Shown here: piece by piece, positions 1-64,000 of the stretch | How the letters are laid out: every line of letters starts with the position of its first letter | How positions within the stretch are numbered: the first letter of the stretch is position 1 | NCBI GenBank assembly: GCA_964601615.1 | Contig: CAZRNZ010000002.1 | Coordinates: 73,339 to 137,338 of the forward strand | Length of the DNA stretch: 64,000 bases | Direction of reading: 5' to 3' | Source of the DNA: an uncultured Candidatus Saccharibacteria bacterium | Lineage (GTDB): Bacteria > Patescibacteriota > Minisyncoccia > Phycocordibacterales > UBA918 | Position numbers and translations under genes: made by a program | The notes under the pieces: generated by a model | Told to the model about the DNA's origin: nothing | The model's input: only the letters and a program-made list of their open reading frames with translations | The model's database searches: none

Positions 1-286
1 CAAAAACTCACAGTTAGAACACGCTCACCACTTCTGTTCAAGACAACAACTAACCCGACTATGTTATAGTCGGGTTAGTTCATTTTAAAGTTAGAAATTC
101 GAACATGATTTGTTAAAATCATGTTCGAGACGATAATTCTCTAAGCAAGCTTTCGCAATATAGAAAGTGACTAATGCGCTAAGGGAGTTCCCAGCGATTT
201 CACTCGATGGAGAAGACCAGAAAGTCCTCGCCACATCAATCAATTGCTTAGAGAATTATCGTCTCGACAAACGAGACATAAAAATA

Positions 287-320
287 GGCACCGAACACAA
301 TTTGTTACGGTGTCTTTTTT
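287..320 (+). terminator. Rho-independent terminator ending an upstream plus-strand transcript that starts outside the window
   Basis: GC stem (ggcaccg...cggtgtc) followed by a TTTTTTT run. The preceding 280 nt contain nested inverted repeats and no ORF. Confidence 0.5.
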
Positions 321-421
321 TCTACCAACCTATCTAAGAACTTCTCTATGATAGCATACTTGAGAAATTTGTCAAGCTCTTCCCTTTTACTTTCTAAAAA
401 TGAGCCTTATTTTAGTTATTT

Positions 422-1423
422 TTGTATAATACTTACATGACAAAGCCTCAACCAACTTTTACTAAAGACAACGCTGGCAACCTCGACCAAACTCTCCGTC
501 CACAAAGCTGGGATGAATATATTGGACAGTCCAAGATAAAAGAAAACCTTCGTATTCTACTTACTGCGGCCAAAGAAAGAGGTCATGCTGCTGAACACAT
601 ACTTTTATACGGCCCTCCAGGCTTAGGTAAAACCACCCTTGCTCACTTGATTGCCAAAACCCTCGGCACAAACATGCGTGTCACTTCTGGACCAGCTATT
701 GAACGTGTTGGCGACTTGGCTGCTATTTTGACAAACCTTTCCCCTGGTGATGTTTTGTTTATCGATGAGATTCATCGTCTCAGCAAAGCAATCGAGGAGG
801 TACTTTATCCGGCGATGGAATCAGGTGTGCTTGATATCATTATTGGTAAAGGTCCTTCTGCTCGTACTGTTCAACTGGAGCTTCCACCGTTTACTATGGT
901 TGCTGCTACCACCAGAATCTCCCTTCTCTCTTCCCCTCTTCGTTCACGTTTTTCTGGTGGAACCTTTCGACTAGATTTTTATACTGAGCAAGAAATTGCC
1001 GATATTTTAAAGCGCTCAGCTTCATTATTAGGAATGGATACAGACAACGATGTTTTAAAAAGTATTGCTATGAGATGTCGTGCTACACCAAGAACAGCCA
1101 ATTACTTACTGAAGCGATGTCGTGACCTAGCTCAGCTAGACAATAAATCAATTGATAAAGAAATTGTACAAAAGACTTTCTCCTTACTTGATATCGACAA
1201 TCTTGGATTGAGTAGACCAGACCGAGCGGTATTAGAATCAATTATCAATAAATTTGGCGGTGGACCCGTTGGTCTAAATACCATTGCAGCAGCGACGGGA
1301 GAGGAACCCTCGACCATCGAAGATGTTATTGAGCCGTATTTGATTCGCCTTGGACTATTAGACAGAACACCAAGAGGAAGAGTTGCTAGCGGCCTCGCTT
1401 ATAGTCATATAGAAAATATTTAA
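422..1423 (+). CDS. ruvB: Holliday junction branch migration ATPase RuvB
   Basis: Walker [16 protein letters not shown], Walker B DEIHRL and sensor region. Full-length 333 aa typical of RuvB. Confidence 0.95.
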
Positions 1424-1434
1424 GAAAAAGATTT

Positions 1435-1983
1435 ATGTCAGGACATAATAAATGGAGTAAAATTAAACACAAAAAAGCAGCTACCGATGCTGTTAAAAGT
1501 AGAATTTTTTCCAAGCACTCGGCTTTAATTGCCATGGAATCAAGAAAAGCAGGTGGTGATACAAACTCACCAGGATTAGCAGCGGTTATCGATCGAGCTA
1601 AAAAAGACTCGATGCCAAAAGAAAATATTGATAGAGCTGTTGCCAAAGGAGCTGGAGCTGGTGGCGAAGCTTTGCAAGAAGTTATTTTTGAAGCATTTGG
1701 TCCAGGCGGAGTCGGCATATTAATTACCGCTGTAACCGACAATAATAATCGTACCTCTCAAGAAATAAGACACACTTTTACCAAGGCAGGATATTCTCTT
1801 GGAGCACCTGGCACATCCATGTGGGCTTTTACCAAAGACGCTACCGGTTACAAACCAAATAGTGTCGCTGAACTTTCTCTGGAAGATGGTACAAAACTTG
1901 CCGAACTAATAGAGTCGATAGAAGAACAGGAAGATGTACAAGACATCTACACCACTGCCGACTCTGAAGAAGAAACTTTATGA
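1435..1983 (+). CDS. yebC: YebC/PmpR family transcriptional regulator (short form, 182 aa)
   Basis: N-terminus MSGHNKWSKIKHKKAATDAVKSRIFSK is the YebC signature. It sits between ruvB and ruvC as in many bacteria. Confidence 0.8.
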   Translation: MSGHNKWSKIKHKKAATDAVKSRIFSKHSALIAMESRKAGGDTNSPGLAAVIDRAKKDSMPKENIDRAVAKGAGAGGEALQEVIFEAFGPGGVGILITAVTDNNNRTSQEIRHTFTKAGYSLGAPGTSMWAFTKDATGYKPNSVAELSLEDGTKLAELIESIEEQEDVQDIYTTADSEEETL

Positions 1984-2453
1984 GAGTGATCGCCGTAGAT
2001 CCAGGATATGACCGACTTGGAATAGCGGTAATGGAAAAAGAAAACAACCAAGAAAAGTTGTTGTTTTCTACTTGTATTCAAACAAACAAAAAAGATCCCC
2101 TGCCCCAAAGAATTATGGAGATGGGATTAGAGTTTGAAAAATTAGTTAATGAATACGAACCAAACATTTTAGCCATAGAAACTCTTTTCTTTAACAAGAA
2201 TCAAAAAACTGCTTTACAGGTTGCCGAGGCCCGCGGTGTAATAATCTATATTGGTAAGAAAAAAGATTGCCTCATCAGAGAATTTGGACCAAAGGAAGTT
2301 AAGGTAGCGGTTACTGGATATGGTGCTAGTGACAAAAAAGCTGTGATGGATATGCTGAAACGTCTAATCTCTGATTTACCAGAAAAAGCACTAGATGATG
2401 AGTACGACGCTATCGCAGTTGCTACCACAGCTTTGGCGCACGAAAGGTACTAA
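1980..2453 (+). CDS. ruvC: Crossover junction endodeoxyribonuclease RuvC
   Basis: MRVIAVDPGYDRLGIAV catalytic N-terminus and RNase H-like fold motifs. There is a 4-bp overlap with yebC. Confidence 0.9.
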   Translation: MRVIAVDPGYDRLGIAVMEKENNQEKLLFSTCIQTNKKDPLPQRIMEMGLEFEKLVNEYEPNILAIETLFFNKNQKTALQVAEARGVIIYIGKKKDCLIREFGPKEVKVAVTGYGASDKKAVMDMLKRLISDLPEKALDDEYDAIAVATTALAHERY

Positions 2454-2573
2454 GTACTTGTCATAATTAAACTTCAGTGGTCTTAACTTAAAAAAACACC
2501 TATAAACACTTGCATACAAAATCTATTGCGATAAAATCCTTTTTCGAAACAGAAGATAAATTCAAAAGAAATT

Positions 2574-2837
2574 ATGATGACACACACAGACCACAACGAA
2601 GAGGAAGATTTTGAAGGTGAAGATGCTGACGCAAGTATTGACGACTCAATGCTTGATGAAATTAGTGAAACCGACAGCGGCGATGACGAGGTTGAGGGTT
2701 TTGGTCACATAAAAGAGGACGAGGGGGGTGATGACGAAGAAGAAAAGGAAGGAGACGAGGAAGAAGTTAATGATGAATTAGAAGATGATGCGGAAGATGT
2801 GGACTATGATTCTTTTGATGATGAGGACTATCTTTAA
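2574..2837 (+). CDS. Highly acidic (D/E-rich) small hypothetical protein
   Basis: 87-aa ORF, more than 50% Asp/Glu, followed by a strong bidirectional terminator. Coding status uncertain. Confidence 0.35.
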   Translation: MMTHTDHNEEEDFEGEDADASIDDSMLDEISETDSGDDEVEGFGHIKEDEGGDDEEEKEGDEEEVNDELEDDAEDVDYDSFDDEDYL

Positions 2838-2853
2838 TTTTAGATAAGATAAA

Positions 2854-2884
2854 AGAGCGGGAAGCCTTCGGCCTCCCGCTCTTT
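2854..2884. terminator. Bidirectional Rho-independent terminator between the acidic ORF and tyrS
   Basis: agagcgggaagccttcggcctcccgctct hairpin flanked by A and T runs. Confidence 0.7.
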
Positions 2885-2897
2885 TATCTTTTACAAC

Positions 2898-4139
2898 CTA
2901 AACCAACACTACTAAATTCTTCTTACCTCTCCGAAGAAGAGCGATATCAGTAAAATCAATTACAAAATTTAAGTCTACGATTTTTTCACCAGAGAAAATT
3001 ACAGCTCCACTAGAAATAAACTCTCGAGCTTCACGCTTACTTGAAGCCAGATTAGTTTCAACCAACACATCAACCAAATCTTTTCCTTTTGCACCAGCAA
3101 AAGTCGGAGCATTTTGCTTCAACATACTTTTTTCAGCATCTGATAAATCAGAAAGTCCTACATCACCAAACAAAATTCCAGAAACCAAAGATGCTGCTTC
3201 AGTATTTTCACTTCCATGAACAAAACTAGTCACTTCTGCTGCCAATCTTTTTTGAGCAAATCTTTGACCCATAGAAGCCTCGTGTTCATTTTTGATAGAT
3301 TCAATTTCTTCAAGACTGATGAAAGTATAAATCTTTAGGTAGTCAATGACTTTTTCATCCTCAACATTCAACCAGAATTGATAAAACTGATAAGGAGTGG
3401 TTTTTTCTCCCGAGAGCCAAACAGCATTGCCCTCGCTTTTACCAAACTTCTTTCCCGAAGCATCGGTAATCAATGGAAAAGAGAAAGCAAAAACTTCTTT
3501 CCCTTCCCTTTTACGAATCAAATCAACACCAGAAAGCACATTGGTCCACTGGTCGCTGCCACCAAGCTGTAAATCAACTCCATAACGGCGGTTTAGTTCC
3601 CAATAATCATAAGCCTGCAAAAGTGAGTAGGTAAACTCTGTATAAGAAATACTATCATCAGGATTGTCCAACCTTCTTTTAATCAAATCACGTTTGATAA
3701 GCTCATTAACAGTAAAATGTTTTCCAACATCTCGTAAAAAAGGAATTAACTTTACCTCACGCAGCCACTCTGCGTTATTAACCATAACCAGACCAGATTC
3801 TGCGCCCAACATACTATCCAACTGCAATCTAATCGCTTCTGCGTTTTGATCAATAATATCTTCAGACAACAAAACTCGCTCTCCCTTTTCTTTTGGATCA
3901 CCAATCATTCCAGTACCACCGCCCACTAGCAAAACTGGTTTATGTCCACCTAAGACCAAGCGCTTCATTAAGACAATCCAGGCCAAATGTCCGACATGGA
4001 GTGAGTCGGCTGTTGGATCAGAGCCAATGTAAACAGTTCTTTGTTCTGCAAAAATCTTCTCTGGATCGGCTGAAGAATCATATATCAGCCCTCTTTGTCT
4101 TAATTCATCTACCAATTTCATACCCATCGAGTTTAACAT
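2898..4139 (-). CDS. tyrS: Tyrosyl-tRNA synthetase
   Basis: HIGH motif (HVGHL), KMSKS motif (KFGKS) and a C-terminal S4-like domain. The ORF-track N-terminal extension was trimmed to an internal Met (alternative start at 4121, MKLVDEL). Confidence 0.92.
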   Translation of the reverse strand: MLNSMGMKLVDELRQRGLIYDSSADPEKIFAEQRTVYIGSDPTADSLHVGHLAWIVLMKRLVLGGHKPVLLVGGGTGMIGDPKEKGERVLLSEDIIDQNAEAIRLQLDSMLGAESGLVMVNNAEWLREVKLIPFLRDVGKHFTVNELIKRDLIKRRLDNPDDSISYTEFTYSLLQAYDYWELNRRYGVDLQLGGSDQWTNVLSGVDLIRKREGKEVFAFSFPLITDASGKKFGKSEGNAVWLSGEKTTPYQFYQFWLNVEDEKVIDYLKIYTFISLEEIESIKNEHEASMGQRFAQKRLAAEVTSFVHGSENTEAASLVSGILFGDVGLSDLSDAEKSMLKQNAPTFAGAKGKDLVDVLVETNLASSKREAREFISSGAVIFSGEKIVDLNFVIDFTDIALLRRGKKNLVVLV

Positions 4140-4184
4140 AAAGTTGTTAATTACTGTTATTATGGCAATATTACGAAATTTAAA

Positions 4185-6452
4185 ATGACAAACAAACAAA
4201 TCAAGCCTAAAAAGAAAGAAAGTTGGATAAAAGAGAGGTTGTCCGACATGGCAATTTTAGTGCTAGTTATTGGTTTTATTGGTGCTGGTGCCCTACTTAT
4301 TTTCATATCTACTCTGGACATTCCAGATCTTTCTTCTTTTGACCAAAGAAGAGTTTTACAATCCACAAAAATCTATGACCGCACCGGAGAAATCGTTCTT
4401 TATGACCTAAACCAAGATGTAAAAAGAACTGCTGTTCCCTATGAAAACATCTCTCACCATATCAAAAACGCCACTATCGCCATCGAAGACGATACCTTCT
4501 TTTCTCACTTAGGAGTTCGTCCCCTCGCTATTGTTAGAGCAGGAATTCAAAACCTTATTGGTGGTGATTTACGTGGACAAGGAGGATCAACAATCACACA
4601 ACAAGTAATCAAAAACGCTCTTCTTAGTCGAGAAAAATCATATATAAGAAAAATGAAGGAAGCAATTCTTGCTCTCCGTCTAGAACAAGTTTTAAGTAAG
4701 GAAGAAATTCTTTGGTATTACTTAAATGAAAATCCTTACGGAGGAACTATATATGGTGTTGAGGAAGCTAGTCGTGCTTTCTTCAACAAATCTGCAGCCG
4801 AAGTTACTCTGGCTGAATCTGCTTACCTAGCTGCAATTCCACAAGCCCCCACCTACTACTCCCCGTACGGAAATAATCGTGATGCTCTTGAGGTAAGAAA
4901 AAACCGCGTCTTGGATAGAATGGAAGATTTGGGTTTTATTTCTGAAGAAGAATACAATAACGCTAAAGCTGAAACAGTGGAATTTTCTAGTGCTGCTAAT
5001 ACAGGAATTAAGGCACCCCACTTTGTAATGTATATAAGAGAATACTTGGCAGAAAAATACGGTGAGGAAGACCTGGCAACTCGTGGCCTCAAGGTAATAA
5101 CGACTCTTGATTATGATTTACAATCTGATGCAGAAGAAATCGTAAAAGAGTACGCAATAAAAAACGAAACACAGTTCAATGCTTCAAACGCCTCCCTAGT
5201 AGCGATGGACCCAAAATCTGGTGACATTCTCACAATGGTTGGTTCTCGTGACTATTTTGATGAAAATATTGACGGTAATTACAATATTGCCCTAGCAATG
5301 CGTCAACCAGGTTCTGCTATCAAGCCTTTTATTTATGCTAAAGCTTTTGAAAAAGGATATACGCCAGCCACCACCCTGTTTGATGTGCAGACACAATTTT
5401 CAACATCCTGTGACCCAGGAAACACAACGTCTGAAGACGGGTGTTATTCACCAAACAACTACGACAATGCTTTCCGAGGTCCTGTTTCTATCAGAAGCGC
5501 TTTAGCTCAATCACTTAACATTCCAGCAGTAAAAACTCTTTATTTGGCTGGAATGCAAGATTCTATAAAATTAGCTCGTGACGCTGGATTGGCAACTCTT
5601 ACTGATTGGCGTAGATATGGACTTACTCTTGTGCTTGGAGGTGGTGAAGTAAGGTTAATCGACATGACTGAAGCATATGGAGTTTTTGCTAATGAAGGAT
5701 TAAAAATGCCTATCAGAAGCATTATTCGTGTTGAAGACAATACTGGTAATGTTTTAGAAAATAATGAACAACTTCCGGAAGGACAACGAGTTATGGACAG
5801 AGATGCTGCCTTACAAATTTCTGACATACTTTCTGATAACGTAGCCAGAACCCCTTTATATGGTGCAAACTCACTTCTTTATTTTGGTGAAGGAATTGAT
5901 GTTGCAGCAAAAACAGGTACCACAAACGATCGTCGTGATGCTTGGATATTTGGCTATACACCAAACATTGTAGTAGGAGCTTGGGCTGGAAATAACGGCA
6001 ATCAATCAATGAATGAAATTTCAGGGTTAATCATTTCTCCTCTATGGCGAGCGTTTATGGATGTAGCGATGGCAAAACTAGATCAAGAGCAATTCCCTAA
6101 CCCAGCCCCGATTCCAGACGATATTAAACCAGTTTTGCGCTCTAATGGCATGGTTGTAGACGCAACATCACTTGTTGGAAACTTAGACGGAAACACTAAT
6201 GTTGGAGACCTTCTAAACGCTATGTATGACAACACACATACAATCTTACACTTTGTAGATAAAGACAATCCTCGTGGACCATACCCTTCCAACCCTGCTC
6301 GCGATCCGCAGTATTATTTATGGGAGTACGGAGTAACTGTTTGGAAAAATAATCAATTCGGCAGAAATAATAATTCTGAAGGAGAGGGAGACCAAAACTC
6401 ATCTGAAGAACAAGAAAATTCTGAAGGAGAAGATATTGGAAGTAGACAATAA
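4185..6452 (+). CDS. Class A penicillin-binding protein (glycosyltransferase + transpeptidase, PBP1A family)
   Basis: N-terminal TM anchor, GT51 motif IEDDTFFSHLGV, transpeptidase motifs SAIK (SxxK) and KTGTT, and an acidic low-complexity C-terminal tail. Confidence 0.9.
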   Translation: MTNKQIKPKKKESWIKERLSDMAILVLVIGFIGAGALLIFISTLDIPDLSSFDQRRVLQSTKIYDRTGEIVLYDLNQDVKRTAVPYENISHHIKNATIAIEDDTFFSHLGVRPLAIVRAGIQNLIGGDLRGQGGSTITQQVIKNALLSREKSYIRKMKEAILALRLEQVLSKEEILWYYLNENPYGGTIYGVEEASRAFFNKSAAEVTLAESAYLAAIPQAPTYYSPYGNNRDALEVRKNRVLDRMEDLGFISEEEYNNAKAETVEFSSAANTGIKAPHFVMYIREYLAEKYGEEDLATRGLKVITTLDYDLQSDAEEIVKEYAIKNETQFNASNASLVAMDPKSGDILTMVGSRDYFDENIDGNYNIALAMRQPGSAIKPFIYAKAFEKGYTPATTLFDVQTQFSTSCDPGNTTSEDGCYSPNNYDNAFRGPVSIRSALAQSLNIPAVKTLYLAGMQDSIKLARDAGLATLTDWRRYGLTLVLGGGEVRLIDMTEAYGVFANEGLKMPIRSIIRVEDNTGNVLENNEQLPEGQRVMDRDAALQISDILSDNVARTPLYGANSLLYFGEGIDVAAKTGTTNDRRDAWIFGYTPNIVVGAWAGNNGNQSMNEISGLIISPLWRAFMDVAMAKLDQEQFPNPAPIPDDIKPVLRSNGMVVDATSLVGNLDGNTNVGDLLNAMYDNTHTILHFVDKDNPRGPYPSNPARDPQYYLWEYGVTVWKNNQFGRNNNSEGEGDQNSSEEQENSEGEDIGSRQ

Positions 6453-6454
6453 TG

Positions 6455-6481
6455 AAAGTGCCGCCCTTCGGGCGGCACTTT
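6455..6481. terminator. Bidirectional terminator
   Basis: aaagtgccgcccttcgggcggcacttt hairpin between convergent genes. Confidence 0.7.
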
Positions 6482-6488
6482 TATTCAC

Positions 6489-6773
6489 TCATATTATCCT
6501 CTCTGGCGCATTCTTCTTCCCTATTCTCCCTACAATATGAGAAATAATTTCTTTTTCATGGAGCTTTAATTCCATTTTAAAAGGTCCGTAACCAGTAACA
6601 GACAATGTTTTTGTGGAAGTTGTATATCGCACAAACTTCTTATCAAGCTTTATTTCAAACATATCCTCCACAACCTCTAAAAACGCATCTATGACTGTTG
6701 ATTCTGGAGCTATGAGTATCTCTTTATATTTACTAAAAAGAGCGGAAAGCTGCTTTAATTCTCCTCTAGCCAT
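6489..6773 (-). CDS. Small protein downstream of dnaN, possible DUF721/DciA-like helicase-loader accessory
   Basis: 94-aa ORF immediately downstream of dnaN with a 4-bp gap. Weak pattern resemblance to DUF721 (VR..T...LSV ... ELKL..KEIISHI). Function inferred from context only. Confidence 0.4.
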   Translation of the reverse strand: MARGELKQLSALFSKYKEILIAPESTVIDAFLEVVEDMFEIKLDKKFVRYTTSTKTLSVTGYGPFKMELKLHEKEIISHIVGRIGKKNAPERII

Positions 6774-6776
6774 GAA

Positions 6777-7871
6777 CTATTTATTCATAGGCATCACTAG
6801 ATAACGAATTGTATTATCACTAACGCCTTTAATTATGAGAGGTCGTCCAATTCCAGAAAACTGCATATTTATACTATCGTCAGAAAAATGACTCAAACAC
6901 TCTGATAAGTAACGCTGGTTAAAATTAAGCGTAATTTCATCTCCAGTAGTTTCTGCTCTGATTGATTCAGTAGTAGTTCCAGACTCCCCTCCTACAGCTG
7001 AAGCAGTTAAGGAATTATTGGTTACATAAATTCCAACTTGGAAAAATTTATTTAAGAAAATATTTGTCTTTCTAAAAACACGACTCAGGTCTTCTCGCAA
7101 AACCGTAGCTGAAGAAGAAAATTCTTTTGGCATAATTTGTTCATAATCAGGAAAAGAGCCAGCCACAAGTCTTGAGGTAACATAAACACCCTCGGTAAAT
7201 TCCAAGGAAAACTGATTTTCATTAAATCGACAGACAGGATCACTTTCTACCGCATCTAAAATACGAGCAATTTCAATAGCATTCTTTTGTGGAATTAAAA
7301 CTGAACTATCAAAAATAACTCCTTTTTGTGGAACTGTTTTTTCCATCAATCTAAAAGAGTCTGTTGTTACAAAAGTTAAAGAATGCTCTTTCTTTTGAAA
7401 GACATAAACACTTCCAAGCTCAGGCTTAATGAGTGACTGAGATGCAGCGAATGCTGCAGACTTAATTCCCAAGCTGAACATTTGATTAACAATAGTTTGT
7501 CCACTTCCTTCAATTCTTGGAATTGAAGGAAACTCATCTGGAGAAACAGCCTTGATCATAGTCTCAGAACTATTACCTTCTACAATCAAAGAATTGCCGT
7601 CTAAACGGAGCGTAATCTCTTTTTCTGTACCCAGGTTGATTGTTTGTATTAAAACACTAGCAGGGACTGCTACCTCGCCAATCTCAGCGTTCTTTGCTTC
7701 AACATCAGCTTCAATACCAATCTCTAAATTAGTAGCTGAGATAGTTAGTTTACTTTCTGTAACTTTAAGTAGAACACACTGTAAGACAGGTAGTGTTAAA
7801 TGTTTTGTACTTATCTTTCCGACCATCTCTAACCTCTTTAGAAAAGATTCTCTATTTAACGTTACTTTCAT
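6777..7871 (-). CDS. dnaN: DNA polymerase III beta sliding clamp
   Basis: Three-domain clamp, about 365 aa from MKVTLNRESFL. The ORF-track N-terminal 34-aa extension runs into the AT-rich origin region and was trimmed. Confidence 0.9.
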   Translation of the reverse strand: MKVTLNRESFLKRLEMVGKISTKHLTLPVLQCVLLKVTESKLTISATNLEIGIEADVEAKNAEIGEVAVPASVLIQTINLGTEKEITLRLDGNSLIVEGNSSETMIKAVSPDEFPSIPRIEGSGQTIVNQMFSLGIKSAAFAASQSLIKPELGSVYVFQKKEHSLTFVTTDSFRLMEKTVPQKGVIFDSSVLIPQKNAIEIARILDAVESDPVCRFNENQFSLEFTEGVYVTSRLVAGSFPDYEQIMPKEFSSSATVLREDLSRVFRKTNIFLNKFFQVGIYVTNNSLTASAVGGESGTTTESIRAETTGDEITLNFNQRYLSECLSHFSDDSINMQFSGIGRPLIIKGVSDNTIRYLVMPMNK

Positions 7872-8183
7872 AGTATCCACATTATATCGCGATTGTTGTG
7901 GATTGTCGTATATTATTTTTTTCTTTCTTCTTTTCTCTTTATTATTAGGGGTGTTGATTGCTGGATAAGTCAAAAATACTTTTGTAAATAAGGATATTTT
8001 TCATGTTTAATATCCACAGGTGTAACTTAGTAATGTTGGATATAACTGTTGGTAACTGTCTTTTCTGGATAAGGTGGAATATATACACCTTTTTACCCAC
8101 AATTAATATGAGTCATAAACAGCAAAAAATCACTATTTATTCACATGTTATTCACAAGGATTGCACAGATTATTTATTAATTA
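7872..8183. other. Candidate oriC between dnaA and dnaN, with DnaA-box-like 9-mers and an AT-rich unwinding region
   Basis: TTATNCACA-like boxes at about 8009 (atatccaca), 8094 (ttacccaca), 8146 and 8158 (ttattcaca). AT-rich run at 7890-7960. Confidence 0.55.
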
Positions 8184-8212
8184 AAGAGTCGCACCGAAGG
8201 TGCGACTCTTTA
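8184..8212 (-). terminator. dnaA terminator
   Basis: aaagagtcgcaccgaaggtgcgactcttt hairpin directly after the dnaA stop at 8216. Confidence 0.7.
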
Positions 8213-8215
8213 ATT

Positions 8216-9595
8216 TTATTTTAATAACATTCTAATCTGAGCTATCTCCTCTTCTAGATTCGAATCACTCTTCAGTTCGTTTTTTATCTTCTCGCAAGAA
8301 TGAATTACTGTTGTATGGTCTCTCCCTCCCAACTTTTGTCCGATAGTTGGATAAGAAACTGAAAAGTCTTCTCGTAGAATATACATTATCAGCTGACGAG
8401 GTTTAACTACTTCCTTCCGTCTGGTTTTTTCGTAGATACTTTTTGGATCAATATTAAAGTACTGCGCAACCTTTTCTACTACGTCATCAATCGCCATGCT
8501 ACGCCTAGGGCGGGTACTGTTTTTGATAATAGTTCTAACTTCCTCAAGGTTCAAAACCCTGCCCAAAAGTTGTGATTGACACATTATTGAGTTAAGTGCC
8601 CCTTCTAATTCGCGAATATTACCACTGACAGATTCAGCTAGGTGGTCGATAACTTCAGGATCTAGCGTGATACTGTTTTGAGCCGCTTTAGCTTTTAGGA
8701 TTGCTGCTCTAGATTCTAAATCTGGTGCAGGTATATCAACAATCATTCCGGCAGCAAATCGTGATTGTAAGCGTTCTTCCATGCCAGAAAGTAGGGCTGG
8801 ATGAATATCACTAGAAAAAACAATCTGCTTGTTGTTGTCGTGAAGAGTGTTAAACAAATGGAATAGTTCTTCTTGAGTTTTTTCCTTACTGTTTAAAAAC
8901 TGGACATCGTCCATTACCAGAACATCGTACTGACGGTACTTGTCCTTGAAGCTGTTAGCAGTTCCGCTTTGAAGTGAGTTGAAATAATCTACAGTAAAAC
9001 GTTCGGCTGTAACATAAAAAACTTTTTTTCCGCTTTGTTTTATCTTGTTCCCTACTGCTTGAATAAGGTGGGTTTTTCCGTGACCAGTTTTTCCATAAAT
9101 AAATAATGGATTATATGCAATTCCAGGTCGTTCGCTAACTGTTTTTGCAGCAGCATGAGCAAGGGCGTTGAATGGCCCAATAACAAAAGTATCAAAAGAA
9201 TACTTAGGATTTAGGTTATCGCTTTTGTTTATATAGTACTCTTCTAATGGTAAAGCAGAATTTACGTTTGAAGTACGGCTTTCTTGTCTTTTTTCACTTC
9301 TCTGTACAACTGTGTATTCAATATTTCGTACAAACGGTGCGTTTTCACGCAGTACGCGCAGAATCATCGATTGAAACTTGTCTTGCAACCAATCTCTTAC
9401 AAAAACACTTGGAACGCCAAGAGTTATAGTGCCGTCCTCAAGAGAGACTATACGAGTGTCGCGAAACCAAGTCTTAAAGTTAGCTGGAGTAATTGCTAAC
9501 TCGATACTAACTAAAACGTCATCCCATAACTTTTTAATATCAACCTGTTCTGATGTAATAAGACTGTTCACGATCGATGGTGATATTTGATTCAT
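8216..9595 (-). CDS. dnaA: Chromosomal replication initiator DnaA
   Basis: AAA+ Walker A GKTGHGKTHLIQAVGN, Walker B VLVMDDVQFL, and C-terminal DNA-binding domain with the HTTV motif. Confidence 0.95.
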   Translation of the reverse strand: MNQISPSIVNSLITSEQVDIKKLWDDVLVSIELAITPANFKTWFRDTRIVSLEDGTITLGVPSVFVRDWLQDKFQSMILRVLRENAPFVRNIEYTVVQRSEKRQESRTSNVNSALPLEEYYINKSDNLNPKYSFDTFVIGPFNALAHAAAKTVSERPGIAYNPLFIYGKTGHGKTHLIQAVGNKIKQSGKKVFYVTAERFTVDYFNSLQSGTANSFKDKYRQYDVLVMDDVQFLNSKEKTQEELFHLFNTLHDNNKQIVFSSDIHPALLSGMEERLQSRFAAGMIVDIPAPDLESRAAILKAKAAQNSITLDPEVIDHLAESVSGNIRELEGALNSIMCQSQLLGRVLNLEEVRTIIKNSTRPRRSMAIDDVVEKVAQYFNIDPKSIYEKTRRKEVVKPRQLIMYILREDFSVSYPTIGQKLGGRDHTTVIHSCEKIKNELKSDSNLEEEIAQIRMLLK

Positions 9596-9726
9596 AACCG
9601 TTTAAGTGAAGATGGCGAGTAACAACTGGTGATTAGTGCTTTGAATTATACCCTCCCAAAAATACCTGTAAACTTTTTTGATAAAAACCAATAAAACTAA
9701 CCGCTTTCGCTCCGGAAAATGTCTAG

Positions 9727-9746
9727 TGTGGATAAGTTGGGGATAA
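9727..9746. promoter_or_regulatory. Tandem DnaA boxes in the dnaA/rpmH divergent intergenic region
   Basis: tgtggataa (perfect TTATCCACA on the minus strand) followed by tggggataa (one mismatch). Confidence 0.55.
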
Positions 9747-9822
9747 TAATTTTTGCGATAGATAAAGTACTTGAAATAACCGAAAAACAGTGTATATTGG
9801 GGCAACTTGTAAAAATCAATGT

Positions 9823-9972
9823 ATGTCTAAAAGAACTTACCAACCAAGTAAAAAGAAAAGAATGACTACTCACGGTTTTCTTGCTCGCAAGAATAGCCCT
9901 AAAGGAAGCAATGTTCTTTTGGCTCGTCGCCGTAAAGGTCGCGCCAATCTTGCAGTGAAACCAAGTCGATAA
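9823..9972 (+). CDS. rpmH: 50S ribosomal protein L34
   Basis: [13 protein letters not shown]...GFLARK...VLARRRKGR matches the L34 consensus. Start trimmed to an internal Met. Confidence 0.9.
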
Positions 9973-10021
9973 TTTCTTTCGAAAAAATCTAAGGCCAGAA
10001 TAACTGGCACACAACAGTATT

Positions 10022-10345
10022 ATGTTGAAGAAAAAAGAGCGATTAACAAAAAAAGAGTTTGATCGCTTTTTTTCTTTGGGAAAAAGGTTGCACTCCCCTT
10101 TCTTTACTATTGTTTATACAAAGAGTGATAATTTTCACGGGGCAGTAGTGGTGGGAAAAAAGGTTTTTAAAAACGCTGTTGATAGAAATCTTTTGCGTCG
10201 GCGGTTGTACAATTCGCTTTATAAGTTGTCTCGTGCGGATAATCTAAAAGGAGTGTATATAATACTATCTAAGCCACAAGCGGCTAAAATGTCTTTTTTT
10301 GATTTATACCAAGAGATGAAGACTATTACTGATTCTATAAAATAA
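10022..10345 (+). CDS. rnpA: Ribonuclease P protein component
   Basis: Basic 107-aa protein with the RnpA pattern (FTIVY...VVGKKVFKNAVDRNLLRRRL) in the conserved rpmH-rnpA-yidC order. Confidence 0.85.
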   Translation: MLKKKERLTKKEFDRFFSLGKRLHSPFFTIVYTKSDNFHGAVVVGKKVFKNAVDRNLLRRRLYNSLYKLSRADNLKGVYIILSKPQAAKMSFFDLYQEMKTITDSIK

Positions 10346-10348
10346 TTT

Positions 10349-11077
10349 ATGTTCTCTACTATTTGGCACACAATCTTTTTCGACCCAATTTATAATGGGC
10401 TAGTTTTTTTTATTGACGTTATTCCAGGTGGAGATATTGGTTTGGCGATTATCTTTACCACTATTGTAGTTAAGTTAATTTTGATGCCTCTTTCTATTAA
10501 GGCAGCTAAAACTCAAAAGGTTATTCGTGAAATTGAGCCAGAATTAAAAGAAATCCAAGAAAAATATAAAGATGATCGCGAATCTTTGGCCAGAGAGACG
10601 ATGACTTTATATAAGAATAAAGGAATAAATCCTTTTTCCAGTATTTTCTTGTTACTTTTACAGATTCCAGTTGTAATTGCACTTTATCTTTCTGTATTAA
10701 GTGGCGGAGGCGTTCCTTTGCCTAACATTAATCAGGAACTTCTCTACTCTTTTGTTCCTTCTCCTGAAACTGTTGATATGATTTTCTTAGGTTTTGTGGA
10801 TATTGCTGCTAAGAGTTGGCCTTTAGCTTTATTGGCAGGACTCGCTCAGTTTGCTCATGCAAATATTTCTTTACCAAAATTAGGTGGAAGAAAGGCTGGT
10901 GAAGTTGATTTTAAGGCAGATTTTGCACGTAGCATGGATATGAATATGCGGTATGTTATGCCGGCCATTATTGCTGTTTTTGCTTACACCCTCTCTGCTT
11001 CAGTAGCTTTATATTTCTTGGTAAGTAGTCTGTTTGCGATTGCACAAGAGTTTGTAATTAGAAGACATAGGAATTAG
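10349..11077 (+). CDS. yidC: Membrane protein insertase YidC/Oxa1 (short Gram-positive-type)
   Basis: Multi-TM protein with the conserved PLSIKAAKTQKVIREIEPELKEIQEKYKDD region, following rnpA. Confidence 0.88.
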   Translation: MFSTIWHTIFFDPIYNGLVFFIDVIPGGDIGLAIIFTTIVVKLILMPLSIKAAKTQKVIREIEPELKEIQEKYKDDRESLARETMTLYKNKGINPFSSIFLLLLQIPVVIALYLSVLSGGGVPLPNINQELLYSFVPSPETVDMIFLGFVDIAAKSWPLALLAGLAQFAHANISLPKLGGRKAGEVDFKADFARSMDMNMRYVMPAIIAVFAYTLSASVALYFLVSSLFAIAQEFVIRRHRN

Positions 11078-11086
11078 TTTTGGAAA

Positions 11087-11119
11087 TAAAATACCCCGAA
11101 GCTTTGCTTCGGGGTATTT
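11087..11119. terminator. Bidirectional terminator after yidC and at the end of the T4SS-like operon
   Basis: aaaataccccgaagctttgcttcggggtatttt. Confidence 0.7.
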
Positions 11120-11122
11120 TAT

Positions 11123-12313
11123 TTATAACCCTAGATTATAAAGCCAAAGACTGTTATTGGTTTTATTTAAGAAGAGCAACTTTTTCCCATCCTCTGTAAC
11201 AAATAACTTTATTACATCAATATCAAATCCCGCTAAATTTGGTAAGTAAGATAATATTTTAGCTGAACCATCAGTATTTTGTTGCCATAGTGTGTCTGAA
11301 GAAGTTATTTCACCTTTGTACCATTTTGATAAACTTTCTCTGTTGCCATCGTTTATTTGTGAGGAAAGTGCACAAATAAAACCTGTTAATTCACTATGGG
11401 TACATTTTTCGGGCACTGCTAATACTGAGGCATTAGCTAAGCTGTTATTTTCAATATTCTGAATAGCGTTAGTAATTTTCTGTCTATCTGTATCAAAGCC
11501 AGAATATAAAATGTTATTACCTGATTTGTCGATTACAGCAGAAAAACTATACAAATTTTTCTGGTTAATTCTCTGGGTATTTCCATTAATTATCTCGTAT
11601 ACCCCCCCTTTAAACCAAGGAGAGTTTTTGTTCGTTAAATAAGTTTTATTGTCAGACCAAAAAACTTCTATTTCAGTCATTGGTGTTGTCCATAGATCCT
11701 GAGTAAGATTCTCTTGCCAGTCATACTGTCGGGCAAATGTTTGATTGTTTTCTATAGTTGTATATCTAATGTCACCAATATTATTAAAAGAGAAATTACT
11801 GCTGTTTATGGGCAGTTTAGTGCTTTTAACAGTATTACCCCCAAGGGCGACAATAGTTGGTATTATGTCTGTTACCTGCTCTGATTCTAGAACAACCAAT
11901 TCACCGCTCAAATTAAATATTGCATTAACTGTTTTCCCTGTGGTATTTCCTGAAATTCTTGATTCACTATTATTATCTAAATTTATTTCATATACATGCC
12001 CAGTTCCTCTTTCAACGTAGCGAATTCTCTCTGGTTTTTCGGGGGTTGTAGTGGATGCTTCAATTTTGGGTAGATAAACGAAACCCGCAACCACTTTAGT
12101 GGTAAGTTGTCTTAATTGATTTTGATTGTCTGCCAGCTGAGTGTTTCCTGAATTTGTTTCTGTTTGTATTTCCGTCGGTTGTCCAATTATTCCTAGATCA
12201 GTAAAAACACTATTAATATTATTAGGTGTTCCAAATAAAAGTAAATAACCCCAAAGTAGTAGCAAGGTAACTACTACAAAAATACCAATTCCTACTAGTA
12301 TTCTTTGGGTCAT
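11123..12313 (-). CDS. Membrane-anchored extracytoplasmic protein, last gene of the T4SS-like operon
   Basis: N-terminal TM helix then an about 360-aa N/T/S-rich domain. 2-bp gap to the upstream gene. Confidence 0.5.
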   Translation of the reverse strand: MTQRILVGIGIFVVVTLLLLWGYLLLFGTPNNINSVFTDLGIIGQPTEIQTETNSGNTQLADNQNQLRQLTTKVVAGFVYLPKIEASTTTPEKPERIRYVERGTGHVYEINLDNNSESRISGNTTGKTVNAIFNLSGELVVLESEQVTDIIPTIVALGGNTVKSTKLPINSSNFSFNNIGDIRYTTIENNQTFARQYDWQENLTQDLWTTPMTEIEVFWSDNKTYLTNKNSPWFKGGVYEIINGNTQRINQKNLYSFSAVIDKSGNNILYSGFDTDRQKITNAIQNIENNSLANASVLAVPEKCTHSELTGFICALSSQINDGNRESLSKWYKGEITSSDTLWQQNTDGSAKILSYLPNLAGFDIDVIKLFVTEDGKKLLFLNKTNNSLWLYNLGL

Positions 12314-12314
12314 A

Positions 12315-12935
12315 TTAGTTTGGGTTACATTTATAAATAGTTGCTAATTGGGTACCGGTCCAGTAATTTTCATCGCGCGCTACATTTCCCTGGTTTTGGT
12401 TACATAGCTGAGTCAGTTCACTTACAGTTCGATCAAAACAGCCTGAGTCACTATTTTGACAGTGACTGAGTATGGATGTGGAATGAACAAATTCGTGAGT
12501 GTAAAACTCATCGCGAAGTGGCGTATTATTAACCACGCCAGTATTTTCTGAACCAGATTGAGTTGTTGTTGGTGCTAGTTCACTAGTTTCAAGTTCTTCT
12601 ATTATTGTTAGCCTAGTAAGATTGGGGTTAATTGTATTTAAAATAGTTACTGCTCCAAGGATTATCAGAAGTCCAAGTAGGGCATTTTTTATACGCTCTT
12701 TAGCGGCAGATTTTTTTGTTACCAGGTCTGATAACATATATTCAGCTCCTGCCCAAATAAGCATTCCTACAGCTGCAATTGCACCTAAAGCAATTGCAGC
12801 CATATATATAGCTTGAATATAATTACTAGAAGAAACTTCACCTGTAATAAAGGGTATTTGTTGAAAAGTAGTTATTTCATTGGCGCTTACTATAGTTGGT
12901 GCTAATAATATAGCTAAAAATAATATCTTTCTCAT
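12315..12935 (-). CDS. VirB2/TrbC-like pilin candidate with a Cys-containing C-terminal extension
   Basis: Signal peptide (MRKILFLAILLAPTIVSA), two hydrophobic helices separated by a short basic loop (classic VirB2/TrbC topology), then an about 100-aa tail with 4 Cys. Assigned by architecture and operon context. Confidence 0.5.
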   Translation of the reverse strand: MRKILFLAILLAPTIVSANEITTFQQIPFITGEVSSSNYIQAIYMAAIALGAIAAVGMLIWAGAEYMLSDLVTKKSAAKERIKNALLGLLIILGAVTILNTINPNLTRLTIIEELETSELAPTTTQSGSENTGVVNNTPLRDEFYTHEFVHSTSILSHCQNSDSGCFDRTVSELTQLCNQNQGNVARDENYWTGTQLATIYKCNPN

Positions 12936-13681
12936 AGATTTAAATTGAAAATACCCTTAGTAATTTCCGATAGATTTTGTTGACTACGAACATTTAATAT
13001 AACCTCAGTTGTTTCTTTATTAAAAGAATCGCTTCTAATTAAAGAAACTTCTCGCCAGTCATTTGGATTAAGTACAATATTTACACCCTGAGATTGCCAT
13101 GATCCTAGTGTATTAGAAAGAAGTGATTGAGTACCAAAGAAAAATGGCTCCGCTCGTACAGAAGTTTCGTTTCCTATTAAAATAAGATTTTTACCAATTG
13201 AATTTTGATTAAGACCACGAAGTTCATTATTTTCATAAAATAAGATCTTAGGAGAAGAAGTTTTTATGTATTCAGAAGCTGTACCAATGTTTTGCCCAGA
13301 AGCTGTACTTACTGTAACACTGATTAACACTTCCCTATTTGTAGCAGGTAAGTTTGTTATAACAAAAGGTGCTGATGTAGTTATGTTTTGGCTACCGATC
13401 CTCCAATTAAATCTACTCGCCTGAATATTTGTTTCTGGAATAGCAGTTATCTTTACAGAACTACCTACTATTGGCTCACTTCTACCTTTATAAAAATATG
13501 GTTTGTAAGTATTGGCTTCAACTATAAGGTCAATTGTCGAAAGACTCACAGTTGCTGTACTTGTTGCAATGTTTTGTCCATTATTAATGGGTAAAACAAA
13601 ACTTTGTTGAGCATGAGCAAAATTTATATTAAATAATATTGCTAAAAATAATATATATTTTTTTTTGCCTGTTGATGCCAT
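12932..13681 (-). CDS. Secreted protein (signal peptide), T4SS-like operon
   Basis: N-terminal signal peptide, beta-rich composition, 4-bp overlaps on both sides. Confidence 0.5.
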   Translation of the reverse strand: MASTGKKKYILFLAILFNINFAHAQQSFVLPINNGQNIATSTATVSLSTIDLIVEANTYKPYFYKGRSEPIVGSSVKITAIPETNIQASRFNWRIGSQNITTSAPFVITNLPATNREVLISVTVSTASGQNIGTASEYIKTSSPKILFYENNELRGLNQNSIGKNLILIGNETSVRAEPFFFGTQSLLSNTLGSWQSQGVNIVLNPNDWREVSLIRSDSFNKETTEVILNVRSQQNLSEITKGIFNLNL

Positions 13682-13694
13682 TCAGTAAATGATA

Positions 13695-14327
13695 TCACAG
13701 AGATTTATCACGAAGGAACATATATAAAGACCAAAGCCACATTATTGGGAATAAGTTTATTATTGGGCAAAGAAGAAGAACTAAACAAACTGATATCACC
13801 AAAATACTAAATCCTCCCAAAACATCTTCGCCACTTCCTGTATAAAGTGCTGCAGCTACGAACCAAGTTACTAAACCGCATATCATAGAGCCAGCAATTC
13901 CTATCAAAAATACTCCGGTGCCAGCTTCTTGAATTGAGTTAAATGTTACCCAGTTAAGAGCTGACATTACCCAATTTGATTCTGTTTCTGACATTAACCC
14001 TAGACCAATTAAGGCTATCAGAGCTAGACATAGTTGGATTATATAAATAATCACCGTATATGAAATAGAGGTGGTAAAAAGTTTGAAAGATGCTGCATCA
14101 GCATTTAATTTGTCACTAATCTTCACAAAATCTTTTACTTCCTGAGCAGTGTTTTGATTTGGAAAGAACTTAACCTTTTTAGGTGAAATACGTGGGGAAC
14201 TATTTCGTTGAGAGATGTTTGGACGACTCGGTTTTTTTAAACGTGAGTCATTACTAAAACCGCTCCCTGATTTAGTTGAACCACTAGGAGTCGGGGTCTT
14301 TTTTACTACAACGTTTTTTATGACCAT
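13695..14327 (-). CDS. Polytopic membrane protein with a basic S/P/K-rich N-terminal tail, T4SS-like operon
   Basis: About 80-aa disordered basic N-terminus followed by 4 predicted TM helices. Confidence 0.5.
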   Translation of the reverse strand: MVIKNVVVKKTPTPSGSTKSGSGFSNDSRLKKPSRPNISQRNSSPRISPKKVKFFPNQNTAQEVKDFVKISDKLNADAASFKLFTTSISYTVIIYIIQLCLALIALIGLGLMSETESNWVMSALNWVTFNSIQEAGTGVFLIGIAGSMICGLVTWFVAAALYTGSGEDVLGGFSILVISVCLVLLLCPIINLFPIMWLWSLYMFLRDKSL

Positions 14328-14330
14328 AGG

Positions 14331-16139
14331 CTAGTCTCGCAACGATTTAAGTTCAGCGCGAGCTTTTTTGATCTGAAGAAGTTGAGAAGGGTCAGATGTA
14401 ATAATTTGATCTTCTGTATAACTTGCTATCACTTTGATAGCAACATGTTTTAGTCCCACAAAGAATATACCCTCCCCCACGTTACTCTCTAGCAGCAAAA
14501 GTTTCTCTTCGTCAGTAAGATTGAAAGTTTTTTGTACGCTATCTATTGCGGTTGGTGATTGCTTCATTAAAAATTGTAATGAAGAGTTGGTAATCATAGG
14601 AACTCCGTAAGGGGAGCGCAAAAAGTCGCCCACATCTTGTGTGATAGTAGCAATACCAAGATAGTACTTTCGGCCACGTTTAGCTAGAGAAAACAGGAAG
14701 GAAGCAGTGTCTTCGCTTTTCATCATCCACCAAGCTTCATCGATAACCATCAAACGTTTTGCTAGGCGACGTCTAATCATATTCCAGATATGGTTTGTGA
14801 TGATATACATAGCAATTGTTTTGAGTTCATCTTCCATGTCACGCAGGGAGAAAACAATAAACTTTTGGTTTATATCCACATTAGTTGGATGATTCATGAA
14901 GCCAGACCAGGTTCCGCTAGTGTATTTTTGTAAGCGAGCGATAAGTGAATTACTTCCCTCCATTCCTGCTAATACCATTTCAAAATCTGAAAGAAGTGGA
15001 TACTCCATACCTGTCCAATCAGCATCTCCGGTAATGTCTTTAAGTGCGTAAACTTCGCGAATAGCTTGGTCAACAATAGTTTCCTCTTCAGGTGAAAGTC
15101 CGCCTAGCATTAAACGCATCAAGCCAATTAACTCAATGATATGAGAGCGTAGAATATCGTTTGGATCTTCATCTTCTTGCGGGTCTGGCAGGTCAAATGG
15201 GTTTATATGGTGTGGACTAGACAGAGAGATGTTGAAAAAACGTCCTCCTGTAGCTTCAGCTAAGTACTCATATTCCCTTTCAGGGTCGAGGACAATAACT
15301 TCTGTACCAAACATTAAAGAACGAAGAATCTCTAATTTAATAGCATAAGATTTTCCAGCACCAGAAGTAGCGAATGTTACTGAATTATAGTTTGTTAAAG
15401 AAAACCTATCGAATAATACAAGTGATGAGTTGTGACGGTTTATACCGTAAAGTATGCCGTTGTCACTAGTTAGGTCAAAAGATGTAAAAGGAAAAAAGCT
15501 AGAAAGTGGTGAAGAATTAAATTTACTATGAACTAAAAGCTCATCAGTCATTGTTGGTAAAACACTTTTTATACCTTGCTCTTGCTGGAATAATGCTGGT
15601 TTAATATAAACCAGTCTAGAATCTAGAATTCCTTTTACTTCTGATTCAGTTTTATTTAAAATATCTTCGTCTTGTCCGTAAACTGCGATATATAAACCTA
15701 CATCAAAAAGCTTCTCCTCAGCTTGTTGAAGTTTGTCGCGCAAATCTTCTAGGTTTCTATAAGCAGCTTCAAGTTGAGGGTCGCGCACCATCCCCTTGCT
15801 TTCGTTTGCATTGATTTGACTTTGTACCTCAGCTACTTTCTTTTGAAATTTCTTTAAAGTATCCGCAGTGTCTATCGGATGAATCATTATTGATACGTCC
15901 ATTTCTTTTTCTAAGTTTAAGATAGGTTCGAGCCATCCGTCATTTAAATAACGAGGATAAGATACTGCAAAAAAAACACGGGCATTTTGACCACTTATAT
16001 TTATATGACGTGGTTGCACAGAGACTGCTGATGGAGCAACAACATCTTCTAGTGTCATTAGGGCACTTTTAGTATCTAGAACATTATTATCACTAATTGC
16101 ACCAGATTTATTTTGTTTTATTAAATCAAAAATTCCCAT
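14331..16139 (-). CDS. virB4: VirB4/TrbE/CagE-family type IV secretion ATPase (C-terminal ATPase domain)
   Basis: Walker A FATSGAGKSYAIK, Walker B RLMVIDEAWWMM (the DEAW signature of VirB4), and a downstream IATITQDVGDF motif. Confidence 0.85.
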   Translation of the reverse strand: MGIFDLIKQNKSGAISDNNVLDTKSALMTLEDVVAPSAVSVQPRHINISGQNARVFFAVSYPRYLNDGWLEPILNLEKEMDVSIMIHPIDTADTLKKFQKKVAEVQSQINANESKGMVRDPQLEAAYRNLEDLRDKLQQAEEKLFDVGLYIAVYGQDEDILNKTESEVKGILDSRLVYIKPALFQQEQGIKSVLPTMTDELLVHSKFNSSPLSSFFPFTSFDLTSDNGILYGINRHNSSLVLFDRFSLTNYNSVTFATSGAGKSYAIKLEILRSLMFGTEVIVLDPEREYEYLAEATGGRFFNISLSSPHHINPFDLPDPQEDEDPNDILRSHIIELIGLMRLMLGGLSPEEETIVDQAIREVYALKDITGDADWTGMEYPLLSDFEMVLAGMEGSNSLIARLQKYTSGTWSGFMNHPTNVDINQKFIVFSLRDMEDELKTIAMYIITNHIWNMIRRRLAKRLMVIDEAWWMMKSEDTASFLFSLAKRGRKYYLGIATITQDVGDFLRSPYGVPMITNSSLQFLMKQSPTAIDSVQKTFNLTDEEKLLLLESNVGEGIFFVGLKHVAIKVIASYTEDQIITSDPSQLLQIKKARAELKSLRD

Positions 16140-16142
16140 ATC

Positions 16143-16781
16143 CTATTTATTACTTGGTGGATTTTTCTTAACATCACCGGGGTTGAAAATATGATAATAA
16201 AGCTCAACCAATTCTTCATTTTTTAGTAAAATGCTGCGGACGCCAACCGAAGAAAGACCCTGTTCTACCAATGATAATCTTTGTTCAAGTTGAGTTTTAT
16301 GTTCGGTAAAATTTTTGTCATCAAAATAAACATTTTTTTGACCGCCTAGCATCTCTTTAAAATTACCAAGATTCTTTTGTAAATTAGCAGAGGTTGGAGT
16401 ATAGGGAATGATAACAAAAAAACTTTTTGACATTACATCAACTTCATTTGTGAAGTTTTTAATAAATTGAATATATTCTCTGAGTTGAATTTTCATCAAT
16501 TCATTGTTTTGACTATCTTCCCTAGAGGCTAGAAGGTTTAGATATGGCTGAATATCGAGCCTACGAGATTGAATATAAATCTGAATTGAAAAATCTAAGG
16601 TGTTTAAGAAAGTTTGAAATTGGCGGAGAATAGCTTCTTGTTCGTCATATGATTTAAGGGCAAAGTTAATTGAAGACGCTAAAAGAACCATATTCATTTG
16701 GCCGTTCTTCAAAATAACCACGTCATCTCTAACGTCGCTTACTGGTACAAAATTCTGAGTAGTATTTTTGTCTGCTGCCAT
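16143..16781 (-). CDS. Soluble protein directly upstream of virB4, candidate split-off VirB4 N-terminal domain
   Basis: 212 aa, 3-bp gap to virB4. Combined 212+602 aa matches typical full-length VirB4 (about 800 aa). Inference. Confidence 0.45.
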   Translation of the reverse strand: MAADKNTTQNFVPVSDVRDDVVILKNGQMNMVLLASSINFALKSYDEQEAILRQFQTFLNTLDFSIQIYIQSRRLDIQPYLNLLASREDSQNNELMKIQLREYIQFIKNFTNEVDVMSKSFFVIIPYTPTSANLQKNLGNFKEMLGGQKNVYFDDKNFTEHKTQLEQRLSLVEQGLSSVGVRSILLKNEELVELYYHIFNPGDVKKNPPSNK

Positions 16782-16813
16782 CGTTACAATATAATAACAT
16801 TATCTGTTCAGCG

Positions 16814-17233
16814 TTAACGATTATCTTTTTGAATAGCTTTCATTTCAAGGCGTCGAGAAAGAGAAGCAATATTGTTTTCAGTAGTTGTTGGTGGGATATA
16901 TGAAGACGTGCTTACTGGAGGTGTGTTTTCGGAAGATGTATTATAAATCCCACTCCCCTTTTTGCGCCAGAAATATAATTTATTACCTTGGAAATATCGC
17001 ACAGCCGCCTCAAGGAAGTTAGAAAAAGGTCGGTTGTTTACTGGATAAAAAGCTAACAAAAAAGTTAGTGCTAAAACTGGAATACCAAGTAAAACAAAGA
17101 TAATAAAAGGAGTAAAAAAGAAAAGTACTGCTGATAATCCAACTCCTCCAGCAATATAAACAAATTGCTTCCAGGTCAGTGGACCAAAAATCTTGTCTTC
17201 TATTTCAATAAATTGTGGAACTTCGAATCTCAT
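16814..17233 (-). CDS. VirB3-like small membrane protein (two TM helices)
   Basis: 139 aa with a hairpin pair of TM helices (FVYIAGGVGLSAVLFFFTPFIIFVLLGIPVLALTFLLAFYPV) located just upstream of the VirB4 module, as for VirB3/TcpE/ConD. Confidence 0.5.
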   Translation of the reverse strand: MRFEVPQFIEIEDKIFGPLTWKQFVYIAGGVGLSAVLFFFTPFIIFVLLGIPVLALTFLLAFYPVNNRPFSNFLEAAVRYFQGNKLYFWRKKGSGIYNTSSENTPPVSTSSYIPPTTTENNIASLSRRLEMKAIQKDNR

Positions 17234-17793
17234 TTTTTGATTATATCATCTTGTGAAGAGCGATATACACCTTCTTCCTCAGATGTCTGACTCTTAAATG
17301 TGCCGTAACTATGAGCTCGGCTTATTTCTACATCTTCTGCAAAAGTCCTAATTGGTTTTACTGCATTCTGAATAGTCTCTTTTACTTCAGGAGTAATTTT
17401 TGGTGAAGTATTTTCTGTTCCTTCTGTTATTGTAGGCTTTATTTCTTTAGAGGTTTCGTCTTCTAATAACTCTGCAGCAATTTTTAACTCTCCGTCAACA
17501 ATTGAAAAAAGTTCTTCATCCAAAAAAAGAGAAATTTCTCTAGCAATAGATATTTCTGTAGGTAATGATTCTGTTAATCTCTCTATAAGACCTTTTCTGG
17601 TAAGAAAAAGATATAAAATCAAATCTATTTCCATTTGTAAGCCAGATTTTTGTTCCTCACTTAATGTGAACTGACTTACAGTCTTTTCTAATACAACCTC
17701 AACTGTGCCATATTGAAATAGCTCAATAATACTAAGTGGTAGCGCTTGGTATCTTTGTTGCATTAATTCTGGTAGTTGAGAGTTGTTGTACAT
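17230..17793 (-). CDS. Acidic soluble hypothetical protein, T4SS-like operon
   Basis: 187-aa ORF with a 4-bp overlap to the downstream gene. Confidence 0.45.
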   Translation of the reverse strand: MYNNSQLPELMQQRYQALPLSIIELFQYGTVEVVLEKTVSQFTLSEEQKSGLQMEIDLILYLFLTRKGLIERLTESLPTEISIAREISLFLDEELFSIVDGELKIAAELLEDETSKEIKPTITEGTENTSPKITPEVKETIQNAVKPIRTFAEDVEISRAHSYGTFKSQTSEEEGVYRSSQDDIIKK

Positions 17794-17803
17794 ATTTATC
17801 TTT

Positions 17804-19825
17804 TTACTTACCCTTTATCTTCTTTTTGTATTCGTTTCTGATTTCTGTTGCAGCATTGTCATTCTGTGATTTATCTCTTCCTGTAAAGAGGTTGGATATA
17901 ACATTTTTATTTTCAACTGTTGTAGCGTAACCCCCTGCTTCTTTGTCTGCTTTCTTTTCTGCGTTTGCTAAATCTTTTTTTGTTTCTGCTATCTCCTTCT
18001 GTAAATCACTCATTTTAGATTCGATTTCAGATTGTTTTTGCGCGTCATCTCTAGCTGAGGCACGTTCAAGTTGAAGTTCAGCAAAAGCAGACATTTTATT
18101 CTTCAACTCCTTCTTTTTGTCGTCTATTTCTTTATTAGTGCCAGAAGCTATATTGGTTTTAGAGCCAGTTTGACGGCGGAATCTTTCTGCACTAAGCGCT
18201 TCAGTTTGTTTACTTTTTTCATCTTCCAACTCTTCTCCTTTAGCGCGAAATGACTCTATTTGTGCTCTAATCACCTGCCGCTCTCCTTCATCTTTGGATT
18301 CAGATAATGATTTACGTTTATCTTGTATAAGTCTCTTGTTATCCTTAATTGCTTGATCTACAGCATCAACTTCTGTTTGTAAACGTGCAATTACTGGATC
18401 GCTACCACTCACCTCGCCAAGATTTTTGGCATAATTAACCTCTTTATCAAGAACTTGTTTAGTTGTTGTAGCGTAACCACCTTTTACTCCCTCACCAAGA
18501 CCCATCTTTGTACTTGTTGATCTATTTATATTACGAGCATCAAAACTACTGTCACCTAATTTTGTTGTGACATTAAGTGCGCGTCTACCTGCCCAACCAC
18601 TAACTCCTCCGCCAGAAGCTCGATCTCTTCCCTTGTCACTATCGGCGTAGTTTTGTGACCAGCGTCCAACTGTACCTCTTAATCCACCGGCTGCTAAGCC
18701 TGCTGGATTAACATTATTGGCTACATTTATTGCTAGATTAGCACCAGTGTCACCAAATTTTCTGGCTACATAAAGAGCTGCCCAGGCAAAAGCAGCGACA
18801 AAGAAAGAGGATACAATAAAACCAAAAGTATCCATGTCCCCTTGTGCTCTATTGGCCATCAATGTTTCTAGGGCTCTAAGTGATACTAGAAGCATAAAAA
18901 GATATGCTGGACCCATTATGGTTTGGTTTATTAACCTTTTCCACCAAGAGCTACTTAAGTTTTTAAAATTTGGTAAAACCCAACCCAAAAACATAATTGG
19001 CGAAAACATCATTAAGAATATCAGGTAGATAAAGCGTGAAAACATTAGAAGTGCCCCAGCCGCAAAAGTGAAGCCCATAATAATGAACATCAAACAAATT
19101 GCTATACCAATACCAAAAGCATCTCCCCAATTATATCCGCCAGATTGTTGGTCCTCGTCACTGTTGGATATGTAGTTACTAATAGCAAGACTTCGACTAC
19201 TAATAGATTCAATATCTGTAGCAGCTAGGAATCTGTCGTGAATTCCATATACTGGCATACCCATAACGGTAGCTGTTATGCCTGCATCGTCATCTAAGAC
19301 TAATACATTTCTTATTTCAGCAGCAGTGATATTACCAAAATCAATTACTATTTGAGCAGCGTAAAGACTAAAGTTTATTAATAAAGCGGCAATTAATAAA
19401 CTACCTAATGTTCTTTTTGCCTTACCCTCGTCTATTTGTAGAATAATTCTGAATCCTATAAAAATTATGCCAAATATGAATAGAAGATTGAATAAATCTC
19501 TAATAAATTCCCAAACGTACTGAATAACGTCGTCTAGCTGAAGTGTTGAAACTAGACCTGGCATGTTGAAGACAAATAAAGATAAGCTGATGTCTAGTAG
19601 TGAACCACCAATCCAAAGAAAAAAGCCACCTATAGTCGTAAGTGATACATAGATAACCCTACCGATATTGTCAAAGTTTTCAGCCATATTACCCGCATCA
19701 CCAGCTGTACCTGTAGTAGTCGTAGTTGCATAAGCGGTAAATGGACTCAGTAGCAAGGAAAAAGCAAAAAACACTAACAAAAAAATTAGCATTGAAATTA
19801 GTGTTTTTTTTCTTAACCCAAACAT
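17804..19825 (-). CDS. VirB6/TrbL-like polytopic membrane protein with a C-terminal coiled-coil charged tail
   Basis: Signal/TM N-terminus, 6 or more TM helices over about 380 aa, then an about 290-aa K/E/D-rich predicted coiled-coil (KEIDDKKKELKNKMSAFAELQLERASARDD...). Confidence 0.6.
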   Translation of the reverse strand: MFGLRKKTLISMLIFLLVFFAFSLLLSPFTAYATTTTTGTAGDAGNMAENFDNIGRVIYVSLTTIGGFFLWIGGSLLDISLSLFVFNMPGLVSTLQLDDVIQYVWEFIRDLFNLLFIFGIIFIGFRIILQIDEGKAKRTLGSLLIAALLINFSLYAAQIVIDFGNITAAEIRNVLVLDDDAGITATVMGMPVYGIHDRFLAATDIESISSRSLAISNYISNSDEDQQSGGYNWGDAFGIGIAICLMFIIMGFTFAAGALLMFSRFIYLIFLMMFSPIMFLGWVLPNFKNLSSSWWKRLINQTIMGPAYLFMLLVSLRALETLMANRAQGDMDTFGFIVSSFFVAAFAWAALYVARKFGDTGANLAINVANNVNPAGLAAGGLRGTVGRWSQNYADSDKGRDRASGGGVSGWAGRRALNVTTKLGDSSFDARNINRSTSTKMGLGEGVKGGYATTTKQVLDKEVNYAKNLGEVSGSDPVIARLQTEVDAVDQAIKDNKRLIQDKRKSLSESKDEGERQVIRAQIESFRAKGEELEDEKSKQTEALSAERFRRQTGSKTNIASGTNKEIDDKKKELKNKMSAFAELQLERASARDDAQKQSEIESKMSDLQKEIAETKKDLANAEKKADKEAGGYATTVENKNVISNLFTGRDKSQNDNAATEIRNEYKKKIKGK

Positions 19826-19829
19826 AAAT

Positions 19830-21347
19830 TTACTGACTCAATAAGATACCATCATAGTCAAACTCTCCCCCACAATTTTGTTTACTTATGGCGGTATCAT
19901 ACTTGAACCTATCTACCATCTGAGAGAATTCAAGGTCTATATAGGATATCTTTAATTCTTGATTTTTGTAAGCGGTTTGGAATAAACCTTGAGTTTTATA
20001 GGCATTATAAGATACTAAAGCAGCATTTTTAGTTGTTGCATCGCTAGATGAATACTGTGTATCAAGGGTTGTAAGGATTGAGATTGTAGTAGATGCGACA
20101 CTGGTACCTGCCAGACCGTTTTCTCTTGCCTTTTTTAGTTCATCTGTTAACTCCATGTCAAAACAAGGAGAAAATTCTTCTTTGTTTTGATCTAATTTTG
20201 TTTGCAGTGCTGAAACTTCATTTAGTATATGTTGTTGAAGTTGTAAATACTCTTGTTCTATCGCCAAAGCTTCTTTTATTACGTTTGAATTATTAACTTG
20301 GTATTGCGTAATATTATCGGTTATTAATGCTTCGACATAAGAAAGTGCTCCATCTGGTCCAAATATACTCTGGCTATATATTGGGTTTCCAGTTAATCCG
20401 AGAACTCCAGTTAGACCCTGCAAAGCTTGGTTGGCAAGATTGTTCATCAAATTAGAAGCAATTTCATTAAATTCATCCATGTTCAACATCTGCAAACCTG
20501 GAAGTTCGACCAAGTTGAAAGAGACCATATCAGCCGCCAATGATGGAGGATTTACAATACGACAGTCAGTTCTATTTCCGCCGTTTGCTGTTTCAACATC
20601 TGTACATACTCGCTGAGGCAACATACCTCTCGTGTTACTTATTAGATCACGCTCATTTTGAATAGCATTGGCCTGTCTTCTATTTAAAGTATTTTGACCT
20701 TCATAAACAGCACACATATCATCACGACAGTTTACAAAATCACCTAAAAGTCTATGTGAAATACTTTTGTATTGATTCGTATCCCCTTCTGTTGACTGAA
20801 GCACTCCACCATTAACTCCTTTTTCCCGCTGGCTTAAGTAACCATTATAAAGAGCAGTTCTCACACGGTGTGCTTTCTCTGGGTCAGATTGACCACTAGT
20901 GTCTAGACCTTCTGAGAAAATAAAATCACCAGCAACTTGGTCATTTATATTTTGGTAATACTCAGAATAATTTTGGACAAACGGAATTTGCCCATCTTGA
21001 CCTGGTTGTTGACCGCCTAGCCATTTGAGTAATTCTCCAGTAAGTTGTTGTTGCATCTGCTTGGCCATTCCCCAAGCCGCTGGGTCAAGAACTTGTTCCT
21101 TGAAGAGTAATTGTTCAATTGCGTCAGCAGTTTGTCCTCCTGTAATAGAGGATAAGGTTGTTTTAATCGCTGTTGTAATAGCTGATTCAGAAGCATCACT
21201 GATTATGCGAACATTTTGCACTCCTGAACCAAATATATTTCCTGCTATACTGCCAAGTAGATCCCCTAGTTGCGCTTCGGCCTTCAGGTTTGTAAAACCA
21301 AAAGTTAGACAAAATATAGTTAGGAAGATTGTTATTTTTGTTTTCAT
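19830..21347 (-). CDS. Secreted Cys-containing protein, T4SS-like operon
   Basis: Signal peptide MKTKITIFLTIFCLTFGFTNLKAEA, 505 aa, multiple Cys pairs. Confidence 0.5.
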   Translation of the reverse strand: MKTKITIFLTIFCLTFGFTNLKAEAQLGDLLGSIAGNIFGSGVQNVRIISDASESAITTAIKTTLSSITGGQTADAIEQLLFKEQVLDPAAWGMAKQMQQQLTGELLKWLGGQQPGQDGQIPFVQNYSEYYQNINDQVAGDFIFSEGLDTSGQSDPEKAHRVRTALYNGYLSQREKGVNGGVLQSTEGDTNQYKSISHRLLGDFVNCRDDMCAVYEGQNTLNRRQANAIQNERDLISNTRGMLPQRVCTDVETANGGNRTDCRIVNPPSLAADMVSFNLVELPGLQMLNMDEFNEIASNLMNNLANQALQGLTGVLGLTGNPIYSQSIFGPDGALSYVEALITDNITQYQVNNSNVIKEALAIEQEYLQLQQHILNEVSALQTKLDQNKEEFSPCFDMELTDELKKARENGLAGTSVASTTISILTTLDTQYSSSDATTKNAALVSYNAYKTQGLFQTAYKNQELKISYIDLEFSQMVDRFKYDTAISKQNCGGEFDYDGILLSQ

Positions 21348-21349
21348 AA

Positions 21350-22207
21350 TTACTCTATTTTTATAAAGCGAGAAGCAATATCATTATTATTCCATTTTAT
21401 TCCCAATTTATCTAAAGAAAGATAAAGATTAGATATTGCCAAATAAAGAGCTTCTGTATCTGACTGATATCTTTGGAGTCTTGCCATTGCTGGAAAAGCA
21501 TCATTAAATAGATTTTTAAATGCTTTGATATCTTTCAATATTGCGTTGTAAACATTTATTAGTGAAAGATGTTCTTTAACTAGAGATGGAGGTACTTCAG
21601 TTGCCAACATTGCAGAAATCATTTTTTCGTAAGATTCGATAATTGGATCGAGATCATTTAGTATCTCAGCCTTGTTTCTATTAAGAGCCCGGTTCACTAT
21701 TAGTAGTTCATTGTCTGTATTTGCTGGAGGAGCAAAATCAAAAGTAATGGCTGCAACTTTATTTCCGTAAGTACGAAGAATTTCTTGGTTATTACTTGAA
21801 CCAACTTTAATATCACTTCTGTCATATTGGATATCTAAACTTTCTTGTCTTACTTGCGAAAGAAGAGAGTCGGTATTTTGATTACCTGATGTGTTACCTA
21901 TATATGATTGGGTCGCTAAAGTTACAGCCAGCGCTGCAGTTTTTGTCATGGTGGCTGAATTATTCTCCCCTCCTAAATGAATGGTTGGGATATTTAAAGA
22001 TTCTTGCCAGTCTGGAATTCCATCAAAGTTTTTGTCTGTAATGTTAATAAAAGTTCTAGTGTTGCTCACTAGTGTTGGTGCAACTTTATTTGTTTCTTCT
22101 CTATCCTCTTTATATATTGATGCTACAAAAGAAGTACCAACCAAAGTTAGTCCAAACAAGGAAGCGGCTGCGATTTTCGGATTTATTTTTATTCCCATCT
22201 TATCCAC
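21350..22207 (-). CDS. Secreted or membrane-anchored protein, first gene of the T4SS-like operon
   Basis: N-terminal hydrophobic segment. The ORF-track start at 22207 is a GTG; the first ATG is at 22198. Confidence 0.5.
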   Translation of the reverse strand: MDKMGIKINPKIAAASLFGLTLVGTSFVASIYKEDREETNKVAPTLVSNTRTFINITDKNFDGIPDWQESLNIPTIHLGGENNSATMTKTAALAVTLATQSYIGNTSGNQNTDSLLSQVRQESLDIQYDRSDIKVGSSNNQEILRTYGNKVAAITFDFAPPANTDNELLIVNRALNRNKAEILNDLDPIIESYEKMISAMLATEVPPSLVKEHLSLINVYNAILKDIKAFKNLFNDAFPAMARLQRYQSDTEALYLAISNLYLSLDKLGIKWNNNDIASRFIKIE

Positions 22208-22210
22208 AAA

Positions 22211-22250
22211 TTATAACAGCCGCCAAATTTATTTGGCGGCTGTTATCAAC
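22211..22250. terminator. Perfect hairpin, rsmA terminator, abutting the first start codon of the T4SS-like operon
   Basis: gttataacagccgccaaat / atttggcggctgttatcaac, an about 19-bp stem. Confidence 0.6.
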
Positions 22251-22255
22251 TTTAT

Positions 22256-23071
22256 TTAAGATAAATCCTTAATTTCTTTACAAATCGCTAACCACTTTTC
22301 TAGTGGTACATCCTCACCTCTTATATCTAGTGATAAATCTAGTTTTAAAAATAATTCTTCTAATTTTTTACGCTCGTAATTTTTAGATAGGTTTCCAATA
22401 AGTTGCTTTCTCTTTGAACCAAAACCTAAATGGATTATTTCAAAAAAAAGTTCAGCCGAAACTTCCGATAGCTTGTCTTTGTTTATTTCGTAAACTGCCA
22501 CAATAGCTGAATCAACTTTTGGCGGTGGGGTGAAGTGTCCCTTACCAACTGATTTAATGTATTTAGGTTTTCCAAATACTTGTATTGATAATGATAGAAG
22601 TGACTCCTTCTCCCCTTTCATAACTCCGGTCGTCGCTCTTTTACCAACTTCTTTTTGTACCAAAAAAACTAGTGTGTTTGGTTGAATATCGCCAGCTAAA
22701 AATGTTCTAAATAATTGTCCAGTAATGTAGTAAGGAATATTTGCTACTGCCTTAAAAGATTTGTTCGGCAAATTTAAATCACGCAAATCAAACTGGCGAA
22801 CATCAGCATTATGCACAACAAGTTGTCCATTTGAAATTTCTTCAGCAAAAGTTTTTTCTAAAACTTCAATTGCTCTGCTGTCAGTTTCGAGTGCAATAAC
22901 TTTTGCACCTCGTTTCAAAATTTCTTTTGTGAGCGCACCAGTTCCTGGTCCAACTTCTACGACCAAATCATCTTCAGTAAGTTCTCCGGCATCACACATC
23001 CAACGCGGAACAACATCACTGTTCAAAAAGTGTTGCCCAAGAGATTTTTTTGTTTGAAATTTTTCTGTCAT
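22256..23071 (-). CDS. rsmA: 16S rRNA (adenine1518/1519-N6)-dimethyltransferase
   Basis: KKSLGQHFL N-terminus and the SAM-binding VVEVGPGTGALT motif. Confidence 0.9.
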   Translation of the reverse strand: MTEKFQTKKSLGQHFLNSDVVPRWMCDAGELTEDDLVVEVGPGTGALTKEILKRGAKVIALETDSRAIEVLEKTFAEEISNGQLVVHNADVRQFDLRDLNLPNKSFKAVANIPYYITGQLFRTFLAGDIQPNTLVFLVQKEVGKRATTGVMKGEKESLLSLSIQVFGKPKYIKSVGKGHFTPPPKVDSAIVAVYEINKDKLSEVSAELFFEIIHLGFGSKRKQLIGNLSKNYERKKLEELFLKLDLSLDIRGEDVPLEKWLAICKEIKDLS

Positions 23072-23152
23072 TTAGTTCAAGCAATATACTCTGTTAATTT
23101 AAAAAATAAAACCCCTTGTCTATGAAATTTTCTTTAGAAAAATTTTATAAAC

Positions 23153-23188
23153 AAAAATCCTGGTATCTTTTCGGATACAAGGATTTTT
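23153..23188 (-). terminator. Terminator downstream of the TrpR-like gene
   Basis: aaaaatcctggtatcttttcggatacaaggattttt. Confidence 0.6.
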
Positions 23189-23194
23189 AAAAAG

Positions 23195-23617
23195 TTACTT
23201 TTTTGTACTGAACATGTTGAGTAGAAGAAAGTGCTCAGACTTTTTGTTTTTTGTGCCGGCAAAATTGAAAGCATTTGCCCATAATTTTTTACTCTGTTTT
23301 GGAGTAGGGTTACTTTTGTATGACTCTACAATTTCTTCGTAACCAGGTATTTTTTTGTTAAGCCATTGCCTTGTCTGCGAAACAGTATTTGGACTGACTT
23401 GTAGACGTTCCCTGATATTTGTTCGTGTTTCACCCTCCATTAACATCATGGCAATCATCACTCTTCTGCCGATTGTGATCTTTTCACTGTCTGTAAGAAG
23501 GTCATTGATAAATGTTATTACAGGCTCTTCTCCCTGTATGTTTCGCGCCGTCTTGTACAGCACATTTAGTGCCTCGTCTCGACTTTGTGGTGATAATTTT
23601 TCAATTTTTATACTCAT
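23195..23617 (-). CDS. TrpR-like YerC/YecD family DNA-binding protein
   Basis: LLTDSEKITIGRRVMIAMMLMEGETRTNIRERLQVSPNTVSQTRQWLN matches the YerC/YecD TrpR-like helix-turn-helix pattern. Confidence 0.55.
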   Translation of the reverse strand: MSIKIEKLSPQSRDEALNVLYKTARNIQGEEPVITFINDLLTDSEKITIGRRVMIAMMLMEGETRTNIRERLQVSPNTVSQTRQWLNKKIPGYEEIVESYKSNPTPKQSKKLWANAFNFAGTKNKKSEHFLLLNMFSTKK

Positions 23618-23659
23618 GTTTATTTGTCGTACTGTTAATAATACATGAACTTTTTGAAA

Positions 23660-25630
23660 CTAGATGTGGATAGTAAAATCATCGTCCCAATCATCTAATA
23701 ATCCTCCGGTTCGTTTTTTAACTTCACTTCCACCACCCTCAATTTCTAGTAAATCTTGATTGATGTCAGAAATAAATGATGATGGCATAGCAGAATTTGT
23801 TGTACCAAACACCATGCGTGAATGTGCGTAAGTTAGATAGAGTTTTTTACCAGCTCGAGTAAGTGCTACATAAAATAATCGACGCTCCTCTTCTTTGTCT
23901 ATTCCCTTGTCATCAAGTCTTTGGTGTGGAAATAATCCTTCTTCAAGTCCGGTAATAAACACATAAGGAAATTCCAAACCTTTAGCTGCATGTACTGTCA
24001 TCAGTCGAACTGCATCGCTCTCTTTTTTTTCTTCCAGCTCGTCTTGATCGCTTTGTAGTGATGCATCTTCGAGTAGAGCTTCAACCGCTTCTTCTGGTTC
24101 AAGTTCATCGTAACGAGTTGCTAGTGAAACTAATTCCCGCAAGTTTTCTAGTCTTTCTAAATCATCTTCAGTGCCACCTTTTTTGAAAGTCATTTCCATA
24201 CCAGTTCTGGCAATAATAAATTTCAATGTATCAGATATTTTTTTAGTTCTAGCTTCGTCAGCAATATCTATCATCATTTGTTCGAACGCTTCCACCTTGC
24301 CTAATGTTGCACCTTTTAGTTCATCTCTTTGTCCAGCTAGAATTTTTAGCACAGTTACTTTTCCAATGCCGCGAGCTGGAGTATTGATGATTCTTGATAG
24401 ATCGGCAGCTGATTCTGGATTAAGAGCAAGTCGTAAAAATGACAAAACATCCTTCACTTCTTTTCTTTCAAAAAACTTTACTCCTAAAACTTGATAAGGA
24501 ACATCTGCTTTTAGAAATGCTTCTTCTAACAAACGCGATTGAGAGTTGGTGCGAAATAGAATGGCAATTTCTGACGGCGATATTCCTTCTTCTATCAATC
24601 TGATTGATTCGTTAGCGACATACTCAGCTTCATGGTTGCCAGAAAATCCGCCAAACAATTTTATTTTTTCACCGGAATCATTGTTGGTAAAAACTGTTTT
24701 TGGAACTCGGTTTTGGTTTTTCTCAATGATTAGATTAGATGCCTCGATAATGGTTTTTGTTGAGCGATAATTCTCTTCCAGTAAGATGGTTTTGGCATTA
24801 TTGAAATGTCTTTCAAACTGCAAAACATTTTTTATATCAGCTCCACGCCAAGAATAAATTGACTGATCAATATCTCCTACCACACAAATATTTTGTCTTT
24901 CACCGGAAAGTAGTCGAGCAATTTCGTACTGCACTTTGTTGGTGTCTTGGTATTCGTCGATGTGAATGTAACTAAAACGGTTTTGTAATTTCTCCCGCAC
25001 TTGCTGATTGTTTTCCAGAAGTCGTAAAGTCTTCAAAAGTAGGTCATCAAAATCTAGTGATTTATCTTTTTGAAGTTTTTGGTCGTACTTCTCCCAAACT
25101 TCCGCCGCTACTCTTTCTGGGTAACTTGATGCATTTTCTGAAAAAGTCGCTCGAGAGATTGCGTCACCTTTTGCCTTCGATATTATTGAAAGTACCTTGC
25201 GAGGCTCAAACTCTTTTGGGTTGTAGTTTGCTTCTTCTATAGAAGCTTTGATAGCTTTGTTGCTGTCACTTCTATCATATATTGTGAAGTGTCTCGGTAG
25301 TCCAACCTCTTCGTGAAACTCTCGTAAGATGCGTACACCAAAAGAGTGGAAAGTTGTCACCAACGGTGAGCTGTCTATCATTGCTCTGTCCGAAGGCGGG
25401 TATTGTTTGATTAGATTCACTGCTCTCTCCCTCATTTCTTTAGCAGCTTTGTTAGTAAAGGTCACAGCCAAGATATTTCTCGGCTCCGTTCCTTTATGAA
25501 TAAGATGAACTATTCGATGAGTAACGGTTTTTGTTTTTCCAGAACCTGCACCAGCCAAAACCAATAAAGGTCCTTCGGTGTGTAACACCACTTCTTTTTG
25601 TTTGTCGTTTAGTCCATCAAGATATTGCAT
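23660..25630 (-). CDS. pcrA: ATP-dependent DNA helicase UvrD/PcrA
   Basis: Walker A AGAGSGKTKTVTHRI, and the full set of UvrD helicase motifs including DEYQDTN and VTFTNKAA. Confidence 0.92.
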   Translation of the reverse strand: MQYLDGLNDKQKEVVLHTEGPLLVLAGAGSGKTKTVTHRIVHLIHKGTEPRNILAVTFTNKAAKEMRERAVNLIKQYPPSDRAMIDSSPLVTTFHSFGVRILREFHEEVGLPRHFTIYDRSDSNKAIKASIEEANYNPKEFEPRKVLSIISKAKGDAISRATFSENASSYPERVAAEVWEKYDQKLQKDKSLDFDDLLLKTLRLLENNQQVREKLQNRFSYIHIDEYQDTNKVQYEIARLLSGERQNICVVGDIDQSIYSWRGADIKNVLQFERHFNNAKTILLEENYRSTKTIIEASNLIIEKNQNRVPKTVFTNNDSGEKIKLFGGFSGNHEAEYVANESIRLIEEGISPSEIAILFRTNSQSRLLEEAFLKADVPYQVLGVKFFERKEVKDVLSFLRLALNPESAADLSRIINTPARGIGKVTVLKILAGQRDELKGATLGKVEAFEQMMIDIADEARTKKISDTLKFIIARTGMEMTFKKGGTEDDLERLENLRELVSLATRYDELEPEEAVEALLEDASLQSDQDELEEKKESDAVRLMTVHAAKGLEFPYVFITGLEEGLFPHQRLDDKGIDKEEERRLFYVALTRAGKKLYLTYAHSRMVFGTTNSAMPSSFISDINQDLLEIEGGGSEVKKRTGGLLDDWDDDFTIHI

Positions 25631-25946
25631 AGTTGCACATTATATATGAACAGGTGCTAAAAAGTTAGAAATTATTTTTAATTCAGTGTCAATACTTAGA
25701 ATATCAATGAATATATAGCTTTATTGACACTTTTTTTAAGCGCTGCAAAAAGTGGAATACGTCAATTGCCTACAACTGGGGTTCTTGTATCATAGTCTAG
25801 CTTAGAGTGATAAGCTCTTTTATACAGAATGTCCCGTAATGGTTGATAGATGCGGCGAGTCCTTAATTATTTGAATTATTCAAACTTCAGAACAAGATTC
25901 GGACGGCAGTAAACGTACGAACAAATTAGAACTAATTTATAAGCCG

Positions 25947-27038
25947 GTGGCTTTTTTGAAGAATAGAAAATTTACTGTACTCGACGGTTTTTTTCTTTGT
26001 GCACTAGTCATGATTCCTCTCTCAGTTCAGGCGGGGGTATTTTCTAAAGTCACTGGTATCTTCAATAGTAACGAAGTTGTCTATGATAAGTATGCAACAA
26101 ATTCCTCTGCTAGTGACCTGAAGCTTTTGACCGCTCGTGTGAACCCTGAAACCACTTCTCATCAGGGAGGAGGAGATGTTTTTGTAGATGAAGGCGCTCT
26201 TCTTTCTGGTGGGCAGTTTAATATGGATACAGTCTCTGGTTCAGCAAGTAGTGGTGAGATTAGTATCCACACAGTTAGACCTTGTACTGAATCTGGTTGT
26301 GAAACTTTGTCTCATATTGCTGAAATGTATGGAGTTTCGGTAAATACTATTCTTTGGGCTAACGACATTAGTGATCCAAAGAGTGTTCGTGCTGGAGACA
26401 CTTTAGTAATATTGCCTATTACTGGTGTTCGACACATTGTAAAAGACAAAGAAACATTAGCTTCTATTGCTAAAAAGTATGGTGCAGAAACCTCAGAACA
26501 GGTTGCTGCCATGACGAGTGACATTATGGCTTACAACCGCTTGGCATCAGCTAGTGAAATTAGCGTTGGTGATACAGTTGTGATTCCTGGAGGAGTTATG
26601 CATACCGCTGCGGTATCTAGTACGATAGCAAAAAGTAGCTCATCCTCATCTTCTTCTGCATCTCGTTCAACTGCAACTACAGCTCGTAGTTCTGGAGCAG
26701 GTTTTGTTAATCCTTTACCAGGTGGAGTTAGGACTCAGGGTATCCATGGTTACAATGCAGTCGATATTGCTGCCGCTTCCGGTACTCCAATTAGGGCTGC
26801 CGCTGACGGTGAAGTAATCGTTTCTCGTAGTAGTGGTTGGAATGGTGGCTATGGAATCTATATTGTTATCAAACATGCTAATGGTGCTCAAACTTTGTAT
26901 TCACATATGTCTGGTGTAACTGTTGGGTCTGGTGCGCGTGTAACTGCAGGTGAAACAATCGGTTACGTTGGTAACACTGGTAAGTCTACCGGTCCCCACC
27001 TACACTTCGAGGTTCGTGGTGCGACCAATCCTTTTTAG
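25947..27038 (+). CDS. Cell-wall endopeptidase with two LysM domains and a C-terminal peptidase M23 domain
   Basis: Signal/TM N-terminus, two LysM repeats, Ser-rich linker, and M23 motifs HxxxD and HLHFEV. Confidence 0.88.
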   Translation: MAFLKNRKFTVLDGFFLCALVMIPLSVQAGVFSKVTGIFNSNEVVYDKYATNSSASDLKLLTARVNPETTSHQGGGDVFVDEGALLSGGQFNMDTVSGSASSGEISIHTVRPCTESGCETLSHIAEMYGVSVNTILWANDISDPKSVRAGDTLVILPITGVRHIVKDKETLASIAKKYGAETSEQVAAMTSDIMAYNRLASASEISVGDTVVIPGGVMHTAAVSSTIAKSSSSSSSSASRSTATTARSSGAGFVNPLPGGVRTQGIHGYNAVDIAAASGTPIRAAADGEVIVSRSSGWNGGYGIYIVIKHANGAQTLYSHMSGVTVGSGARVTAGETIGYVGNTGKSTGPHLHFEVRGATNPF

Positions 27039-27041
27039 TTT

Positions 27042-27069
27042 TTTAATAAAAGAGCGCGCCGTAGGCGCG
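27042..27069. terminator. Bidirectional terminator
   Basis: aaagagcgcgccgtaggcgcgctcttt. Confidence 0.7.
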
Positions 27070-27082
27070 CTCTTTTATTTTG

Positions 27083-28600
27083 TTAAATTTTTACTCTAAA
27101 TTGCAATGCTTCATATATATGTCTATTTTCTATCTCAGAATCATTTTCAAGATCAGCAATTGTACGAGCAACCTTAATTAGTCTATGTAATCCGCGTGGC
27201 GATAGATTTAGTTTAGTCGAAGATTGTTTTAGTAATTCTCTGACTTCTGGTGAAAGTGTTATGAGTTCATCTAAATCTCGACTCGACATTCTGGAGTTAA
27301 TAGTAATTCCCTTTCCTGCAAATCTTTCTTTTTGTTTGGCTCTAGCTTGTTGAATTTTTTCTCGAGCAATTTTAGTTTCGTCAGAAGTTTTTGTTTTTGT
27401 GGTTAGTGTTTCGTAATCTACGTGCGGAACATTTAACCACAAATCAATTCTATCCAAGATCGGTCCAGATATTTTTCCTTTGTATGTTTCCATCATAGTG
27501 GAAGCGTAGTCAGTAGTACCATCTTCGGTACCTCTATAAGGATTAAGTGCGGCTACCAAAACAAAGTCCGCTGGAAAATTTTCTGTCCCTTTTACTCTCG
27601 AAATTGTTACACATCTATCCTCTAGCGGTTGGCGCAGAGAATCAAGTGAACGTCTGTCGAACTCGGGAAACTCGTCCATAAACAAAACACCTTTATGAGC
27701 TAGGGTGACCTCGCCAGGTTTGGGATTGCTGCCACCGCCCACTAAACTTGTGAAACTAGCGGTGTGATGTGGTGTACGAAAAGGTGGACTTGAGGTTATT
27801 TGTTTTTGCAGTGAACCGACTATTGAGTGTATTGCCATGACTTCCAGGGCCTCTTCTTTGGTTAGAGGGGGTAAAAGTCCTTGAAAGGTTCTGGCCAGCA
27901 TTGTCTTTCCAGTTCCTGGCGGTCCGGCCATAATTATATTATGTAAACCTGCAGCAGCAATCATTAATCCGCGTTTAGCACTTTCTTGTCCCTTGATATC
28001 CTCAAGTCTAATATGCAAATCCATCCAATTATCAGAAATAATTGTTTCTTCTGATTCTGGAATTAAGCAGTGGTTTTCACGAGTACTATCTAGGTGATTA
28101 ATAACTTCATTTAAAGTTTTTGCGCCACGAACACAAATTCCCTCTACTAAAGAAGCTTCCTCACTATTTCCTTCTGGTACGATTACTTCAGTAAAGCCAT
28201 TATTTTTAGCAGTCATTACTGCAGATAATATTCCCTTCACTTCACGAAGCGATCCGTCTAATGAAAGTTCTCCTAAAAAGAGTGTCTTACTTACATCACC
28301 TTTAATTATTTTTGCAGCCAAAAGATATGCGATTGCCATTGGCAGATCAAAGATAGGCCCATCCTTTTTAAGATCGGCGGGCGCTAATGAGATTATTATT
28401 TTGTGATTCTCACTTTTCGGTGATTTGAAACCAGAGTTTTTAACAGCAGAACCAATTCTGTCTCGTGCTTCCTCAACCGCTTTTCCTGGTAGTCCAACAA
28501 CAGAAAAAGAGTACAGACCCCGTGAAAGATCTGCCTCTATTGTGATAATATCTCCGCGTAATACACCTGGCTGAGCAGTGAATACGCGAGCGACACTCAT
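27083..28600 (-). CDS. comM: Mg-chelatase-like AAA+ ATPase YifB/ComM
   Basis: Lon-like N-domain, Walker A GPPGTGKTMLAR, Walker B VLFMDEFPEF. Confidence 0.9.
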   Translation of the reverse strand: MSVARVFTAQPGVLRGDIITIEADLSRGLYSFSVVGLPGKAVEEARDRIGSAVKNSGFKSPKSENHKIIISLAPADLKKDGPIFDLPMAIAYLLAAKIIKGDVSKTLFLGELSLDGSLREVKGILSAVMTAKNNGFTEVIVPEGNSEEASLVEGICVRGAKTLNEVINHLDSTRENHCLIPESEETIISDNWMDLHIRLEDIKGQESAKRGLMIAAAGLHNIIMAGPPGTGKTMLARTFQGLLPPLTKEEALEVMAIHSIVGSLQKQITSSPPFRTPHHTASFTSLVGGGSNPKPGEVTLAHKGVLFMDEFPEFDRRSLDSLRQPLEDRCVTISRVKGTENFPADFVLVAALNPYRGTEDGTTDYASTMMETYKGKISGPILDRIDLWLNVPHVDYETLTTKTKTSDETKIAREKIQQARAKQKERFAGKGITINSRMSSRDLDELITLSPEVRELLKQSSTKLNLSPRGLHRLIKVARTIADLENDSEIENRHIYEALQFRVKI

Positions 28601-28977
28601 GGAGTTTCGTTCATGTGCTGTTTACAAGTACGAGCAGAAGGGTTTGCTTCCAAACGGTCTTCTTCTATCTGCTCACCTGACACTTCGCATATTCCATAAG
28701 TACCTTGTTCAATTTTTTCTAGAGCCAACGTAATGTTGTTGTATCTGGTTTCAAGTTGAGCCAAAGTCGCTCGCCTTTCATCGTAAGCCTCGGTACGATC
28801 TGCTACGTCATTTAAATCTGCGCTAACTACATCTAAATCGTCAGCTCTTTCTACCCAATCTCCGGCAACATCAGGATTTTTTACTCCCAATTCATTTAGG
28901 GATTCTTTGATCTTACTCAAATCTTCCTCTAAAAGATTTTTGTATTTTTCTGTGTTCATATTAAATAATATTAACAC
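28597..28977 (-). CDS. DksA/TraR-family protein with a degenerate C4 zinc finger
   Basis: C-terminal YGICEVSGEQIEEDRLEANPSARTCKQH aligns with the DksA/TraR C4 region, but only 2 of the 4 Cys are retained. Coiled-coil N-terminus. 4-bp overlap with comM. Confidence 0.55.
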   Translation of the reverse strand: MLILFNMNTEKYKNLLEEDLSKIKESLNELGVKNPDVAGDWVERADDLDVVSADLNDVADRTEAYDERRATLAQLETRYNNITLALEKIEQGTYGICEVSGEQIEEDRLEANPSARTCKQHMNETP

Positions 28978-28980
28978 GTT

Positions 28981-30723
28981 TTATTGTGCTCTTTCGATGG
29001 AGTTTATAAATGATTCTTTATTGTTGGCTATTATGAGTATGCGTTGATTAGTAAAACCATAAGTAATCCCCTCTTCTCCGTTGTCATACTGAAGGACTCG
29101 TACATCATGGTTTTGTACAATCTGATCCGCAAAACCAATAGCATTTGGAGTGGTTGTGCTGTTACTTTGCGGACTATCAAAAACACCAAGATTATTGATA
29201 ATACCACTCTCAGCAGAAAGTATTCCACCAAAGGCTGTATCAAATGAAGAAAATTTAATAATTATCAGTGGATTATTCTGATACTTTGCTATTGTTATTT
29301 TCTCAATATTTCTAGTAAATGAACCACTAACTTGAATGTTTACAGCTCGCAATATTTCTTCAGTGTTTGCAATTATTGAATTGTTTGTTGTTAGATTAAA
29401 AATAACAAAGTCAGATTGAGATCCTGTTGATTGAATTTGCTGTTTGAAATTATCTGTACTAATACCAGATATATTTATGTTGTTGGTTTCGTAAGTCGGT
29501 GCTGTTGTTGGATTTGTTGATACTGGAAGATTTGTGGGATTTGATGTGACTGGCGTAGTAGTTTTGTTCAGGTTAATAAACCACCAGACCCCAAATACGC
29601 CACCAGATGACGCGATAATTATAACTAAAGCAATAGCACTATAAATTGCCAACTGATTCAACTGGCCAAAATTTCTGATATTGTTTTCTTTTGGCTCTGC
29701 TTTATTTACTATAGGGTCTGCTGGTGCAGGTTCTATAATTTCTGGTTTTGAGACTGATATAGGAGTAGTTGTTTCTGTAACAGGTATTTCAATTGAATTA
29801 TGAATAATTGCTGGCTGAGTAGATTCCTTTTCAGGAAGTATTGGTATTACCGGAGTTGATTTTGGTGTTTGTAAGATTTCCTTAGTTGGAGTAGCAATTT
29901 CCTTTGTATTAATCTTAAATTCTGATGCTGGGGCATCAAAATGTGACCAACTCGGTTTAATTTCTTTCTTTTCTTTTATTGATACAGATTTGGTGGCAAC
30001 CTCTTTATCTCCAGTTTCGGTTGGTTTGTTAGTCGGTATTTTAGAAGCAAGTTTTTTATAATCATCTTTTGGTGCTAAAGCGCTTTGCCTCGAAGCTTTT
30101 TCGACAATTTCCTTGCGCTCCTCTATAGAGCGAACTGTCGGGATTGCTTTTCTTCTATTTTCAGCTTTTATTTCGATAGCTGTTTTTTCTTCATTAAACC
30201 AATATTTAACTGCATCAGCTATTGCAGAAAATAGTCTAAACCGATTATCTTTCTTATCAGAAATAATACTGCCTTCCAGTCCATAATCATCAGAATCGTC
30301 ATAAGTATTAATTTCTTGGGCCGTATTCATTAACGGATTTTCTACCAGCGACCTTGACCCAGTTTTTTCTTGTAGAAAACCCTGGGTTTCTTCTTGTAGA
30401 GTCTTATTAGAACTGGAAATCAAAGGTTTATTTTCCTGAATTATAGGAACTGGTTGTTCTATAATTTGTGCAACAACAGGTTTTATTGTTACCATCTTTT
30501 TCTCTGGTTCTGGCTCTGCTGTTATTGTTTTGATTTCTTCCTTAGTTGGTTTTCTAAAAATTGTAGCGTTTTGATTTAGCTTTTTTTGTTCATTTATTTT
30601 AGATGTTTCCTTACTTTTGGCAGGAGTTGAAGAATTTGGTGCGGGCTCACCTTTTAGTATAGATACATCGCTATGAAAGGTTCGTATCTTCGGAACCTTT
30701 TTAGGTGAGCTATTACCGGACAT
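28981..30723 (-). CDS. Bitopic membrane protein with a K/E/P-rich cytoplasmic N-terminal region and a large extracytoplasmic C-domain
   Basis: 580 aa with a single TM (QLAIYSAIALVIIIASSGGVFGVWWFINL), co-operonic with the dksA-like gene and comM. Confidence 0.5.
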   Translation of the reverse strand: MSGNSSPKKVPKIRTFHSDVSILKGEPAPNSSTPAKSKETSKINEQKKLNQNATIFRKPTKEEIKTITAEPEPEKKMVTIKPVVAQIIEQPVPIIQENKPLISSSNKTLQEETQGFLQEKTGSRSLVENPLMNTAQEINTYDDSDDYGLEGSIISDKKDNRFRLFSAIADAVKYWFNEEKTAIEIKAENRRKAIPTVRSIEERKEIVEKASRQSALAPKDDYKKLASKIPTNKPTETGDKEVATKSVSIKEKKEIKPSWSHFDAPASEFKINTKEIATPTKEILQTPKSTPVIPILPEKESTQPAIIHNSIEIPVTETTTPISVSKPEIIEPAPADPIVNKAEPKENNIRNFGQLNQLAIYSAIALVIIIASSGGVFGVWWFINLNKTTTPVTSNPTNLPVSTNPTTAPTYETNNINISGISTDNFKQQIQSTGSQSDFVIFNLTTNNSIIANTEEILRAVNIQVSGSFTRNIEKITIAKYQNNPLIIIKFSSFDTAFGGILSAESGIINNLGVFDSPQSNSTTTPNAIGFADQIVQNHDVRVLQYDNGEEGITYGFTNQRILIIANNKESFINSIERAQ

Positions 30724-30796
30724 AATAATTATTGTTTATTATCGCATAGTTGTTTGTTTATTATTTTTTAAAATTGTTAATTATGTGGTTTTCATA

Positions 30797-30826
30797 AAAG
30801 AGCGCAGCTTTAGGCTGCGCTCTTTT
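30797..30826 (-). terminator. Terminator of the NYN-domain gene
   Basis: aaaagagcgcagctttaggctgcgctctttt. Confidence 0.65.
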
Positions 30827-30838
30827 ATGATTCTTTGA

Positions 30839-31438
30839 TTACATATCGTCAGTGTCTGTACCAACAACTTTTTGAATAGAAGTTTCTTCTTTGTTATTTT
30901 TCTTCTTTGGTTTTTTTGATGAACGCGGAGCTTTATATCCAATTAAAAACTCTCTTGGGTTTTCATCCATATCAATAAAATCATCAACACTTTCCTGTAA
31001 TTTTTGTGATGATGATCTGCCGAAGCTTATTACTTCAGCCTGACAACCTTGTGATTTCAAATACTCCACTAGTGGAATAAAATCTCCGTCACCAGTGGCA
31101 ATAACAATTGCATCAACCTTGTGTGATATTTTTACGGCATCAATAGCTAAACCAACATCCCAGTCAGCTTTTTTTGCACCACCATAAAATATTTGTAAAT
31201 CCTTAGTTTTGATTTCAATACCAAGTTTTTCTAAGGCTTCAAAAAAGGCGGTCTCTTCTCCCCCTTCAGTATTTACCACATAAGATAGTGCCCTCACTAG
31301 CTTTCTTCCTCCTAGGGCTTTGTTTACAACAGCACCAAAATTTACTTTAGCGTGATAAAGATTTTTTGCACTGTGATAAAGGTTTTGTGTGTCTATAAAA
31401 ATAGCCACACGTTGTTCCGGATGTCTTATTACTGACAT
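30839..31438 (-). CDS. NYN/LabA-like PIN-domain protein
   Basis: VAIFIDTQNLYHSAK ... VIATGDGDFIPLVEYLKSQG pattern of NYN (LabA/DUF88) ribonuclease-like domains. Confidence 0.7.
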   Translation of the reverse strand: MSVIRHPEQRVAIFIDTQNLYHSAKNLYHAKVNFGAVVNKALGGRKLVRALSYVVNTEGGEETAFFEALEKLGIEIKTKDLQIFYGGAKKADWDVGLAIDAVKISHKVDAIVIATGDGDFIPLVEYLKSQGCQAEVISFGRSSSQKLQESVDDFIDMDENPREFLIGYKAPRSSKKPKKKNNKEETSIQKVVGTDTDDM

Positions 31439-31532
31439 ATTTTAATATTTAAAATTTTAGACAAAATACGTTAAATAAATTATGAAAAATTGTACTTTGT
31501 TTTTGTTAAAACCTTCGTCTGATTATAACGCA

Positions 31533-31559
31533 AAAACGCGGTCATCGACCGCGTTTTTG
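31533..31559 (-). terminator. rpsO terminator
   Basis: aaaaacgcggtcatcgaccgcgttttt. Confidence 0.7.
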
Positions 31560-31566
31560 TAAAAAA

Positions 31567-31833
31567 CTATTTCTTCAAACCAAGCTTTCCGAGTAGTTCG
31601 GTGTATGCTTTTTTGTTCTTTCTCTCCAAGTACTTCAGGTGCTTGCGTCTGTCAGCTACCATTTGTAGAAGACCACGACGAGAGTGAAAATCTTTAGCAT
31701 TCTTGCGCAAGTGTGTTGCAAGAGTATTGATTTGCTTAGTAAGAATACCTACTTGTGCCTCAGGTGAACCAGTGTCAGCATCGTGACGACGAGTATCCTT
31801 AAGAGCTTTTTGTTTTTGGTTTTTAGTTAACAT
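31567..31833 (-). CDS. rpsO: 30S ribosomal protein S15
   Basis: 88-aa basic protein, HLRKNAKDFHSRRGLLQMVADRRKHLKYL. Confidence 0.93.
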   Translation of the reverse strand: MLTKNQKQKALKDTRRHDADTGSPEAQVGILTKQINTLATHLRKNAKDFHSRRGLLQMVADRRKHLKYLERKNKKAYTELLGKLGLKK

Positions 31834-31966
31834 GCGGATTCAAAATTTGTGATTGCTCCACTAGATATGGTGGATAATCACGATATGAGTAACCTGCGAA
31901 GGTCATTTATAACTATAGCATATTTTGAAGAAAATTTCAAGCCTGTACTATTTGTCATGGTAACTT

Positions 31967-31998
31967 AAAAGCCCCGCAGCTTTAGCTGCGGGGCTTTT
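31967..31998 (-). terminator. Terminator
   Basis: aaaagccccgcagctttagctgcggggctttt. Confidence 0.7.
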
Positions 31999-32008
31999 AA
32001 GTTAATCA

Positions 32009-32764
32009 TTAAATAAGTACCTCAATTTCTGCTTCGGCGCGTATTTTTTCAATCTCAGCTGCAAAGGCTTGTTGCTTCTTATCAGAAACCATTTGGCTCT
32101 TAATTATTTCAGCAACTTCTTCTAAAGGAGGTACGTCTTCACCGTTAGATTGCTTGATTATATCGTAATAATTACTAACCTCTTCATCCGTAACCGTAAT
32201 AGAATTTGTATCTATTCTAGATTCTAGATATTTATTGATAATAATCCCCTCTTTTATTTCTGTTTCTAGTTGAGATTTTGTAATGTTGTTAGCTTTTAAA
32301 GCTGTTTCCATTGCTTCTTCACTGCCAAAATTCTCAAGAATGGTCTGAATTTCAGACTCAATTTCGCTATCAGAAACTGTTATGTCAGCTTCATGCGCTG
32401 CATCCAACACTAGTTTTCTGTTGATTAGACTATTTACTACCTCATCTTTTACAATATCTGCATCTTCTGTAGTGATAGTTACTCCTTGGTTGGCGTAGTT
32501 AGCAATAAATTGATTTATAGCAGTCCTGTAGTCAGAGCGACTGATTTCTGCACCGTTTACCTTAGCAACAGGGCCTCGACCATTAATGTATAGAGCAGAT
32601 TCAAGGTCAGGAGCAATATCAATATTGTTTGAACTTTTATCTTTTAAGAAAAAATAAGCTCCTCCAGCAACGGCTAGTGCAATTACTAATATAACTATAG
32701 CTATCACTATATTATTGTTCTTCTTAGTAGTTTCTGTTTTTGTTTCTGGTACTGTTTCACTCAT
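32009..32764 (-). CDS. Membrane-anchored SurA/PrsA N-domain-like chaperone (no PPIase domain seen)
   Basis: N-terminal TM then a SurA_N-like helical domain (AKVNGAEISRSDYRTAINQFIANYANQ...). Confidence 0.5.
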   Translation of the reverse strand: MSETVPETKTETTKKNNNIVIAIVILVIALAVAGGAYFFLKDKSSNNIDIAPDLESALYINGRGPVAKVNGAEISRSDYRTAINQFIANYANQGVTITTEDADIVKDEVVNSLINRKLVLDAAHEADITVSDSEIESEIQTILENFGSEEAMETALKANNITKSQLETEIKEGIIINKYLESRIDTNSITVTDEEVSNYYDIIKQSNGEDVPPLEEVAEIIKSQMVSDKKQQAFAAEIEKIRAEAEIEVLI

Positions 32765-32821
32765 AAATCGTTATTTGTTTCTAATTATATGAGAATAATT
32801 GTATCACAAAGTTAGAACGAT

Positions 32822-32852
32822 AAAGCCCCGCGGCCAAGGGCCGCGGGGCTTT
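32822..32852 (-). terminator. cspA terminator
   Basis: aaagccccgcggccaagggccgcggggcttt. Confidence 0.7.
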
Positions 32853-32860
32853 AATGCTAC

Positions 32861-33058
32861 TTAAGCGCGCTGTACATTGATAGCAGATGGTCCTTTCGGT
32901 CCTTCTTCTACTTCAAATGTAACAGTTTCGCCCTCACGTAGATCGTCATACATAACGTCTACTAGAGAACGTGCGTGGAAGAAAACATCCTTGTCTCCCT
33001 CTGCAGGCTTGATAAAACCAAAACCTTTGTCGGTAAGACGTGCAATTGTTCCTGTCAT
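32861..33058 (-). CDS. cspA: Cold-shock protein CspA family
   Basis: GTIARLTDKGFGFIKP ... VFFHARSL are the RNP1/RNP2 motifs. A 197-nt 5-prime UTR upstream is typical of csp mRNAs. Confidence 0.92.
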   Translation of the reverse strand: MTGTIARLTDKGFGFIKPAEGDKDVFFHARSLVDVMYDDLREGETVTFEVEEGPKGPSAINVQRA

Positions 33059-33255
33059 CGAATTCTTTTTGTTTAACTAATTTGTCGGATTTTCATCCGA
33101 ACAAAGTCCTTCTACACCTGTTCTTTCTTCCACGACCTATTTTGTCTCTAGGGACATGAATCGGAAGTGATCCAAGGAGAACTGCTTTGCCTGCTTATTA
33201 AAGCATCTACACAGAAAAACACAATAGTACTTATCTTGATGTTACAATATTCACA

Positions 33256-34320
33256 ATGAGTCAAAAAAAGCTTAAAGCAAAATTTTTTAGATTCAAAAGG
33301 GATTTAACAAAACCTTTTCTGCCTAAAAATTTTGATTTACCGATCAGATCTTTATATGGCGCTGTACTCTTTTCAGCTACCTTGTTTACTGTTTTAACAG
33401 TTTTTACGACTGCTACACTCACGTTTCCCTTAGCTGAACCTGAAATACCGGTAGCACCTTTCCCTGTTGGGGTTGATCCAAATAGTAAAACGATTACAGA
33501 AAATCCTGAACTTGACCATTTTATTGCTAGCTCTGGTAGAGCCAGGTGGCATTTCCCTTCAATCGTTCCTACCGGAAAATTTGCACAATTTATTACTAAA
33601 TTATCCAGAACGTCTTGGTACCAGTTAGCTATTCCTGGAGGCCGTCTATTGGTGATTTTCCCAGGAGAAAGGAAGGAAGAAGTTGCTAAAAACTTTGGTG
33701 ATATTTTACGATGGGATTCTACTGAGAGAAAGGAGTTTTTAAGATTGGTTACAGATTCTGCGCCTGAATTAAATGATGGACAGTTTTTTCCAGAAAGTTA
33801 TTTGGTAGCAGTTGATGCTTCACCAGAAGATGTCGCAAAGCTGGTGATTGAACGTTTTCAGGCAGAAGTCGTTGCGCGCTATGATACAAAAACTGAGGAA
33901 TATCTTCCTATGAGGGAAGCAATTATCATTGCTTCCCTACTCGAGAGAGAAGCTTACGATTTTACTGATATGCGAGAAATATCAGGAGTTATTTGGAATC
34001 GCTTATTCATAGACATGAATTTGCAGCTAGACGCAACCTTGCAATATGCTAGAGGGACTAGGGCAGATTCTTCCAAATGGTGGCCAGTACCAACTCCGGC
34101 AGATAAATATATTGAGTCACCATACAATACATATAAGTATAAAGGTCTACCGCCTGATCCTATTGCCAACCCTTCACTCGAGTCAATTGTTGCTGCACTT
34201 AATCCAATTCAGACAGATTGTCTATTTTATTTTCACGCTAGTGGTGGAAGGTTCTATTGTTCAGAAACCTACGAGGAGCATGTAAGAAAGTTGCGTGAGG
34301 TTTTTGGTCAGGGAAGATAA
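33256..34320 (+). CDS. mltG: Endolytic murein transglycosylase MltG (YceG family)
   Basis: N-terminal TM and a YceG-like domain with YKGLPPDPIANPSLESIVAAL near the C-terminus. Confidence 0.85.
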   Translation: MSQKKLKAKFFRFKRDLTKPFLPKNFDLPIRSLYGAVLFSATLFTVLTVFTTATLTFPLAEPEIPVAPFPVGVDPNSKTITENPELDHFIASSGRARWHFPSIVPTGKFAQFITKLSRTSWYQLAIPGGRLLVIFPGERKEEVAKNFGDILRWDSTERKEFLRLVTDSAPELNDGQFFPESYLVAVDASPEDVAKLVIERFQAEVVARYDTKTEEYLPMREAIIIASLLEREAYDFTDMREISGVIWNRLFIDMNLQLDATLQYARGTRADSSKWWPVPTPADKYIESPYNTYKYKGLPPDPIANPSLESIVAALNPIQTDCLFYFHASGGRFYCSETYEEHVRKLREVFGQGR

Positions 34321-34322
34321 TT

Positions 34323-34351
34323 TGACTTTATTTCTGAAAGGTCTAGAATAC
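34323..34351 (+). promoter_or_regulatory. Sigma-70-like promoter for the downstream ORF-free transcript
   Basis: TTGACT, 16-nt spacer, TAGAAT. Confidence 0.5.
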
Positions 34352-34357
34352 GAATTG

Positions 34358-34685
34358 CCAAAAAGGTGGGAGGTTGCAAAACTGTGAAGATCAACCGTTT
34401 CCCGAAATAGCGTCACCATCTACAATAGATGAGGACAACCTCAAGGCAAAGGGAAAATCGGAGGGAGGAATGCTCCATATTCGTGAAGGTCCCGAAGTTC
34501 TTTAGTTCAGAAAGGTTTATATAACCCACATCGCTCACAGCAACGAAGTGGCAATAGGTCTGAATATTATTTCGGACACGGTTGAAACCGAGACGCCCAA
34601 AGTGCTGCCCAGGGTTTTGTGCACCTGAGTGCAAAATACATGCACCGACCCCGACGATTTTATATTCGTCGGGGTCTTTTTTATT
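34358..34685 (+). ncRNA. Candidate structured ncRNA, family unassigned, about 320 nt between promoter and terminator
   Basis: No plus-strand ORF of 60 aa or more. Consensus promoter upstream and a strong terminator (gaccccgacgattttatattcgtcggggtc plus a T-run) at 34640-34685. The minus-strand 73-aa ORF looks non-genic. Confidence 0.45.
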
Positions 34686-34738
34686 TTATATTGACTAGTT
34701 TTGTATTTATTCTAGGATGATATCCAGATTAGTGATTA

Positions 34739-35023
34739 GTGGAGATTTTCATGTTTACAGAAGACGATCTGCTAAGTTTTTCTAAAGAAGACAGGTTTGA
34801 TACTTATCGTAAATTTTTCACTGCTTATATTTCTGCAGAAGAACTTGATAGCGAAAAGTTGCTTCGTAAATATAGTGGAATTTTATCTAGACTCGAGACT
34901 GTTTGGCTGCTTTCCGTCGCCGATATAAATTGTCTAAAAAACGAAGTGCTAGATAAGAGATCAAGGTCAAGTTTTTTATTGAATGAGTTTGTTGCTGATA
35001 TCGATGAGACTACAATTCATTAA
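34739..35023 (+). CDS. Small hypothetical protein
   Basis: 94-aa ORF followed by a strong terminator. Confidence 0.4.
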   Translation: MEIFMFTEDDLLSFSKEDRFDTYRKFFTAYISAEELDSEKLLRKYSGILSRLETVWLLSVADINCLKNEVLDKRSRSSFLLNEFVADIDETTIH

Positions 35024-35026
35024 TAC

Positions 35027-35059
35027 AAAAGGGCCGGAAGCGAAGCTTCCGGCCCTTTT
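35027..35059. terminator. Bidirectional terminator
   Basis: aaaagggccggaagcgaagcttccggccctttt. Confidence 0.7.
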
Positions 35060-35067
35060 CTTATCCC

Positions 35068-35133
35068 CTACTTCTTTGCCTTGTCTTTCTTTGGTTTCTT
35101 CTTCTCCTTTTTGTGAGTTACTTTTTCTGCCAT
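35068..35133 (-). CDS. Possible 21-aa lysine-rich micro-ORF (MAEKVTHKKEKKKPKKDKAKK)
   Basis: ATG to stop, ending right at the bidirectional terminator. Very low complexity; weak. Confidence 0.15.
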   Translation of the reverse strand: MAEKVTHKKEKKKPKKDKAKK

Positions 35134-35323
35134 ATATTAATTTATTATATTAAATAATTGTACAAACCTGCTTAAAATATTTTGGTTTATTTAGTTTTCA
35201 TTGGTCGAGTATTATCTCTTACTAATTACTTAAATCATATCATGAGAATTATTTTGCATAATTGGGTATAAGTGAATTTGTGTCATATGTTCTACATATA
35301 GATAAATTTGTTAAACTATCTTT

Positions 35324-36115
35324 ATGAAAATATACTCGTGGAACGTTAACGGAATTAGGGCGGTAGATAAAAAAGGATTATTTACCCCTTTTATTATGAA
35401 ACATCAGCCTGATGTGTTGTGTTTGCAAGAAACCAAGGCTTCAAAGGAACAAAGTACGGTAGATTTACCGGAATATGATGAATACTGGAGTTCCGCAGAA
35501 AAGAAAGGTTATTCAGGGACTGCTATTTTTACCAAAATTGCACCCAAAAGTGTCATATATGGTCTTCCGGAAGATGTGAAACAAGAATTTTCCTTATCAG
35601 ATGAATATGGAGATAGTTCTACAGAAGGTCGTGTAACCACAATTGAGCTAGAAAATATCTATGTAGTTTCAGTTTATACACCAAATGCTAAAGACGATTT
35701 GAGTAGATTACCTGTTAGACAAGAGTGGGATAAAGCATTTCTTGCCTATATGAAACAACTTCAGTCTGAGAAACCGGTAGTTTTTTGCGGTGATTTGAAC
35801 GTGGCACATACCGAACTCGATTTAGCTAGACCAAAAGAGAACAAAGGAAAGAAGGGTTTTACGATAGAAGAACGTGAAGGAATCGAGGAAATTATAGAAG
35901 CTGGTTTCACAGATTCATTCAGATTATTTAATAAAGAAAACGGTAACTACACTTGGTGGTCACACTTTGCCAAAGCTAGAGAAAGAAATGTTGGTTGGAG
36001 GATAGATTATGCAATGGTTTCGAAAGATTTGATTCCTTTAGTTAAAAAATCATCCATACATGATGATGTATTTGGTAGTGACCACTGCCCTGTTTCTGTA
36101 GAAATATCTATATAG
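35324..36115 (+). CDS. xth: Exodeoxyribonuclease III (AP endonuclease)
   Basis: MKIYSWNVNGIRA N-terminus, catalytic LCLQETK and DHCPV motifs of the EEP family. Confidence 0.92.
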   Translation: MKIYSWNVNGIRAVDKKGLFTPFIMKHQPDVLCLQETKASKEQSTVDLPEYDEYWSSAEKKGYSGTAIFTKIAPKSVIYGLPEDVKQEFSLSDEYGDSSTEGRVTTIELENIYVVSVYTPNAKDDLSRLPVRQEWDKAFLAYMKQLQSEKPVVFCGDLNVAHTELDLARPKENKGKKGFTIEEREGIEEIIEAGFTDSFRLFNKENGNYTWWSHFAKARERNVGWRIDYAMVSKDLIPLVKKSSIHDDVFGSDHCPVSVEISI

Positions 36116-36119
36116 GACA

Positions 36120-36695
36120 ATAATGTCTTATATAAAAGACAGCTTATCCACAGTTATTCACATTGATGTCCTTTACATAATTTGTAAAGGACATAGAATA
36201 TATTCAGGCCCAGAGAGGGCAGGCATCGCAAGATCCTAAAGAGTTCATTCCACAAGGTTAGAAACCTCCAAAATTCTAACAACGTTCATAACACATTCCC
36301 ACCTAAAGAGTATGTAAAAAATAAAACATTTAAGTACTCAAGTTAAAGAATTCATGATCGAGCTTGTGAGCCGCAAAGAGGGCCTAAGACATTGGTCCCT
36401 CCTTCCGGCTCGCTTGCTTGAAAAAAGTAAAAGTGAATTCTTAGGAATCTACTAAAGATTCCACGCACAGGAGAGAAGTTTATTAGGTACAAAAGTAAGA
36501 GTCGTTAGGTAAATTAGGATCACTCAGTCTTTAGACATAGAGTTCCATCTGAGGCATTTACACCTCGTATAAAAATCCTAAAGGGACTCGAAATAAGTAC
36601 ATTCTGTATGTCGTGAGACATATATCAAGGCCTGGAGAGGTTGGTAGACAAGTTTATTGTCTTCCTACCCCTCCAGGCCTTTTTTATTTATAAAC
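36120..36695 (+). ncRNA. ORF-free, structure-rich region ending in a plus-strand terminator; candidate long ncRNA, family unassigned
   Basis: No ORF of 60 aa or more in any frame over 36116-37015. Perfect hairpin at 36157-36185, a long nested helix at 36366-36424, and a terminator ggcctggagagg...cctctccaggcc plus TTTTTTATTT at 36634-36695. Confidence 0.35.
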
Positions 36696-36962
36696 TTCCA
36701 AAATTAGCGAAATGCTTGGTTTTCAGGATTTTGTATCCCGCGTCGTATGTATGTATACGCCTTGGTTAACAAAATCCCTTAATCCGTCGCCTTTCATCTA
36801 ATTTATGAAAGTTTGTCTTGTAAGAAGAATCTTAAGTTAAAAAATACCTATAAACTATTGCGTTTTATCCAATTTATCAAAGATATATAGGTATTTAATA
36901 TTAGTTCCATGCCTTACTTTCCTTTGCTACGTATCCAGAAAGAAGTCCTGTATAAAATATTT

Positions 36963-36990
36963 AAAAGCAGTACTAATTAGTACTGCTTTT
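36963..36990. terminator. Terminator of the NUDIX gene
   Basis: aaaagcagtactaattagtactgctttt. Confidence 0.65.
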
Positions 36991-37015
36991 ATTTGTTCTA
37001 GCCTTATTACTTGGT

Positions 37016-37480
37016 CTACCGCTTTATTTCTATTAACTTATGTTCCAAGACGGTATCGTTTTCCCCAAATAAAAAATATCCTTTAAATTCAACGCCTTTT
37101 AGTAAAAGAGGTAACCAATAAGTATCATCTGCCCACATATCTTTGTAAGGAATCTCCTCTGTTTTAAACCATTTTGGTAGCATTTCCTCAGTCTCTTCCG
37201 GCTTACCTTCATATTCATCCGTTTTGTAAATATGAACCTCTAATATTTCTGGATTACCAGCAAATTCAAAGTCTAAAACACCAATTTCTTGCAAATTTAT
37301 TGGAGTAACACCACACTCTTCTTGCGTTTCACGAATAGCTGCTTCCTCTAAGGTTTCTCCCTGTTCTAGTTTTCCACCAAAGCCGTTCCATCTCCCTGCA
37401 CCAAAGCCACGCTTCTTCATTCCCAGCAAAATCTGGTCATCTTTCGTAATCATTACCAGAGTAAGAAGCTTTTTGTTCAT
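37016..37480 (-). CDS. NUDIX hydrolase
   Basis: Nudix box GGKLEQGETLEEAAIRETQEECGV. Confidence 0.85.
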   Translation of the reverse strand: MNKKLLTLVMITKDDQILLGMKKRGFGAGRWNGFGGKLEQGETLEEAAIRETQEECGVTPINLQEIGVLDFEFAGNPEILEVHIYKTDEYEGKPEETEEMLPKWFKTEEIPYKDMWADDTYWLPLLLKGVEFKGYFLFGENDTVLEHKLIEIKR

Positions 37481-37486
37481 AAATCA

Positions 37487-38959
37487 CTAACCAACCTTAT
37501 GACTTCGTTCAATTTTCTTTATTTCAGCTAACTCTTCTTCCTTTTGTCTTTCCTTACCTTGTTCACCAAGTTCTTTTAATTCATTTTCACTTAACTTTAG
37601 TAGTTCCAAAACCCTATTATCCATATATTCTTCGGTATTTTTTGAAGGATCTTCTAGTACTTCTTCTAAAAGTGCATGAAGAATGTAACCAAGCTTTCTT
37701 CCTGGTTTCTCACCAGTGTCTTTCATTATCTTGTCACCGTTAGTTTTAAGCATTTTGACTGAAATAGGGTCACGTAATGCTTGATCTACCATTGATTTGT
37801 ATTTACGGAAGCGGAAAGGTTGTTCTTTTGGTCTGCCTGTACCAACTCTGTCCAAAACTCGTAATGTTAGCAAGTCTTCAATATTTTCCTCCCCTACTCT
37901 TGTGATGGTGCGTCTTACGGCAGAAAGACTAATCTCATCTGGATCAGCAAAAAACATATGCCAACGCACTAATATCTCTACTTTTTTGGCCATTTCATTA
38001 GGGATTTTTAGCCTTTTCATTATCTTAGCCGTCATTTTGGCTCCTACAACTTCATGACCAAAAAACGTGTAACGTTTATTTTTACCGCCTTCCCTTCTGG
38101 TAGCTGGTTTACCAATATCGTGTAACAAGGCTGCTATACGCATTTCAGTAGAAAGTTTCTTATCTGCAGCTGCTTGCATGCTACGAAGAAGATGTTCGTA
38201 AACATCAAAAGCGTGAATTCCTCCTTGTTCACAACCAATAGAATCTTTTATTTCAGGTAAAACATAGTCAATCAAACCAAGTTTTTCCAACATCACTATC
38301 CCCATCATGGGATTATCAGAATTTATAATACGGATAAATTCGTCACGAATACGTTCAGCAGAAATATGGCTCAAAAGAGTGCTATTTTTGGAAATAGAGT
38401 TCATTGTTTCAGACTCAATAGCAAAATTTAACTCAGCAGAAAGTCGGATAGCTCGCATCATACGAAGGGCGTCTTCACTAAAGCGCTCATCGGGATTTCC
38501 TACCGTTTTGAGGCGTTTTTTACGCATATCGTCTTCCCCGTCAAACAAGTCAACAGTCTTTTCATCCTTAAGACGAAAAGCAATAGCATTTACAGTAAAG
38601 TCTCTTCTTTTTAAGTCTTCTTCTAAAGAAACACCAAACTCCACGTTGTCTGGTCTTCTTCTATCAGAGTAGCCACTTTCTGTACGATAAGGAGTTACTT
38701 CTACTACCTTAAGTGTTTCCTCTTCTGTATCTTCATTTATCACCCCCACAGTTCCATAGTCATTGTTGGCATAAGAGTCTGGGAAAATAGCTTGAATCTC
38801 TTCTGGAGTTGCATTGGTGGTTAGATCCCAATCCTTCGGAGTCCTCTTTAGCATTAAGTCGCGCACACATCCGCCTACCAAATATGCTTCAAAACCGTTT
38901 TCTTCTAATCTTTCAGAAATAGCCACTACTTCTTTTGGAACATCTTCTCTTGTTAGCAT
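37487..38959 (-). CDS. cca: CCA tRNA nucleotidyltransferase (class II NTase with HD domain)
   Basis: LVGGCVRDLML head motif, the HD-domain HDIGK motif, and tRNA-NT body domains. Confidence 0.88.
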   Translation of the reverse strand: MLTREDVPKEVVAISERLEENGFEAYLVGGCVRDLMLKRTPKDWDLTTNATPEEIQAIFPDSYANNDYGTVGVINEDTEEETLKVVEVTPYRTESGYSDRRRPDNVEFGVSLEEDLKRRDFTVNAIAFRLKDEKTVDLFDGEDDMRKKRLKTVGNPDERFSEDALRMMRAIRLSAELNFAIESETMNSISKNSTLLSHISAERIRDEFIRIINSDNPMMGIVMLEKLGLIDYVLPEIKDSIGCEQGGIHAFDVYEHLLRSMQAAADKKLSTEMRIAALLHDIGKPATRREGGKNKRYTFFGHEVVGAKMTAKIMKRLKIPNEMAKKVEILVRWHMFFADPDEISLSAVRRTITRVGEENIEDLLTLRVLDRVGTGRPKEQPFRFRKYKSMVDQALRDPISVKMLKTNGDKIMKDTGEKPGRKLGYILHALLEEVLEDPSKNTEEYMDNRVLELLKLSENELKELGEQGKERQKEEELAEIKKIERSHKVG

Positions 38960-39043
38960 AAATTATTGATTTTAATTGTATCAATAGATTGTTTATTTGT
39001 CGTTGCTTTTTGTCTCTCTTAAAAGTATAGTAGTTGTCTAAAT

Positions 39044-39116
39044 GCGCCTGTGGTGAAATGGATATCACAACTGACTTCGGATCAGTCGTTCTGGGTTCGA
39101 GTCCTGGCAGGCGCAC
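39044..39116 (+). tRNA. tRNA-Arg (anticodon UCG)
   Basis: Manual cloverleaf: acceptor GCGCCTG/CAGGCGC, D-stem GTGA/TCAC, anticodon stem ACTGA/TCAGT with loop CTTCGGA, T-loop TTCGAGT. CCA is not encoded. Confidence 0.8.
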
Positions 39117-39124
39117 TGATACAT

Positions 39125-39148
39125 AAAACCTGCCCTGCGGCAGGTTTT
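39125..39148 (+). terminator. Terminator after tRNA-Arg
   Basis: aaaacctgccctgcggcaggtttt. Confidence 0.65.
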
Positions 39149-39157
39149 ATGATAAGT

Positions 39158-39260
39158 GCGAGGCGAAGCGTTGTATTTTTATCTTTTCATAGAGAAAAAT
39201 ACCGCGAGCCGGGGTCGAGAGTGCTTAGTAAAATAAGAGCGTAGCGAATATATTTTACTT
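39158..39260 (+). repeat. tRNA-linked repeat, copy A
   Basis: The 55-nt core GGCGAAGCGTTGTATTTTTATCTTTTCATAGAGAAAAATACCGCGAGCCGGGG matches 45599-45648 with about 4 mismatches and contains an internal hairpin. Confidence 0.7.
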
Positions 39261-39431
39261 AGCAACTCGTGACCACTTGTTATATTTAACTACAAAGTTC
39301 TACCTTGTAATTAGGTAACCACATAGATACTACTGTAAACAAAAAAGCCCTGCTGTGGTGGAACACAACAGGGCTAGGCCAAGAGGCCTTTAATCAGGCT
39401 TGGAACAACCTGATCGATGCGACTGGATCAG

Positions 39432-40040
39432 CTAAGTCTGGTCGCAAGGTTGAATATAATAGAAATCAGTTAATTTCAAGGCTTTTAGTAAATCATTTAC
39501 CTGCACACTCATCTCCTTGGTACCATCTACCACTAAGTCAGCAAATTCCTTAGGCGAGCTCTCTTTGGTGTATTCAAGTTCTTTAGTCTGCCAATTTAGC
39601 CAAGATTGTTTGATTTCTTCTTCACTTTTACCATCCATTCCTCTATCTCTTTCTATTCCCCTTTCTAAACAAATATCTAACGGAGTATCAACAAAAATCC
39701 CATAATCAATATATGGTCTTAAATTTGTTTTGAGTGAACTAATTCCCTCTAGAATCATTACTTCTGTAACAGCTTGGTTTGTCACTGGTTCAGGAAAATG
39801 TTCTTCCCACCACTTAGATCTAGGGTAATTAAGTTCTCTTTCTCCATTAATAATTGGCTCAAACACTAGCTTTATCATTTCATCTTGCCAAGCAGTCGGA
39901 TTCTCCCAGCTAGCAAAATCATCGGTATGAATTATTTCGGCTTGTAATTTATCAGATAAGTATTTTGCTAGTGTTGATTTGCCTGACCCACCGTGTCCGT
40001 CAACAGCTATCAGTTTTATGGGTAGTTTCCCTCTTTTCAT
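39432..40040 (-). CDS. P-loop nucleoside/nucleotide kinase family protein (uridine-kinase-like fold)
   Basis: Walker A AVDGHGGSGKSTLAKYL near the N-terminus, 202 aa. Substrate unknown. Confidence 0.65.
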   Translation of the reverse strand: MKRGKLPIKLIAVDGHGGSGKSTLAKYLSDKLQAEIIHTDDFASWENPTAWQDEMIKLVFEPIINGERELNYPRSKWWEEHFPEPVTNQAVTEVMILEGISSLKTNLRPYIDYGIFVDTPLDICLERGIERDRGMDGKSEEEIKQSWLNWQTKELEYTKESSPKEFADLVVDGTKEMSVQVNDLLKALKLTDFYYIQPCDQT

Positions 40041-40141
40041 AACAAAAGTCTATAACAAAAATTTCTTTATACAATATGCAATTTGCATGTTAATAACTGT
40101 TCAACTTGAACAGTCGTTTATGTATATAATATATACATTCT

Positions 40142-40807
40142 ATGATTCGAAATGAAGAAAAGTACCAAAAAGCAACATATTTTCGTAAGCGTGGTTTTTC
40201 TTATACAGAAATAGCTAAATTGGTGGGTGTTTCCCGTGGAACATTAAGTAATTGGTTTGCTAAAAAAAGCTTTTCTAAAAAGGTTAAAGTTGATAATGAA
40301 ATAAAGACAAGAAAAGAAAATGTTAAAAGAATCTCACTTTTAAATAAGGCCCGTCAAACAGAAAAAAATAAAAAGCATAAAGAAGTTCTTAAATCAGCCA
40401 ATACTGAGTATAAAAATTATCGCCATCTTCCCCACTTTATGGCGGGAATAGCCCTATATGTGGCCGTGGGTGATTTAGGTAACAATAACAATATTAGATT
40501 ATCTGATTCTAGAATAGATATTCATAAGATCTTTATAAGGTTTTTAGTAGATTTTCTTGGGATGGATAAAAAAGATATCAAATGTTGGTTAGCAATTGAT
40601 TCTAAAGAAAAGGAATCTAAGGAAGTTGCTGTTTGGTCTAAGTTATTAAAGATATCTTCTGAAAATTTCTATAAAAGTCAGGTCATAAGTAATATTAATC
40701 AATCAACATTGCGAAAAACCATAGGAAATACTATAATCGTAAACGCTACTTTGAAGCAGAAGCTCAATAGATGGGTAGAGTTGGCCTCAAAAGAGTTAGT
40801 TAAATAA
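40142..40807 (+). CDS. Lys-rich protein with an N-terminal helix-turn-helix
   Basis: RKRGFSYTEIAKLVGVSRGTLSNWF HTH at residues 15-40. The rest has no recognisable domain. The stop abuts tRNA-Gly(GCC). Confidence 0.5.
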   Translation: MIRNEEKYQKATYFRKRGFSYTEIAKLVGVSRGTLSNWFAKKSFSKKVKVDNEIKTRKENVKRISLLNKARQTEKNKKHKEVLKSANTEYKNYRHLPHFMAGIALYVAVGDLGNNNNIRLSDSRIDIHKIFIRFLVDFLGMDKKDIKCWLAIDSKEKESKEVAVWSKLLKISSENFYKSQVISNINQSTLRKTIGNTIIVNATLKQKLNRWVELASKELVK

Positions 40808-40809
40808 AA

Positions 40810-40880
40810 GCGGCCATGGTTAAGTGGTATAATGAGTCCTTGCCAAGGATTAGTGGAGAGTTCGATTCTCTCTGGCCGCA
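40810..40880 (+). tRNA. tRNA-Gly (anticodon GCC)
   Basis: Acceptor GCGGCCA/TGGCCGC, anticodon stem AGTCC/GGATT with loop TTGCCAA, T-arm GAGAG-TTCGATT-CTCTC. Confidence 0.8.
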
Positions 40881-40924
40881 CATATGAAAAACCCCCTTAT
40901 AGGGGGTTTTTCATATGTGCGGCC
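40874..40924. repeat. 23-bp perfect inverted repeat (hairpin) whose 5-prime arm overlaps the last 7 nt of tRNA-Gly(GCC)
   Basis: ggccgcacatatgaaaaaccccc ttat gggggtttttcatatgtgcggcc. The arms contain the CATATGAAA(AA)C half of the 14-bp palindrome family. Confidence 0.8.
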
Positions 40925-40960
40925 AGAGGAAGATACTTCCTGTCTCTCCGTAAAAAATCA

Positions 40961-41050
40961 AAAAGCGGAGTGTTGAACTTTTGCCTTATAAGCAAAAGTT
41001 CCGCGGTTTTGGGCAGCGGGTACTTTTGAGCAAAGCGAATTAGGAACTTT
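40961..41050 (+). repeat. tRNA-linked repeat, copy B (rearranged or degenerate)
   Basis: Shares aaagcggag(t/c)gttg, ccgcggttttgggcagcgggtac (like cgcggttttcccgtgctcgcac) and gagcaaagcgaattaggaactt with copy C. Confidence 0.55.
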
Positions 41051-41096
41051 TGTTGCTTCTCTCTAACATGTCTGCCAACACTTCCTTTTCCCTAGT

Positions 41097-41823
41097 GTTT
41101 CATATGAAACAAGTTATCCACAAAGTTAAATGTTCTGTCCTAGATTTTGAGACTGTGTATAACTAAGGGGACAAGTGGATTAAGGACTTTCTGTTTTGTT
41201 CTTAATATTTGTAAATATGGCTATAAATAAGGGTCTTTTAAGACTTTTATGCCCTATACAGTAATCTTATACGTTTCACGTGAAACATCTAGATATATGT
41301 TTCATATGAAACGTTACAAATATAATGCACTTGAGAGTGAGGTTATAATCAGATTAGTGACCAATAAAAAGAATAATAAAATAATGGGTAATTTAGGTGA
41401 AGATATTGCCGAAAAATACCTTAGAAATAAGGGTTTTATTATTTTAGAAAGAAACTATTTAAGAAAATGGGGAGAAATAGATATTGTTACACGTGGAACC
41501 GGACTTGAATGGAAAAATTCTGATGTTTCATATGAAACATCAGAAAAAGTACATTTTGTGGAAGTTAAGAGTGTTTCATATGAAACAAAAGAGGAATTAG
41601 CTTGGGCTGTTACACATGAAACATGGCGACCAGAAGAAATGGTTCATTTTCATAAAATGAAACAAATAAGAAAAGTCGTTGAATCTTGGTTGATTGAAAA
41701 TAATTGGGAAGGGGATATTCAGATTGACGTCATTGCAGTCAGGATCGTTTCACGTGAAAAGTATGCAACAGTAAAATATATACCAAACATAATCTTAGAT
41801 TAATGTGTCACGTGTAACATAAC
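41097..41823. repeat. Array of about 8 copies of a 14-bp palindrome GTTTCA(TA/CG)TGAAAC, irregularly spaced, in and flanking the YraN-like gene
   Basis: Perfect copies at 41097, 41273, 41299, 41525 (extended 20-bp palindrome gatgtttcatatgaaacatc) and 41573. One-mismatch copies at 41609 and 41747. Degenerate copies at about 41480 and 41806. Confidence 0.85.
41384..41803 (+). CDS. yraN: YraN/UPF0102-family predicted endonuclease (restriction-endonuclease-like fold) with repeat-encoded insertions
   Basis: GNLGEDIAEKYLRNKGFIILERNYLRKWGEIDIV ... VHFVEVKS ... IDVIAV matches the YraN core motifs. The ORF-track start at 41249 adds 45 aa that contain two palindromes, so the start was set at the Met preceding the GxxGE motif. 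Confidence 0.6.
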   Translation: MGNLGEDIAEKYLRNKGFIILERNYLRKWGEIDIVTRGTGLEWKNSDVSYETSEKVHFVEVKSVSYETKEELAWAVTHETWRPEEMVHFHKMKQIRKVVESWLIENNWEGDIQIDVIAVRIVSREKYATVKYIPNIILD

Positions 41824-41860
41824 TAAGTGGCTAATAATATGGATATTATAGGTATGTCCT

Positions 41861-41906
41861 TTATAGAAGACGTTTATGTCTTTTATAAAGGACATACATT
41901 TTGATT
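41861..41906. repeat. Hairpin repeat ATGTCCTTTAYA...TRTAAAGGACAT, copy 2 (copy 1 at 36157-36185)
   Basis: gtatgtcctttata gaagacgtttatgtcttt tataaaggacatac. Copy 1 is atgtcctttaca taattt gtaaaggacat. Confidence 0.7.
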
Positions 41907-41947
41907 AATACGACCTTCAGTTTGAATTAATTTTGTCCACATAAATA

Positions 41948-41981
41948 AAGCGCTTTTAAACTTTAGTTTAAAAGCGCTTTA
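41948..41981 (-). terminator. Terminator downstream of tRNA-Pro
   Basis: aaagcgcttttaaactttagtttaaaagcgcttt. Confidence 0.65.
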
Positions 41982-41988
41982 TTTGTTG

Positions 41989-42059
41989 TCGGGGAGCCGG
42001 GAATCGAACCCGGACCACACGGTCCCAAACCGCGTACACTACCACTATGCTACACCCCG
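41989..42059 (-). tRNA. tRNA-Pro (anticodon UGG)
   Basis: Acceptor CGGGGTG/CTCCCCG with one T-T mismatch, anticodon stem CGCGG/CCGTG with loop TTTGGGA, T-arm CCGGG-TTCGATT-CCCGG. Confidence 0.7.
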
Positions 42060-42086
42060 AGGAAGTGAGAGTCGTGATATTTGTTT

Positions 42087-42146
42087 TCTCAGAGTTCAAA
42101 CGAAAAAAGGGGAGTTTCCTCACATTTTTTCGTTTGAACTCTGAGA
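42087..42146. promoter_or_regulatory. 22-bp perfect inverted repeat in the divergent tRNA-Pro / sigma-factor promoter region
   Basis: tctcagagttcaaacgaaaaaa [16-nt loop] ttttttcgtttgaactctgaga. Confidence 0.6.
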
Positions 42147-42311
42147 TAGCAAGCTTTGCTTGCAAAATATCAAGACCGAATAACGAAAGGGTGAAAGCTT
42201 GCTTACACCACTGATACCTTTTGATTAACTTCCGCAAATTCATCAACAAACTTGCGACAAAATCATATCACTTTTTCTGAAAAAAGCGAGACTTGAATAA
42301 GATTATGTGCA

Positions 42312-42956
42312 ATGAAAGATATCGGCATTTGGCTCGTCTATGTATATAATGGATTCCACATGGCTAGTAACCACAAAACAGGCCAAATATCTGGAAGCCA
42401 GGAGGATCTTTTTTTGAAAGCCTTTGACGAGTATGGAGATGCGCTTTTTCGACACGCCTTCATGCGAATAAGTGACAGAGAGCGGGCAATAGACCTGGTT
42501 CATGATACTTATGCAAAAGTGTGGTCATATGTAAGGTCTGGTCATGAAATAGATTCCTTTCGACCTTTTCTATATAAGGTTTTAAACAATCTGATTATAG
42601 ACGAGTATCGAAAGAAGAAAGAATCATCGCTAGATGCTTTGCTAGAAGCTGATGGTGTGAGTGAGGCTAGTTTTGATGGCTTGATAGAAGACGGTACAGA
42701 ATCTCTCATCAACAATATCGATGGCGGAAAGGCCTTTGATTTACTCAGTACATTGCCAGATGATTATAGGGAAGTGATGATACTAAAGTTTGTTGATGGG
42801 CTAGGTCCTAAAGAAATAGCATCACTTATCGAAGAGACGGAAAATGTTGTCTCTGTAAGACTCTATCGTGCTATGAAGGCCTTGCGAAACGCAATTGAAG
42901 AAGAGGAAAATCGCTTGATCGGTAATAGTAAAAATTCCAATCAAGATGATATTTAA
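42312..42956 (+). CDS. RNA polymerase sigma-70 family factor, ECF-like
   Basis: Region 2 (DLVHDTYAKVWSYV...FRPFLYKVLNNLIIDEYRKK) and region 4 HTH (DYREVMILKFVDGLGPKEIASLIEETENVVSVRLYRAMKALR). An alternative start is at 42360. Confidence 0.85.
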   Translation: MKDIGIWLVYVYNGFHMASNHKTGQISGSQEDLFLKAFDEYGDALFRHAFMRISDRERAIDLVHDTYAKVWSYVRSGHEIDSFRPFLYKVLNNLIIDEYRKKKESSLDALLEADGVSEASFDGLIEDGTESLINNIDGGKAFDLLSTLPDDYREVMILKFVDGLGPKEIASLIEETENVVSVRLYRAMKALRNAIEEEENRLIGNSKNSNQDDI

Positions 42957-44205
42957 ATATAAAATGGAAGATTTTAATCAACAATTTAATAAAAAAGCCA
43001 AGCAGATATCTTTAACTGCAAGTGAGCGCAATGAACTGCGTGAGAGTATTTTGGTTTATATGGATTATCATCCTTTAACTGAAAGTCAGGGTCTTCCAAA
43101 AAGAAAGAAAAAAGATGTTCAAAACTTTTTTCAGAGCCAAATTAATAATGGCTGGTTTTGGGTAAAAGCATCAGGTGTGACAGCAATGTTTTTTATAATG
43201 GTTGTACCTCTTTTGGCAGAAAGATCTTTACCAGGGGATGTGTTGTATCCAATTAAGGTTAGTTTTAACGAAGAATTGCGCGGTGCTTTGGTTTCTTCAC
43301 CATACCAGAAGATTGAATGGGAAACAGAGAGGTTGGAGCGCAGAGTGTCCGAAGTAAAGCTTTTAGCAGATTCTGGGAAGCTTACAACTTCAGCCGAAGC
43401 AGATGTAGCTAAGGCTATGCGTCAGCATAGTAATGCAGCAAAGCAAAGTATTGAGTCAATCAGAGAAAGTAATTCGGATGATGCTTCTATTGCAAATATT
43501 GCTTTAGCTTCAACCTTGGACATATCGGCTGAGATGTTGTCGGGGAGGGTTGCAACAGGAAGTGCCACTTCATCTGCAATGGTTGATGCTGTTAGTGAGG
43601 CTAGAGCGTCAATGGTCTTGGTTGGAAATAATGTTTCATACGATAATTTGATGTCCCGTATTGAGTCTGAAACAACTAGAGCTTACGAATATCTGAATGG
43701 TATAAGCGCTTCTATTTCATCTAGTGATAAGCAGGCAATAGAACGTCGGCTAGAAGATGTTAAAGGAAGGGTAGAATCTGCAACAGAATTACGTGAAAGA
43801 GATGGTGCCGCTGCTGTAAGTGCTTTAGTGGAGGCATTGAGCAGTACTAATAAAGTGATGGTTTTCATGACAAATCTTGAGTTGCGCAAAACTGTTGCCA
43901 TTGAAAAATTAATTCCTTCTGTGCCAACTAAGAGTGAGGAATCTGAATTATTGAAGGTGAAGTTATCTGATATTTCATTGACTGCATCCAAGATTGATAC
44001 GGCCATATCTGAATTAGCTACCACCTCAGAAGGGTATAGTGACATGGTTTTACAAATGAAAGAATATAAAGAGATGAGTTCATCCAGTTTGAATATGTTA
44101 GAGAAGGGGGAGTTACAGAATGCTAAGGAATCTGTTGCTAATATTATGAAAAAAGTAGATCAAGTTATTGTTAATCTGAAATTGGTTGGTGTGGAGATTA
44201 AGTAG
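42946..44205 (+). CDS. Single-pass membrane protein overlapping the sigma gene, putative anti-sigma factor
   Basis: About 70-aa cytoplasmic N-terminus, one TM (WFWVKASGVTAMFFIMVVPLLA), about 330-aa helical extracytoplasmic domain. Role inferred from the 11-bp overlap with the ECF sigma gene. Confidence 0.45.
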   Translation: MIFKYKMEDFNQQFNKKAKQISLTASERNELRESILVYMDYHPLTESQGLPKRKKKDVQNFFQSQINNGWFWVKASGVTAMFFIMVVPLLAERSLPGDVLYPIKVSFNEELRGALVSSPYQKIEWETERLERRVSEVKLLADSGKLTTSAEADVAKAMRQHSNAAKQSIESIRESNSDDASIANIALASTLDISAEMLSGRVATGSATSSAMVDAVSEARASMVLVGNNVSYDNLMSRIESETTRAYEYLNGISASISSSDKQAIERRLEDVKGRVESATELRERDGAAAVSALVEALSSTNKVMVFMTNLELRKTVAIEKLIPSVPTKSEESELLKVKLSDISLTASKIDTAISELATTSEGYSDMVLQMKEYKEMSSSSLNMLEKGELQNAKESVANIMKKVDQVIVNLKLVGVEIK

Positions 44206-44229
44206 GAGTGATAGGATTTTTGGTAAACA

Positions 44230-44260
44230 AATGACCGCCAGCTTTGCTGGCGGTCATTTA
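44230..44260. terminator. Bidirectional terminator
   Basis: aaatgaccgccagctttgctggcggtcattt. Confidence 0.7.
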
Positions 44261-44272
44261 GTTTTCTTTTAT

Positions 44273-45337
44273 CTATTTTATATTCTGGGAGAGTATCTTG
44301 GTTAAAATAATACCTACTGTTTCGTTAAAAAGTTCAGCCCTTTCGTCCAGGTTCCCTTTTGACATTGTGTTTATATCAAAACCAGTTTCTTCATAGACTG
44401 TTCTATTTATGTAAGAAGTTGATATGGCATTTAAAGCAGTCGAGTCATCCTCTTTTGTGCTTACAACTCCAATTGATTCTCCTTTGTGGTTTATTACTGG
44501 ACTACCAGATGCTCCTTGGTAACCAACAGGGGAATTATCAAGAGAAATTAAATCTGCCAAACCACTACCGAATGTGTACATTTTTTTAATTGTTGTAGTA
44601 GAAATAGTTTTTGTATTCTCTTGAGAGATGGATTTATTTAATGGGTATCCTACTAGTATTACTGTACTATCATGCTCACTAACTTCTAATGGAGAGGTTA
44701 GTGAGGGTATAAAGGCAAAGTTTTCTATTTTTTTATTATCATTAGATGTTAAATAAATAAAAGCAAAGTCATTTTCACCTGTTCCTCTTGGTTCAGTGGC
44801 TGATATTAAGTGAGCATTTCTGATAACCCAAGAAGGTGATATGTACAACAGTTTTGTATTGTAAATTGTTTCCATATCTTCTCCTGTTCTTGCTTCACAA
44901 TCTATCTCACCAAGAGAATTATCATTTTGAAGTAAAAGGAATTGAGCAATGTGAGCATTTGTTATAACTAGACCATTTTGACTAATAACGAACCCGGTTC
45001 CGGTAATGGTTTTGTTGGCTTCATTGGTTTGAAGTTTACAACTAATCTTTACTATTGCATCTTCAATGTTTTCATTTTTGGCGGTAGTTATAATTTCTTC
45101 TGACGAAGTAATTTCCTCTGAAGATGCTAATCTTATTGCCTCCAATCTTATTCTTTCGAGAGATAGTTTTAGTACATCGACAATTGAATTGTTGGATGTC
45201 TCGTCAGAAATTATTGATATCGATGCTGACTGATCTTTAATTTCCTCTTTGGAGTTTTTATTCAATACTGACCAAAACAAAGTTGCTATCAGAAAAGTCA
45301 GTATTATAGATATTAATATTTTGGTCAATTTTATCAT
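44273..45337 (-). CDS. Membrane-anchored trypsin-like (S1) serine protease
   Basis: N-terminal TM. Catalytic-triad contexts TGTGFVISQNGLVITNAHI (His), DFAFI (Asp), GASGSPVIN (Ser). Confidence 0.8.
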   Translation of the reverse strand: MIKLTKILISIILTFLIATLFWSVLNKNSKEEIKDQSASISIISDETSNNSIVDVLKLSLERIRLEAIRLASSEEITSSEEIITTAKNENIEDAIVKISCKLQTNEANKTITGTGFVISQNGLVITNAHIAQFLLLQNDNSLGEIDCEARTGEDMETIYNTKLLYISPSWVIRNAHLISATEPRGTGENDFAFIYLTSNDNKKIENFAFIPSLTSPLEVSEHDSTVILVGYPLNKSISQENTKTISTTTIKKMYTFGSGLADLISLDNSPVGYQGASGSPVINHKGESIGVVSTKEDDSTALNAISTSYINRTVYEETGFDINTMSKGNLDERAELFNETVGIILTKILSQNIK

Positions 45338-45430
45338 TAGATAAATTTAAGATGATAAAGGAAAAAAGTAAAACAATATCTTTGTGGGTATTGGAAAAAT
45401 GGTTGGCTTTGTGGTAATATCGCTCTGCCT

Positions 45431-45501
45431 GCGGGCATAGTTTAGTGGTAAAACGTCTGCCTTCCAAGCAGAAGATCGGAGTTCGATTCCCCGTGCCCGC
45501 A
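45431..45501 (+). tRNA. tRNA-Gly (anticodon UCC)
   Basis: Acceptor GCGGGCA/TGCCCGC, D-stem GTTT/AAAC, anticodon stem TCTGC/GCAGA with loop CTTCCAA, T-loop TTCGATT. Upstream promoter TTGGAA-18-TAATAT with an extended -10. Confidence 0.8.
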
Positions 45502-45510
45502 CTAGTAAAC

Positions 45511-45540
45511 AAAAAGAACACACTTTTGTGTGTTCTTTTT
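45511..45540 (+). terminator. Terminator after tRNA-Gly(UCC)
   Basis: aaaaagaacacacttttgtgtgttcttttt. Confidence 0.65.
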
Positions 45541-45593
45541 GTACGTGTGTGGGCAACAGTAAGCGCCACTTCGGCGCTTACGTGGGGAATCGA

Positions 45594-45704
45594 AAGGCGG
45601 AGCGTTGTATTTTTCTCTTTTCCTAGAGAAAAATACCGCGAGCCGGGGCAGCAAGTCCTTGTGAACAAAGTGAATTAGGAACTTGCGCGGTTTTCCCGTG
45701 CTCG
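45594..45704 (+). repeat. tRNA-linked repeat, copy C (longest)
   Basis: Matches copy A over the 55-nt core and copy B over the flanking modules. Has an internal 9-bp hairpin tttttctct...agagaaaaa. Confidence 0.7.
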
Positions 45705-45710
45705 CACAAT

Positions 45711-45788
45711 AAAAAACCGACAACTCTTTGAGTTGTCGGTTTTTCTGTATTTATTACTCAAAACAAAAGACCTCTTTTGAGGTCTTTT
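45711..45788. terminator. Two tandem hairpin terminators downstream of hup
   Basis: aaaaaccgacaactctttgagttgtcggttttt and aaaagacctcttttgaggtctttt. Confidence 0.65.
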
Positions 45789-45803
45789 GTTGCATCGCTG
45801 TCA

Positions 45804-46076
45804 TTATTTCACAGCATCCTTAAGTGCTTTGGCGGCACGGAACTTAGGTACGCGCATTGCTGGAACTTCAATTGATTCTCCAGTGCGAGGATTGCGAGCT
45901 GTACGAGCGTCGCGTGACTTGGTAGAGAAAATACCTAGACCAGCGATAGATACTTCCTGACCACTCTTAAGTGTATCAACAACACTGTTGATTACTGTTT
46001 CAACAGCTCTTTCTGCATCAGCTTTTGTTATGTCTAATGATTCGTGTACTTTGTTGATTATGTCTGCCTTATTCAT
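45804..46076 (-). CDS. hup: DNA-binding protein HU
   Basis: 90 aa; MNKADII...[28 protein letters not shown] is the HU arm signature. Confidence 0.93.
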   Translation of the reverse strand: [90 protein letters not shown]

Positions 46077-46254
46077 ACTTAATTAGTGTGTGAGTTTTTA
46101 TAATGGTTACGTCGAGATTTTAATCCCACCTCGCCACAATTGGCTTACAAAACATTATATAGCACTGTTTATTGACTGCAATGACTTGGCAAAAAGAAAT
46201 ATTGTGTTCTTATTTTTGTTAAAAATAAATAACCTATGATAATCTTTTTTAGTT

Positions 46255-46821
46255 ATGTCTTTAAAAATTGGAGTGATGGGAGATCGAGGAAGTTTTTCTG
46301 AAATGGCAGGAGAGTCTTATATTCAAAAGGAAGGTTTGAAGGATGTTGATATTTTGCCTTTAATAACAGCAGAAAATGTTCTGACAGAGTTAGAAAAAGG
46401 AAATATTGAAAGGGGGATATTTCCGATTGAAAACTCAAATGGTGGAATCGTGATTGAGTCAGTTTATGCGATGTCAAAGCATAATTTTAATATTGAAAAA
46501 ATGTTTGAAATTGATATTCATCATAATCTTTTGGTTAAAAAGGGGATAAAAGCTTCAGAGATAAAAACTATAACTTCACATGATCAAGCTCTTAAGCAAT
46601 GTCGTATGTATATTAAAAGAGTCTGGACTGAAGCTGATGTTGTGCCATTTAAGGATACTGCAGCCGCTGCCAAGGCTCTTCATGATGGTGAGTTAGATGC
46701 TTCTACAGCTGTGATTGCTTCAAGGCGAGCAGCTGAGATGTATGATTTGGATATTTTAGAAGAATCAGTGCAGGATTTGAAATATAATTACACCACTTTT
46801 GTGGTAGCTTATAGACAATAG
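46255..46821 (+). CDS. pheA: Prephenate dehydratase catalytic (PDT) domain protein lacking the ACT regulatory domain
   Basis: KIGVMGDRGSFSE, FPIENSNGGIV, TITSHDQALKQC and DTAAAAKAL...AVIASRRAAEMYDL match the four PDT conserved blocks of Bacillus PheA. Confidence 0.75.
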   Translation: MSLKIGVMGDRGSFSEMAGESYIQKEGLKDVDILPLITAENVLTELEKGNIERGIFPIENSNGGIVIESVYAMSKHNFNIEKMFEIDIHHNLLVKKGIKASEIKTITSHDQALKQCRMYIKRVWTEADVVPFKDTAAAAKALHDGELDASTAVIASRRAAEMYDLDILEESVQDLKYNYTTFVVAYRQ

Positions 46822-46836
46822 GTTAATTAAGAATAT

Positions 46837-46871
46837 AAAGAACGGCGGAACCAAAGGTTCCGCCGTTCTTT
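46837..46871. terminator. Bidirectional terminator
   Basis: aaagaacggcggaaccaaaggttccgccgttcttt. Confidence 0.7.
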
Positions 46872-46880
46872 ATTTTATAG

Positions 46881-48410
46881 TTATCTTGCGTAACTAATTA
46901 CTCTTGTTTCCCTAATTACGTGAACTTTAATTTCTCCAGGATAACGCAACTGACTCTCAATGTTAGTTGCAATTGTTCTAGCTAGTTCATGAGTTGCCAG
47001 ATCTGTTAATTTATCTGGATTTACCAAGACTCTAATTTCCCTACCAGCAGAAATTGCAAAAGCTTTTTCAACACCGACTATCGTAGTAGCGATTGCTTCT
47101 AGGTCAGTTAGTCGCTTAATGTAGTTTTCAATTGAATCTCTTCTGGCTCCGGGACGACTTCCTGAAAGGGAGTCGGCTACCTGCACAATAATAGATTCTG
47201 GTGTTTCATAAGGATATTCTTCATGGTGAGCACGCATGGCAAGAATAACTTTTTCATCCACACCATATTTCTGTAATATTCTGATACCAATCTCTACGTG
47301 AGTTCCTTGTACTTCATGACTAACGGTTTTACCGATATCGTGAAGCAAAGCACCTGCTCTAGCAATTGATTCATCAGCACCAATTTCTTTAGCAATAATT
47401 CCAGCAATATGTGCCATTTCTACTGAGTGCCAAAGAACGTTTTGTCCGTAACTTGTTCTAAAATGCAGTCTTCCTAATATAGTTATTAAATCAGGATGAA
47501 GATTTGGAACACCTGCTTCATAAGCAGCTTTTTCACCCATCTGTCTCACAGTCTTCGCAACTTGTTTACGAGCCTCTTCAACAAATTCTTCAATTTTTGC
47601 TGGTTGGATTCTGCCGTCTTTGAGCAACATTTCTAGTGCTACTCTGGCAATTTCACGACGAATTGGGTCGAATGAAGAAAGAATTATATAACCAGGTGTG
47701 TCGTCTATAAGTACATCTACACCAGTTAAACGTTCAAATGCTCTGACGTTCCTTCCTTCTTTTCCAATTACTTTACCTTTTAGGTCATCACTTGGTAGTT
47801 CGACGTTGGCAGTCATGACATTGTTTGGCATTGAGTTACCAACACGATGAATTGCTGCCAAAAGTAAATTACGAGCTTGTTCCTCAAATTGTTCTTCGCC
47901 ACCAACTTCAAGTTTATGGATACGGCTAACTAAATCAGTTTCGCGTTCAATCTCAACTTTTTGGAGAAGTTTTTGATAAGCCTCATCTTTTGAAAGCTTA
48001 GCTATTTCTTCCAATTTAGCATCAAGTTCAGATTCATGTTTGTCGAGACGTGATTTCACTGACTTAACTTCTTCAATTTTTGAACGAACATTTTCAATTT
48101 GTGAATCGACGTCAATTTGTCTTTGATCTAAAAGTTCTTCTTTTTTGTTCAATCTTTCTTCTTTTGTTTCGAGTTTTTCTTCAAGTGCACGACATTCGGC
48201 TTTTGTCTCTTTTTCTAGTTCTTCAGCTTTCAGCTCGGCTTTTTCTATAACTTTGCGAGCTTTTTCATCAGCTTCTAGTGCTTTTTGTTTTAGCTCTAGT
48301 TCTAGTGATGATTTTTTTGATAGAGCGTGCCAATACCTAAGCAAGTATCCAGCTAAGGCTCCAATTATGAGACCAGCGAACGCCGCACCAATAGCGATTA
48401 GTGTCGGCAT
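46881..48410 (-). CDS. rny: Ribonuclease Y
   Basis: N-terminal TM, coiled-coil, KH domain (GKVIGKEGRNVRAFE) and HD domain (HDIGK). Confidence 0.92.
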   Translation of the reverse strand: MPTLIAIGAAFAGLIIGALAGYLLRYWHALSKKSSLELELKQKALEADEKARKVIEKAELKAEELEKETKAECRALEEKLETKEERLNKKEELLDQRQIDVDSQIENVRSKIEEVKSVKSRLDKHESELDAKLEEIAKLSKDEAYQKLLQKVEIERETDLVSRIHKLEVGGEEQFEEQARNLLLAAIHRVGNSMPNNVMTANVELPSDDLKGKVIGKEGRNVRAFERLTGVDVLIDDTPGYIILSSFDPIRREIARVALEMLLKDGRIQPAKIEEFVEEARKQVAKTVRQMGEKAAYEAGVPNLHPDLITILGRLHFRTSYGQNVLWHSVEMAHIAGIIAKEIGADESIARAGALLHDIGKTVSHEVQGTHVEIGIRILQKYGVDEKVILAMRAHHEEYPYETPESIIVQVADSLSGSRPGARRDSIENYIKRLTDLEAIATTIVGVEKAFAISAGREIRVLVNPDKLTDLATHELARTIATNIESQLRYPGEIKVHVIRETRVISYAR

Positions 48411-48489
48411 ATTTTGTTTATTAAATAATTAATCCAGTTTTTCAGTCGTTTCAGATGTACTGCACTTCTACATTAGCAGATTGATGGAT

Positions 48490-48536
48490 AAATGAAAACC
48501 GGGCGACTGTCTTCGACAGTCGCCCGATTTTCATTT
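48490..48536 (-). terminator. clpP terminator
   Basis: aaatgaaaaccgggcgactgtcttcgacagtcgcccgattttcattt. Confidence 0.7.
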
Positions 48537-48537
48537 A

Positions 48538-49140
48538 TTAAGAGTATATTTCGTCTACAATTCCGTAAGCTTTTGATTCTTCTGCATCCATAAAGAAATC
48601 TCTATCAGTATCTTTTTCGATGCGGCTCAGTGTTTGTTTAGTTGCTTTTGCCAAAATCTTGTTCAGTCTGTCGCGAGTTTTAAGGATGTGTTTGGCAGTA
48701 ATCTCGATATCAGAAGCCTGTCCTTGTGCTCCGCCCCATGGCTGATGAATCATTACTTCAGCATTTGGTAGGATAGCTCTTTTTCCTTTTGCTCCTTGAG
48801 ATAAGATAACTGATCCCATGGAAGCAGCAATTCCAACACAGACTGTCGCCACGTCAGGTTTGATATGGTTCATTGTGTCTACAATAGAAAGTCCAGCCGT
48901 AACACTTCCTCCTGGGCTATTTATATACAGATAAATATCTTTCTTTGGGTCTTCGGCCTCTAGAAAAAGTAATTGCGCCACTACCAGATTTGCCATGTAG
49001 TCGTCGATTGGCCCAGTAACGAAGATAATTCTCTCTTTTAAAAGTCTCGAATAAATATCAAAAGCACGCTCTCCACCAATGGTCTTTTCTACCACCATCG
49101 GTACAAGTTGGCTTTTAGGATTAAGGTTCTTTATTTCCAT
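48538..49140 (-). CDS. clpP: ATP-dependent Clp protease proteolytic subunit
   Basis: Catalytic Ser context GIAASMGS, plus His and Asp contexts. 200 aa. Confidence 0.95.
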
Positions 49141-49186
49141 ATTTCAATTGTCTGAACTCTGATAGTAACAGAATTTTTTTAAATAT

Positions 49187-49217
49187 AAAGAGGCGCGGGC
49201 TTCGCCCGCGCCTCTTT
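49187..49217 (-). terminator. tig terminator
   Basis: aaagaggcgcgggcttcgcccgcgcctcttt. Confidence 0.7.
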
Positions 49218-49235
49218 ATATTTATCTTTGTAAAC

Positions 49236-50366
49236 CTAAACGGTCTCCAAGAATTTCATCACTGCTTCATTTTGTAATACTGAAGCAACATAAATCTTTA
49301 CTCTGGCTGGATCAGCATTTTTGTAGTGCTCAAGTAAGTGTTTTACTTCTGCATTCAAAGCCTCTTCATCTGGAGTAATGTTCTCCTTTTTGGCAATTTC
49401 ATTCAATACCAACTGCAAGCGCGCTCGTTTTTCAGCAGCTGGTGTCCATTCTGTCTTAAGATCCTCGCGCGTCTTCTTTACATGAGAAAGATAATCATCA
49501 ATCTTCAGACCTGCTCTTTGAATGTCTTCTTCCATTTGAGAAAACATTTGAGCAATCTCTGTATCAATTAAGATTTGGGGTAGTTCAAATTTACTATCTT
49601 CGATAATCTTATCAGTCAAATTAGCGCGATGTTTTGCTTCAGCTTCTCTGGTCTTTTCAATACCAAAATGCTCGCGAAGCTTAGTCTTGAAATCTTCAAC
49701 GTTCTCAAATTGTCCTGGATTTCCAAGAGTCTTTACCAAATCATCAGTCAACTCAGGAATTGGTAAGTCATTGATATCTTCAATTGGTTTTCCTTCCTCA
49801 TCATGTGCTGGGCCTTCATGTACAGTTCCATCAGCATGAGTATGTGTTTCCTTTTCACCAGCTGCTGCTTTCTTCTGAAGTCTTTCGTAAGCTGCTTTTT
49901 GGCGAAGGATATTTTTAATTTGTTCTTCTAATTCTTCGTCAGTAATAGTTACTTCGCCTTTGTTTTTATTAGTATCTTTGGCAATTTTTTTGTAGTCAGC
50001 TAAAGAAATCTCTGGCAAAACAGCCACTGTAGCTTTGAATCCAAGTGGATTTTCTGGAGCAATTTTAGTTATTTCAATTTTTGGATAACCAATTGCTTCT
50101 AGGTTGTGCTCCTTAACTATTTCTGGGTAAGTGGCAGAAATGGCACGTTCTGCCATTTCAGACAAAATTGCCATTTCTCCAACCTTAGAAACAATAATGT
50201 TTTCTGGTACGTGACCTTCACGAAAACCGTCTATTTTAATACTTTTCCCTAGAGCTTTTACGCTAGGTGCACGATGTTTTTGTAGTTCCTCAAAAGGAAT
50301 CTCACCCTCTATTTTTACTTGTGAGTTAGCTTCCTTGGTTACAGAAAATTTCTTTATAAAATCCAT
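49236..50366 (-). CDS. tig: Trigger factor
   Basis: N-terminal ribosome-binding domain (MDFIKKFSVTKEANSQVKIEGEIP) and the GFREGHVP signature motif. tig-clpP order conserved. Confidence 0.88.
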   Translation of the reverse strand: MDFIKKFSVTKEANSQVKIEGEIPFEELQKHRAPSVKALGKSIKIDGFREGHVPENIIVSKVGEMAILSEMAERAISATYPEIVKEHNLEAIGYPKIEITKIAPENPLGFKATVAVLPEISLADYKKIAKDTNKNKGEVTITDEELEEQIKNILRQKAAYERLQKKAAAGEKETHTHADGTVHEGPAHDEEGKPIEDINDLPIPELTDDLVKTLGNPGQFENVEDFKTKLREHFGIEKTREAEAKHRANLTDKIIEDSKFELPQILIDTEIAQMFSQMEEDIQRAGLKIDDYLSHVKKTREDLKTEWTPAAEKRARLQLVLNEIAKKENITPDEEALNAEVKHLLEHYKNADPARVKIYVASVLQNEAVMKFLETV

Positions 50367-50395
50367 AGGGTCGAATTAAACCATAAGGAGACAAA

Positions 50396-50432
50396 AAAAC
50401 AAAACCAGCGTAATTTTACGCTGGTTTTGTTT
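50396..50432 (-). terminator. Terminator
   Basis: aaaacaaaaccagcgtaattttacgctggttttgtttt. Confidence 0.65.
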
Positions 50433-51095
50433 TTACTGAGAAGTTGTGGTTGTTGTTGGTCTTGAATTTATATCTGCTTCTATATTATCAAAAGTACTTT
50501 CAAGGTTTTGGATATTTACAGCTCTTAGTTCAGATTCAATTGAGTTAAGTTCGTTTATTATCTGTTCGTAATTAGGGCCTATCTCTTCCGGAAGCGGTGG
50601 TAATTCAATGGTAGTTTCTGGCAGGATTAAGTTTATTAGTTCTTCACCAAATAAAATTACTGCCCCTAAAATTCCTATTAATACAATTAAACAAAATATC
50701 AAAAGTGGACTAAGTAATCTATTTGAGGATACCTTTGATGATTTTAAACTACCGTTAGAATCTTCTTCTGGATATTTTAATTCAGATTCTGGTATCAAAG
50801 GAGCGCTATTGGGGATCGATGATGTAAATGCTGTCTGTGTAGTAGGGCTAGTTTGAGTATTCTGAGTAGGTGGTGTTGGAATGACTGCAGATATTTGTGT
50901 TTGTAGATTTGGTGTTGATGCAGGTGTGTTAATTGTTGGATTTGGAGTTTGTTCTGCTTCTTGTGTAATTGGAGATGTTTGGATAAAGCTCGATTGAGGT
51001 TCGGTCGGCAAAGATTGTATCTCTGGTTCAGTTGGAATTATATTTTGTGGGACATTATTTGTTTGTGTAGTCCCATTTTCATCTTTTGGTGGCAT
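50433..51095 (-). CDS. Pro/Thr-rich membrane protein (single TM)
   Basis: Low-complexity P/T/Q N-terminal half, one TM (LLSPLLIFCLIVLIGILGAVILFG), short C-domain. Confidence 0.45.
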   Translation of the reverse strand: MPPKDENGTTQTNNVPQNIIPTEPEIQSLPTEPQSSFIQTSPITQEAEQTPNPTINTPASTPNLQTQISAVIPTPPTQNTQTSPTTQTAFTSSIPNSAPLIPESELKYPEEDSNGSLKSSKVSSNRLLSPLLIFCLIVLIGILGAVILFGEELINLILPETTIELPPLPEEIGPNYEQIINELNSIESELRAVNIQNLESTFDNIEADINSRPTTTTTSQ

Positions 51096-51099
51096 GTTA

Positions 51100-51816
51100 C
51101 TAGTTGTTTAGATTGGTATTTTCTGCTGTATTAACGGAGTCTTTAAGTGAAGAAGTTGTTTCAGTTAAAAGATTTTTTGTGTCATTTAATATGTCGTTAA
51201 TCATTCGTAAATGATTCTCAGTTTCTAGCCATTCCTGACTTGGGTTTTTAGAATTAATTAAGTATTCAGTATTAACATCTATGTTTCTTAAGGCAGATAC
51301 AGATAAGTTGATTAATTTGTTAGACATTTCCAATGAATTAGATTGGCCGATTATATCTATATTATTAGAAGTTATATTAGTTTGTTGGCTACCTAGTTTA
51401 TTTGATAGGTCTTTCAATTTTTCAGAAGTGTTCGATAAATAAGATACTATACTATTTATTCGTTGTGATACTGATGATTGAGATTCTTCTGTAAGTAATG
51501 AAGTATTACTAGTGGTTGTGCCAGATAGTTCAACTATCTTAATATTTAAATTATTTTCCCACGCACTTATTTTTTGTGAATAATCAAGGTATTTTTGCTC
51601 ATAAGGATTGTTCGTTGTAAATTGCGTTTCAGCAACATTTTCCTCAGTTTTTTCTAATACTGAGTTCTCAGAAGTTGTGCTTACTGTAATAGGTTCTTGA
51701 TTTGTGGTTGTTGCATTTTGTGCAGAAACTTGTGAAGCAATCAGAAATACCAAAGCCGTTAATAGTATTGATAAGATTGCTGAGTAAATATTAAGTGGTT
51801 TTTGTTGTTTATACAT
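51100..51816 (-). CDS. Membrane-anchored N/S/T-rich extracytoplasmic protein
   Basis: N-terminal TM then a coiled-coil-like N/S/T-rich domain. Confidence 0.45.
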   Translation of the reverse strand: MYKQQKPLNIYSAILSILLTALVFLIASQVSAQNATTTNQEPITVSTTSENSVLEKTEENVAETQFTTNNPYEQKYLDYSQKISAWENNLNIKIVELSGTTTSNTSLLTEESQSSVSQRINSIVSYLSNTSEKLKDLSNKLGSQQTNITSNNIDIIGQSNSLEMSNKLINLSVSALRNIDVNTEYLINSKNPSQEWLETENHLRMINDILNDTKNLLTETTSSLKDSVNTAENTNLNN

Positions 51817-51886
51817 AATTTATAATCCCTAGTAAGACTTATTTTACAGAGACACTTTTACCATCTGGTAATTAAGAGTCATTATA

Positions 51887-51917
51887 AAACGAGCGGGCGC
51901 TTTGCGCCCGCTCGTTT
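51887..51917 (-). terminator. ppa terminator
   Basis: aaaacgagcgggcgctttgcgcccgctcgttt. Confidence 0.65.
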
Positions 51918-51933
51918 ATTAACACTTCCTAAA

Positions 51934-52452
51934 TTATTTACTTTCTTCGTACATTTTACGACTTTTTTCAAAAGCCTCTTTTGCTACTTGTGCACCACTC
52001 CATTCACCAACCATTACTTCCTTGTTTTGAACTTTTTTGTAAGTTTCAAAGAAGTGAGACATTTCTTTCTTAAAGTGAGGATTTAAATCAGAAATATCTT
52101 TGATGTTGTCAAAACGAGGATCTTCTAGTGGTACAGCCACAACCTTGTCGTCACGTTCTCCATCGTCTGTCATTTCCATAATAGCGATAGGACGAGCTTT
52201 TACTAAGATTCCTGGAGCTAATGGGTAAGTAGTAATTAGTACTACATCTAGTGCATCTCCATCATCAAATAATGTCTGTGGTACAAATCCGTAATCAAAT
52301 GGATAGTCTTGTGCTGTGTGCATTACTCGGTCGAGAGCGATAATTCCTGTTTCTTTATCAATCTCATATTTGTTCTTAGAGAACTTAGGGATTTCGATAA
52401 TAACATTCATTTCATCAGCACTACCGGCTGGAATATCGTGAAGTAAATTCAT
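51934..52452 (-). CDS. ppa: Inorganic pyrophosphatase (family I)
   Basis: DYPFDYGFVPQTLFDDGDALDVVLI active-site block. Confidence 0.93.
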   Translation of the reverse strand: MNLLHDIPAGSADEMNVIIEIPKFSKNKYEIDKETGIIALDRVMHTAQDYPFDYGFVPQTLFDDGDALDVVLITTYPLAPGILVKARPIAIMEMTDDGERDDKVVAVPLEDPRFDNIKDISDLNPHFKKEMSHFFETYKKVQNKEVMVGEWSGAQVAKEAFEKSRKMYEESK

Positions 52453-52476
52453 TTTTTGTTTAAATTAAAGGTTTTC

Positions 52477-53820
52477 TTAACTTAATTCTTCCTCAGCTTC
52501 TTCTGGTGTATCAACTTCATCTGCTTCGTCCATATCTAGAGAATCTCTGTCCGAAGTTGGTTCGTCAGATACTTCATTTTCAGAAACAACTTCAATACCT
52601 TCTTCTGGTGAGGAGGTCTCCACAGCTTCTGTTGGAGTTTCCTTAATTTCCTCTGAATCAGCTTCTGCCAATTCTTCTCCCTTAGCTGAGACAATATCAA
52701 GTTTCCAGCCAGTGAGCTTTGCTGCTAGACGAACATTTTGTCCGCCACGACCAATCGCTAGAGACTGTTGATCAGGCGCAACCTCAACGATTGCGTGCCC
52801 ATGAGTGCCAGCAATGTCGTCTGGTTCTGATTCAATTTTTACTGACAGAACACGAGCTGGAGAAAGTGAATCCTCGATAAAATCGTTGATATCTGCAGAC
52901 CACTCAATTATGTCTATTTTTTCACCACCGAGTTCACTCATTACAGTAGCAACACGCACTCCACGCTGGCCAACTAATGACCCAACTGGATCTAGATGTT
53001 GATCTTTTGAGAAAACTGCAATTTTAGAACGACTACCAGCTTCACGGGCAATACTCTTAATTTCTACTGCACCGGTCTGTAGTTCTGGAGCTTCAATAGT
53101 AAACAAGGCAGATAAGAAATCAGGGTGTGATCGAGAAAGACGAATAAAGATTCCACGAGGGGTTTCTTCCACGCGAAGTAAAATAGCGCGAATTCTTTCT
53201 CCTGGTTTAAATCTTTCTCCAGGAATTTGCTCTTCGTAAGGTATTACAGCGGTAATACGTCCAAGGTCTACAAATAGGTTTCCTCTTTCAAATCGTTGTA
53301 CATGGCCATTTACGATATCGCCTTCTTTTTGTCCAAATTCAGCTAAAGCTGCGTCACGTTCAGCCTCACGTACTTTCTGGATGATAACTTGTTTAGCTGT
53401 TTGGGCTGCAATACGTCCAAAATCATCTTTTGGCTCAAGTGGAAAAATCATTTCTTCACCAGGAACAACATCTTTTTTGATAAAGCGGGCATTATCAATC
53501 ATGATGTGTTTTTCTGGATCAAAGCGAACTTTTCTATCTTCTGACGGAAGAATTTCTTCGTCCTCCGCTTCTTCTTCATCAAACTCTTCGTCTTCAGGCT
53601 TAAGCATAGTTTCATCAACTACTATTTTTACCTGCTCAAAGTCAGTTGTTCCGGTAGCTGTGTCAAAGCTGGAACGGATTATTTGTCCTTTTTTACCAAA
53701 TTCCTTCTTATATGCAGTCGCCAAAGCCTGCTCGATTGCTTCGAACATCTTTTGTTTTGGGATTCCGCGCTCTTCTTCCATCTCAGCTAATACTGAGTTG
53801 ATTACCTTTAAATCAAACAT
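52477..53820 (-). CDS. nusA: Transcription termination/antitermination factor NusA with an acidic C-terminal tail
   Basis: N-terminal domain, S1 domain (GDIVNGHVQRFERGNLFVDLG), two KH domains, then an about 70-aa D/E-rich tail. Confidence 0.92.
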   Translation of the reverse strand: MFDLKVINSVLAEMEEERGIPKQKMFEAIEQALATAYKKEFGKKGQIIRSSFDTATGTTDFEQVKIVVDETMLKPEDEEFDEEEAEDEEILPSEDRKVRFDPEKHIMIDNARFIKKDVVPGEEMIFPLEPKDDFGRIAAQTAKQVIIQKVREAERDAALAEFGQKEGDIVNGHVQRFERGNLFVDLGRITAVIPYEEQIPGERFKPGERIRAILLRVEETPRGIFIRLSRSHPDFLSALFTIEAPELQTGAVEIKSIAREAGSRSKIAVFSKDQHLDPVGSLVGQRGVRVATVMSELGGEKIDIIEWSADINDFIEDSLSPARVLSVKIESEPDDIAGTHGHAIVEVAPDQQSLAIGRGGQNVRLAAKLTGWKLDIVSAKGEELAEADSEEIKETPTEAVETSSPEEGIEVVSENEVSDEPTSDRDSLDMDEADEVDTPEEAEEELS

Positions 53821-54023
53821 AATTATTGAAAATAGCTAATAAATTGGCCATTGTACGACTTGTTAAAATGAAAGCCCGGCCGAAGGGCCGAGCATTTCTG
53901 TCGTGTTTTCAATATAACACGGGTTTTGCAAGATGCAAATCAATAGAGCTGGGCCATTTTATACATTGACTTTTGGGTTAATTTATGCTATCATAGTGAG
54001 AGATAGTGTTCTTGTGGAGATAA

Positions 54024-54236
54024 GTGATGCGTACTGCCACTGTGACCAATGAAGATCGTTATTCTTTTGCTGATTTCATCAAGGATGGAGCAGCTCTTCT
54101 TTCGCTAGTTGCTTTTGTGGCAGCTTTCCTCTTTTTTGCCGACGGCATGATTGAGGCCAAAGGTCAGTCAGACCAAGACGTCGCAATCTCTTATGGTTCA
54201 ATCTCTGAACTCATTGCCGATATCGAGGTTCAGTAA
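54024..54236 (+). CDS. Small hypothetical membrane protein (70 aa)
   Basis: One hydrophobic helix, followed by two tandem terminators at 54255-54281 and 54296-54320. Confidence 0.35.
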   Translation: MMRTATVTNEDRYSFADFIKDGAALLSLVAFVAAFLFFADGMIEAKGQSDQDVAISYGSISELIADIEVQ

Positions 54237-54388
54237 TTTGTTACCTATATCCTAAAGCCAGTCTTATTTAGACTGGCTTTTCTTTTTTATAGATAAGGGC
54301 GCGGCAAAGCCGCGCCCTTTCTGTTGGCAATTCACTCATATTCCAACAAGATGGTGATACAATTTATATATAAATATTTTGGAGGGAA

Positions 54389-56137
54389 ATGCGTATTCAA
54401 GATTCACAACTAAAACGCTTTATTGCCGACTCAGGTTTGGTATCAAAAACTGACCTTGCCTTAGCAGAGCAGGCCGCAAAAAGGGAAGAAAGAACCCTTT
54501 CTGATTCTCTTTTATCGGGTGGTTATTTAAAGGAAGACGATTTGCGTCGCATTGAGTCATATATATTAGGAATACCTTTCGTGTCTTTGCGCGGACAAAA
54601 AATTCCTTTTGATGTCCTATCTCTAATTCCAGAGCCTGTTGCCAGAAATCACAATATTGTCTCATATAAAAGAAATGAAACTTCTTTGGAGGTGGCGATG
54701 CTTAATACAGCTGATTTAGCTTCAGTTGATTTTATTAAGAAAAAGACTGGTTTAAAAATACTACCTCGTTTAACTGACAATGACAGTATTAGAGAGGTAT
54801 TGTTACAGTATCAAAAAACCTTAAAAGATGAATTTGGGGAAATTATTGCAGGCGACGCAGCTTCTCTTAAATTGATTGATGGTGAAAATGAAGAGGTGAA
54901 CGAAGATGATTTGAAGAAAATGGCGGAAGATTTACCTGTTATCCGCATTGTGGACACACTTTTGCGACATGCAATCATTCAAGGTGCTTCTGACATTCAT
55001 ATTGAACCAATGGAAAATGAGCTTTTGGTTCGTTATCGTATTGATGGCATTTTACATGATGCTATGACTTTGCCAAAAATTTCTTCAGGCAGTATCGTGG
55101 CCCGTATTAAGGTTTTGTCTAACTTAAAACTTGATGAAAAACGCTTACCACAAGACGGTCGCTTTAAAATGGAAATGGACGGACAAAAGGTTTCTTTTCG
55201 TGTTTCAGTGTTACCAATTTTTTTTGGTGAGAAAGTAGTGATGCGTTTGTTGCGTGAAAATCGCAGTGGTTTTACTTTAGAGGGAATTGGTTTTCATGGT
55301 TCTTCGCTAGAGCGAGTTCATGGCGCAATGAAGCAAACAACAGGAATGATACTCGTGACCGGACCAACCGGTTCAGGTAAAACAACCACTCTTTATACTA
55401 TTCTTGATTTACTTAACACACCGGAAGTAAATATTTCTACCATTGAGGATCCGATTGAATACCAGATGCCTCGTATAAACCAAACGCAAGTTAAGCCTGA
55501 GATTGGTTTTACTTTTGCTAATGGACTTCGGTCATTGATGCGTCAAGACCCAGATATTATTATGGTGGGAGAAATTCGTGACCAAGAAACTTCTGGTTTG
55601 GCTATTAATGCGGCTCTAACTGGTCACTTGGTGTTGGCAACTGTGCATACTAATTCCGCTGCTGGAACAGTAGCTCGTTTAATGGAGATGGGTGCAGAGT
55701 CTTTTTTACTGGTTTCTACTTTACGAGTAGCTATCGGTCAACGATTGGTGCGAAGATTGAGTGGCGAGAAAGAAGCATATACACTTTCAACTGCTGAGAA
55801 AAAAGAGCTCGCTCGACATGTTGATTTAGATAAGATAATGGATACTTTGAAGGAGGAGGGGGTGGTTAAAAAAGATGCTACATGGTCTTCAATTCCGTTT
55901 TATCGTCCGAAGGAAGGGGTGATTGATGATGATGCCTATAAAGGGCGACTTGGTATTCATGAAGTTCTTACAGTATCTCCTTTAATAAAAGAGAAGGTAA
56001 TTGCCGGTGGTACGGCTGATGATATTGAAGAAATTGCTCGCAAGGAAGGCATGTTAACAATGTTGGAGGATGGAATTTATAAAGCAGCCCGTGGAGTAAC
56101 TTCCATTGAAGAAGTCTTGCGTGTCATTAATGAGTAA
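54389..56137 (+). CDS. pilB: Type IV pilus assembly ATPase PilB (GspE family)
   Basis: Walker A GPTGSGKTTTLY, Asp/His boxes, N-terminal GspE_N-like domain. Good SD sequence ggagggaaATG. Confidence 0.9.
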   Translation: MRIQDSQLKRFIADSGLVSKTDLALAEQAAKREERTLSDSLLSGGYLKEDDLRRIESYILGIPFVSLRGQKIPFDVLSLIPEPVARNHNIVSYKRNETSLEVAMLNTADLASVDFIKKKTGLKILPRLTDNDSIREVLLQYQKTLKDEFGEIIAGDAASLKLIDGENEEVNEDDLKKMAEDLPVIRIVDTLLRHAIIQGASDIHIEPMENELLVRYRIDGILHDAMTLPKISSGSIVARIKVLSNLKLDEKRLPQDGRFKMEMDGQKVSFRVSVLPIFFGEKVVMRLLRENRSGFTLEGIGFHGSSLERVHGAMKQTTGMILVTGPTGSGKTTTLYTILDLLNTPEVNISTIEDPIEYQMPRINQTQVKPEIGFTFANGLRSLMRQDPDIIMVGEIRDQETSGLAINAALTGHLVLATVHTNSAAGTVARLMEMGAESFLLVSTLRVAIGQRLVRRLSGEKEAYTLSTAEKKELARHVDLDKIMDTLKEEGVVKKDATWSSIPFYRPKEGVIDDDAYKGRLGIHEVLTVSPLIKEKVIAGGTADDIEEIARKEGMLTMLEDGIYKAARGVTSIEEVLRVINE

Positions 56138-57365
56138 TATGAAATTTACCTACACTGGTGTTACAAAAGAAGGTATTGATATCAAAGAAACTGTTGAGGC
56201 TTCAGATCGTTTTGCGGTCTATGAAATAGCGAGAGAGAATGGTGTGGTGGTAACTAAGGTGGATGAGGAAGGTAAATTTTCCTTAGATAAGTTTTTTAAT
56301 ATTGAAAAAATCAATGCTTTCTTAAGCCGTATTTCGGCTGATGAGTTAGTAATGATCACTAGAAACTTAAGTGGAATGTTGACGGCTGGACTACCACTTT
56401 CTAGGGCTTTGACGGTAATTGAAAGACAGAGTCGTAATCCAAAGACAAAAGTTGTTATTGCTGAGGTTCGAGAAGATATTCAAAAAGGAAATCAGTTTAG
56501 TCAGGCTCTGGAAAATCATTCTAGAGTTTTTGATGATTTATATATTGCCATGGTAAGAGCTGGAGAAGAGAGTGGAAAATTATCTGATGCTCTAAAATTG
56601 CTTTCGGTCCAGATGGAAAGATCTATGGCTCTCAAAAAGCGTATTAAGAGCGCGATGATTTACCCGACGATTGTATTTGTGATTATGGGTATTATTGGGA
56701 TTGTAATGATGATTTATGTAATGCCATCAATTACAGGTACTTTTAAAAAAATGGGAGTTGAGTTACCAGCTACTACACAATTACTTATCTCTGTTTCTGA
56801 TTTTATGGTAGCAAATACAGTAGTTTTTCTAGGAGGGGTATTTGCTACTATTGTTGGTTTTATTATTTTTCTTAGAACAAATATTGGAAAAACTATTTGG
56901 CACTGGCTGATTTTACACTTACCGGTAATTGGTACGATGGTAAAAGAAGTAAACTCTGCTCGTACAGCACGCACAATGTCCTCGCTTTTAACTTCAGGTG
57001 TTGATGTTATCCATGCAATTGATATTACAACTGACGTGGTTCAAAACGTTTATTACAAACCTATACTTAAAAAAGCACGCAAGGCTGTGGAAAAGGGTGA
57101 TGCACTTTCTAGTGTTTTTATCGCTAATGAAAAACTCTATCCAGTTTTTGTAGGTGAAATGATGATGGTGGGAGAAGAAACTGGACAGGTAGGTAAGATG
57201 ATGGAGGACTTGGCAACTTTTTATGAAAATGAAGTAGAGCGCAAGACTAAGGATCTATCAACAATTATTGAGCCGATGTTGATGGTGGTAATTGGTGGTG
57301 TGGTTGGTTTCTTTGCGCTAGCAATGATTGCCCCGATTTATTCTATTACTGATTCGATTGGTTAA
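56130..57365 (+). CDS. pilC: Type IV pilus platform protein PilC (GspF family)
   Basis: Two GspF repeats with 3-4 TM helices. Start ATG overlaps the pilB stop (atgagtaa). Confidence 0.88.
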   Translation: MSNMKFTYTGVTKEGIDIKETVEASDRFAVYEIARENGVVVTKVDEEGKFSLDKFFNIEKINAFLSRISADELVMITRNLSGMLTAGLPLSRALTVIERQSRNPKTKVVIAEVREDIQKGNQFSQALENHSRVFDDLYIAMVRAGEESGKLSDALKLLSVQMERSMALKKRIKSAMIYPTIVFVIMGIIGIVMMIYVMPSITGTFKKMGVELPATTQLLISVSDFMVANTVVFLGGVFATIVGFIIFLRTNIGKTIWHWLILHLPVIGTMVKEVNSARTARTMSSLLTSGVDVIHAIDITTDVVQNVYYKPILKKARKAVEKGDALSSVFIANEKLYPVFVGEMMMVGEETGQVGKMMEDLATFYENEVERKTKDLSTIIEPMLMVVIGGVVGFFALAMIAPIYSITDSIG

Positions 57366-57512
57366 AGTTATTTATTGATTTTCTCTGGTTTTAAAAGGAG
57401 TGATATTTTTCTCAATTTTGCCTAGCTATTGAATTAGATTTTATTTTGCTGTTTAATACTCGATAGGTAGATTTCTATTCTAGAAATCTTTGCTTCAAAG
57501 GGAGGTTTCCTA

Positions 57513-58178
57513 ATGTTGGTAAAGTTCTCTAACAATAACAGCGCTAGTCGTGGGTGGAGCATTTATTTTCTATTCTTAATTTCTTTGCTCATTTGTAGCT
57601 TTTCCTCGCTTACAATTAACACTTCCGCTTCTGAAAGTGTTCGCCTTGAGGGCGATGTCCTCGTCTTGGAAGAGGTGATAGAAAAAGCTCGGATTGAGAA
57701 TGTTCCTTTTGGTCTTAGTGCTGAACAGGCACGAGACTTGATATCTGGAAAAGTTTCAGAAATACAACTTAATGATGATAATGATGTTCGTATCGGTTGG
57801 TTTGTCCCAATCGTTACTGAAGAGTATGCGGCTATTCGCAAGGTTGCCTATCAAGGTGATTGGCAAATAAATTCATATTTTGAGAAATTGGATCTCAATT
57901 GGAAGAATATATTAACGTTGAATTTATTTTTTTATGGACCAATTCTGCTATGGGTTTGTATTATCTTGATGTATCGTCGTATAACTCACTTGGTTGAGTT
58001 GGACGATCTCGGTTTGGGGTTTGCTGCCTTTGCTGTCGTGCCCTTTACGGCAGTGCACTTTTTCGTTTATTATTATTGTGGCGTTAAAGAATTTCTGACT
58101 TTGCTTATTATGGCTGCTTCAATTGTGATAGTAGCTTTTATTGTAAGGAAACAAAAAATAAGTGTTGTACATTCTTGA
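57513..58178 (+). CDS. Polytopic membrane protein in the pilus locus, function unknown
   Basis: N-terminal TM plus 3 C-terminal TM helices. Strong SD aagggaggTTTCCTAATG. No peptidase A24 motifs seen. Confidence 0.45.
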   Translation: MLVKFSNNNSASRGWSIYFLFLISLLICSFSSLTINTSASESVRLEGDVLVLEEVIEKARIENVPFGLSAEQARDLISGKVSEIQLNDDNDVRIGWFVPIVTEEYAAIRKVAYQGDWQINSYFEKLDLNWKNILTLNLFFYGPILLWVCIILMYRRITHLVELDDLGLGFAAFAVVPFTAVHFFVYYYCGVKEFLTLLIMAASIVIVAFIVRKQKISVVHS

Positions 58179-58187
58179 AAAGAACTT

Positions 58188-58213
58188 AAAGAACGGGTTT
58201 AAACCCGTTCTTT
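58188..58213 (+). terminator. Terminator
   Basis: aaagaacgggtttaaacccgttcttt. Confidence 0.6.
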
Positions 58214-58239
58214 TATTTTGCCTAGTGTAATATATACGT

Positions 58240-58707
58240 ATGCAAAAACTATTTACTAGCAAAGGATTTTCTTTAATGGAATTAATAGTGGTAATTGCCA
58301 TTGTTTTGATTTTGTTGGCAGTTTCAGTCTGGTCTTTGCAATTTATGCAGGAAAGAGTTTTGCTTAATACTTTGCAAAGTAGTTTGGTTTTTAACTTAGA
58401 AGAAGCCAAAGCCAAAGCGGTAGCTGGAAAGAATGGCTTGCCACATGGAATTTATTTTACTGAAAATAGCTATGTGCAATTTAGTGGTTACGAATATGAT
58501 CCAGAAGATGTAAACAATGTTGTACATGATATCGACAGTCGCTTATTATTGAGCACTGATATACTAGGAAATGAAGAGGTAATTATTTTTTCTCGTATTA
58601 CTGGGTCTGCCAGTGATGAGGCAATTATAGAAATATCTTCTCGGGCTAATCCAGAAAATAGAAAAGTGATTAAGATTGGTCAGGGAGGAGGAATTACCTC
58701 ACAATAG
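58240..58707 (+). CDS. Type IV pilin (prepilin-type N-terminal cleavage/methylation domain)
   Basis: MQKLFTSKG/FSLMELIVVIAIVLILLAV, a class III signal with Glu5. Confidence 0.75.
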   Translation: MQKLFTSKGFSLMELIVVIAIVLILLAVSVWSLQFMQERVLLNTLQSSLVFNLEEAKAKAVAGKNGLPHGIYFTENSYVQFSGYEYDPEDVNNVVHDIDSRLLLSTDILGNEEVIIFSRITGSASDEAIIEISSRANPENRKVIKIGQGGGITSQ

Positions 58708-58710
58708 TAA

Positions 58711-59193
58711 ATGAGAGTTTATCTTAAAAACCAAAATATAAGTCGCGCTTTCTCAATTGTAGAGGTGATTGTGGCGGCCGCAATTTTTACTATTACTCTA
58801 GCGGCATTCGTCGCTTCTTTTGAATTTTTTAATTCGATAGAGAACCAAACTGAAGAAAAGACTACGGCCGCGTTTTTGTTAGAAGAAACTAGCGAAGCTG
58901 TTGTTTTATTACGTGATTTTGCTTGGGAGAATATCAGTGAACTAAATCAAGGAGATTGGTATTATTTGAGTTGGAACGGTAGTGAATATGTTCTGTCAGA
59001 ATCTGATGAAGAAAATTCTCTTTACGCAAGAAGAGTAATGGTTTTCTCGGTTTATCGAGATAATTTAGGTAATTTGGCTGGAGCAGGAACTGAGGATTTA
59101 AATACTAAAAGAGTAGTTATTGAGATTTTGGGGAGAGATAGAAGTCAGATAATTAGTACTGCAGAAATGTTGGTCCATAATAATTATGAGTAA
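58711..59193 (+). CDS. Pilin-like protein (prepilin-type N-terminus, Ala at -1)
   Basis: NISRA/FSIVEVIVAAAIFTITLAAF with Glu5. Confidence 0.6.
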   Translation: MRVYLKNQNISRAFSIVEVIVAAAIFTITLAAFVASFEFFNSIENQTEEKTTAAFLLEETSEAVVLLRDFAWENISELNQGDWYYLSWNGSEYVLSESDEENSLYARRVMVFSVYRDNLGNLAGAGTEDLNTKRVVIEILGRDRSQIISTAEMLVHNNYE

Positions 59194-59698
59194 GTTTGCA
59201 CAGAAAAAAGGTTTCTCGTTAGTAGAGCTGTTGGTTTATTTAGCTAGCATGACAGTTATTTTGTTGGCACTTTCTTATGTGATGTTCAATGTTTATAATC
59301 TTTATCTTTCTCTGGTTTCTAATTCTCGTGCCGATAGAACAGCTAGTACTTTGATGCAGGTTTTATCTACAGAGATTCGTTCTGGTGCAACCATTGATCA
59401 ATCAAATAGTGTATTCAATGCCCCAATTGGACGACTTTCTATTAGTACTTACAGCAATATGAATCTGGTAGAAAAAGATTTCTATGTTGCAGATAATCGG
59501 ATTGTAATGGATGTTGATGGGACAAAAACAGAGATGACGCCAGAAGATATTGATGTTTCTAAGTTTTTGTTTAATCAAATTTTGACACCAGTTTCTTATG
59601 CTGTTCGTTATGAATTTGATTTAACCTATTCAGTTAGGGGAGAATTGGTCACAAAGACTTATCCTGGATTGGTAGTATTAAGACGTTCATATGATTAA
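59186..59698 (+). CDS. Type IV pilin or minor pilin
   Basis: MSKFAQKKG/FSLVELLVYLASMTVILLAL with Glu5. Confidence 0.75.
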   Translation: MSKFAQKKGFSLVELLVYLASMTVILLALSYVMFNVYNLYLSLVSNSRADRTASTLMQVLSTEIRSGATIDQSNSVFNAPIGRLSISTYSNMNLVEKDFYVADNRIVMDVDGTKTEMTPEDIDVSKFLFNQILTPVSYAVRYEFDLTYSVRGELVTKTYPGLVVLRRSYD

Positions 59699-61595
59699 GA
59701 ACTTCCTAAAAATAGCGACAAGCTTTGTTGTGGTTACAACCTCGTCACTTTATCGTATATCTAATACGCAGCAGTTCCTCGTTTGTCCACGCCTCGCTTC
59801 TCATCAATTTTTAGGAAGTTCTAGGTCAAACAAAGGGGGCTACGTGGTTATTTTAAATACACTTATCTTTGTAGCGGTTTCAACTATTGTTATTTATGCT
59901 TTATCTAATCCTCTAATCTCTGCCAATCGAGCGACAGCCGACATTCTAAATTCTAAGAGAGCTTTTGTGGCTGCTTCTAGTGTGGCTGATGAAGTACTTT
60001 ATAAAATGAAAAATCAACTCAGTGTACCAACCCAAGATGTAATAACACTTGGCGGAATTGATACTGCGGTTTCGGTGGCTACAAATTTTTCTGGCAGAGT
60101 GGTGCAGGTAGAGTCAGACAGTGAAGATGTTTCTAGGCGGCTTCGGGTGGCTGTGTCTGAGAGTCAGGGGGTGAGTTTTAATTATGGTATGCAAACTGGT
60201 CAGGGAGGGTTTGAGCTTTATGGCGGTGCACAAGTTCATGGAAATATTTATTCCAATGGAAATATTATTGGACACGGCGGTGCACAAGTTCATGGTTCTG
60301 TGACTGTAGCTAATGGTCAGGCACCTACACTTGAAGTGGTAAACTCAAGTTTGCAAAACGGAGAAGTATTATTTGGTGGTCAGTTAGTTCACAATGATCA
60401 GAAACCCGAAGATTTAGCCCAAAGTTTTCGTGTTTCCACTACAACCCCAATAACTAGTGTGAGAGTTTATATAAAGAAGTATGCTAATGTCTGGATGAAT
60501 GATATCGAAGTAAAGATAGTAAATGACAATGGTGGTCGTCCTGGAAATACTGTATTGGCATCTGGTTTAATTGGAAATAGTCACGTTACAACTTCGTATA
60601 ATTACATTACGGTACCTTTTTCCAATTCTGTTAATCTAAATCCAAATAACACTTATTGGTTAGTTTTTGATACTTCTAATACCTGGCATAGTTATTATGT
60701 AATAGCTACTAATCAAAATATTTATAATAATGGTATTGCTAGAACCGGTATTTTTGGAGGTAATTCTTGGAATGATTTAACCCCGAATAATAGAGACATA
60801 TTGTTTGATATCTATGTTGGCGGACAAACTGGACGTATTTCAGGAAATCAAAATAATCGTATAAATGTTCATGGTGACGCGTGGGCAAATGTGATTGAGG
60901 GAGCTAATGTGAGTGGGGTGATGTATTGTCAGGGCGGTTCTTATGCAAATAAGAGTTGTGATTCTTCAAGGCCTGACCCTGTACCGCAACCTTTTCCTGT
61001 GTCTGATGGAAATATCGAGGCTTGGAAACAGGAGGCTGAGGCAGGTGGAGTTTATAATGGAGATTTTGTAGCAGGAAATTATCCTACTCAGCATGTAACC
61101 TTAGGGGCAAGAAAAATAAATGGTAACCTGAGAGTAACCTCAGGCGGAAGTTTAACGATAGAAGGAACTGTTTGGGTGACTGGTAATGTAACTATTGATG
61201 GTGGAGCAATTTTGCGCACATCAAGTTCTTATGGAAGTAACAGTGGAGTGATTGTTGCTGATGGCAGAATTATCGCCACTGGTGGTGGGAAGATTGAAAA
61301 TAATAATGTTAACGGAAACTATATTTTAGCAATTACTACTAGTTCTTGCCCTGATGCGCCAGGTTGTAACAATAATCCAGCCATATTGGTTGATGGTGGT
61401 TCAGGATCAATTATTTTAAATGCTCAAAATGGGACATTGCGAGTAACTGGTGGTGCAAAAGCGAAACAACTTACTGCTAAAAAAATAATTATGGATGGTG
61501 GTACTGAGGTACGATATGAAACAGGTTTGATGGATTTAAATTTCAATACTGGCCCGTCTGGTTCTTGGAGTGTTAGTGAGTGGAGTGAAATTTAG
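59691..61595 (+). CDS. Large pilin-like protein lacking Glu5, with Gly-rich beta-helix repeats; candidate pilus tip or minor pilin adhesin
   Basis: Hydrophobic segment KGGYVVILNTLIFVAVSTIVIYAL after a long leader. Repeats GGAQVHGNIYSNGNIIGHGGAQVHGSVTVANG and VTGNVTIDGGAILRTSSSYGSNSGVIVADGRIIATGGG. True start uncertain. Confidence 0.5.
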   Translation: MIKNFLKIATSFVVVTTSSLYRISNTQQFLVCPRLASHQFLGSSRSNKGGYVVILNTLIFVAVSTIVIYALSNPLISANRATADILNSKRAFVAASSVADEVLYKMKNQLSVPTQDVITLGGIDTAVSVATNFSGRVVQVESDSEDVSRRLRVAVSESQGVSFNYGMQTGQGGFELYGGAQVHGNIYSNGNIIGHGGAQVHGSVTVANGQAPTLEVVNSSLQNGEVLFGGQLVHNDQKPEDLAQSFRVSTTTPITSVRVYIKKYANVWMNDIEVKIVNDNGGRPGNTVLASGLIGNSHVTTSYNYITVPFSNSVNLNPNNTYWLVFDTSNTWHSYYVIATNQNIYNNGIARTGIFGGNSWNDLTPNNRDILFDIYVGGQTGRISGNQNNRINVHGDAWANVIEGANVSGVMYCQGGSYANKSCDSSRPDPVPQPFPVSDGNIEAWKQEAEAGGVYNGDFVAGNYPTQHVTLGARKINGNLRVTSGGSLTIEGTVWVTGNVTIDGGAILRTSSSYGSNSGVIVADGRIIATGGGKIENNNVNGNYILAITTSSCPDAPGCNNNPAILVDGGSGSIILNAQNGTLRVTGGAKAKQLTAKKIIMDGGTEVRYETGLMDLNFNTGPSGSWSVSEWSEI

Positions 61596-61600
61596 AGGAA

Positions 61601-61629
61601 AAAGGAGGGCGCCGTAGGCGCCCTCCTTT
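61601..61629 (+). terminator. Terminator of the pilus operon
   Basis: aaaggagggcgccgtaggcgccctccttt. Confidence 0.7.
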
Positions 61630-61651
61630 TTCCTTGTGTTACAATTTACCT

Positions 61652-62434
61652 ATGCAAAAGAAGAAAAATCCTCTTTTGATTGCTAATTGGAAACAAAATC
61701 CAGCAACCTTAAAAAGAGCAGAAAAGATATTTGTTGATATTCAAAAAGGTTTATCTAATCGAAACGGACAGTCTCTTATTTCTGTTGCACCACCAAATAT
61801 ATTTTTAGCTGATTTAGCTCAGTTGTCAGGTTCACAAAAAATAGAATTTCTATCACAGGATGTTTCGGTTTTTTCTGATGGTGCCCATACGGGCGAAATT
61901 AGTGCCACTCAATTACGTTCCGTTGGTGTTAAGGCTTCTATAGTTGGCCATTCAGAAAGACGTTCAGAGGGAGAAACGAACGAAGAAGTGAATCAAAAAA
62001 TTCATAGACTTCATGAAATGAAATCTACTGCCATTGTTTGTGTTGGTGAAAAAACTCGTGATAACCTCGGCGATTACTTTTCCTTTATAGAAGAGCAAAT
62101 AAGACAGGCATTACAAAATGTTGATGCATCTAATTTAAAAAATATAGTGATTGCCTACGAACCAGTTTGGGCAATTGGTACTGGTGAGAATGCTACGCCA
62201 GAAAATGTGGAGGAAATGAAGTTGTTTATACAGAAAGTCCTTTCAGATTTATACGATAGAGAAAAAGCTGCTAAGGTTCGTATTATCTACGGTGGATCAG
62301 TTAATCCAGAGAATGCTGAACAATTACTAAAAATCGGTAATGTTGATGGATTTTTAATTGGTGGCGCAAGTTTAGAAGCAAAGAAGTTTGTATCAATAAT
62401 AAAAACCGCAGATAAGTATGCACAATTGGCTTAA
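61652..62434 (+). CDS. tpiA: Triosephosphate isomerase
   Basis: IANWKQN, GHSERR and AYEPVWAIGTG active-site motifs. The ORF-track start at 61634 is TTG inside the terminator; the first ATG at 61652 was used. Confidence 0.9.
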   Translation: MQKKKNPLLIANWKQNPATLKRAEKIFVDIQKGLSNRNGQSLISVAPPNIFLADLAQLSGSQKIEFLSQDVSVFSDGAHTGEISATQLRSVGVKASIVGHSERRSEGETNEEVNQKIHRLHEMKSTAIVCVGEKTRDNLGDYFSFIEEQIRQALQNVDASNLKNIVIAYEPVWAIGTGENATPENVEEMKLFIQKVLSDLYDREKAAKVRIIYGGSVNPENAEQLLKIGNVDGFLIGGASLEAKKFVSIIKTADKYAQLA

Positions 62435-63596
62435 AGGTTTGTTTGGCAAGAAAATTTTAGAGGGAGAAACATTGCCTTTAGTAGAAGATATTGTTTCTCT
62501 AAAAGGAAAGAATGTATTACTGCGTGCTTCATTAAATGTGCCGACAGAAAATGGCAAGGTAACTGATACTTTTCGTTTAGAAAAGATGTTGCCAACTATT
62601 GAGTATTTAAAAAAACAAGAAGCCAAGATTATTATCATAGGTCATATTGGACGCGCTGGAGATAGTTTAAAACCAGTACAAGAGGCTTTAAATGAAATGA
62701 CACAGGTGAGTTGGGGTGGGGTTTTGGGTGCGGGAAGCGAAGCTTCCCGCACTGTCTCTTCTCTTAAAAATGGCGAAATGGTGATGTTGGAAAACTTACG
62801 ACAAGACACCAGAGAGACTAATGGAGATGATGGGTTGGCTAAGGAGCTGGCTAGTCTGGCAGATATATATGTGAACGATGCTTTCTCTGATTCTCATAGA
62901 GAACATGCGTCAATAACTGGTGTTCCCAAATATCTACCATCTTATTTTGGTTTCAATTTCTGGCAAGAATATCAGGCTCTGAGCAAGGTGATGAACCCAA
63001 AATCCCCATCAGTTTTTATCTTAGGTGGAGCAAAATTTGATACAAAAATGCCCTTAGTAAAACGTTATGCTGATATTTATGACAAAGTAATAATCGGTGG
63101 CGCATTAGCAAATGATTTTTTTAAAGCCAAAGGATACGAAGTCGGTAAGTCTCTTATTTCAGATGTAGATTTAAGTAATGACGATATTTTACACAATCCA
63201 AAAATAGAGCTACCTCTTGATGTTGTGGTAGAGGGTCCAAAAGGAGTGCGAGAAGTTGGTCCCAGAGCTGTTTTGCCAGATGAAATAATTATGGACTTAG
63301 GTCCAACTACTTTGAAAGATTTAGAGGAAATTGTGCTTGAAGCAAAAACTATTCTCTGGAATGGTCCGTTGGGTAATTTTGAAAAAGGTTTCTCACTTGG
63401 TACCGAAATGTTGGCTCGTTCAATTTCAAAATCAGATGCATTTAGTGTGGTTGGCGGTGGAGACACTATTGCTTCTATTCGCTCACTCAATCTGGAAAAT
63501 AAATTTGGTTTTATGTCTACGGCTGGTGGGGCAATGCTGGTATTTCTCGAAACAGGTACTCTTCCGGCAATAGAAGCTGTTAAAAAACAACCTTAG
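62418..63596 (+). CDS. pgk: Phosphoglycerate kinase
   Basis: N-terminal KGKNVLLRASLNVP, hinge, and C-terminal nucleotide-binding GGGDT motifs. Overlaps the tpiA end by 17 nt. Confidence 0.92.
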   Translation: MHNWLKGLFGKKILEGETLPLVEDIVSLKGKNVLLRASLNVPTENGKVTDTFRLEKMLPTIEYLKKQEAKIIIIGHIGRAGDSLKPVQEALNEMTQVSWGGVLGAGSEASRTVSSLKNGEMVMLENLRQDTRETNGDDGLAKELASLADIYVNDAFSDSHREHASITGVPKYLPSYFGFNFWQEYQALSKVMNPKSPSVFILGGAKFDTKMPLVKRYADIYDKVIIGGALANDFFKAKGYEVGKSLISDVDLSNDDILHNPKIELPLDVVVEGPKGVREVGPRAVLPDEIIMDLGPTTLKDLEEIVLEAKTILWNGPLGNFEKGFSLGTEMLARSISKSDAFSVVGGGDTIASIRSLNLENKFGFMSTAGGAMLVFLETGTLPAIEAVKKQP

Positions 63597-63994
63597 AGGT
63601 TGTTTTTTATTTCATTAGCTAGTTTTGCTAATTCTTCATCCTCAGCTATACCTTGTGGTTTCATCGAAGCAGATAAATCTTTGTCACCTTCCGGTATTGG
63701 ATAAAGCTTAATGTGTGCGTGCGGCACTTCAAATCCTTCTATTACTAAACATGTACGAAAAGCATTGAAAGCTTTGTCTGAAGCTTTGGCGATTTTTTTA
63801 GCTACAGAAAAAATATGTGAATAGGTTTCGTCATCTAAGTCAAAAGCGTAATCAATTTCTTTTTTTGGAATTACTAGTGTTTGACCTTTAACACCAGGAA
63901 ACTTATCCATAATCACTATACAAATATCGTCCTCGTAGACAAATTCAGCTGGAATCTCACGGCGAATTATTTTAGAAAATATTGAGTCAGGCAT
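63593..63994 (-). CDS. HIT-family (histidine triad) hydrolase
   Basis: HIT motif VPHAHIKLYP (HxHxHxx). Confidence 0.85.
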   Translation of the reverse strand: MPDSIFSKIIRREIPAEFVYEDDICIVIMDKFPGVKGQTLVIPKKEIDYAFDLDDETYSHIFSVAKKIAKASDKAFNAFRTCLVIEGFEVPHAHIKLYPIPEGDKDLSASMKPQGIAEDEELAKLANEIKNNL

Positions 63995-64000
63995 AATTAA

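What the first reader, a model, noticed from the sequence alone, without database searches (positions are those of the whole stretch)
40874..40924. tRNA-Gly(GCC) 3-prime end embedded in a 23-bp perfect hairpin
The last 7 nt of the tRNA and 16 following nt (ggccgcacatatgaaaaaccccc) are exactly reverse-complemented 4 nt downstream. This forms a 23-bp stem that both terminates the transcript and duplicates the tRNA 3-prime end in inverted orientation. Such a structure would compete with acceptor-stem folding in the precursor. It resembles the footprint of a hairpin-forming repeat or insertion that targeted the tRNA end. Its arms share the CATATGAAAC half of the palindrome family 200-900 bp downstream.
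Basis: seen in the sequence. Interest (0 to 1): 0.55.

Follow-up and report, generated by a model that had tools for sequence, protein, structure and literature searches.

The report
tRNA-trailing element pairs the tRNA tail
The perfect hairpin after this glycine tRNA is real, and it is the local form of an apparently undescribed RNA-like element that follows many tRNA genes in Patescibacteria and begins with a mirror-image copy of that tRNA's own tail.

Summary
It is a 28-bp perfect inverted repeat (40870-40897 / 40901-40928, 3-nt loop) that includes the last 11 nt of tRNA-Gly(GCC).

The apical 17 bp are this genome's usual A-tract/GC/T-tract bidirectional terminator. The basal 11 bp are not a local accident. 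In 32 of 60 distinct syntenic Patescibacteria loci the same tRNA is followed by a 19-32 bp hairpin. The trailer arms differ in sequence, but the hairpin always closes on the tRNA 3' end, and the inverted copy follows acceptor-stem changes.

The inverted copy is the leader of a modular element: leader, 9-bp hairpin, complement of the T-loop, a covarying core of about 100 nt, and often a direct copy of the tRNA's last 20 nt. Three of the four tRNAs in the window carry this core. In other loci it follows at least 11 further tRNA species. It always lies downstream on the tRNA strand, and where a leader is present it matches its own tRNA.

No Rfam family and no paper matched.

Best reading: a tRNA-linked structured RNA reached by read-through, whose leader can pair with the tRNA tail or with the downstream copy. 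Main rival: the footprint of a small tRNA-targeting integrative element. Function is inferred, not shown.

The parts
40142..40807 (+). 221-aa HTH protein gene that ends 2 nt before the tRNA. It is context and the probable co-transcription partner.
   Evidence: ORF. Pfam HTH_23 at the N-terminus only. 49 homologues. The ORF-to-tRNA-Gly(GCC) adjacency is kept in 60 distinct loci.
40810..40880 (+). tRNA-Gly(GCC), with no encoded CCA. Its last 20 nt (40861-40880, called D1 here) are the sequence that the element mirrors.
   Evidence: ARAGORN; Rfam tRNA at 61.3 bits.
40870..40928 (.). H1: 28-bp perfect hairpin with a 3-nt loop.
   Evidence: RNAfold gives -54.1 kcal/mol.
40887..40911 (.). Apical terminator core AAAAACCCCCT-TAT-AGGGGGTTTTT, flanked by the self-complementary CATATG at 40881-40886 and 40912-40917.
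   Evidence: Terminator-like on both strands. Many other palindromic hairpins of the same design occur in the window.
40918..40928 (+). Leader part 1 (invAcc): TGCGGCCAGAG, the reverse complement of the tRNA's last 11 nt. It contains GCGGCCA, which is also the tRNA's 5' acceptor strand.
   Evidence: The homologous segment is present in 32 loci.
40927..40941 (+). Short local version of hairpin H2 (AGGAAG-ATA-CTTCCT). Relatives have a 9-bp covarying hairpin at this place.
40952..40962 (+). Degenerate leader part 2 (invT): AAAAAATCAAA, against the expected AGAGAATCGAA, which is the complement of the T-loop plus the T-stem 3' strand.
   Evidence: 3 mismatches of 11 in the window, 0-1 in most relatives.
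40961..41063 (+). Core module of the tRNA-trailing element. It has helices P1 and P2 with a GGAG/GAG-type internal loop, hairpin P3, and hairpin P4 with tandem G.A.
   Evidence: Covariance model R1 scores it at 72.5 bits, E = 2.6e-15.
41052..41080 (+). Degenerate remnant of the direct copy (D2) of the tRNA 3' end (GTTGCTTCTCTCT..CTGCCAACA).
   Evidence: 9 of 20 mismatches here, against 0 of 20 in 11 relatives.
45431..45744 (+). Sister unit after tRNA-Gly(TCC), which spans 45431-45501. It has a trailer hairpin, invAcc TGTGGGCAAC (45548-45557), H2 (45558-45582), invT TGGGGAATCGAA (45583-45594), the core (45593-45697), a D2-like copy (45687-45706) and a final terminator (45712-45744).
   Evidence: Sequence. 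R1 scores it at 105.5 bits. Fold. Cognate match.
39044..39268 (+). Sister unit after tRNA-Arg(TCG), which spans 39044-39115. It has a trailer hairpin closed by CGCA/TGCG (39112-39115 / 39157-39160), followed directly by the core (39158-39268).
   Evidence: Sequence. R1 scores it at 75.7 bits.

Best explanation
The hairpin is the junction between tRNA-Gly(GCC) and a conserved, apparently undescribed, tRNA-linked structured element that lies on the same strand.

The apical 17 bp are the ordinary bidirectional intrinsic terminator of this genome. Transcripts that stop there give a normal pre-tRNA with a short hairpin trailer.

The basal 11 bp exist because the element begins with a leader that is the reverse complement of the tRNA's own 3' end. 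The acceptor 3' strand, the discriminator and the end of the T-stem are mirrored here. In relatives the T-loop is mirrored as well, after a small side hairpin (H2).

Behind the leader lies a structured core of about 100 nt. In intact copies a direct copy (D2) of the tRNA's last 20 nt follows, and then another terminator.

On read-through transcripts the leader has two mutually exclusive partners:
- the tRNA tail, which gives the 28-bp duplex, opens the acceptor and T stems, and could serve as a double-strand-specific cleavage or decay site;
- D2, which gives an acceptor/T-arm-like closing helix. This would leave the tRNA folded and could let RNase P and RNase Z cut the element out, as they do with tRNA-like processing signals.

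In this window D2 and the T-loop part of the leader have decayed, so only the pairing with the tRNA tail is left. That is why a perfect 28-bp stem is seen.

Shown: the anatomy, its conservation, that each leader matches its own tRNA, covariation in the core, and co-orientation with tRNAs.

Inferred: transcription by read-through, the switch between partners, and the nucleases.
For: - **Conservation at this tRNA.** 32 of 60 distinct syntenic loci have a 19-32 bp hairpin made of the tRNA's last 9-11 nt, a trailer arm, its complement and invAcc. The trailer arms differ in sequence between species but stay paired.
- **The leader follows the tRNA.** invAcc follows acceptor-stem changes: L045 has CTAGCTGCA/TGCAGCTAG, and L069 has CTACCCGCA/TGCGGGTAG while its D2 keeps another sequence.
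- **Other tRNAs.** The same architecture, with leaders matched to the local tRNA, follows tRNA-Gly(TCC) in the window. Elsewhere it follows Arg-TCG and Pro and Met, Cys, Leu, Ala, Gln, Arg-TCT and Val. After tRNA-Arg(TCG) in the window and tRNA-Lys elsewhere the core follows a trailer hairpin that closes on only the last few nt of the tRNA. In the cognate versus non-cognate matrix the highest scores lie mostly on the diagonal.
- **Position of the core.** The core model hits only 3 places in 64 kb, all just after tRNAs. In the genome loci, 42 of 44 hits have a same-strand tRNA 42-354 nt upstream.
- **Core covariation.** 93% of cells are paired and 13 of 13 pairs show double changes. The covariation score is 0.674, against 0.217 for shuffles and below 0.08 for slid controls. 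G.U pairs outnumber A.C by 24 to 4, which points to a single-stranded plus-sense molecule.
- **H2.** It is a 9-bp hairpin whose apical pairs vary between loci.
- **Closing helix.** Intact copies fold with leader:D2 closing helices of about 11 + 13 bp.
- **Energetics in the window.**
Against: - There are no expression data. The hairpin apex looks like a real terminator (T-runs of 4-7 nt), so read-through has to be assumed.
- H1 is almost purely Watson-Crick and shows no strand asymmetry: 20 G.U pairs on the plus-strand fold against 21 on the minus-strand fold, out of about 820 pairs.
- Where the leader departs from a perfect complement of the tRNA, the changes are not enriched for G.U-compatible ones: 13 are G.U-compatible, 23 are A.C and 42 are other changes. 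The leader:tRNA complementarity could therefore be kept, or simply inherited, at the DNA level.
- The preference of the leader for the real tRNA tail over D2 is biased by how the leader was located.
- The element is absent at this tRNA in about a third of the relatives. Close relatives can carry different interior types (L002 against L004). This fits turnover as well as it fits function.
- The covariation counts were made on an alignment fitted to the model.
Confidence: 0.45

Rival explanations
1. DNA-level mobile element. Each unit (trailer hairpin, leader, core, direct copy) would be, or would descend from, a small non-autonomous element that integrated site-specifically into the T-loop-to-3'-end segment of a tRNA gene. 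It would restore the gene with its own copy and displace the original 3' end, so that D1 and D2 correspond to attL and attR. The inverted copy next to the hairpin would let a single-stranded form fold into a duplex mimic of the target, as in folded single-strand attachment sites. The 28-bp hairpin would then be that folded attachment site.
For: - Direct repeats run from the T-loop to the discriminator and flank the unit, with 0 of 20 mismatches in 11 loci.
- In L005, L153 and L161 the repeat also includes the trailer hairpin, about 52-57 bp in all.
- Units form tandem arrays in which every direct copy is again followed by a hairpin and a leader.
- Presence is patchy, and close relatives carry different interior types at the same tRNA.
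- Leaders and direct copies are tailored to many different tRNAs.
- H1 is a strand-symmetric, almost purely Watson-Crick palindrome, and the mismatch spectrum is not RNA-like.
- Variable cargo genes lie just beyond the element in relatives.
Against: - Units are 120-250 nt and hold no ORF.
- No integrase or transposase domain was recorded among the neighbouring genes of the loci fetched.
- The cargo genes are not flanked by further copies of the tRNA end.
- No copy was found away from a tRNA; the only two hits without an upstream tRNA lie at locus edges. Two scans of IMG/VR with core motifs found no copy there.
- The core shows strong strand-specific covariation and conserved loops, which is more typical of an RNA.
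- The two readings can both be true: a mobile element whose RNA is structured.
Confidence: 0.25
2. Plain strong bidirectional terminator. Its palindrome was lengthened by chance or by a replication template switch (quasi-palindrome correction), and the outer 11 bp have no role.
For: The window is full of perfect 17-21 bp A-tract/GC/T-tract palindromes. CATATG is self-complementary, so 6 of the extra base pairs come for free. H1 shows no strand bias.
Against: The complement of the tRNA tail is present in 32 of 60 distinct loci with unrelated trailers, and it follows tRNA sequence changes. Analogous arrangements follow other tRNAs. The complement is followed by a conserved hairpin, a T-loop complement and a covarying core.
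Confidence: 0.04
3. Protein-binding DNA palindrome. The CATATGAAA half-sites in the two arms would belong to the local GTTTCA(T/C)(A/G)TGAAAC operator family and would be bound by a dimeric regulator, for example the adjacent HTH protein. The hairpin potential would be incidental.
For: All 10 CATATGAAA copies in the window lie in 40881-41585. There are 10 GTTTCAYRTGAAAC-like sites in 40229-41818, against 1.33 expected. Five relatives also start the trailer with CATATGAAAAA (L041, L044, L045, L056, L069). The HTH gene is strictly linked to this tRNA.
Against: Most relatives keep the long hairpin without any CATATG. The distance between the tRNA-derived arms varies from about 27 to 53 nt, which does not suit a dimeric site. 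The arms lack the TTT half of the motif. This reading does not explain the tRNA-derived 11 bp or the same design at other tRNAs.
Confidence: 0.06

Closest known systems
tRNA-like processing signals: plant mitochondrial t-elements and the mascRNA module of MALAT1 (from my own knowledge; PMC8457004 turned up but only its title and abstract were seen)
   Same: A helix that imitates the acceptor stem stacked on the T arm, with a discriminator base. It sits at the end of a non-tRNA transcript so that RNase P and RNase Z can cut there. Intact units close with such a helix, made by the leader and D2.
   Different: Here the mimic is a literal copy of the neighbouring tRNA's last 20 nt. Its 5' strand is also antisense to the real tRNA tail. 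The T-loop is paired rather than forming a T-loop. Cleavage has not been tested.
Duplication of the tRNA 3' end by integrases that target the T-loop sublocation of tRNA genes (Williams 2002, Nucleic Acids Research; from my own knowledge)
   Same: The identity block starts in the T-loop and runs to the 3' end of the gene, is repeated directly on the far side of the inserted DNA, and can build tandem arrays.
   Different: The units are 120-250 nt and have no integrase. They carry an additional inverted copy next to a hairpin, and their interior is a covarying structured module shared between units at many different tRNAs.
Folded single-strand attachment sites: the CTX phage attP(+) forked hairpin and integron attC (from my own knowledge)
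   Same: Two inverted copies of a target-like sequence fold into a hairpin that recreates a double-stranded recombination site.
   Different: No Xer or integron integrase link was found, there is no evidence for a single-stranded DNA stage, and the target is a tRNA 3' end.
RNase III processing stems that flank rRNAs, and 3' external transcribed spacer RNAs such as 3'ETS-leuZ (from my own knowledge)
   Same: A long perfect duplex in a stable-RNA precursor, and a functional RNA carried in a tRNA trailer.
   Different: The duplex includes part of the mature tRNA itself. No RNase III data exist. The trailer RNA is a multi-copy family with ends specific to each tRNA.
Bidirectional intrinsic terminators
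   Same: The apical 17 bp have an A-tract, a GC stem and a T-tract, and score as a terminator on both strands.
   Different: The stem continues 11 bp into the tRNA, and conserved structure follows it.

Membership tests
Bidirectional intrinsic (Rho-independent) terminator | GC-rich stem-loop followed by a T-run, with a matching A-run upstream | tested here: met
   One search lists 40893-40906 with TTTTT on the plus strand and the mirror site on the minus strand. Sequence.
Bidirectional intrinsic (Rho-independent) terminator | The hairpin is accounted for by termination alone, that is, the stem ends at the A and T tracts | tested here: not met
   The stem runs 17 nt beyond the T-run on each side and includes 11 nt of the tRNA. 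This extension is conserved in 32 loci.
Integrated element at a tRNA gene (attL/attR duplication) | Direct repeat of the tRNA 3' part on the far side of the insert | tested here: inconclusive
   Met in relatives: 0-3 mismatches of 20 in about 20 loci. Not met in the window's GCC copy (9 of 20 mismatches). A degenerate copy is present after tRNA-Gly(TCC) at 45687-45706.
Integrated element at a tRNA gene (attL/attR duplication) | Integrase or recombinase gene inside or next to the element | tested here: not met
   The units hold no ORF (unit sequences). No recombinase Pfam family is recorded among the neighbouring genes.
tRNA-like processing element (t-element / mascRNA type) | Terminal helix that imitates the acceptor stem plus T stem, with a discriminator | tested here: inconclusive
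   Predicted for intact units (L017, L073, L014, L026 and the window's TCC copy). Not formable in the window's GCC copy, because D2 is degenerate.
tRNA-like processing element (t-element / mascRNA type) | Cleavage by RNase P and RNase Z at the mimic | not testable with these tools
   Needs RNA end mapping or enzyme assays.
Dispersed palindromic repeat (REP, MITE, Correia-like) | Many copies of the same sequence at unrelated sites, with terminal inverted repeats and short target duplications | tested here: not met
   The arm sequence occurs only here in 64 kb. The core has 3 copies, all after tRNAs. 42 of 44 copies in other genomes have a same-strand tRNA upstream.
Any Rfam 15 family | Match at or near the gathering score | tested here: not met
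   Only tRNA passes. Permissive scans give only generic hairpin (miRNA) matches and an RT-14 match at 30.2 bits against a gathering score of 48.1.
RNase III substrate | Uninterrupted duplex of about 20 bp or more in the transcript | tested here: met
   28 bp here and 19-32 bp in relatives. The cleavage itself is not testable with these tools.
Local GTTTCAYRTGAAAC palindrome family | Full 14-nt palindrome | tested here: not met
   The arms share only CATATGAAA. They are not among the 10 sites found with up to 2 mismatches.

The most novel reading that the evidence does not exclude
These units are a new class of tRNA-directed genetic element. Each would be a small non-coding module that copies, or is targeted by, the last 20 nt of whichever tRNA it sits behind. 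It would carry both an antisense and a sense copy of that tail, and would spread or be rebuilt at many tRNA genes. This could work through a hairpin-folded attachment site that mimics the tRNA gene end, or through a guide-like leader. The structured core would be the cis-acting or catalytic part. A related RNA-level reading is a trailer-encoded switch that decides whether a read-through precursor yields a tRNA or sequesters it.
Probability: 0.2. Interest if true: 0.9.

Novelty: new variant of a known kind. Interest (0 to 1): 0.7.

Why it matters
If the element is an RNA, Patescibacteria carry a widespread family of structured RNAs that ride on tRNA transcription units. These organisms have very small genomes and a reduced set of RNA-processing enzymes. 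Each such RNA is antisense to the tail of its host tRNA and ends in a copy of that tail. That would be a new way to couple tRNA maturation to a second RNA, and it gives a concrete substrate set for testing RNase P, RNase Z and RNase III in these uncultivated bacteria.

If it is a DNA element, it would be an unusually small tRNA-targeting mobile unit with a folded attachment site.

Either way, it explains long perfect hairpins that break assemblies at tRNA genes: the Logan contig L001 ends exactly at the start of the hairpin. It also gives a covariance model that annotators could use.

Tried and rejected
- **First genome-contig scan.** A 31-nt piece of the tRNA found nothing. The relatives differ in the anticodon stem or T stem.
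- **Degenerate inverted tRNA.** I considered that the downstream arm was the start of a degenerate inverted tRNA (GGAGAG...CTCTGGCCGCA on the minus strand). I rejected this: permissive Rfam scans find no second tRNA-like match, and relatives show a hairpin plus a T-loop complement instead.
- **Known RNA classes.** Nothing in Rfam 15 (which holds models for tmRNA, SRP RNA, 6S RNA, Y RNA, the glycine riboswitch, group I introns and the self-cleaving ribozyme classes) reaches E <= 10 apart from tRNA and generic hairpin or sRNA matches far below their gathering scores. The CUUAUGAG...CGAAU hairpin resembles a hammerhead core, but it has U in place of the essential G5 and lacks the A15.1 pair (read from the sequences; the hammerhead consensus is from my own knowledge).
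- **Adjacent HTH protein as recombinase or homing endonuclease.** Only an N-terminal HTH is found in Pfam. The AlphaFold model is confident (pLDDT 89) but has no significant PDB match (best E = 0.025).
- **IMG/VR scans.** Two core motifs gave no hit and one chance hit with no tRNA.
- **Replication origin between tRNA-Gly and the UPF0102 gene.** DnaA-box-like 9-mers are scattered over the whole window and the GC skew follows gene orientation, so this stays open.
- **G.U asymmetry to assign a strand to H1 and to the leader:tRNA pairing.** No asymmetry was found.
- **Literature.** Four full-text searches and two papers gave no description of such elements. The Patescibacteria tRNA group I intron preprint concerns position 35/36 and is unrelated.

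Full report
**Observation**

The sequence at 40870-40928 is a perfect inverted repeat with 28-nt arms and a 3-nt loop (sequence).

Rfam places tRNA-Gly(GCC) at 40810-40880 (61.3 bits), and ARAGORN ends it one base later. No CCA is encoded.

The left arm consists of:
- the last three bases of the T-stem 3' strand (CTC);
- the acceptor 3' strand (TGGCCGC);
- the discriminator A;
- 17 nt of trailer.

The right arm ends in T-GCGGCCA-GAG. The 11-nt tRNA-derived word occurs only in these two arms within the 64-kb window.

**Two layers in the hairpin**

The apex, AAAAACCCCCT-TAT-AGGGGGTTTTT, is scored as a terminator on both strands. It has the same design as about twenty other perfect or near-perfect palindromes in the window, each with an A-run, a GC core and a T-run.

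CATATG on either side of the apex is self-complementary. What a terminator does not explain is the outer part, CTCTGGCCGCA against TGCGGCCAGAG.

**Relatives at the same locus**

The 221-aa HTH protein gene that ends 2 nt before the tRNA has homologues of 41-67% identity. I fetched their contigs. A profile scan of one genome per species added 71 loci, nearly all labelled as Patescibacteria (Paceibacteria, Kaiserbacteria, Nomurabacteria and similar).

The order HTH gene then tRNA-Gly(GCC) is kept in 60 distinct loci. In 32 of them the tRNA's last 9-11 nt, a trailer arm, its complement and a copy of the tail's reverse complement (invAcc) fold into one hairpin of 19-32 bp.

The trailer arms have unrelated sequences in different species, yet they remain paired right up to the discriminator. 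Five relatives even share the CATATGAAAAA...TTTTTCATATG form (L041, L044, L045, L056, L069).

invAcc follows changes in the tRNA. L045 has CTAGCTGCA with TGCAGCTAG. L069 has CTACCCGCA with TGCGGGTAG. A chance match of 10 nt with at most one mismatch inside a 60-nt stretch has a probability of about 0.002 (my own estimate), but it is seen in 21 of the 60 loci.

**What follows the hairpin**

In relatives invAcc is followed by four parts:
- a 9-bp hairpin, H2, whose apical pairs differ between loci;
- invT, the complement of the T-loop and the T-stem 3' strand, for example GGAGAATCGAA or GGGTAATCGAA, which follows each genome's own T stem;
- an interior of 70-150 nt;
- often a direct copy, D2, of the tRNA's last 20 nt, with 0 mismatches in 11 loci.

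Another hairpin follows D2, and frequently another leader and another unit, which gives tandem arrays.

Interiors come in at least three types that share modules. In a third layout the outer stem uses only the last 2-4 nt of the tRNA plus the trailer, and it encloses the terminator hairpin and H2.

In the window's GCC unit, invAcc is perfect, H2 is short, invT has 3 of 11 mismatches, the core is intact and D2 is degenerate.

**The element is not specific to this tRNA**

A covariance model of the core (alignment A2, model R1) finds three copies in the window. All lie directly after tRNAs on the tRNA strand:
- Arg-TCG at 39158-39268;
- Gly-GCC at 40961-41063;
- Gly-TCC at 45593-45697.

The TCC unit has its own invAcc, H2 and invT, which match its own tRNA, and a D2-like copy at 45687-45706. 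tRNA-Pro in the window has only a terminator.

In the genome loci, 42 of 44 core hits have a same-strand tRNA (Gly, Arg or Pro) 42-354 nt upstream. This includes tRNAs on the minus strand. The other two hits sit at locus edges.

A metagenome scan with a 15-nt core word mostly returned chance hits. The hits that the model confirmed lie behind tRNA Gly-TCC, Met, Cys, Leu, Ala, Gln, Arg-TCT, Val and Lys. All but the Lys unit (which has the short-outer-stem layout) have a leader complementary to that tRNA, and most have a direct copy of its tail.

In a matrix of leaders against tRNA tails the highest scores lie mostly on the diagonal.

**Is it an RNA?**

In favour, for the core:
- 93% of cells are paired;
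- all 13 modelled pairs show compensatory changes;
- the covariation score is 0.674, against 0.217 for shuffles and below 0.08 for slid partners;
- G.U pairs outnumber A.C by 24 to 4.

This points to a folded single strand of plus polarity, co-oriented with the tRNA. The alignment was fitted to the model, which inflates these figures somewhat.

Less clear, for H1 and the leader:
- H1 is about 97% Watson-Crick and has equal G.U content on both strands.
- Departures of the leader from a perfect complement of the tRNA are not enriched for wobble-compatible changes (13 against 23, with 42 other changes).

So the structured core looks like RNA. The palindrome that contains the tRNA tail could be kept at either the RNA or the DNA level.

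**Energetics in the window**

- A transcript ending in the T-run folds as the tRNA-like structure with its acceptor stem closed, plus a 12-bp trailer hairpin.
- A transcript reaching 40930 is predicted to prefer the 28-bp helix, with acceptor and T stems opened (-57.1 against -47.7 kcal/mol for the two explicit structures; the minimum free energy is -68.9).
- With the whole element, the minimum-energy fold pairs the tRNA's 5' acceptor strand with the D2 remnant.
- Intact units on their own close with leader:D2 helices of about 11 + 13 bp, with H2 as a side branch.

**Most likely mechanism (confidence about 0.45)**

The apex terminates most transcripts. Read-through produces a tRNA-linked structured RNA whose leader can pair with either of two partners.

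- Pairing with the tRNA tail gives a long duplex that sequesters the tail. This is a plausible double-strand-specific processing or decay site.
- Pairing with D2 gives an acceptor/T-arm-like helix that could be cut by RNase P and RNase Z, leaving the tRNA intact.

When D1 and D2 differ, the leader matches the real tRNA better: 9.06 against 7.62 of 10 positions, and 10.5 against 8.56 of 11. This comparison is biased by how the leader was located. In several lineages D2 has lost its acceptor part while invAcc stays perfect, as in this window.

The anatomy, conservation and cognate matching are shown. Expression, the switch between partners and the enzymes are inferred.

**Main rival (about 0.25)**

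The units may be footprints of a small element that integrates at the T-loop-to-3'-end segment of tRNA genes.

In favour:
- direct repeats that start in the T-loop;
- repeats that can include the trailer hairpin (L005, L153, L161);
- tandem arrays;
- patchy presence, with different interior types in close relatives;
- ends tailored to each tRNA;
- a strand-symmetric palindrome.

Against:
- no ORF in the units and no recombinase recorded nearby;
- no copy found away from a tRNA;
- nothing in IMG/VR;
- an RNA-like core.

The two readings are compatible with each other. A plain terminator lengthened by accident is essentially excluded by the comparative data. A protein operator related to the GTTTCAYRTGAAAC family explains the CATATGAAA words but nothing else.

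**Comparison with known systems**

The element works partly like four known things:
- tRNA-like processing signals;
- attachment-site duplications at tRNA genes;
- folded single-strand attachment sites;
- rRNA processing stems.

It meets the full definition of none of them (see the membership table). No Rfam 15 family matches. Four literature searches and two papers gave nothing comparable. The literature library is incomplete, so prior description cannot be excluded.

**Verdict**

The hairpin is real and non-random. It is best seen as the visible tip of a conserved tRNA-trailing element family.

I rate it a new variant of known kinds (tRNA-linked or tRNA-mimicking RNA, or tRNA-targeting element). 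There is a 20% chance that it is something categorically new.

Noticed in passing
window 40229-41818, mainly 41097-41818: There is a cluster of 10 GTTTCA(T/C)(A/G)TGAAAC palindromes, against 1.33 expected. Several lie inside the UPF0102/YraN coding sequence (41384-41803), where they encode repeated VSYET/VSRE peptides. One forms a 28-bp perfect palindrome at 41518-41545. The same palindromes lie upstream of the UPF0102 gene in relatives (L002, L004, L007, L029, L031, L049).
   Followed up: partly
window 41384-41803: The UPF0102 (YraN-like nuclease family) protein spans 115 residues over an 80-position Pfam profile. It therefore carries about 35 extra residues, apparently encoded by the DNA that bears the palindromes.
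   Followed up: no
window 41114-41162; also 7873-8156, 9727-9746, 36144-36162: DnaA-box-like TTATCCACA words are over-represented: 33 with up to 1 mismatch, against 18.8 expected. They cluster in intergenic spots. A conserved block GGGGACAA..GGTGTATAGGTGGATAAG.GACA lies between tRNA-Gly and the UPF0102 gene in relatives. Local GC skew changes sign near 39-40 kb. This may be an origin or a promoter motif; it was not resolved.
   Followed up: partly
window 40142-40807 and homologues P0001-P0048: This is a family of about 220-aa proteins with an N-terminal HTH and an alpha/beta C-terminal domain. The gene always lies directly upstream of tRNA-Gly(GCC). The AlphaFold model is confident (pLDDT 89) but has no significant PDB match.
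   Followed up: partly
window 42081-42152: A 34-nt inverted repeat (88% complementary) lies just upstream of tRNA-Pro(TGG), which is on the minus strand. Its nature is unknown.
   Followed up: no
L005, L008, L011, L013, L014 (between the tRNA-Gly element and the UPF0102 gene): The gene content at this spot varies between relatives: uracil-DNA glycosylase, citrate lyase-like genes, DoxX/HxlR, phosphate acetyltransferase, and a mechanosensitive channel. L014 also has a restriction-modification pair on the other side, upstream of the HTH gene. The place is a hotspot for gene turnover.
   Followed up: partly
L001 (Logan contig SRR16798008_425617): The only other assembly that holds the identical HTH protein ends exactly at ...ctctggccgcac, the first bases of the hairpin. 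The palindrome probably breaks short-read assemblies.
   Followed up: no
type-B units, e.g. L011, L014, L026, L064, L073: A covarying 4-5 bp hairpin with an invariant 7-nt loop CUGUAAG sits just before the direct copy of the tRNA tail. The loop is anticodon-loop-like, with U at position 2 and a purine at position 6.
   Followed up: partly
core hairpins P3 and P4, window 40961-41063, 45593-45697 and alignment A3: There are recurrent UGAG...CGAA hairpins (tandem G.A) and a CUUAG/CUUAG helix with a U.U mismatch. The P3 loop (..UUCCUAA..) is complementary to the invariant UUAG(G/A)A in P4, which suggests a loop-helix tertiary contact. This was not tested.
   Followed up: no

What the first reader, a model, noticed from the sequence alone, without database searches (positions are those of the whole stretch)
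41097..41823. About eight copies of a 14-bp perfect palindrome GTTTCA(TA/CG)TGAAAC packed into 730 bp, mostly in-frame inside a YraN-family endonuclease gene
Perfect copies are at 41097, 41273, 41299, 41525 and 41573; the 41525 copy is part of the 20-bp palindrome gatgtttcatatgaaacatc. Near-perfect copies are at 41609 and 41747, and degenerate copies at about 41480 and 41806. Five lie in frame 0 of the ORF and are translated as VS(R/Y)ET, VTHET or VSREK in non-conserved positions of the YraN core. DNA-level palindromy is preserved even though the peptide is not conserved, so selection appears to act on the DNA or RNA. Possible explanations are an operator array, a miniature palindromic mobile repeat that has invaded the gene, or target sites for a restriction-endonuclease-fold protein, which YraN is predicted to be. 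The related 23-bp hairpin at tRNA-Gly (40874-40924) carries the same CATATGAAA..C half-site.
Basis: seen in the sequence. Interest (0 to 1): 0.75.

Follow-up and report, generated by a model that had tools for sequence, protein, structure and literature searches.

The report
Dense parS centromere array in yraN
The repeated palindrome is the standard bacterial chromosome-partition site (parS, where ParB loads); nine copies sit in and around one small gene beside DnaA boxes near the replication origin of a candidate-phyla-radiation bacterium, and the layout is conserved across at least 74 related species.

Summary
There are five exact GTTTCAYRTGAAAC copies and four copies with 1-2 mismatches in 41096-41819, and no exact copy elsewhere in the 64 kb (0 expected).

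The motif is the canonical chromosomal parS, TGTTNCACGTGAAACA, with a relaxed Y-R centre (CG, TA, CA or TG). The window is the origin region of a Patescibacteria (Kaiserbacteria/Paceibacteria-like) chromosome. It holds dnaN and dnaA at 6.8-9.6 kb, and cumulative G-C skew reaches its minimum at 40105.

In 80 orthologous yraN loci, parS-like sites are about 77 times denser at yraN than in the flanks. They recur at fixed places: upstream, in frame inside the gene, and just after the stop codon. At the in-gene VSYET site the synonymous positions are frozen (GTT 74/74, TCA 70/74, GAA 71/71). Changes in one half-site are almost never compensated in the other. Selection therefore acts on double-stranded DNA sequence, not on a hairpin and not on the protein alone.

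A conserved block of 2-3 DnaA boxes lies about 100 bp upstream of the first conserved parS pair.

The best explanation is a ParB-loading centromere array.

The main gap is that no ParB gene lies in the window or within 10 kb of yraN in any locus, and whole genomes could not be searched.

The parts
41096..41111 (.). parS-1, TGTTTCATATGAAACA, a perfect 16-bp palindrome with TA centre; intergenic
41114..41122 (+). Perfect DnaA box TTATCCACA, 2 bp from parS-1; present at the same relative place in the closest relatives
41154..41182 (-). Block of tandem DnaA-box-like 9-mers (TGTGTATAA ... AGTGGATTA). Consensus in orthologs is TGTGGATAA..GTGGATAgGTGGATAAAGGACA
   Evidence: 149 boxes with at most 1 mismatch in the -500..-250 bin of 73 loci, 8.1 per kb against about 0.3 per kb elsewhere
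41272..41287 (.). parS-2, CGTTTCACGTGAAACA (canonical CG centre); intergenic; positionally conserved upstream site
41298..41313 (.). parS-3, TGTTTCATATGAAACG; intergenic; second member of the conserved upstream pair (26-bp spacing)
41384..41803 (+). yraN (UPF0102, PD-(D/E)xK nuclease), 139 aa; host gene carrying five in-frame parS-like sites
41485..41500 (.). parS-4 (weak, 2 mismatches in the 14-mer), TGTTACACGTGGAACC, encoding IVTRGT just after the catalytic GEIDIV motif. In other lineages the same place reads GTTGCACGTGAAAC (VARET)
41518..41545 (.). 28-bp perfect palindrome containing parS-5 (41524-41539, TGTTTCATATGAAACA). It encodes the lineage-specific insert NSDVSYETSEK
41572..41587 (.). 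parS-6, TGTTTCATATGAAACA, encoding VSYET right after the catalytic VEVK motif. It is the most conserved site, present in about 70 of 74 species, with frozen synonymous positions
41608..41623 (.). parS-7, TGTTACACATGAAACA, encoding VTHET. In orthologs the amino acids vary (SHET, SRGT, SYGT) but the DNA stays parS-like
41746..41761 (.). parS-8, CGTTTCACGTGAAAAG, encoding VSREK
41804..41819 (.). parS-9 (2 mismatches), TGTGTCACGTGTAACA, starting 1 bp after the yraN stop codon; positionally conserved (+251 to +254) in many orthologs
40142..40807 (+). Syntenic gene for an N-terminal HTH plus C-terminal LAGLIDADG-like domain protein; rival candidate binder
40810..40881 (+). tRNA-Gly(GCC), left boundary of the module; followed by the terminator-like hairpin 40866-40932
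41988..42059 (-). tRNA-Pro(TGG), right boundary of the module; the yraN terminator hairpin 41852-41897 lies before it
6777..9595 (-). dnaN and dnaA with their own DnaA-box clusters (8010-8156, 9727-9746). These show the window is the origin region, 31-35 kb from the array

Best explanation
The nine palindromes form a chromosomal centromere: a dense array of parS sites, consensus tGTTtCAYRTGaAACa.

Inferred mechanism, from what is known of ParABS systems: dimers of the partition protein ParB bind each site, close into CTP-dependent sliding clamps and spread onto flanking DNA. The resulting partition complex marks the origin region for segregation, and probably for SMC loading.

In this Patescibacteria clade the array has settled on the small gene yraN and its two flanks. 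Several sites are written into the reading frame as V-S/T-Y/H/R-E/G-T, so the DNA site and the protein constrain each other. A conserved set of DnaA boxes lies immediately upstream, which puts the centromere at or next to a DnaA-binding origin or regulatory region.

Shown here: motif identity, clustering, conservation at the DNA level, and origin-region context. Inferred, not shown: that ParB is the binding protein, and everything downstream of binding.
For: 1. Motif identity. The sites match the pan-bacterial parS TGTTNCACGTGAAACA (PMC7022226). A matrix built from 180 non-coding sites in 74 species gives G2 168/180, T3 180/180, C6 176/180, A7 176/180, G11 180/180 and A13-14 at least 179/180. 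Variation is concentrated at positions 5/12 and 1/16, and 5/12 is the N of the canonical consensus. G2 and A7 are the parS-type bases, not the Noc-site bases.
2. Centre. It was left free in the scan, yet it is Y-R in 179/180 sites, with CG the most common.
3. Clustering. In the window: 5 exact copies against 0 expected, and none elsewhere in 64 kb. In 72 orthologous loci that could be scored: 3.4 sites per kb at yraN against 0.044 per kb in 1.09 Mb of flank.
4. DNA-level selection. At the +21 site the codons are GTT 74/74 (background 0.29), TCA 70/74 (0.23), TAT 66/69 (0.55) and GAA 71/71 (0.62), while neighbouring Val and Glu codons are mixed. At +57 the amino acids change but the DNA stays parS-like.
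5. Not a hairpin. Only 6 of 243 half-site changes are compensated in the other half.
6. Not specific to yraN. Unrelated genes inserted beside yraN in L057 and L063 also carry in-frame VSRET/VSHET-type peptides, the in-frame coding signature of parS, where the scan places sites. Among 150 diverse YraN representatives, 77 carry the pentapeptide, at shifting positions.
7. Origin context. dnaA and dnaN are in the window. The cumulative G-C minimum is at 40105. Conserved DnaA boxes lie about 100 bp upstream of the parS pair.
Against: The tools could not search whole genomes, so the presence of ParB in these organisms is assumed, not shown.

Many sites have TA, CA or TG at the centre instead of the canonical CG, and binding of such variants by a ParB has not been tested.

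A syntenic HTH/LAGLIDADG-like protein of unknown function is an alternative binder.

A density of 9 sites in 0.73 kb is far above described chromosomal arrays: 4-10 sites per species in the rows of the review's Table 1 that I read, 22 in M. xanthus by an abstract.
Confidence: 0.8

Rival explanations
1. The array is an operator or binding array for the neighbouring lineage-specific protein (40142-40807). This protein has an N-terminal HTH and a C-terminal single LAGLIDADG-like domain, so it probably forms a homodimer. It would bind the palindromes either as a regulator of yraN or as a replacement for ParB as the centromere-binding protein.
Against: The sites would have to match the 16-bp universal ParB site by coincidence, including its tolerated N position. 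Seven loci with several kb of upstream sequence lack the HTH gene nearby yet keep the array, for example L010, L011 and L014. The family appears narrower than parS-bearing yraN: 49 clusters against 1576, although the word-index search is less sensitive for fast-evolving proteins. There is no fold similarity to ParB.
Confidence: 0.1
2. The repeats are conserved only because YraN needs the peptides VSYET, VTHET and VSREK. On this reading the palindromes are a by-product of protein-level selection plus codon bias.
For: The peptides are invariant or nearly so in the clade. They sit next to the catalytic GEIDIV and VEVK motifs.
Against: Synonymous positions are frozen far beyond codon usage, while adjacent codons vary. 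Four of the nine copies are non-coding, and the upstream and post-stop copies are positionally conserved. At +57 the amino acids vary while the DNA motif is kept. The same motif occurs in unrelated neighbouring genes.
Confidence: 0.03
3. The sites are recognition or cleavage targets of the YraN nuclease itself or of a restriction-modification system (CATATG/CACGTG), or they are copies of a miniature palindromic mobile element.
For: YraN has a restriction-endonuclease-like fold. CACGTG is absent from the rest of the window: 0 outside the cluster against 7.5 expected window-wide.
Against: YraN is reported as a single-stranded-DNA endonuclease acting with ComM on transformation D-loops, and comM is present at 27083-28600. 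The conserved unit is 14-16 bp, not a 6-mer. There are no dispersed copies or element ends, and the copies sit at fixed orthologous positions in 74 species.
Confidence: 0.03

Closest known systems
Chromosomal parS sites of ParABS systems (B. subtilis Spo0J sites, Caulobacter, Corynebacterium, Myxococcus and Streptomyces parS clusters)
   Same: The same 16-bp palindrome, TGTTNCACGTGAAACA. Location in the origin domain. Multiple copies. Sites tolerated inside coding sequence; from my own knowledge, one B. subtilis site lies inside spo0J. The B. subtilis variant TGTTCCACGTGAAACA (again from my own knowledge) occurs here as its reverse complement, GTTTCACGTGGAAC.
   Different: About 9 sites in 0.73 kb, where described chromosomes spread 2-24 sites over kilobases to hundreds of kilobases. 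The centre is relaxed to Y-R, with TA frequent. Up to five sites are written in frame into one 139-aa gene and fixed as invariant peptides across a class-level clade. The par genes are not adjacent. A DnaA-box block is adjacent.
Plasmid centromere arrays (F sopC, 12 x 43-bp repeats; P1 parS; RK2 KorB sites)
   Same: Many closely packed binding sites for a partition protein within under 1 kb (general knowledge).
   Different: Those are regular tandem repeats with plasmid-specific sequences in non-coding DNA. Here the spacing is irregular (26, 36, 39, 48, 58 bp and so on), the sequence is the chromosomal consensus, and half the sites are coding.
Noc-binding sites (NBS, TATTTCCCGGGAAATA)
   Same: A palindromic 16-mer bound by a ParB paralog.
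   Different: Positions 2 and 7 here are G and A (168/180 and 176/180), the parS-type bases, not the A and C of the NBS. NBS are also scattered away from the origin (general knowledge).
DnaA-box clusters and oriC
   Same: Two or three tandem boxes close to TTATCCACA in one orientation, next to an AT-rich stretch, at the local G-C skew minimum.
   Different: The block is 31 kb from dnaA, which has its own box clusters. No unwinding element or DnaA-trio was identified, and origin function is untested.

Membership tests
Chromosomal parS (ParB loading site) | 16-bp inverted repeat matching TGTTNCACGTGAAACA | tested here: met
   Four full 16-mers with 0-1 change outside the centre. The matrix of 180 non-coding orthologous sites reproduces the consensus, including the variable N position. 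The consensus is taken from PMC7022226. Deviation: the centre is Y-R (CG, then TA, CA, TG) rather than strictly CG.
Chromosomal parS (ParB loading site) | Located in the origin-proximal domain of the chromosome | tested here: met
   dnaN and dnaA lie 31-35 kb away in the same window. The cumulative G-C minimum is at 40105, about 1 kb from the array.
Chromosomal parS (ParB loading site) | Rare elsewhere, i.e. not a generic genome-wide repeat | tested here: met
   There is no exact copy in the other 63 kb. Density in 1.09 Mb of flanks of the orthologous loci is 0.044 per kb against 3.4 per kb at yraN. Whole genomes were not scanned.
Chromosomal parS (ParB loading site) | Conserved as DNA sequence rather than as peptide or as secondary structure | tested here: met
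   Frozen synonymous sites. Conserved non-coding copies. Half-site changes not compensated, 6 of 243.
Chromosomal parS (ParB loading site) | A cognate ParB (ParB N-terminal CTPase domain plus HTH) encoded in the genome | not testable with these tools
   None in the window or within 10 kb either side in 80 loci.
Chromosomal parS (ParB loading site) | Bound by ParB, with CTP-dependent spreading | not testable with these tools
   Needs ChIP-seq, EMSA or BLI.
Noc-binding site | A at position 2 and C at position 7 of each half-site | tested here: not met
   G2 168/180 and A7 176/180.
Miniature mobile palindromic repeat (REP/MITE-like) | Dispersed copies at non-orthologous places, with element ends or target duplications | tested here: not met
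   Only one cluster in the window. Fixed orthologous offsets in 74 species.
Structured RNA or hairpin element | Base pairing maintained by compensatory changes | tested here: not met
   6 of 243 changes compensated. No Rfam family in 40000-43000 apart from the tRNAs.
oriC (replication origin) | Cluster of DnaA boxes next to an AT-rich unwinding region, at the strand-skew switch | tested here: inconclusive
   A conserved block of 2-3 boxes and the skew minimum at 40105. In 26 of 39 loci the local minimum lies 0-4.5 kb upstream of yraN. However, dnaA has its own box clusters, skew is confounded with gene orientation, and no unwinding element was identified.

The most novel reading that the evidence does not exclude
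The tRNA-Gly-to-yraN interval may be the true replication origin of these Patescibacteria. On this reading it is a compact combined origin and centromere module: a DnaA-box triplet, then an AT-rich stretch, then a parS array partly written into a gene. It would lie 31 kb from dnaA in this genome. A more radical variant is that the parS-like sites are read by the syntenic HTH/LAGLIDADG-like protein in lineages that have lost ParB.
Probability: 0.3. Interest if true: 0.7.

Novelty: new variant of a known kind. Interest (0 to 1): 0.55.

Why it matters
Chromosome segregation and origin architecture appear to be undescribed for the candidate phyla radiation. No paper in the searchable library combines parS, ParB and Patescibacteria.

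The locus gives a concrete centromere, and possibly an origin, that can be tested for a very large uncultured clade.

It is also a clear example of a DNA-binding site and a protein sequence constraining each other. Invariant peptides such as VSYET next to a nuclease active site exist at least partly because they spell parS.

The array is a practical landmark for orienting and closing metagenome-assembled genomes. The Y-R centre variants predict a ParB with relaxed central specificity.

Tried and rejected
- I looked for ParB and ParA by signature regexes (GERRxRA, ENLQR-type, KGGxGKT) and by phmmer with B. subtilis Spo0J and Soj in the window and 80 loci. Nothing was found.
- I tried to walk beyond the window with the look-up of encoding contigs. 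Only short Logan contigs were returned.
- Six literature searches on ParB, parS or chromosome segregation in the candidate phyla radiation, Patescibacteria or Saccharibacteria found nothing relevant.
- Livny et al. 2007 was not held in the library.
- I ran no further search on ParB, because only the 120 best hits are listed and those would be close relatives of the query, not Patescibacteria proteins.
- An Rfam scan of 40000-43000 found only the two tRNAs and spurious miRNA-hairpin hits.
- Rejected explanations: RNA hairpin, MITE, restriction-modification motif, YraN target, and protein-only conservation. Reasons are given under the rival explanations.
- The 40229 copy (GTTTCCCGTGGAAC, encoding VSRGT in the HTH motif of the neighbouring gene) is probably chance. 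Orthologs read VSKGT or VSKAT there.

Full report
**1. Observation**

The region 41096-41819 holds five exact copies of GTTTCAYRTGAAAC, at 41097, 41273, 41299, 41525 and 41573. Dinucleotide-preserving shuffles of the window gave 0.00 expected. Allowing up to 2 mismatches adds 41486, 41609, 41747 and 41805, plus one isolated copy at 40229; that is 10 matches against 1.33 expected.

Read with one more base on each side, 41097, 41525 and 41573 are perfect 16-bp palindromes, TGTTTCATATGAAACA. The copy at 41273 reads CGTTTCACGTGAAACA. The 41525 copy is the core of a 28-bp perfect palindrome. All four CACGTG hexamers in the 64-kb window lie in this cluster.

**2. Corrections to the finding**

The long ORF 41249-41803 is not the gene. 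The Pfam UPF0102/YraN match and all orthologs start at ATG 41384, MGNLGEDIAEKYL. The array therefore has three intergenic upstream copies, five in-frame copies inside yraN, and one copy starting 1 bp after the stop codon.

The in-gene peptides are not at variable positions. In 21 orthologs V64, S65, E67, T68, T80, R124 and E125 are invariant.

One reading frame of the palindrome contains TGA (TGT TTC AYR TGA). Only two frames are open, reading VS[YHR]ET and FH[VM]K, so in-frame placement is partly forced.

**3. What the motif is**

tGTTtCAcgTGaAACa is the universal chromosomal parS, the loading site of ParB/Spo0J. The review PMC7022226 gives it as "mainly TGTTNCACGTGAAACA" and lists 4-10 sites per species in the rows of its Table 1 that I read; the abstract of PMC3899335 gives 22 for M. 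xanthus. It also states that most parS sites lie in the origin domain.

The window is an origin region of a Patescibacteria chromosome, with closest relatives among Candidatus Kaiserbacteria, Nomurabacteria and Paceibacteria. It carries:
- ruvB, yebC, ruvC, tyrS and a PBP;
- dnaN (6777-7973) and dnaA (8216-9595), with DnaA-box clusters at 8010-8156 and 9727-9746;
- rnpA and yidC.

Cumulative G-C skew falls from position 0 to a minimum at 40105 and then rises to the end of the window.

**4. Comparative test**

A scan of GTDB species representatives returned 80 orthologous yraN loci with up to 10 kb of flank on each side. The main results are:

- **Clustering.** parS-like 14-mers (at most 1 mismatch) occur at 3.4 per kb within -700 to +500 bp of the catalytic VEVK motif. 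In the remaining 1.09 Mb the density is 0.044 per kb, a 77-fold difference.
- **Fixed positions.** Sites recur at fixed offsets:
  - an upstream non-coding pair, which is 41273 and 41299 in the window;
  - a site after GEIDIV;
  - a site in a lineage-specific insert;
  - +21 (VSYET);
  - +57 (V[ST][HRY][EG]T);
  - +195;
  - +251 to +254, just after the stop codon.
- **Copy number.** Loci carry 1-9 sites, median 4.
- **Synonymous sites.** At +21 the codons are GTT 74/74 (background 0.29), TCA 70/74 (0.23), TAT 66/69 (0.55) and GAA 71/71 (0.62). The Val and Glu codons three to four positions upstream are mixed, for example GTA 34, GTT 20, GTG 13, GTC 5, and GAG 48, GAA 26.
- **Peptide varies, DNA does not.** At +57 the peptide varies (SHET, SRGT, SYGT, THET) while the DNA remains a parS variant. 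One form is GTTTCACGTGGAAC, which by my recollection is the reverse complement of the B. subtilis spo0J site.
- **Position matrix.** A matrix of 180 non-coding sites reproduces the canonical consensus. Variation is concentrated at positions 5/12, the N of the consensus, and at 1/16. The unconstrained centre is Y-R in 179 of 180 sites: CG 76, TA 40, CA 37, TG 26.
- **No compensation.** Changes in one half-site are compensated in the other in only 6 of 243 cases. Base pairing (RNA stem or cruciform) is therefore not what is selected; the sequence of each half-site is, as expected for a dimeric duplex-binding protein.
- **Not tied to YraN.** Where other genes have been inserted between the upstream HTH gene and yraN (L057, L063), those genes also carry in-frame VSRET/VSHET-type peptides, the in-frame coding signature of parS, where the scan places sites. 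The element belongs to the locus, not to the YraN protein.
- **Wider spread.** Among 150 representatives of this YraN subfamily at 35-65% identity, 77 carry at least one [VI][STAL][RHY][EG]T pentapeptide and 36 carry two or more. The position after the ExK motif shifts between them. The habit appears widespread in this YraN subfamily, whose named members are Patescibacteria; the representatives themselves carry no taxonomy.

**5. Surroundings**

Synteny is conserved: tRNA-Arg, an HTH gene (69 of 80 loci), tRNA-Gly(GCC), the module, yraN, tRNA-Pro, an ECF-type sigma factor (69 of 80) and a DUF5667 protein.

About 100 bp upstream of the conserved parS pair lies a conserved block of two or three tandem DnaA-box-like 9-mers, TGTGGATAA..GTGGATAgGTGGATAAAGGACA. 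There are 149 boxes with at most 1 mismatch in one 250-bp bin across 73 loci, 8.1 per kb against about 0.3 per kb elsewhere. The block is followed by a short inverted repeat and an AT-rich stretch. In the window these are the perfect box at 41114 and the block at 41154-41182.

In 26 of 39 loci with 9 kb on both sides, the local G-C skew minimum lies 0-4.5 kb upstream of yraN, and only once downstream, at the far edge of one locus (L068). This is compatible with the origin being here rather than next to dnaA. It is not conclusive, because skew is confounded with gene orientation and dnaA has its own box clusters.

**6. The trans-acting factor**

No ParB or ParA homolog is present in the window or in the 80 loci. 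Whole genomes could not be reached, and the literature library holds nothing on ParB or parS in this radiation. ParB as the binder is therefore an inference from motif identity.

YraN itself is reported as a single-stranded-DNA endonuclease that partners with ComM in resolving transformation D-loops (bioRxiv 10.1101/2024.02.06.579203). A comM gene is at 27083-28600. YraN is an unlikely reader of a duplex palindrome.

**7. The tRNA-Gly hairpin**

The hairpin at 40866-40932 is a terminator-like stem whose outer arms pair with the tRNA 3' end. Orthologs have the same architecture with unrelated stem sequences, and CATATG occurs in only a few of them. It is not part of the array.

**8. Verdict**

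This is a real, strongly selected cis-element: a dense parS-type centromere array embedded in and around yraN, next to conserved DnaA boxes in the origin region, and conserved across at least 74 species.

The kind of element is known. The variant features are new as far as I could check:
- density of about 9 sites in 0.73 kb;
- a relaxed Y-R centre;
- several sites written in frame into one small conserved gene, which fixes the peptides;
- separation from the par genes;
- juxtaposition with DnaA boxes 31 kb from dnaA.

Confidence in the parS/ParB reading is 0.8. The reading that this interval is the origin itself is put at about 0.3.

Noticed in passing
window 41114-41182; L001-L080 at -500 to -250 bp from the yraN VEVK motif: A conserved block of 2-3 tandem DnaA-box-like 9-mers in one orientation (with an extra opposed perfect box in the closest relatives) lies about 100 bp upstream of the parS pair in about 70 of 74 species. 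It is followed by a GGACA..TGTCC inverted repeat and an AT-rich stretch containing GGCTATAAATAAGG. It could be oriC, a DnaA-titrating cluster or a DnaA-regulated promoter.
   Followed up: partly
window 40105 (whole-window profile): Cumulative G-C skew reaches its minimum at 40105, between the divergent genes 39432-40040(-) and 40142-40807(+). That is 31 kb from dnaA, not beside it. Genes from 11 to 40 kb are mostly on the minus strand.
   Followed up: partly
[not shown]
   Followed up: partly
window 27083-28600 (-) and 54389-59698 (+): A ComM-type helicase (ChlI, Mg_chelatase and Mg_chelatase_C domains), the reported partner of YraN, lies 13 kb from yraN. A T2SS-E/F ATPase and platform pair with pseudopilin-like genes lies at 54-60 kb. 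Together they resemble a competence toolkit.
   Followed up: no
window 12315-17233 (-), possibly extending to about 21350: A type-IV-secretion-like cluster (T4SS pilin, TraG/VirB4-type P-loop ATPase, PrgI-family protein) followed on the same strand by several large ORFs with no Pfam match (to about 21350), all on the minus strand between dnaA and the array.
   Followed up: no
window 40866-40932, 41852-41897, 42077-42156: Very long near-perfect hairpins (20-27 bp stems) follow the tRNA and yraN genes. The one after tRNA-Gly pairs with the tRNA's own 3' end, and the same is seen in several orthologs (L001, L007, L052, L080).
   Followed up: partly
window, whole: CACGTG occurs four times, all inside the array, and zero times in the other 63 kb (about 7.5 expected from base composition). 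This suggests avoidance of the parS core elsewhere.
   Followed up: partly
L057 6640-9521; L063 7986-8519: Genes inserted between the HTH gene and yraN in other species (two ORFs of 385 and 575 aa in L057; an ORF of 177 aa in L063, which looked deformylase-like by eye but was not tested) carry several in-frame parS copies (VSRET, VSHET, VTRET). The centromere region appears to recruit sites into whatever gene lies there.
   Followed up: partly
window 40229-40242: GTTTCCCGTGGAAC (2 mismatches) encodes VSRGT in the recognition-helix region of the neighbouring HTH protein. Orthologs read VSKGT or VSKAT there, so it is probably coincidental.
   Followed up: partly
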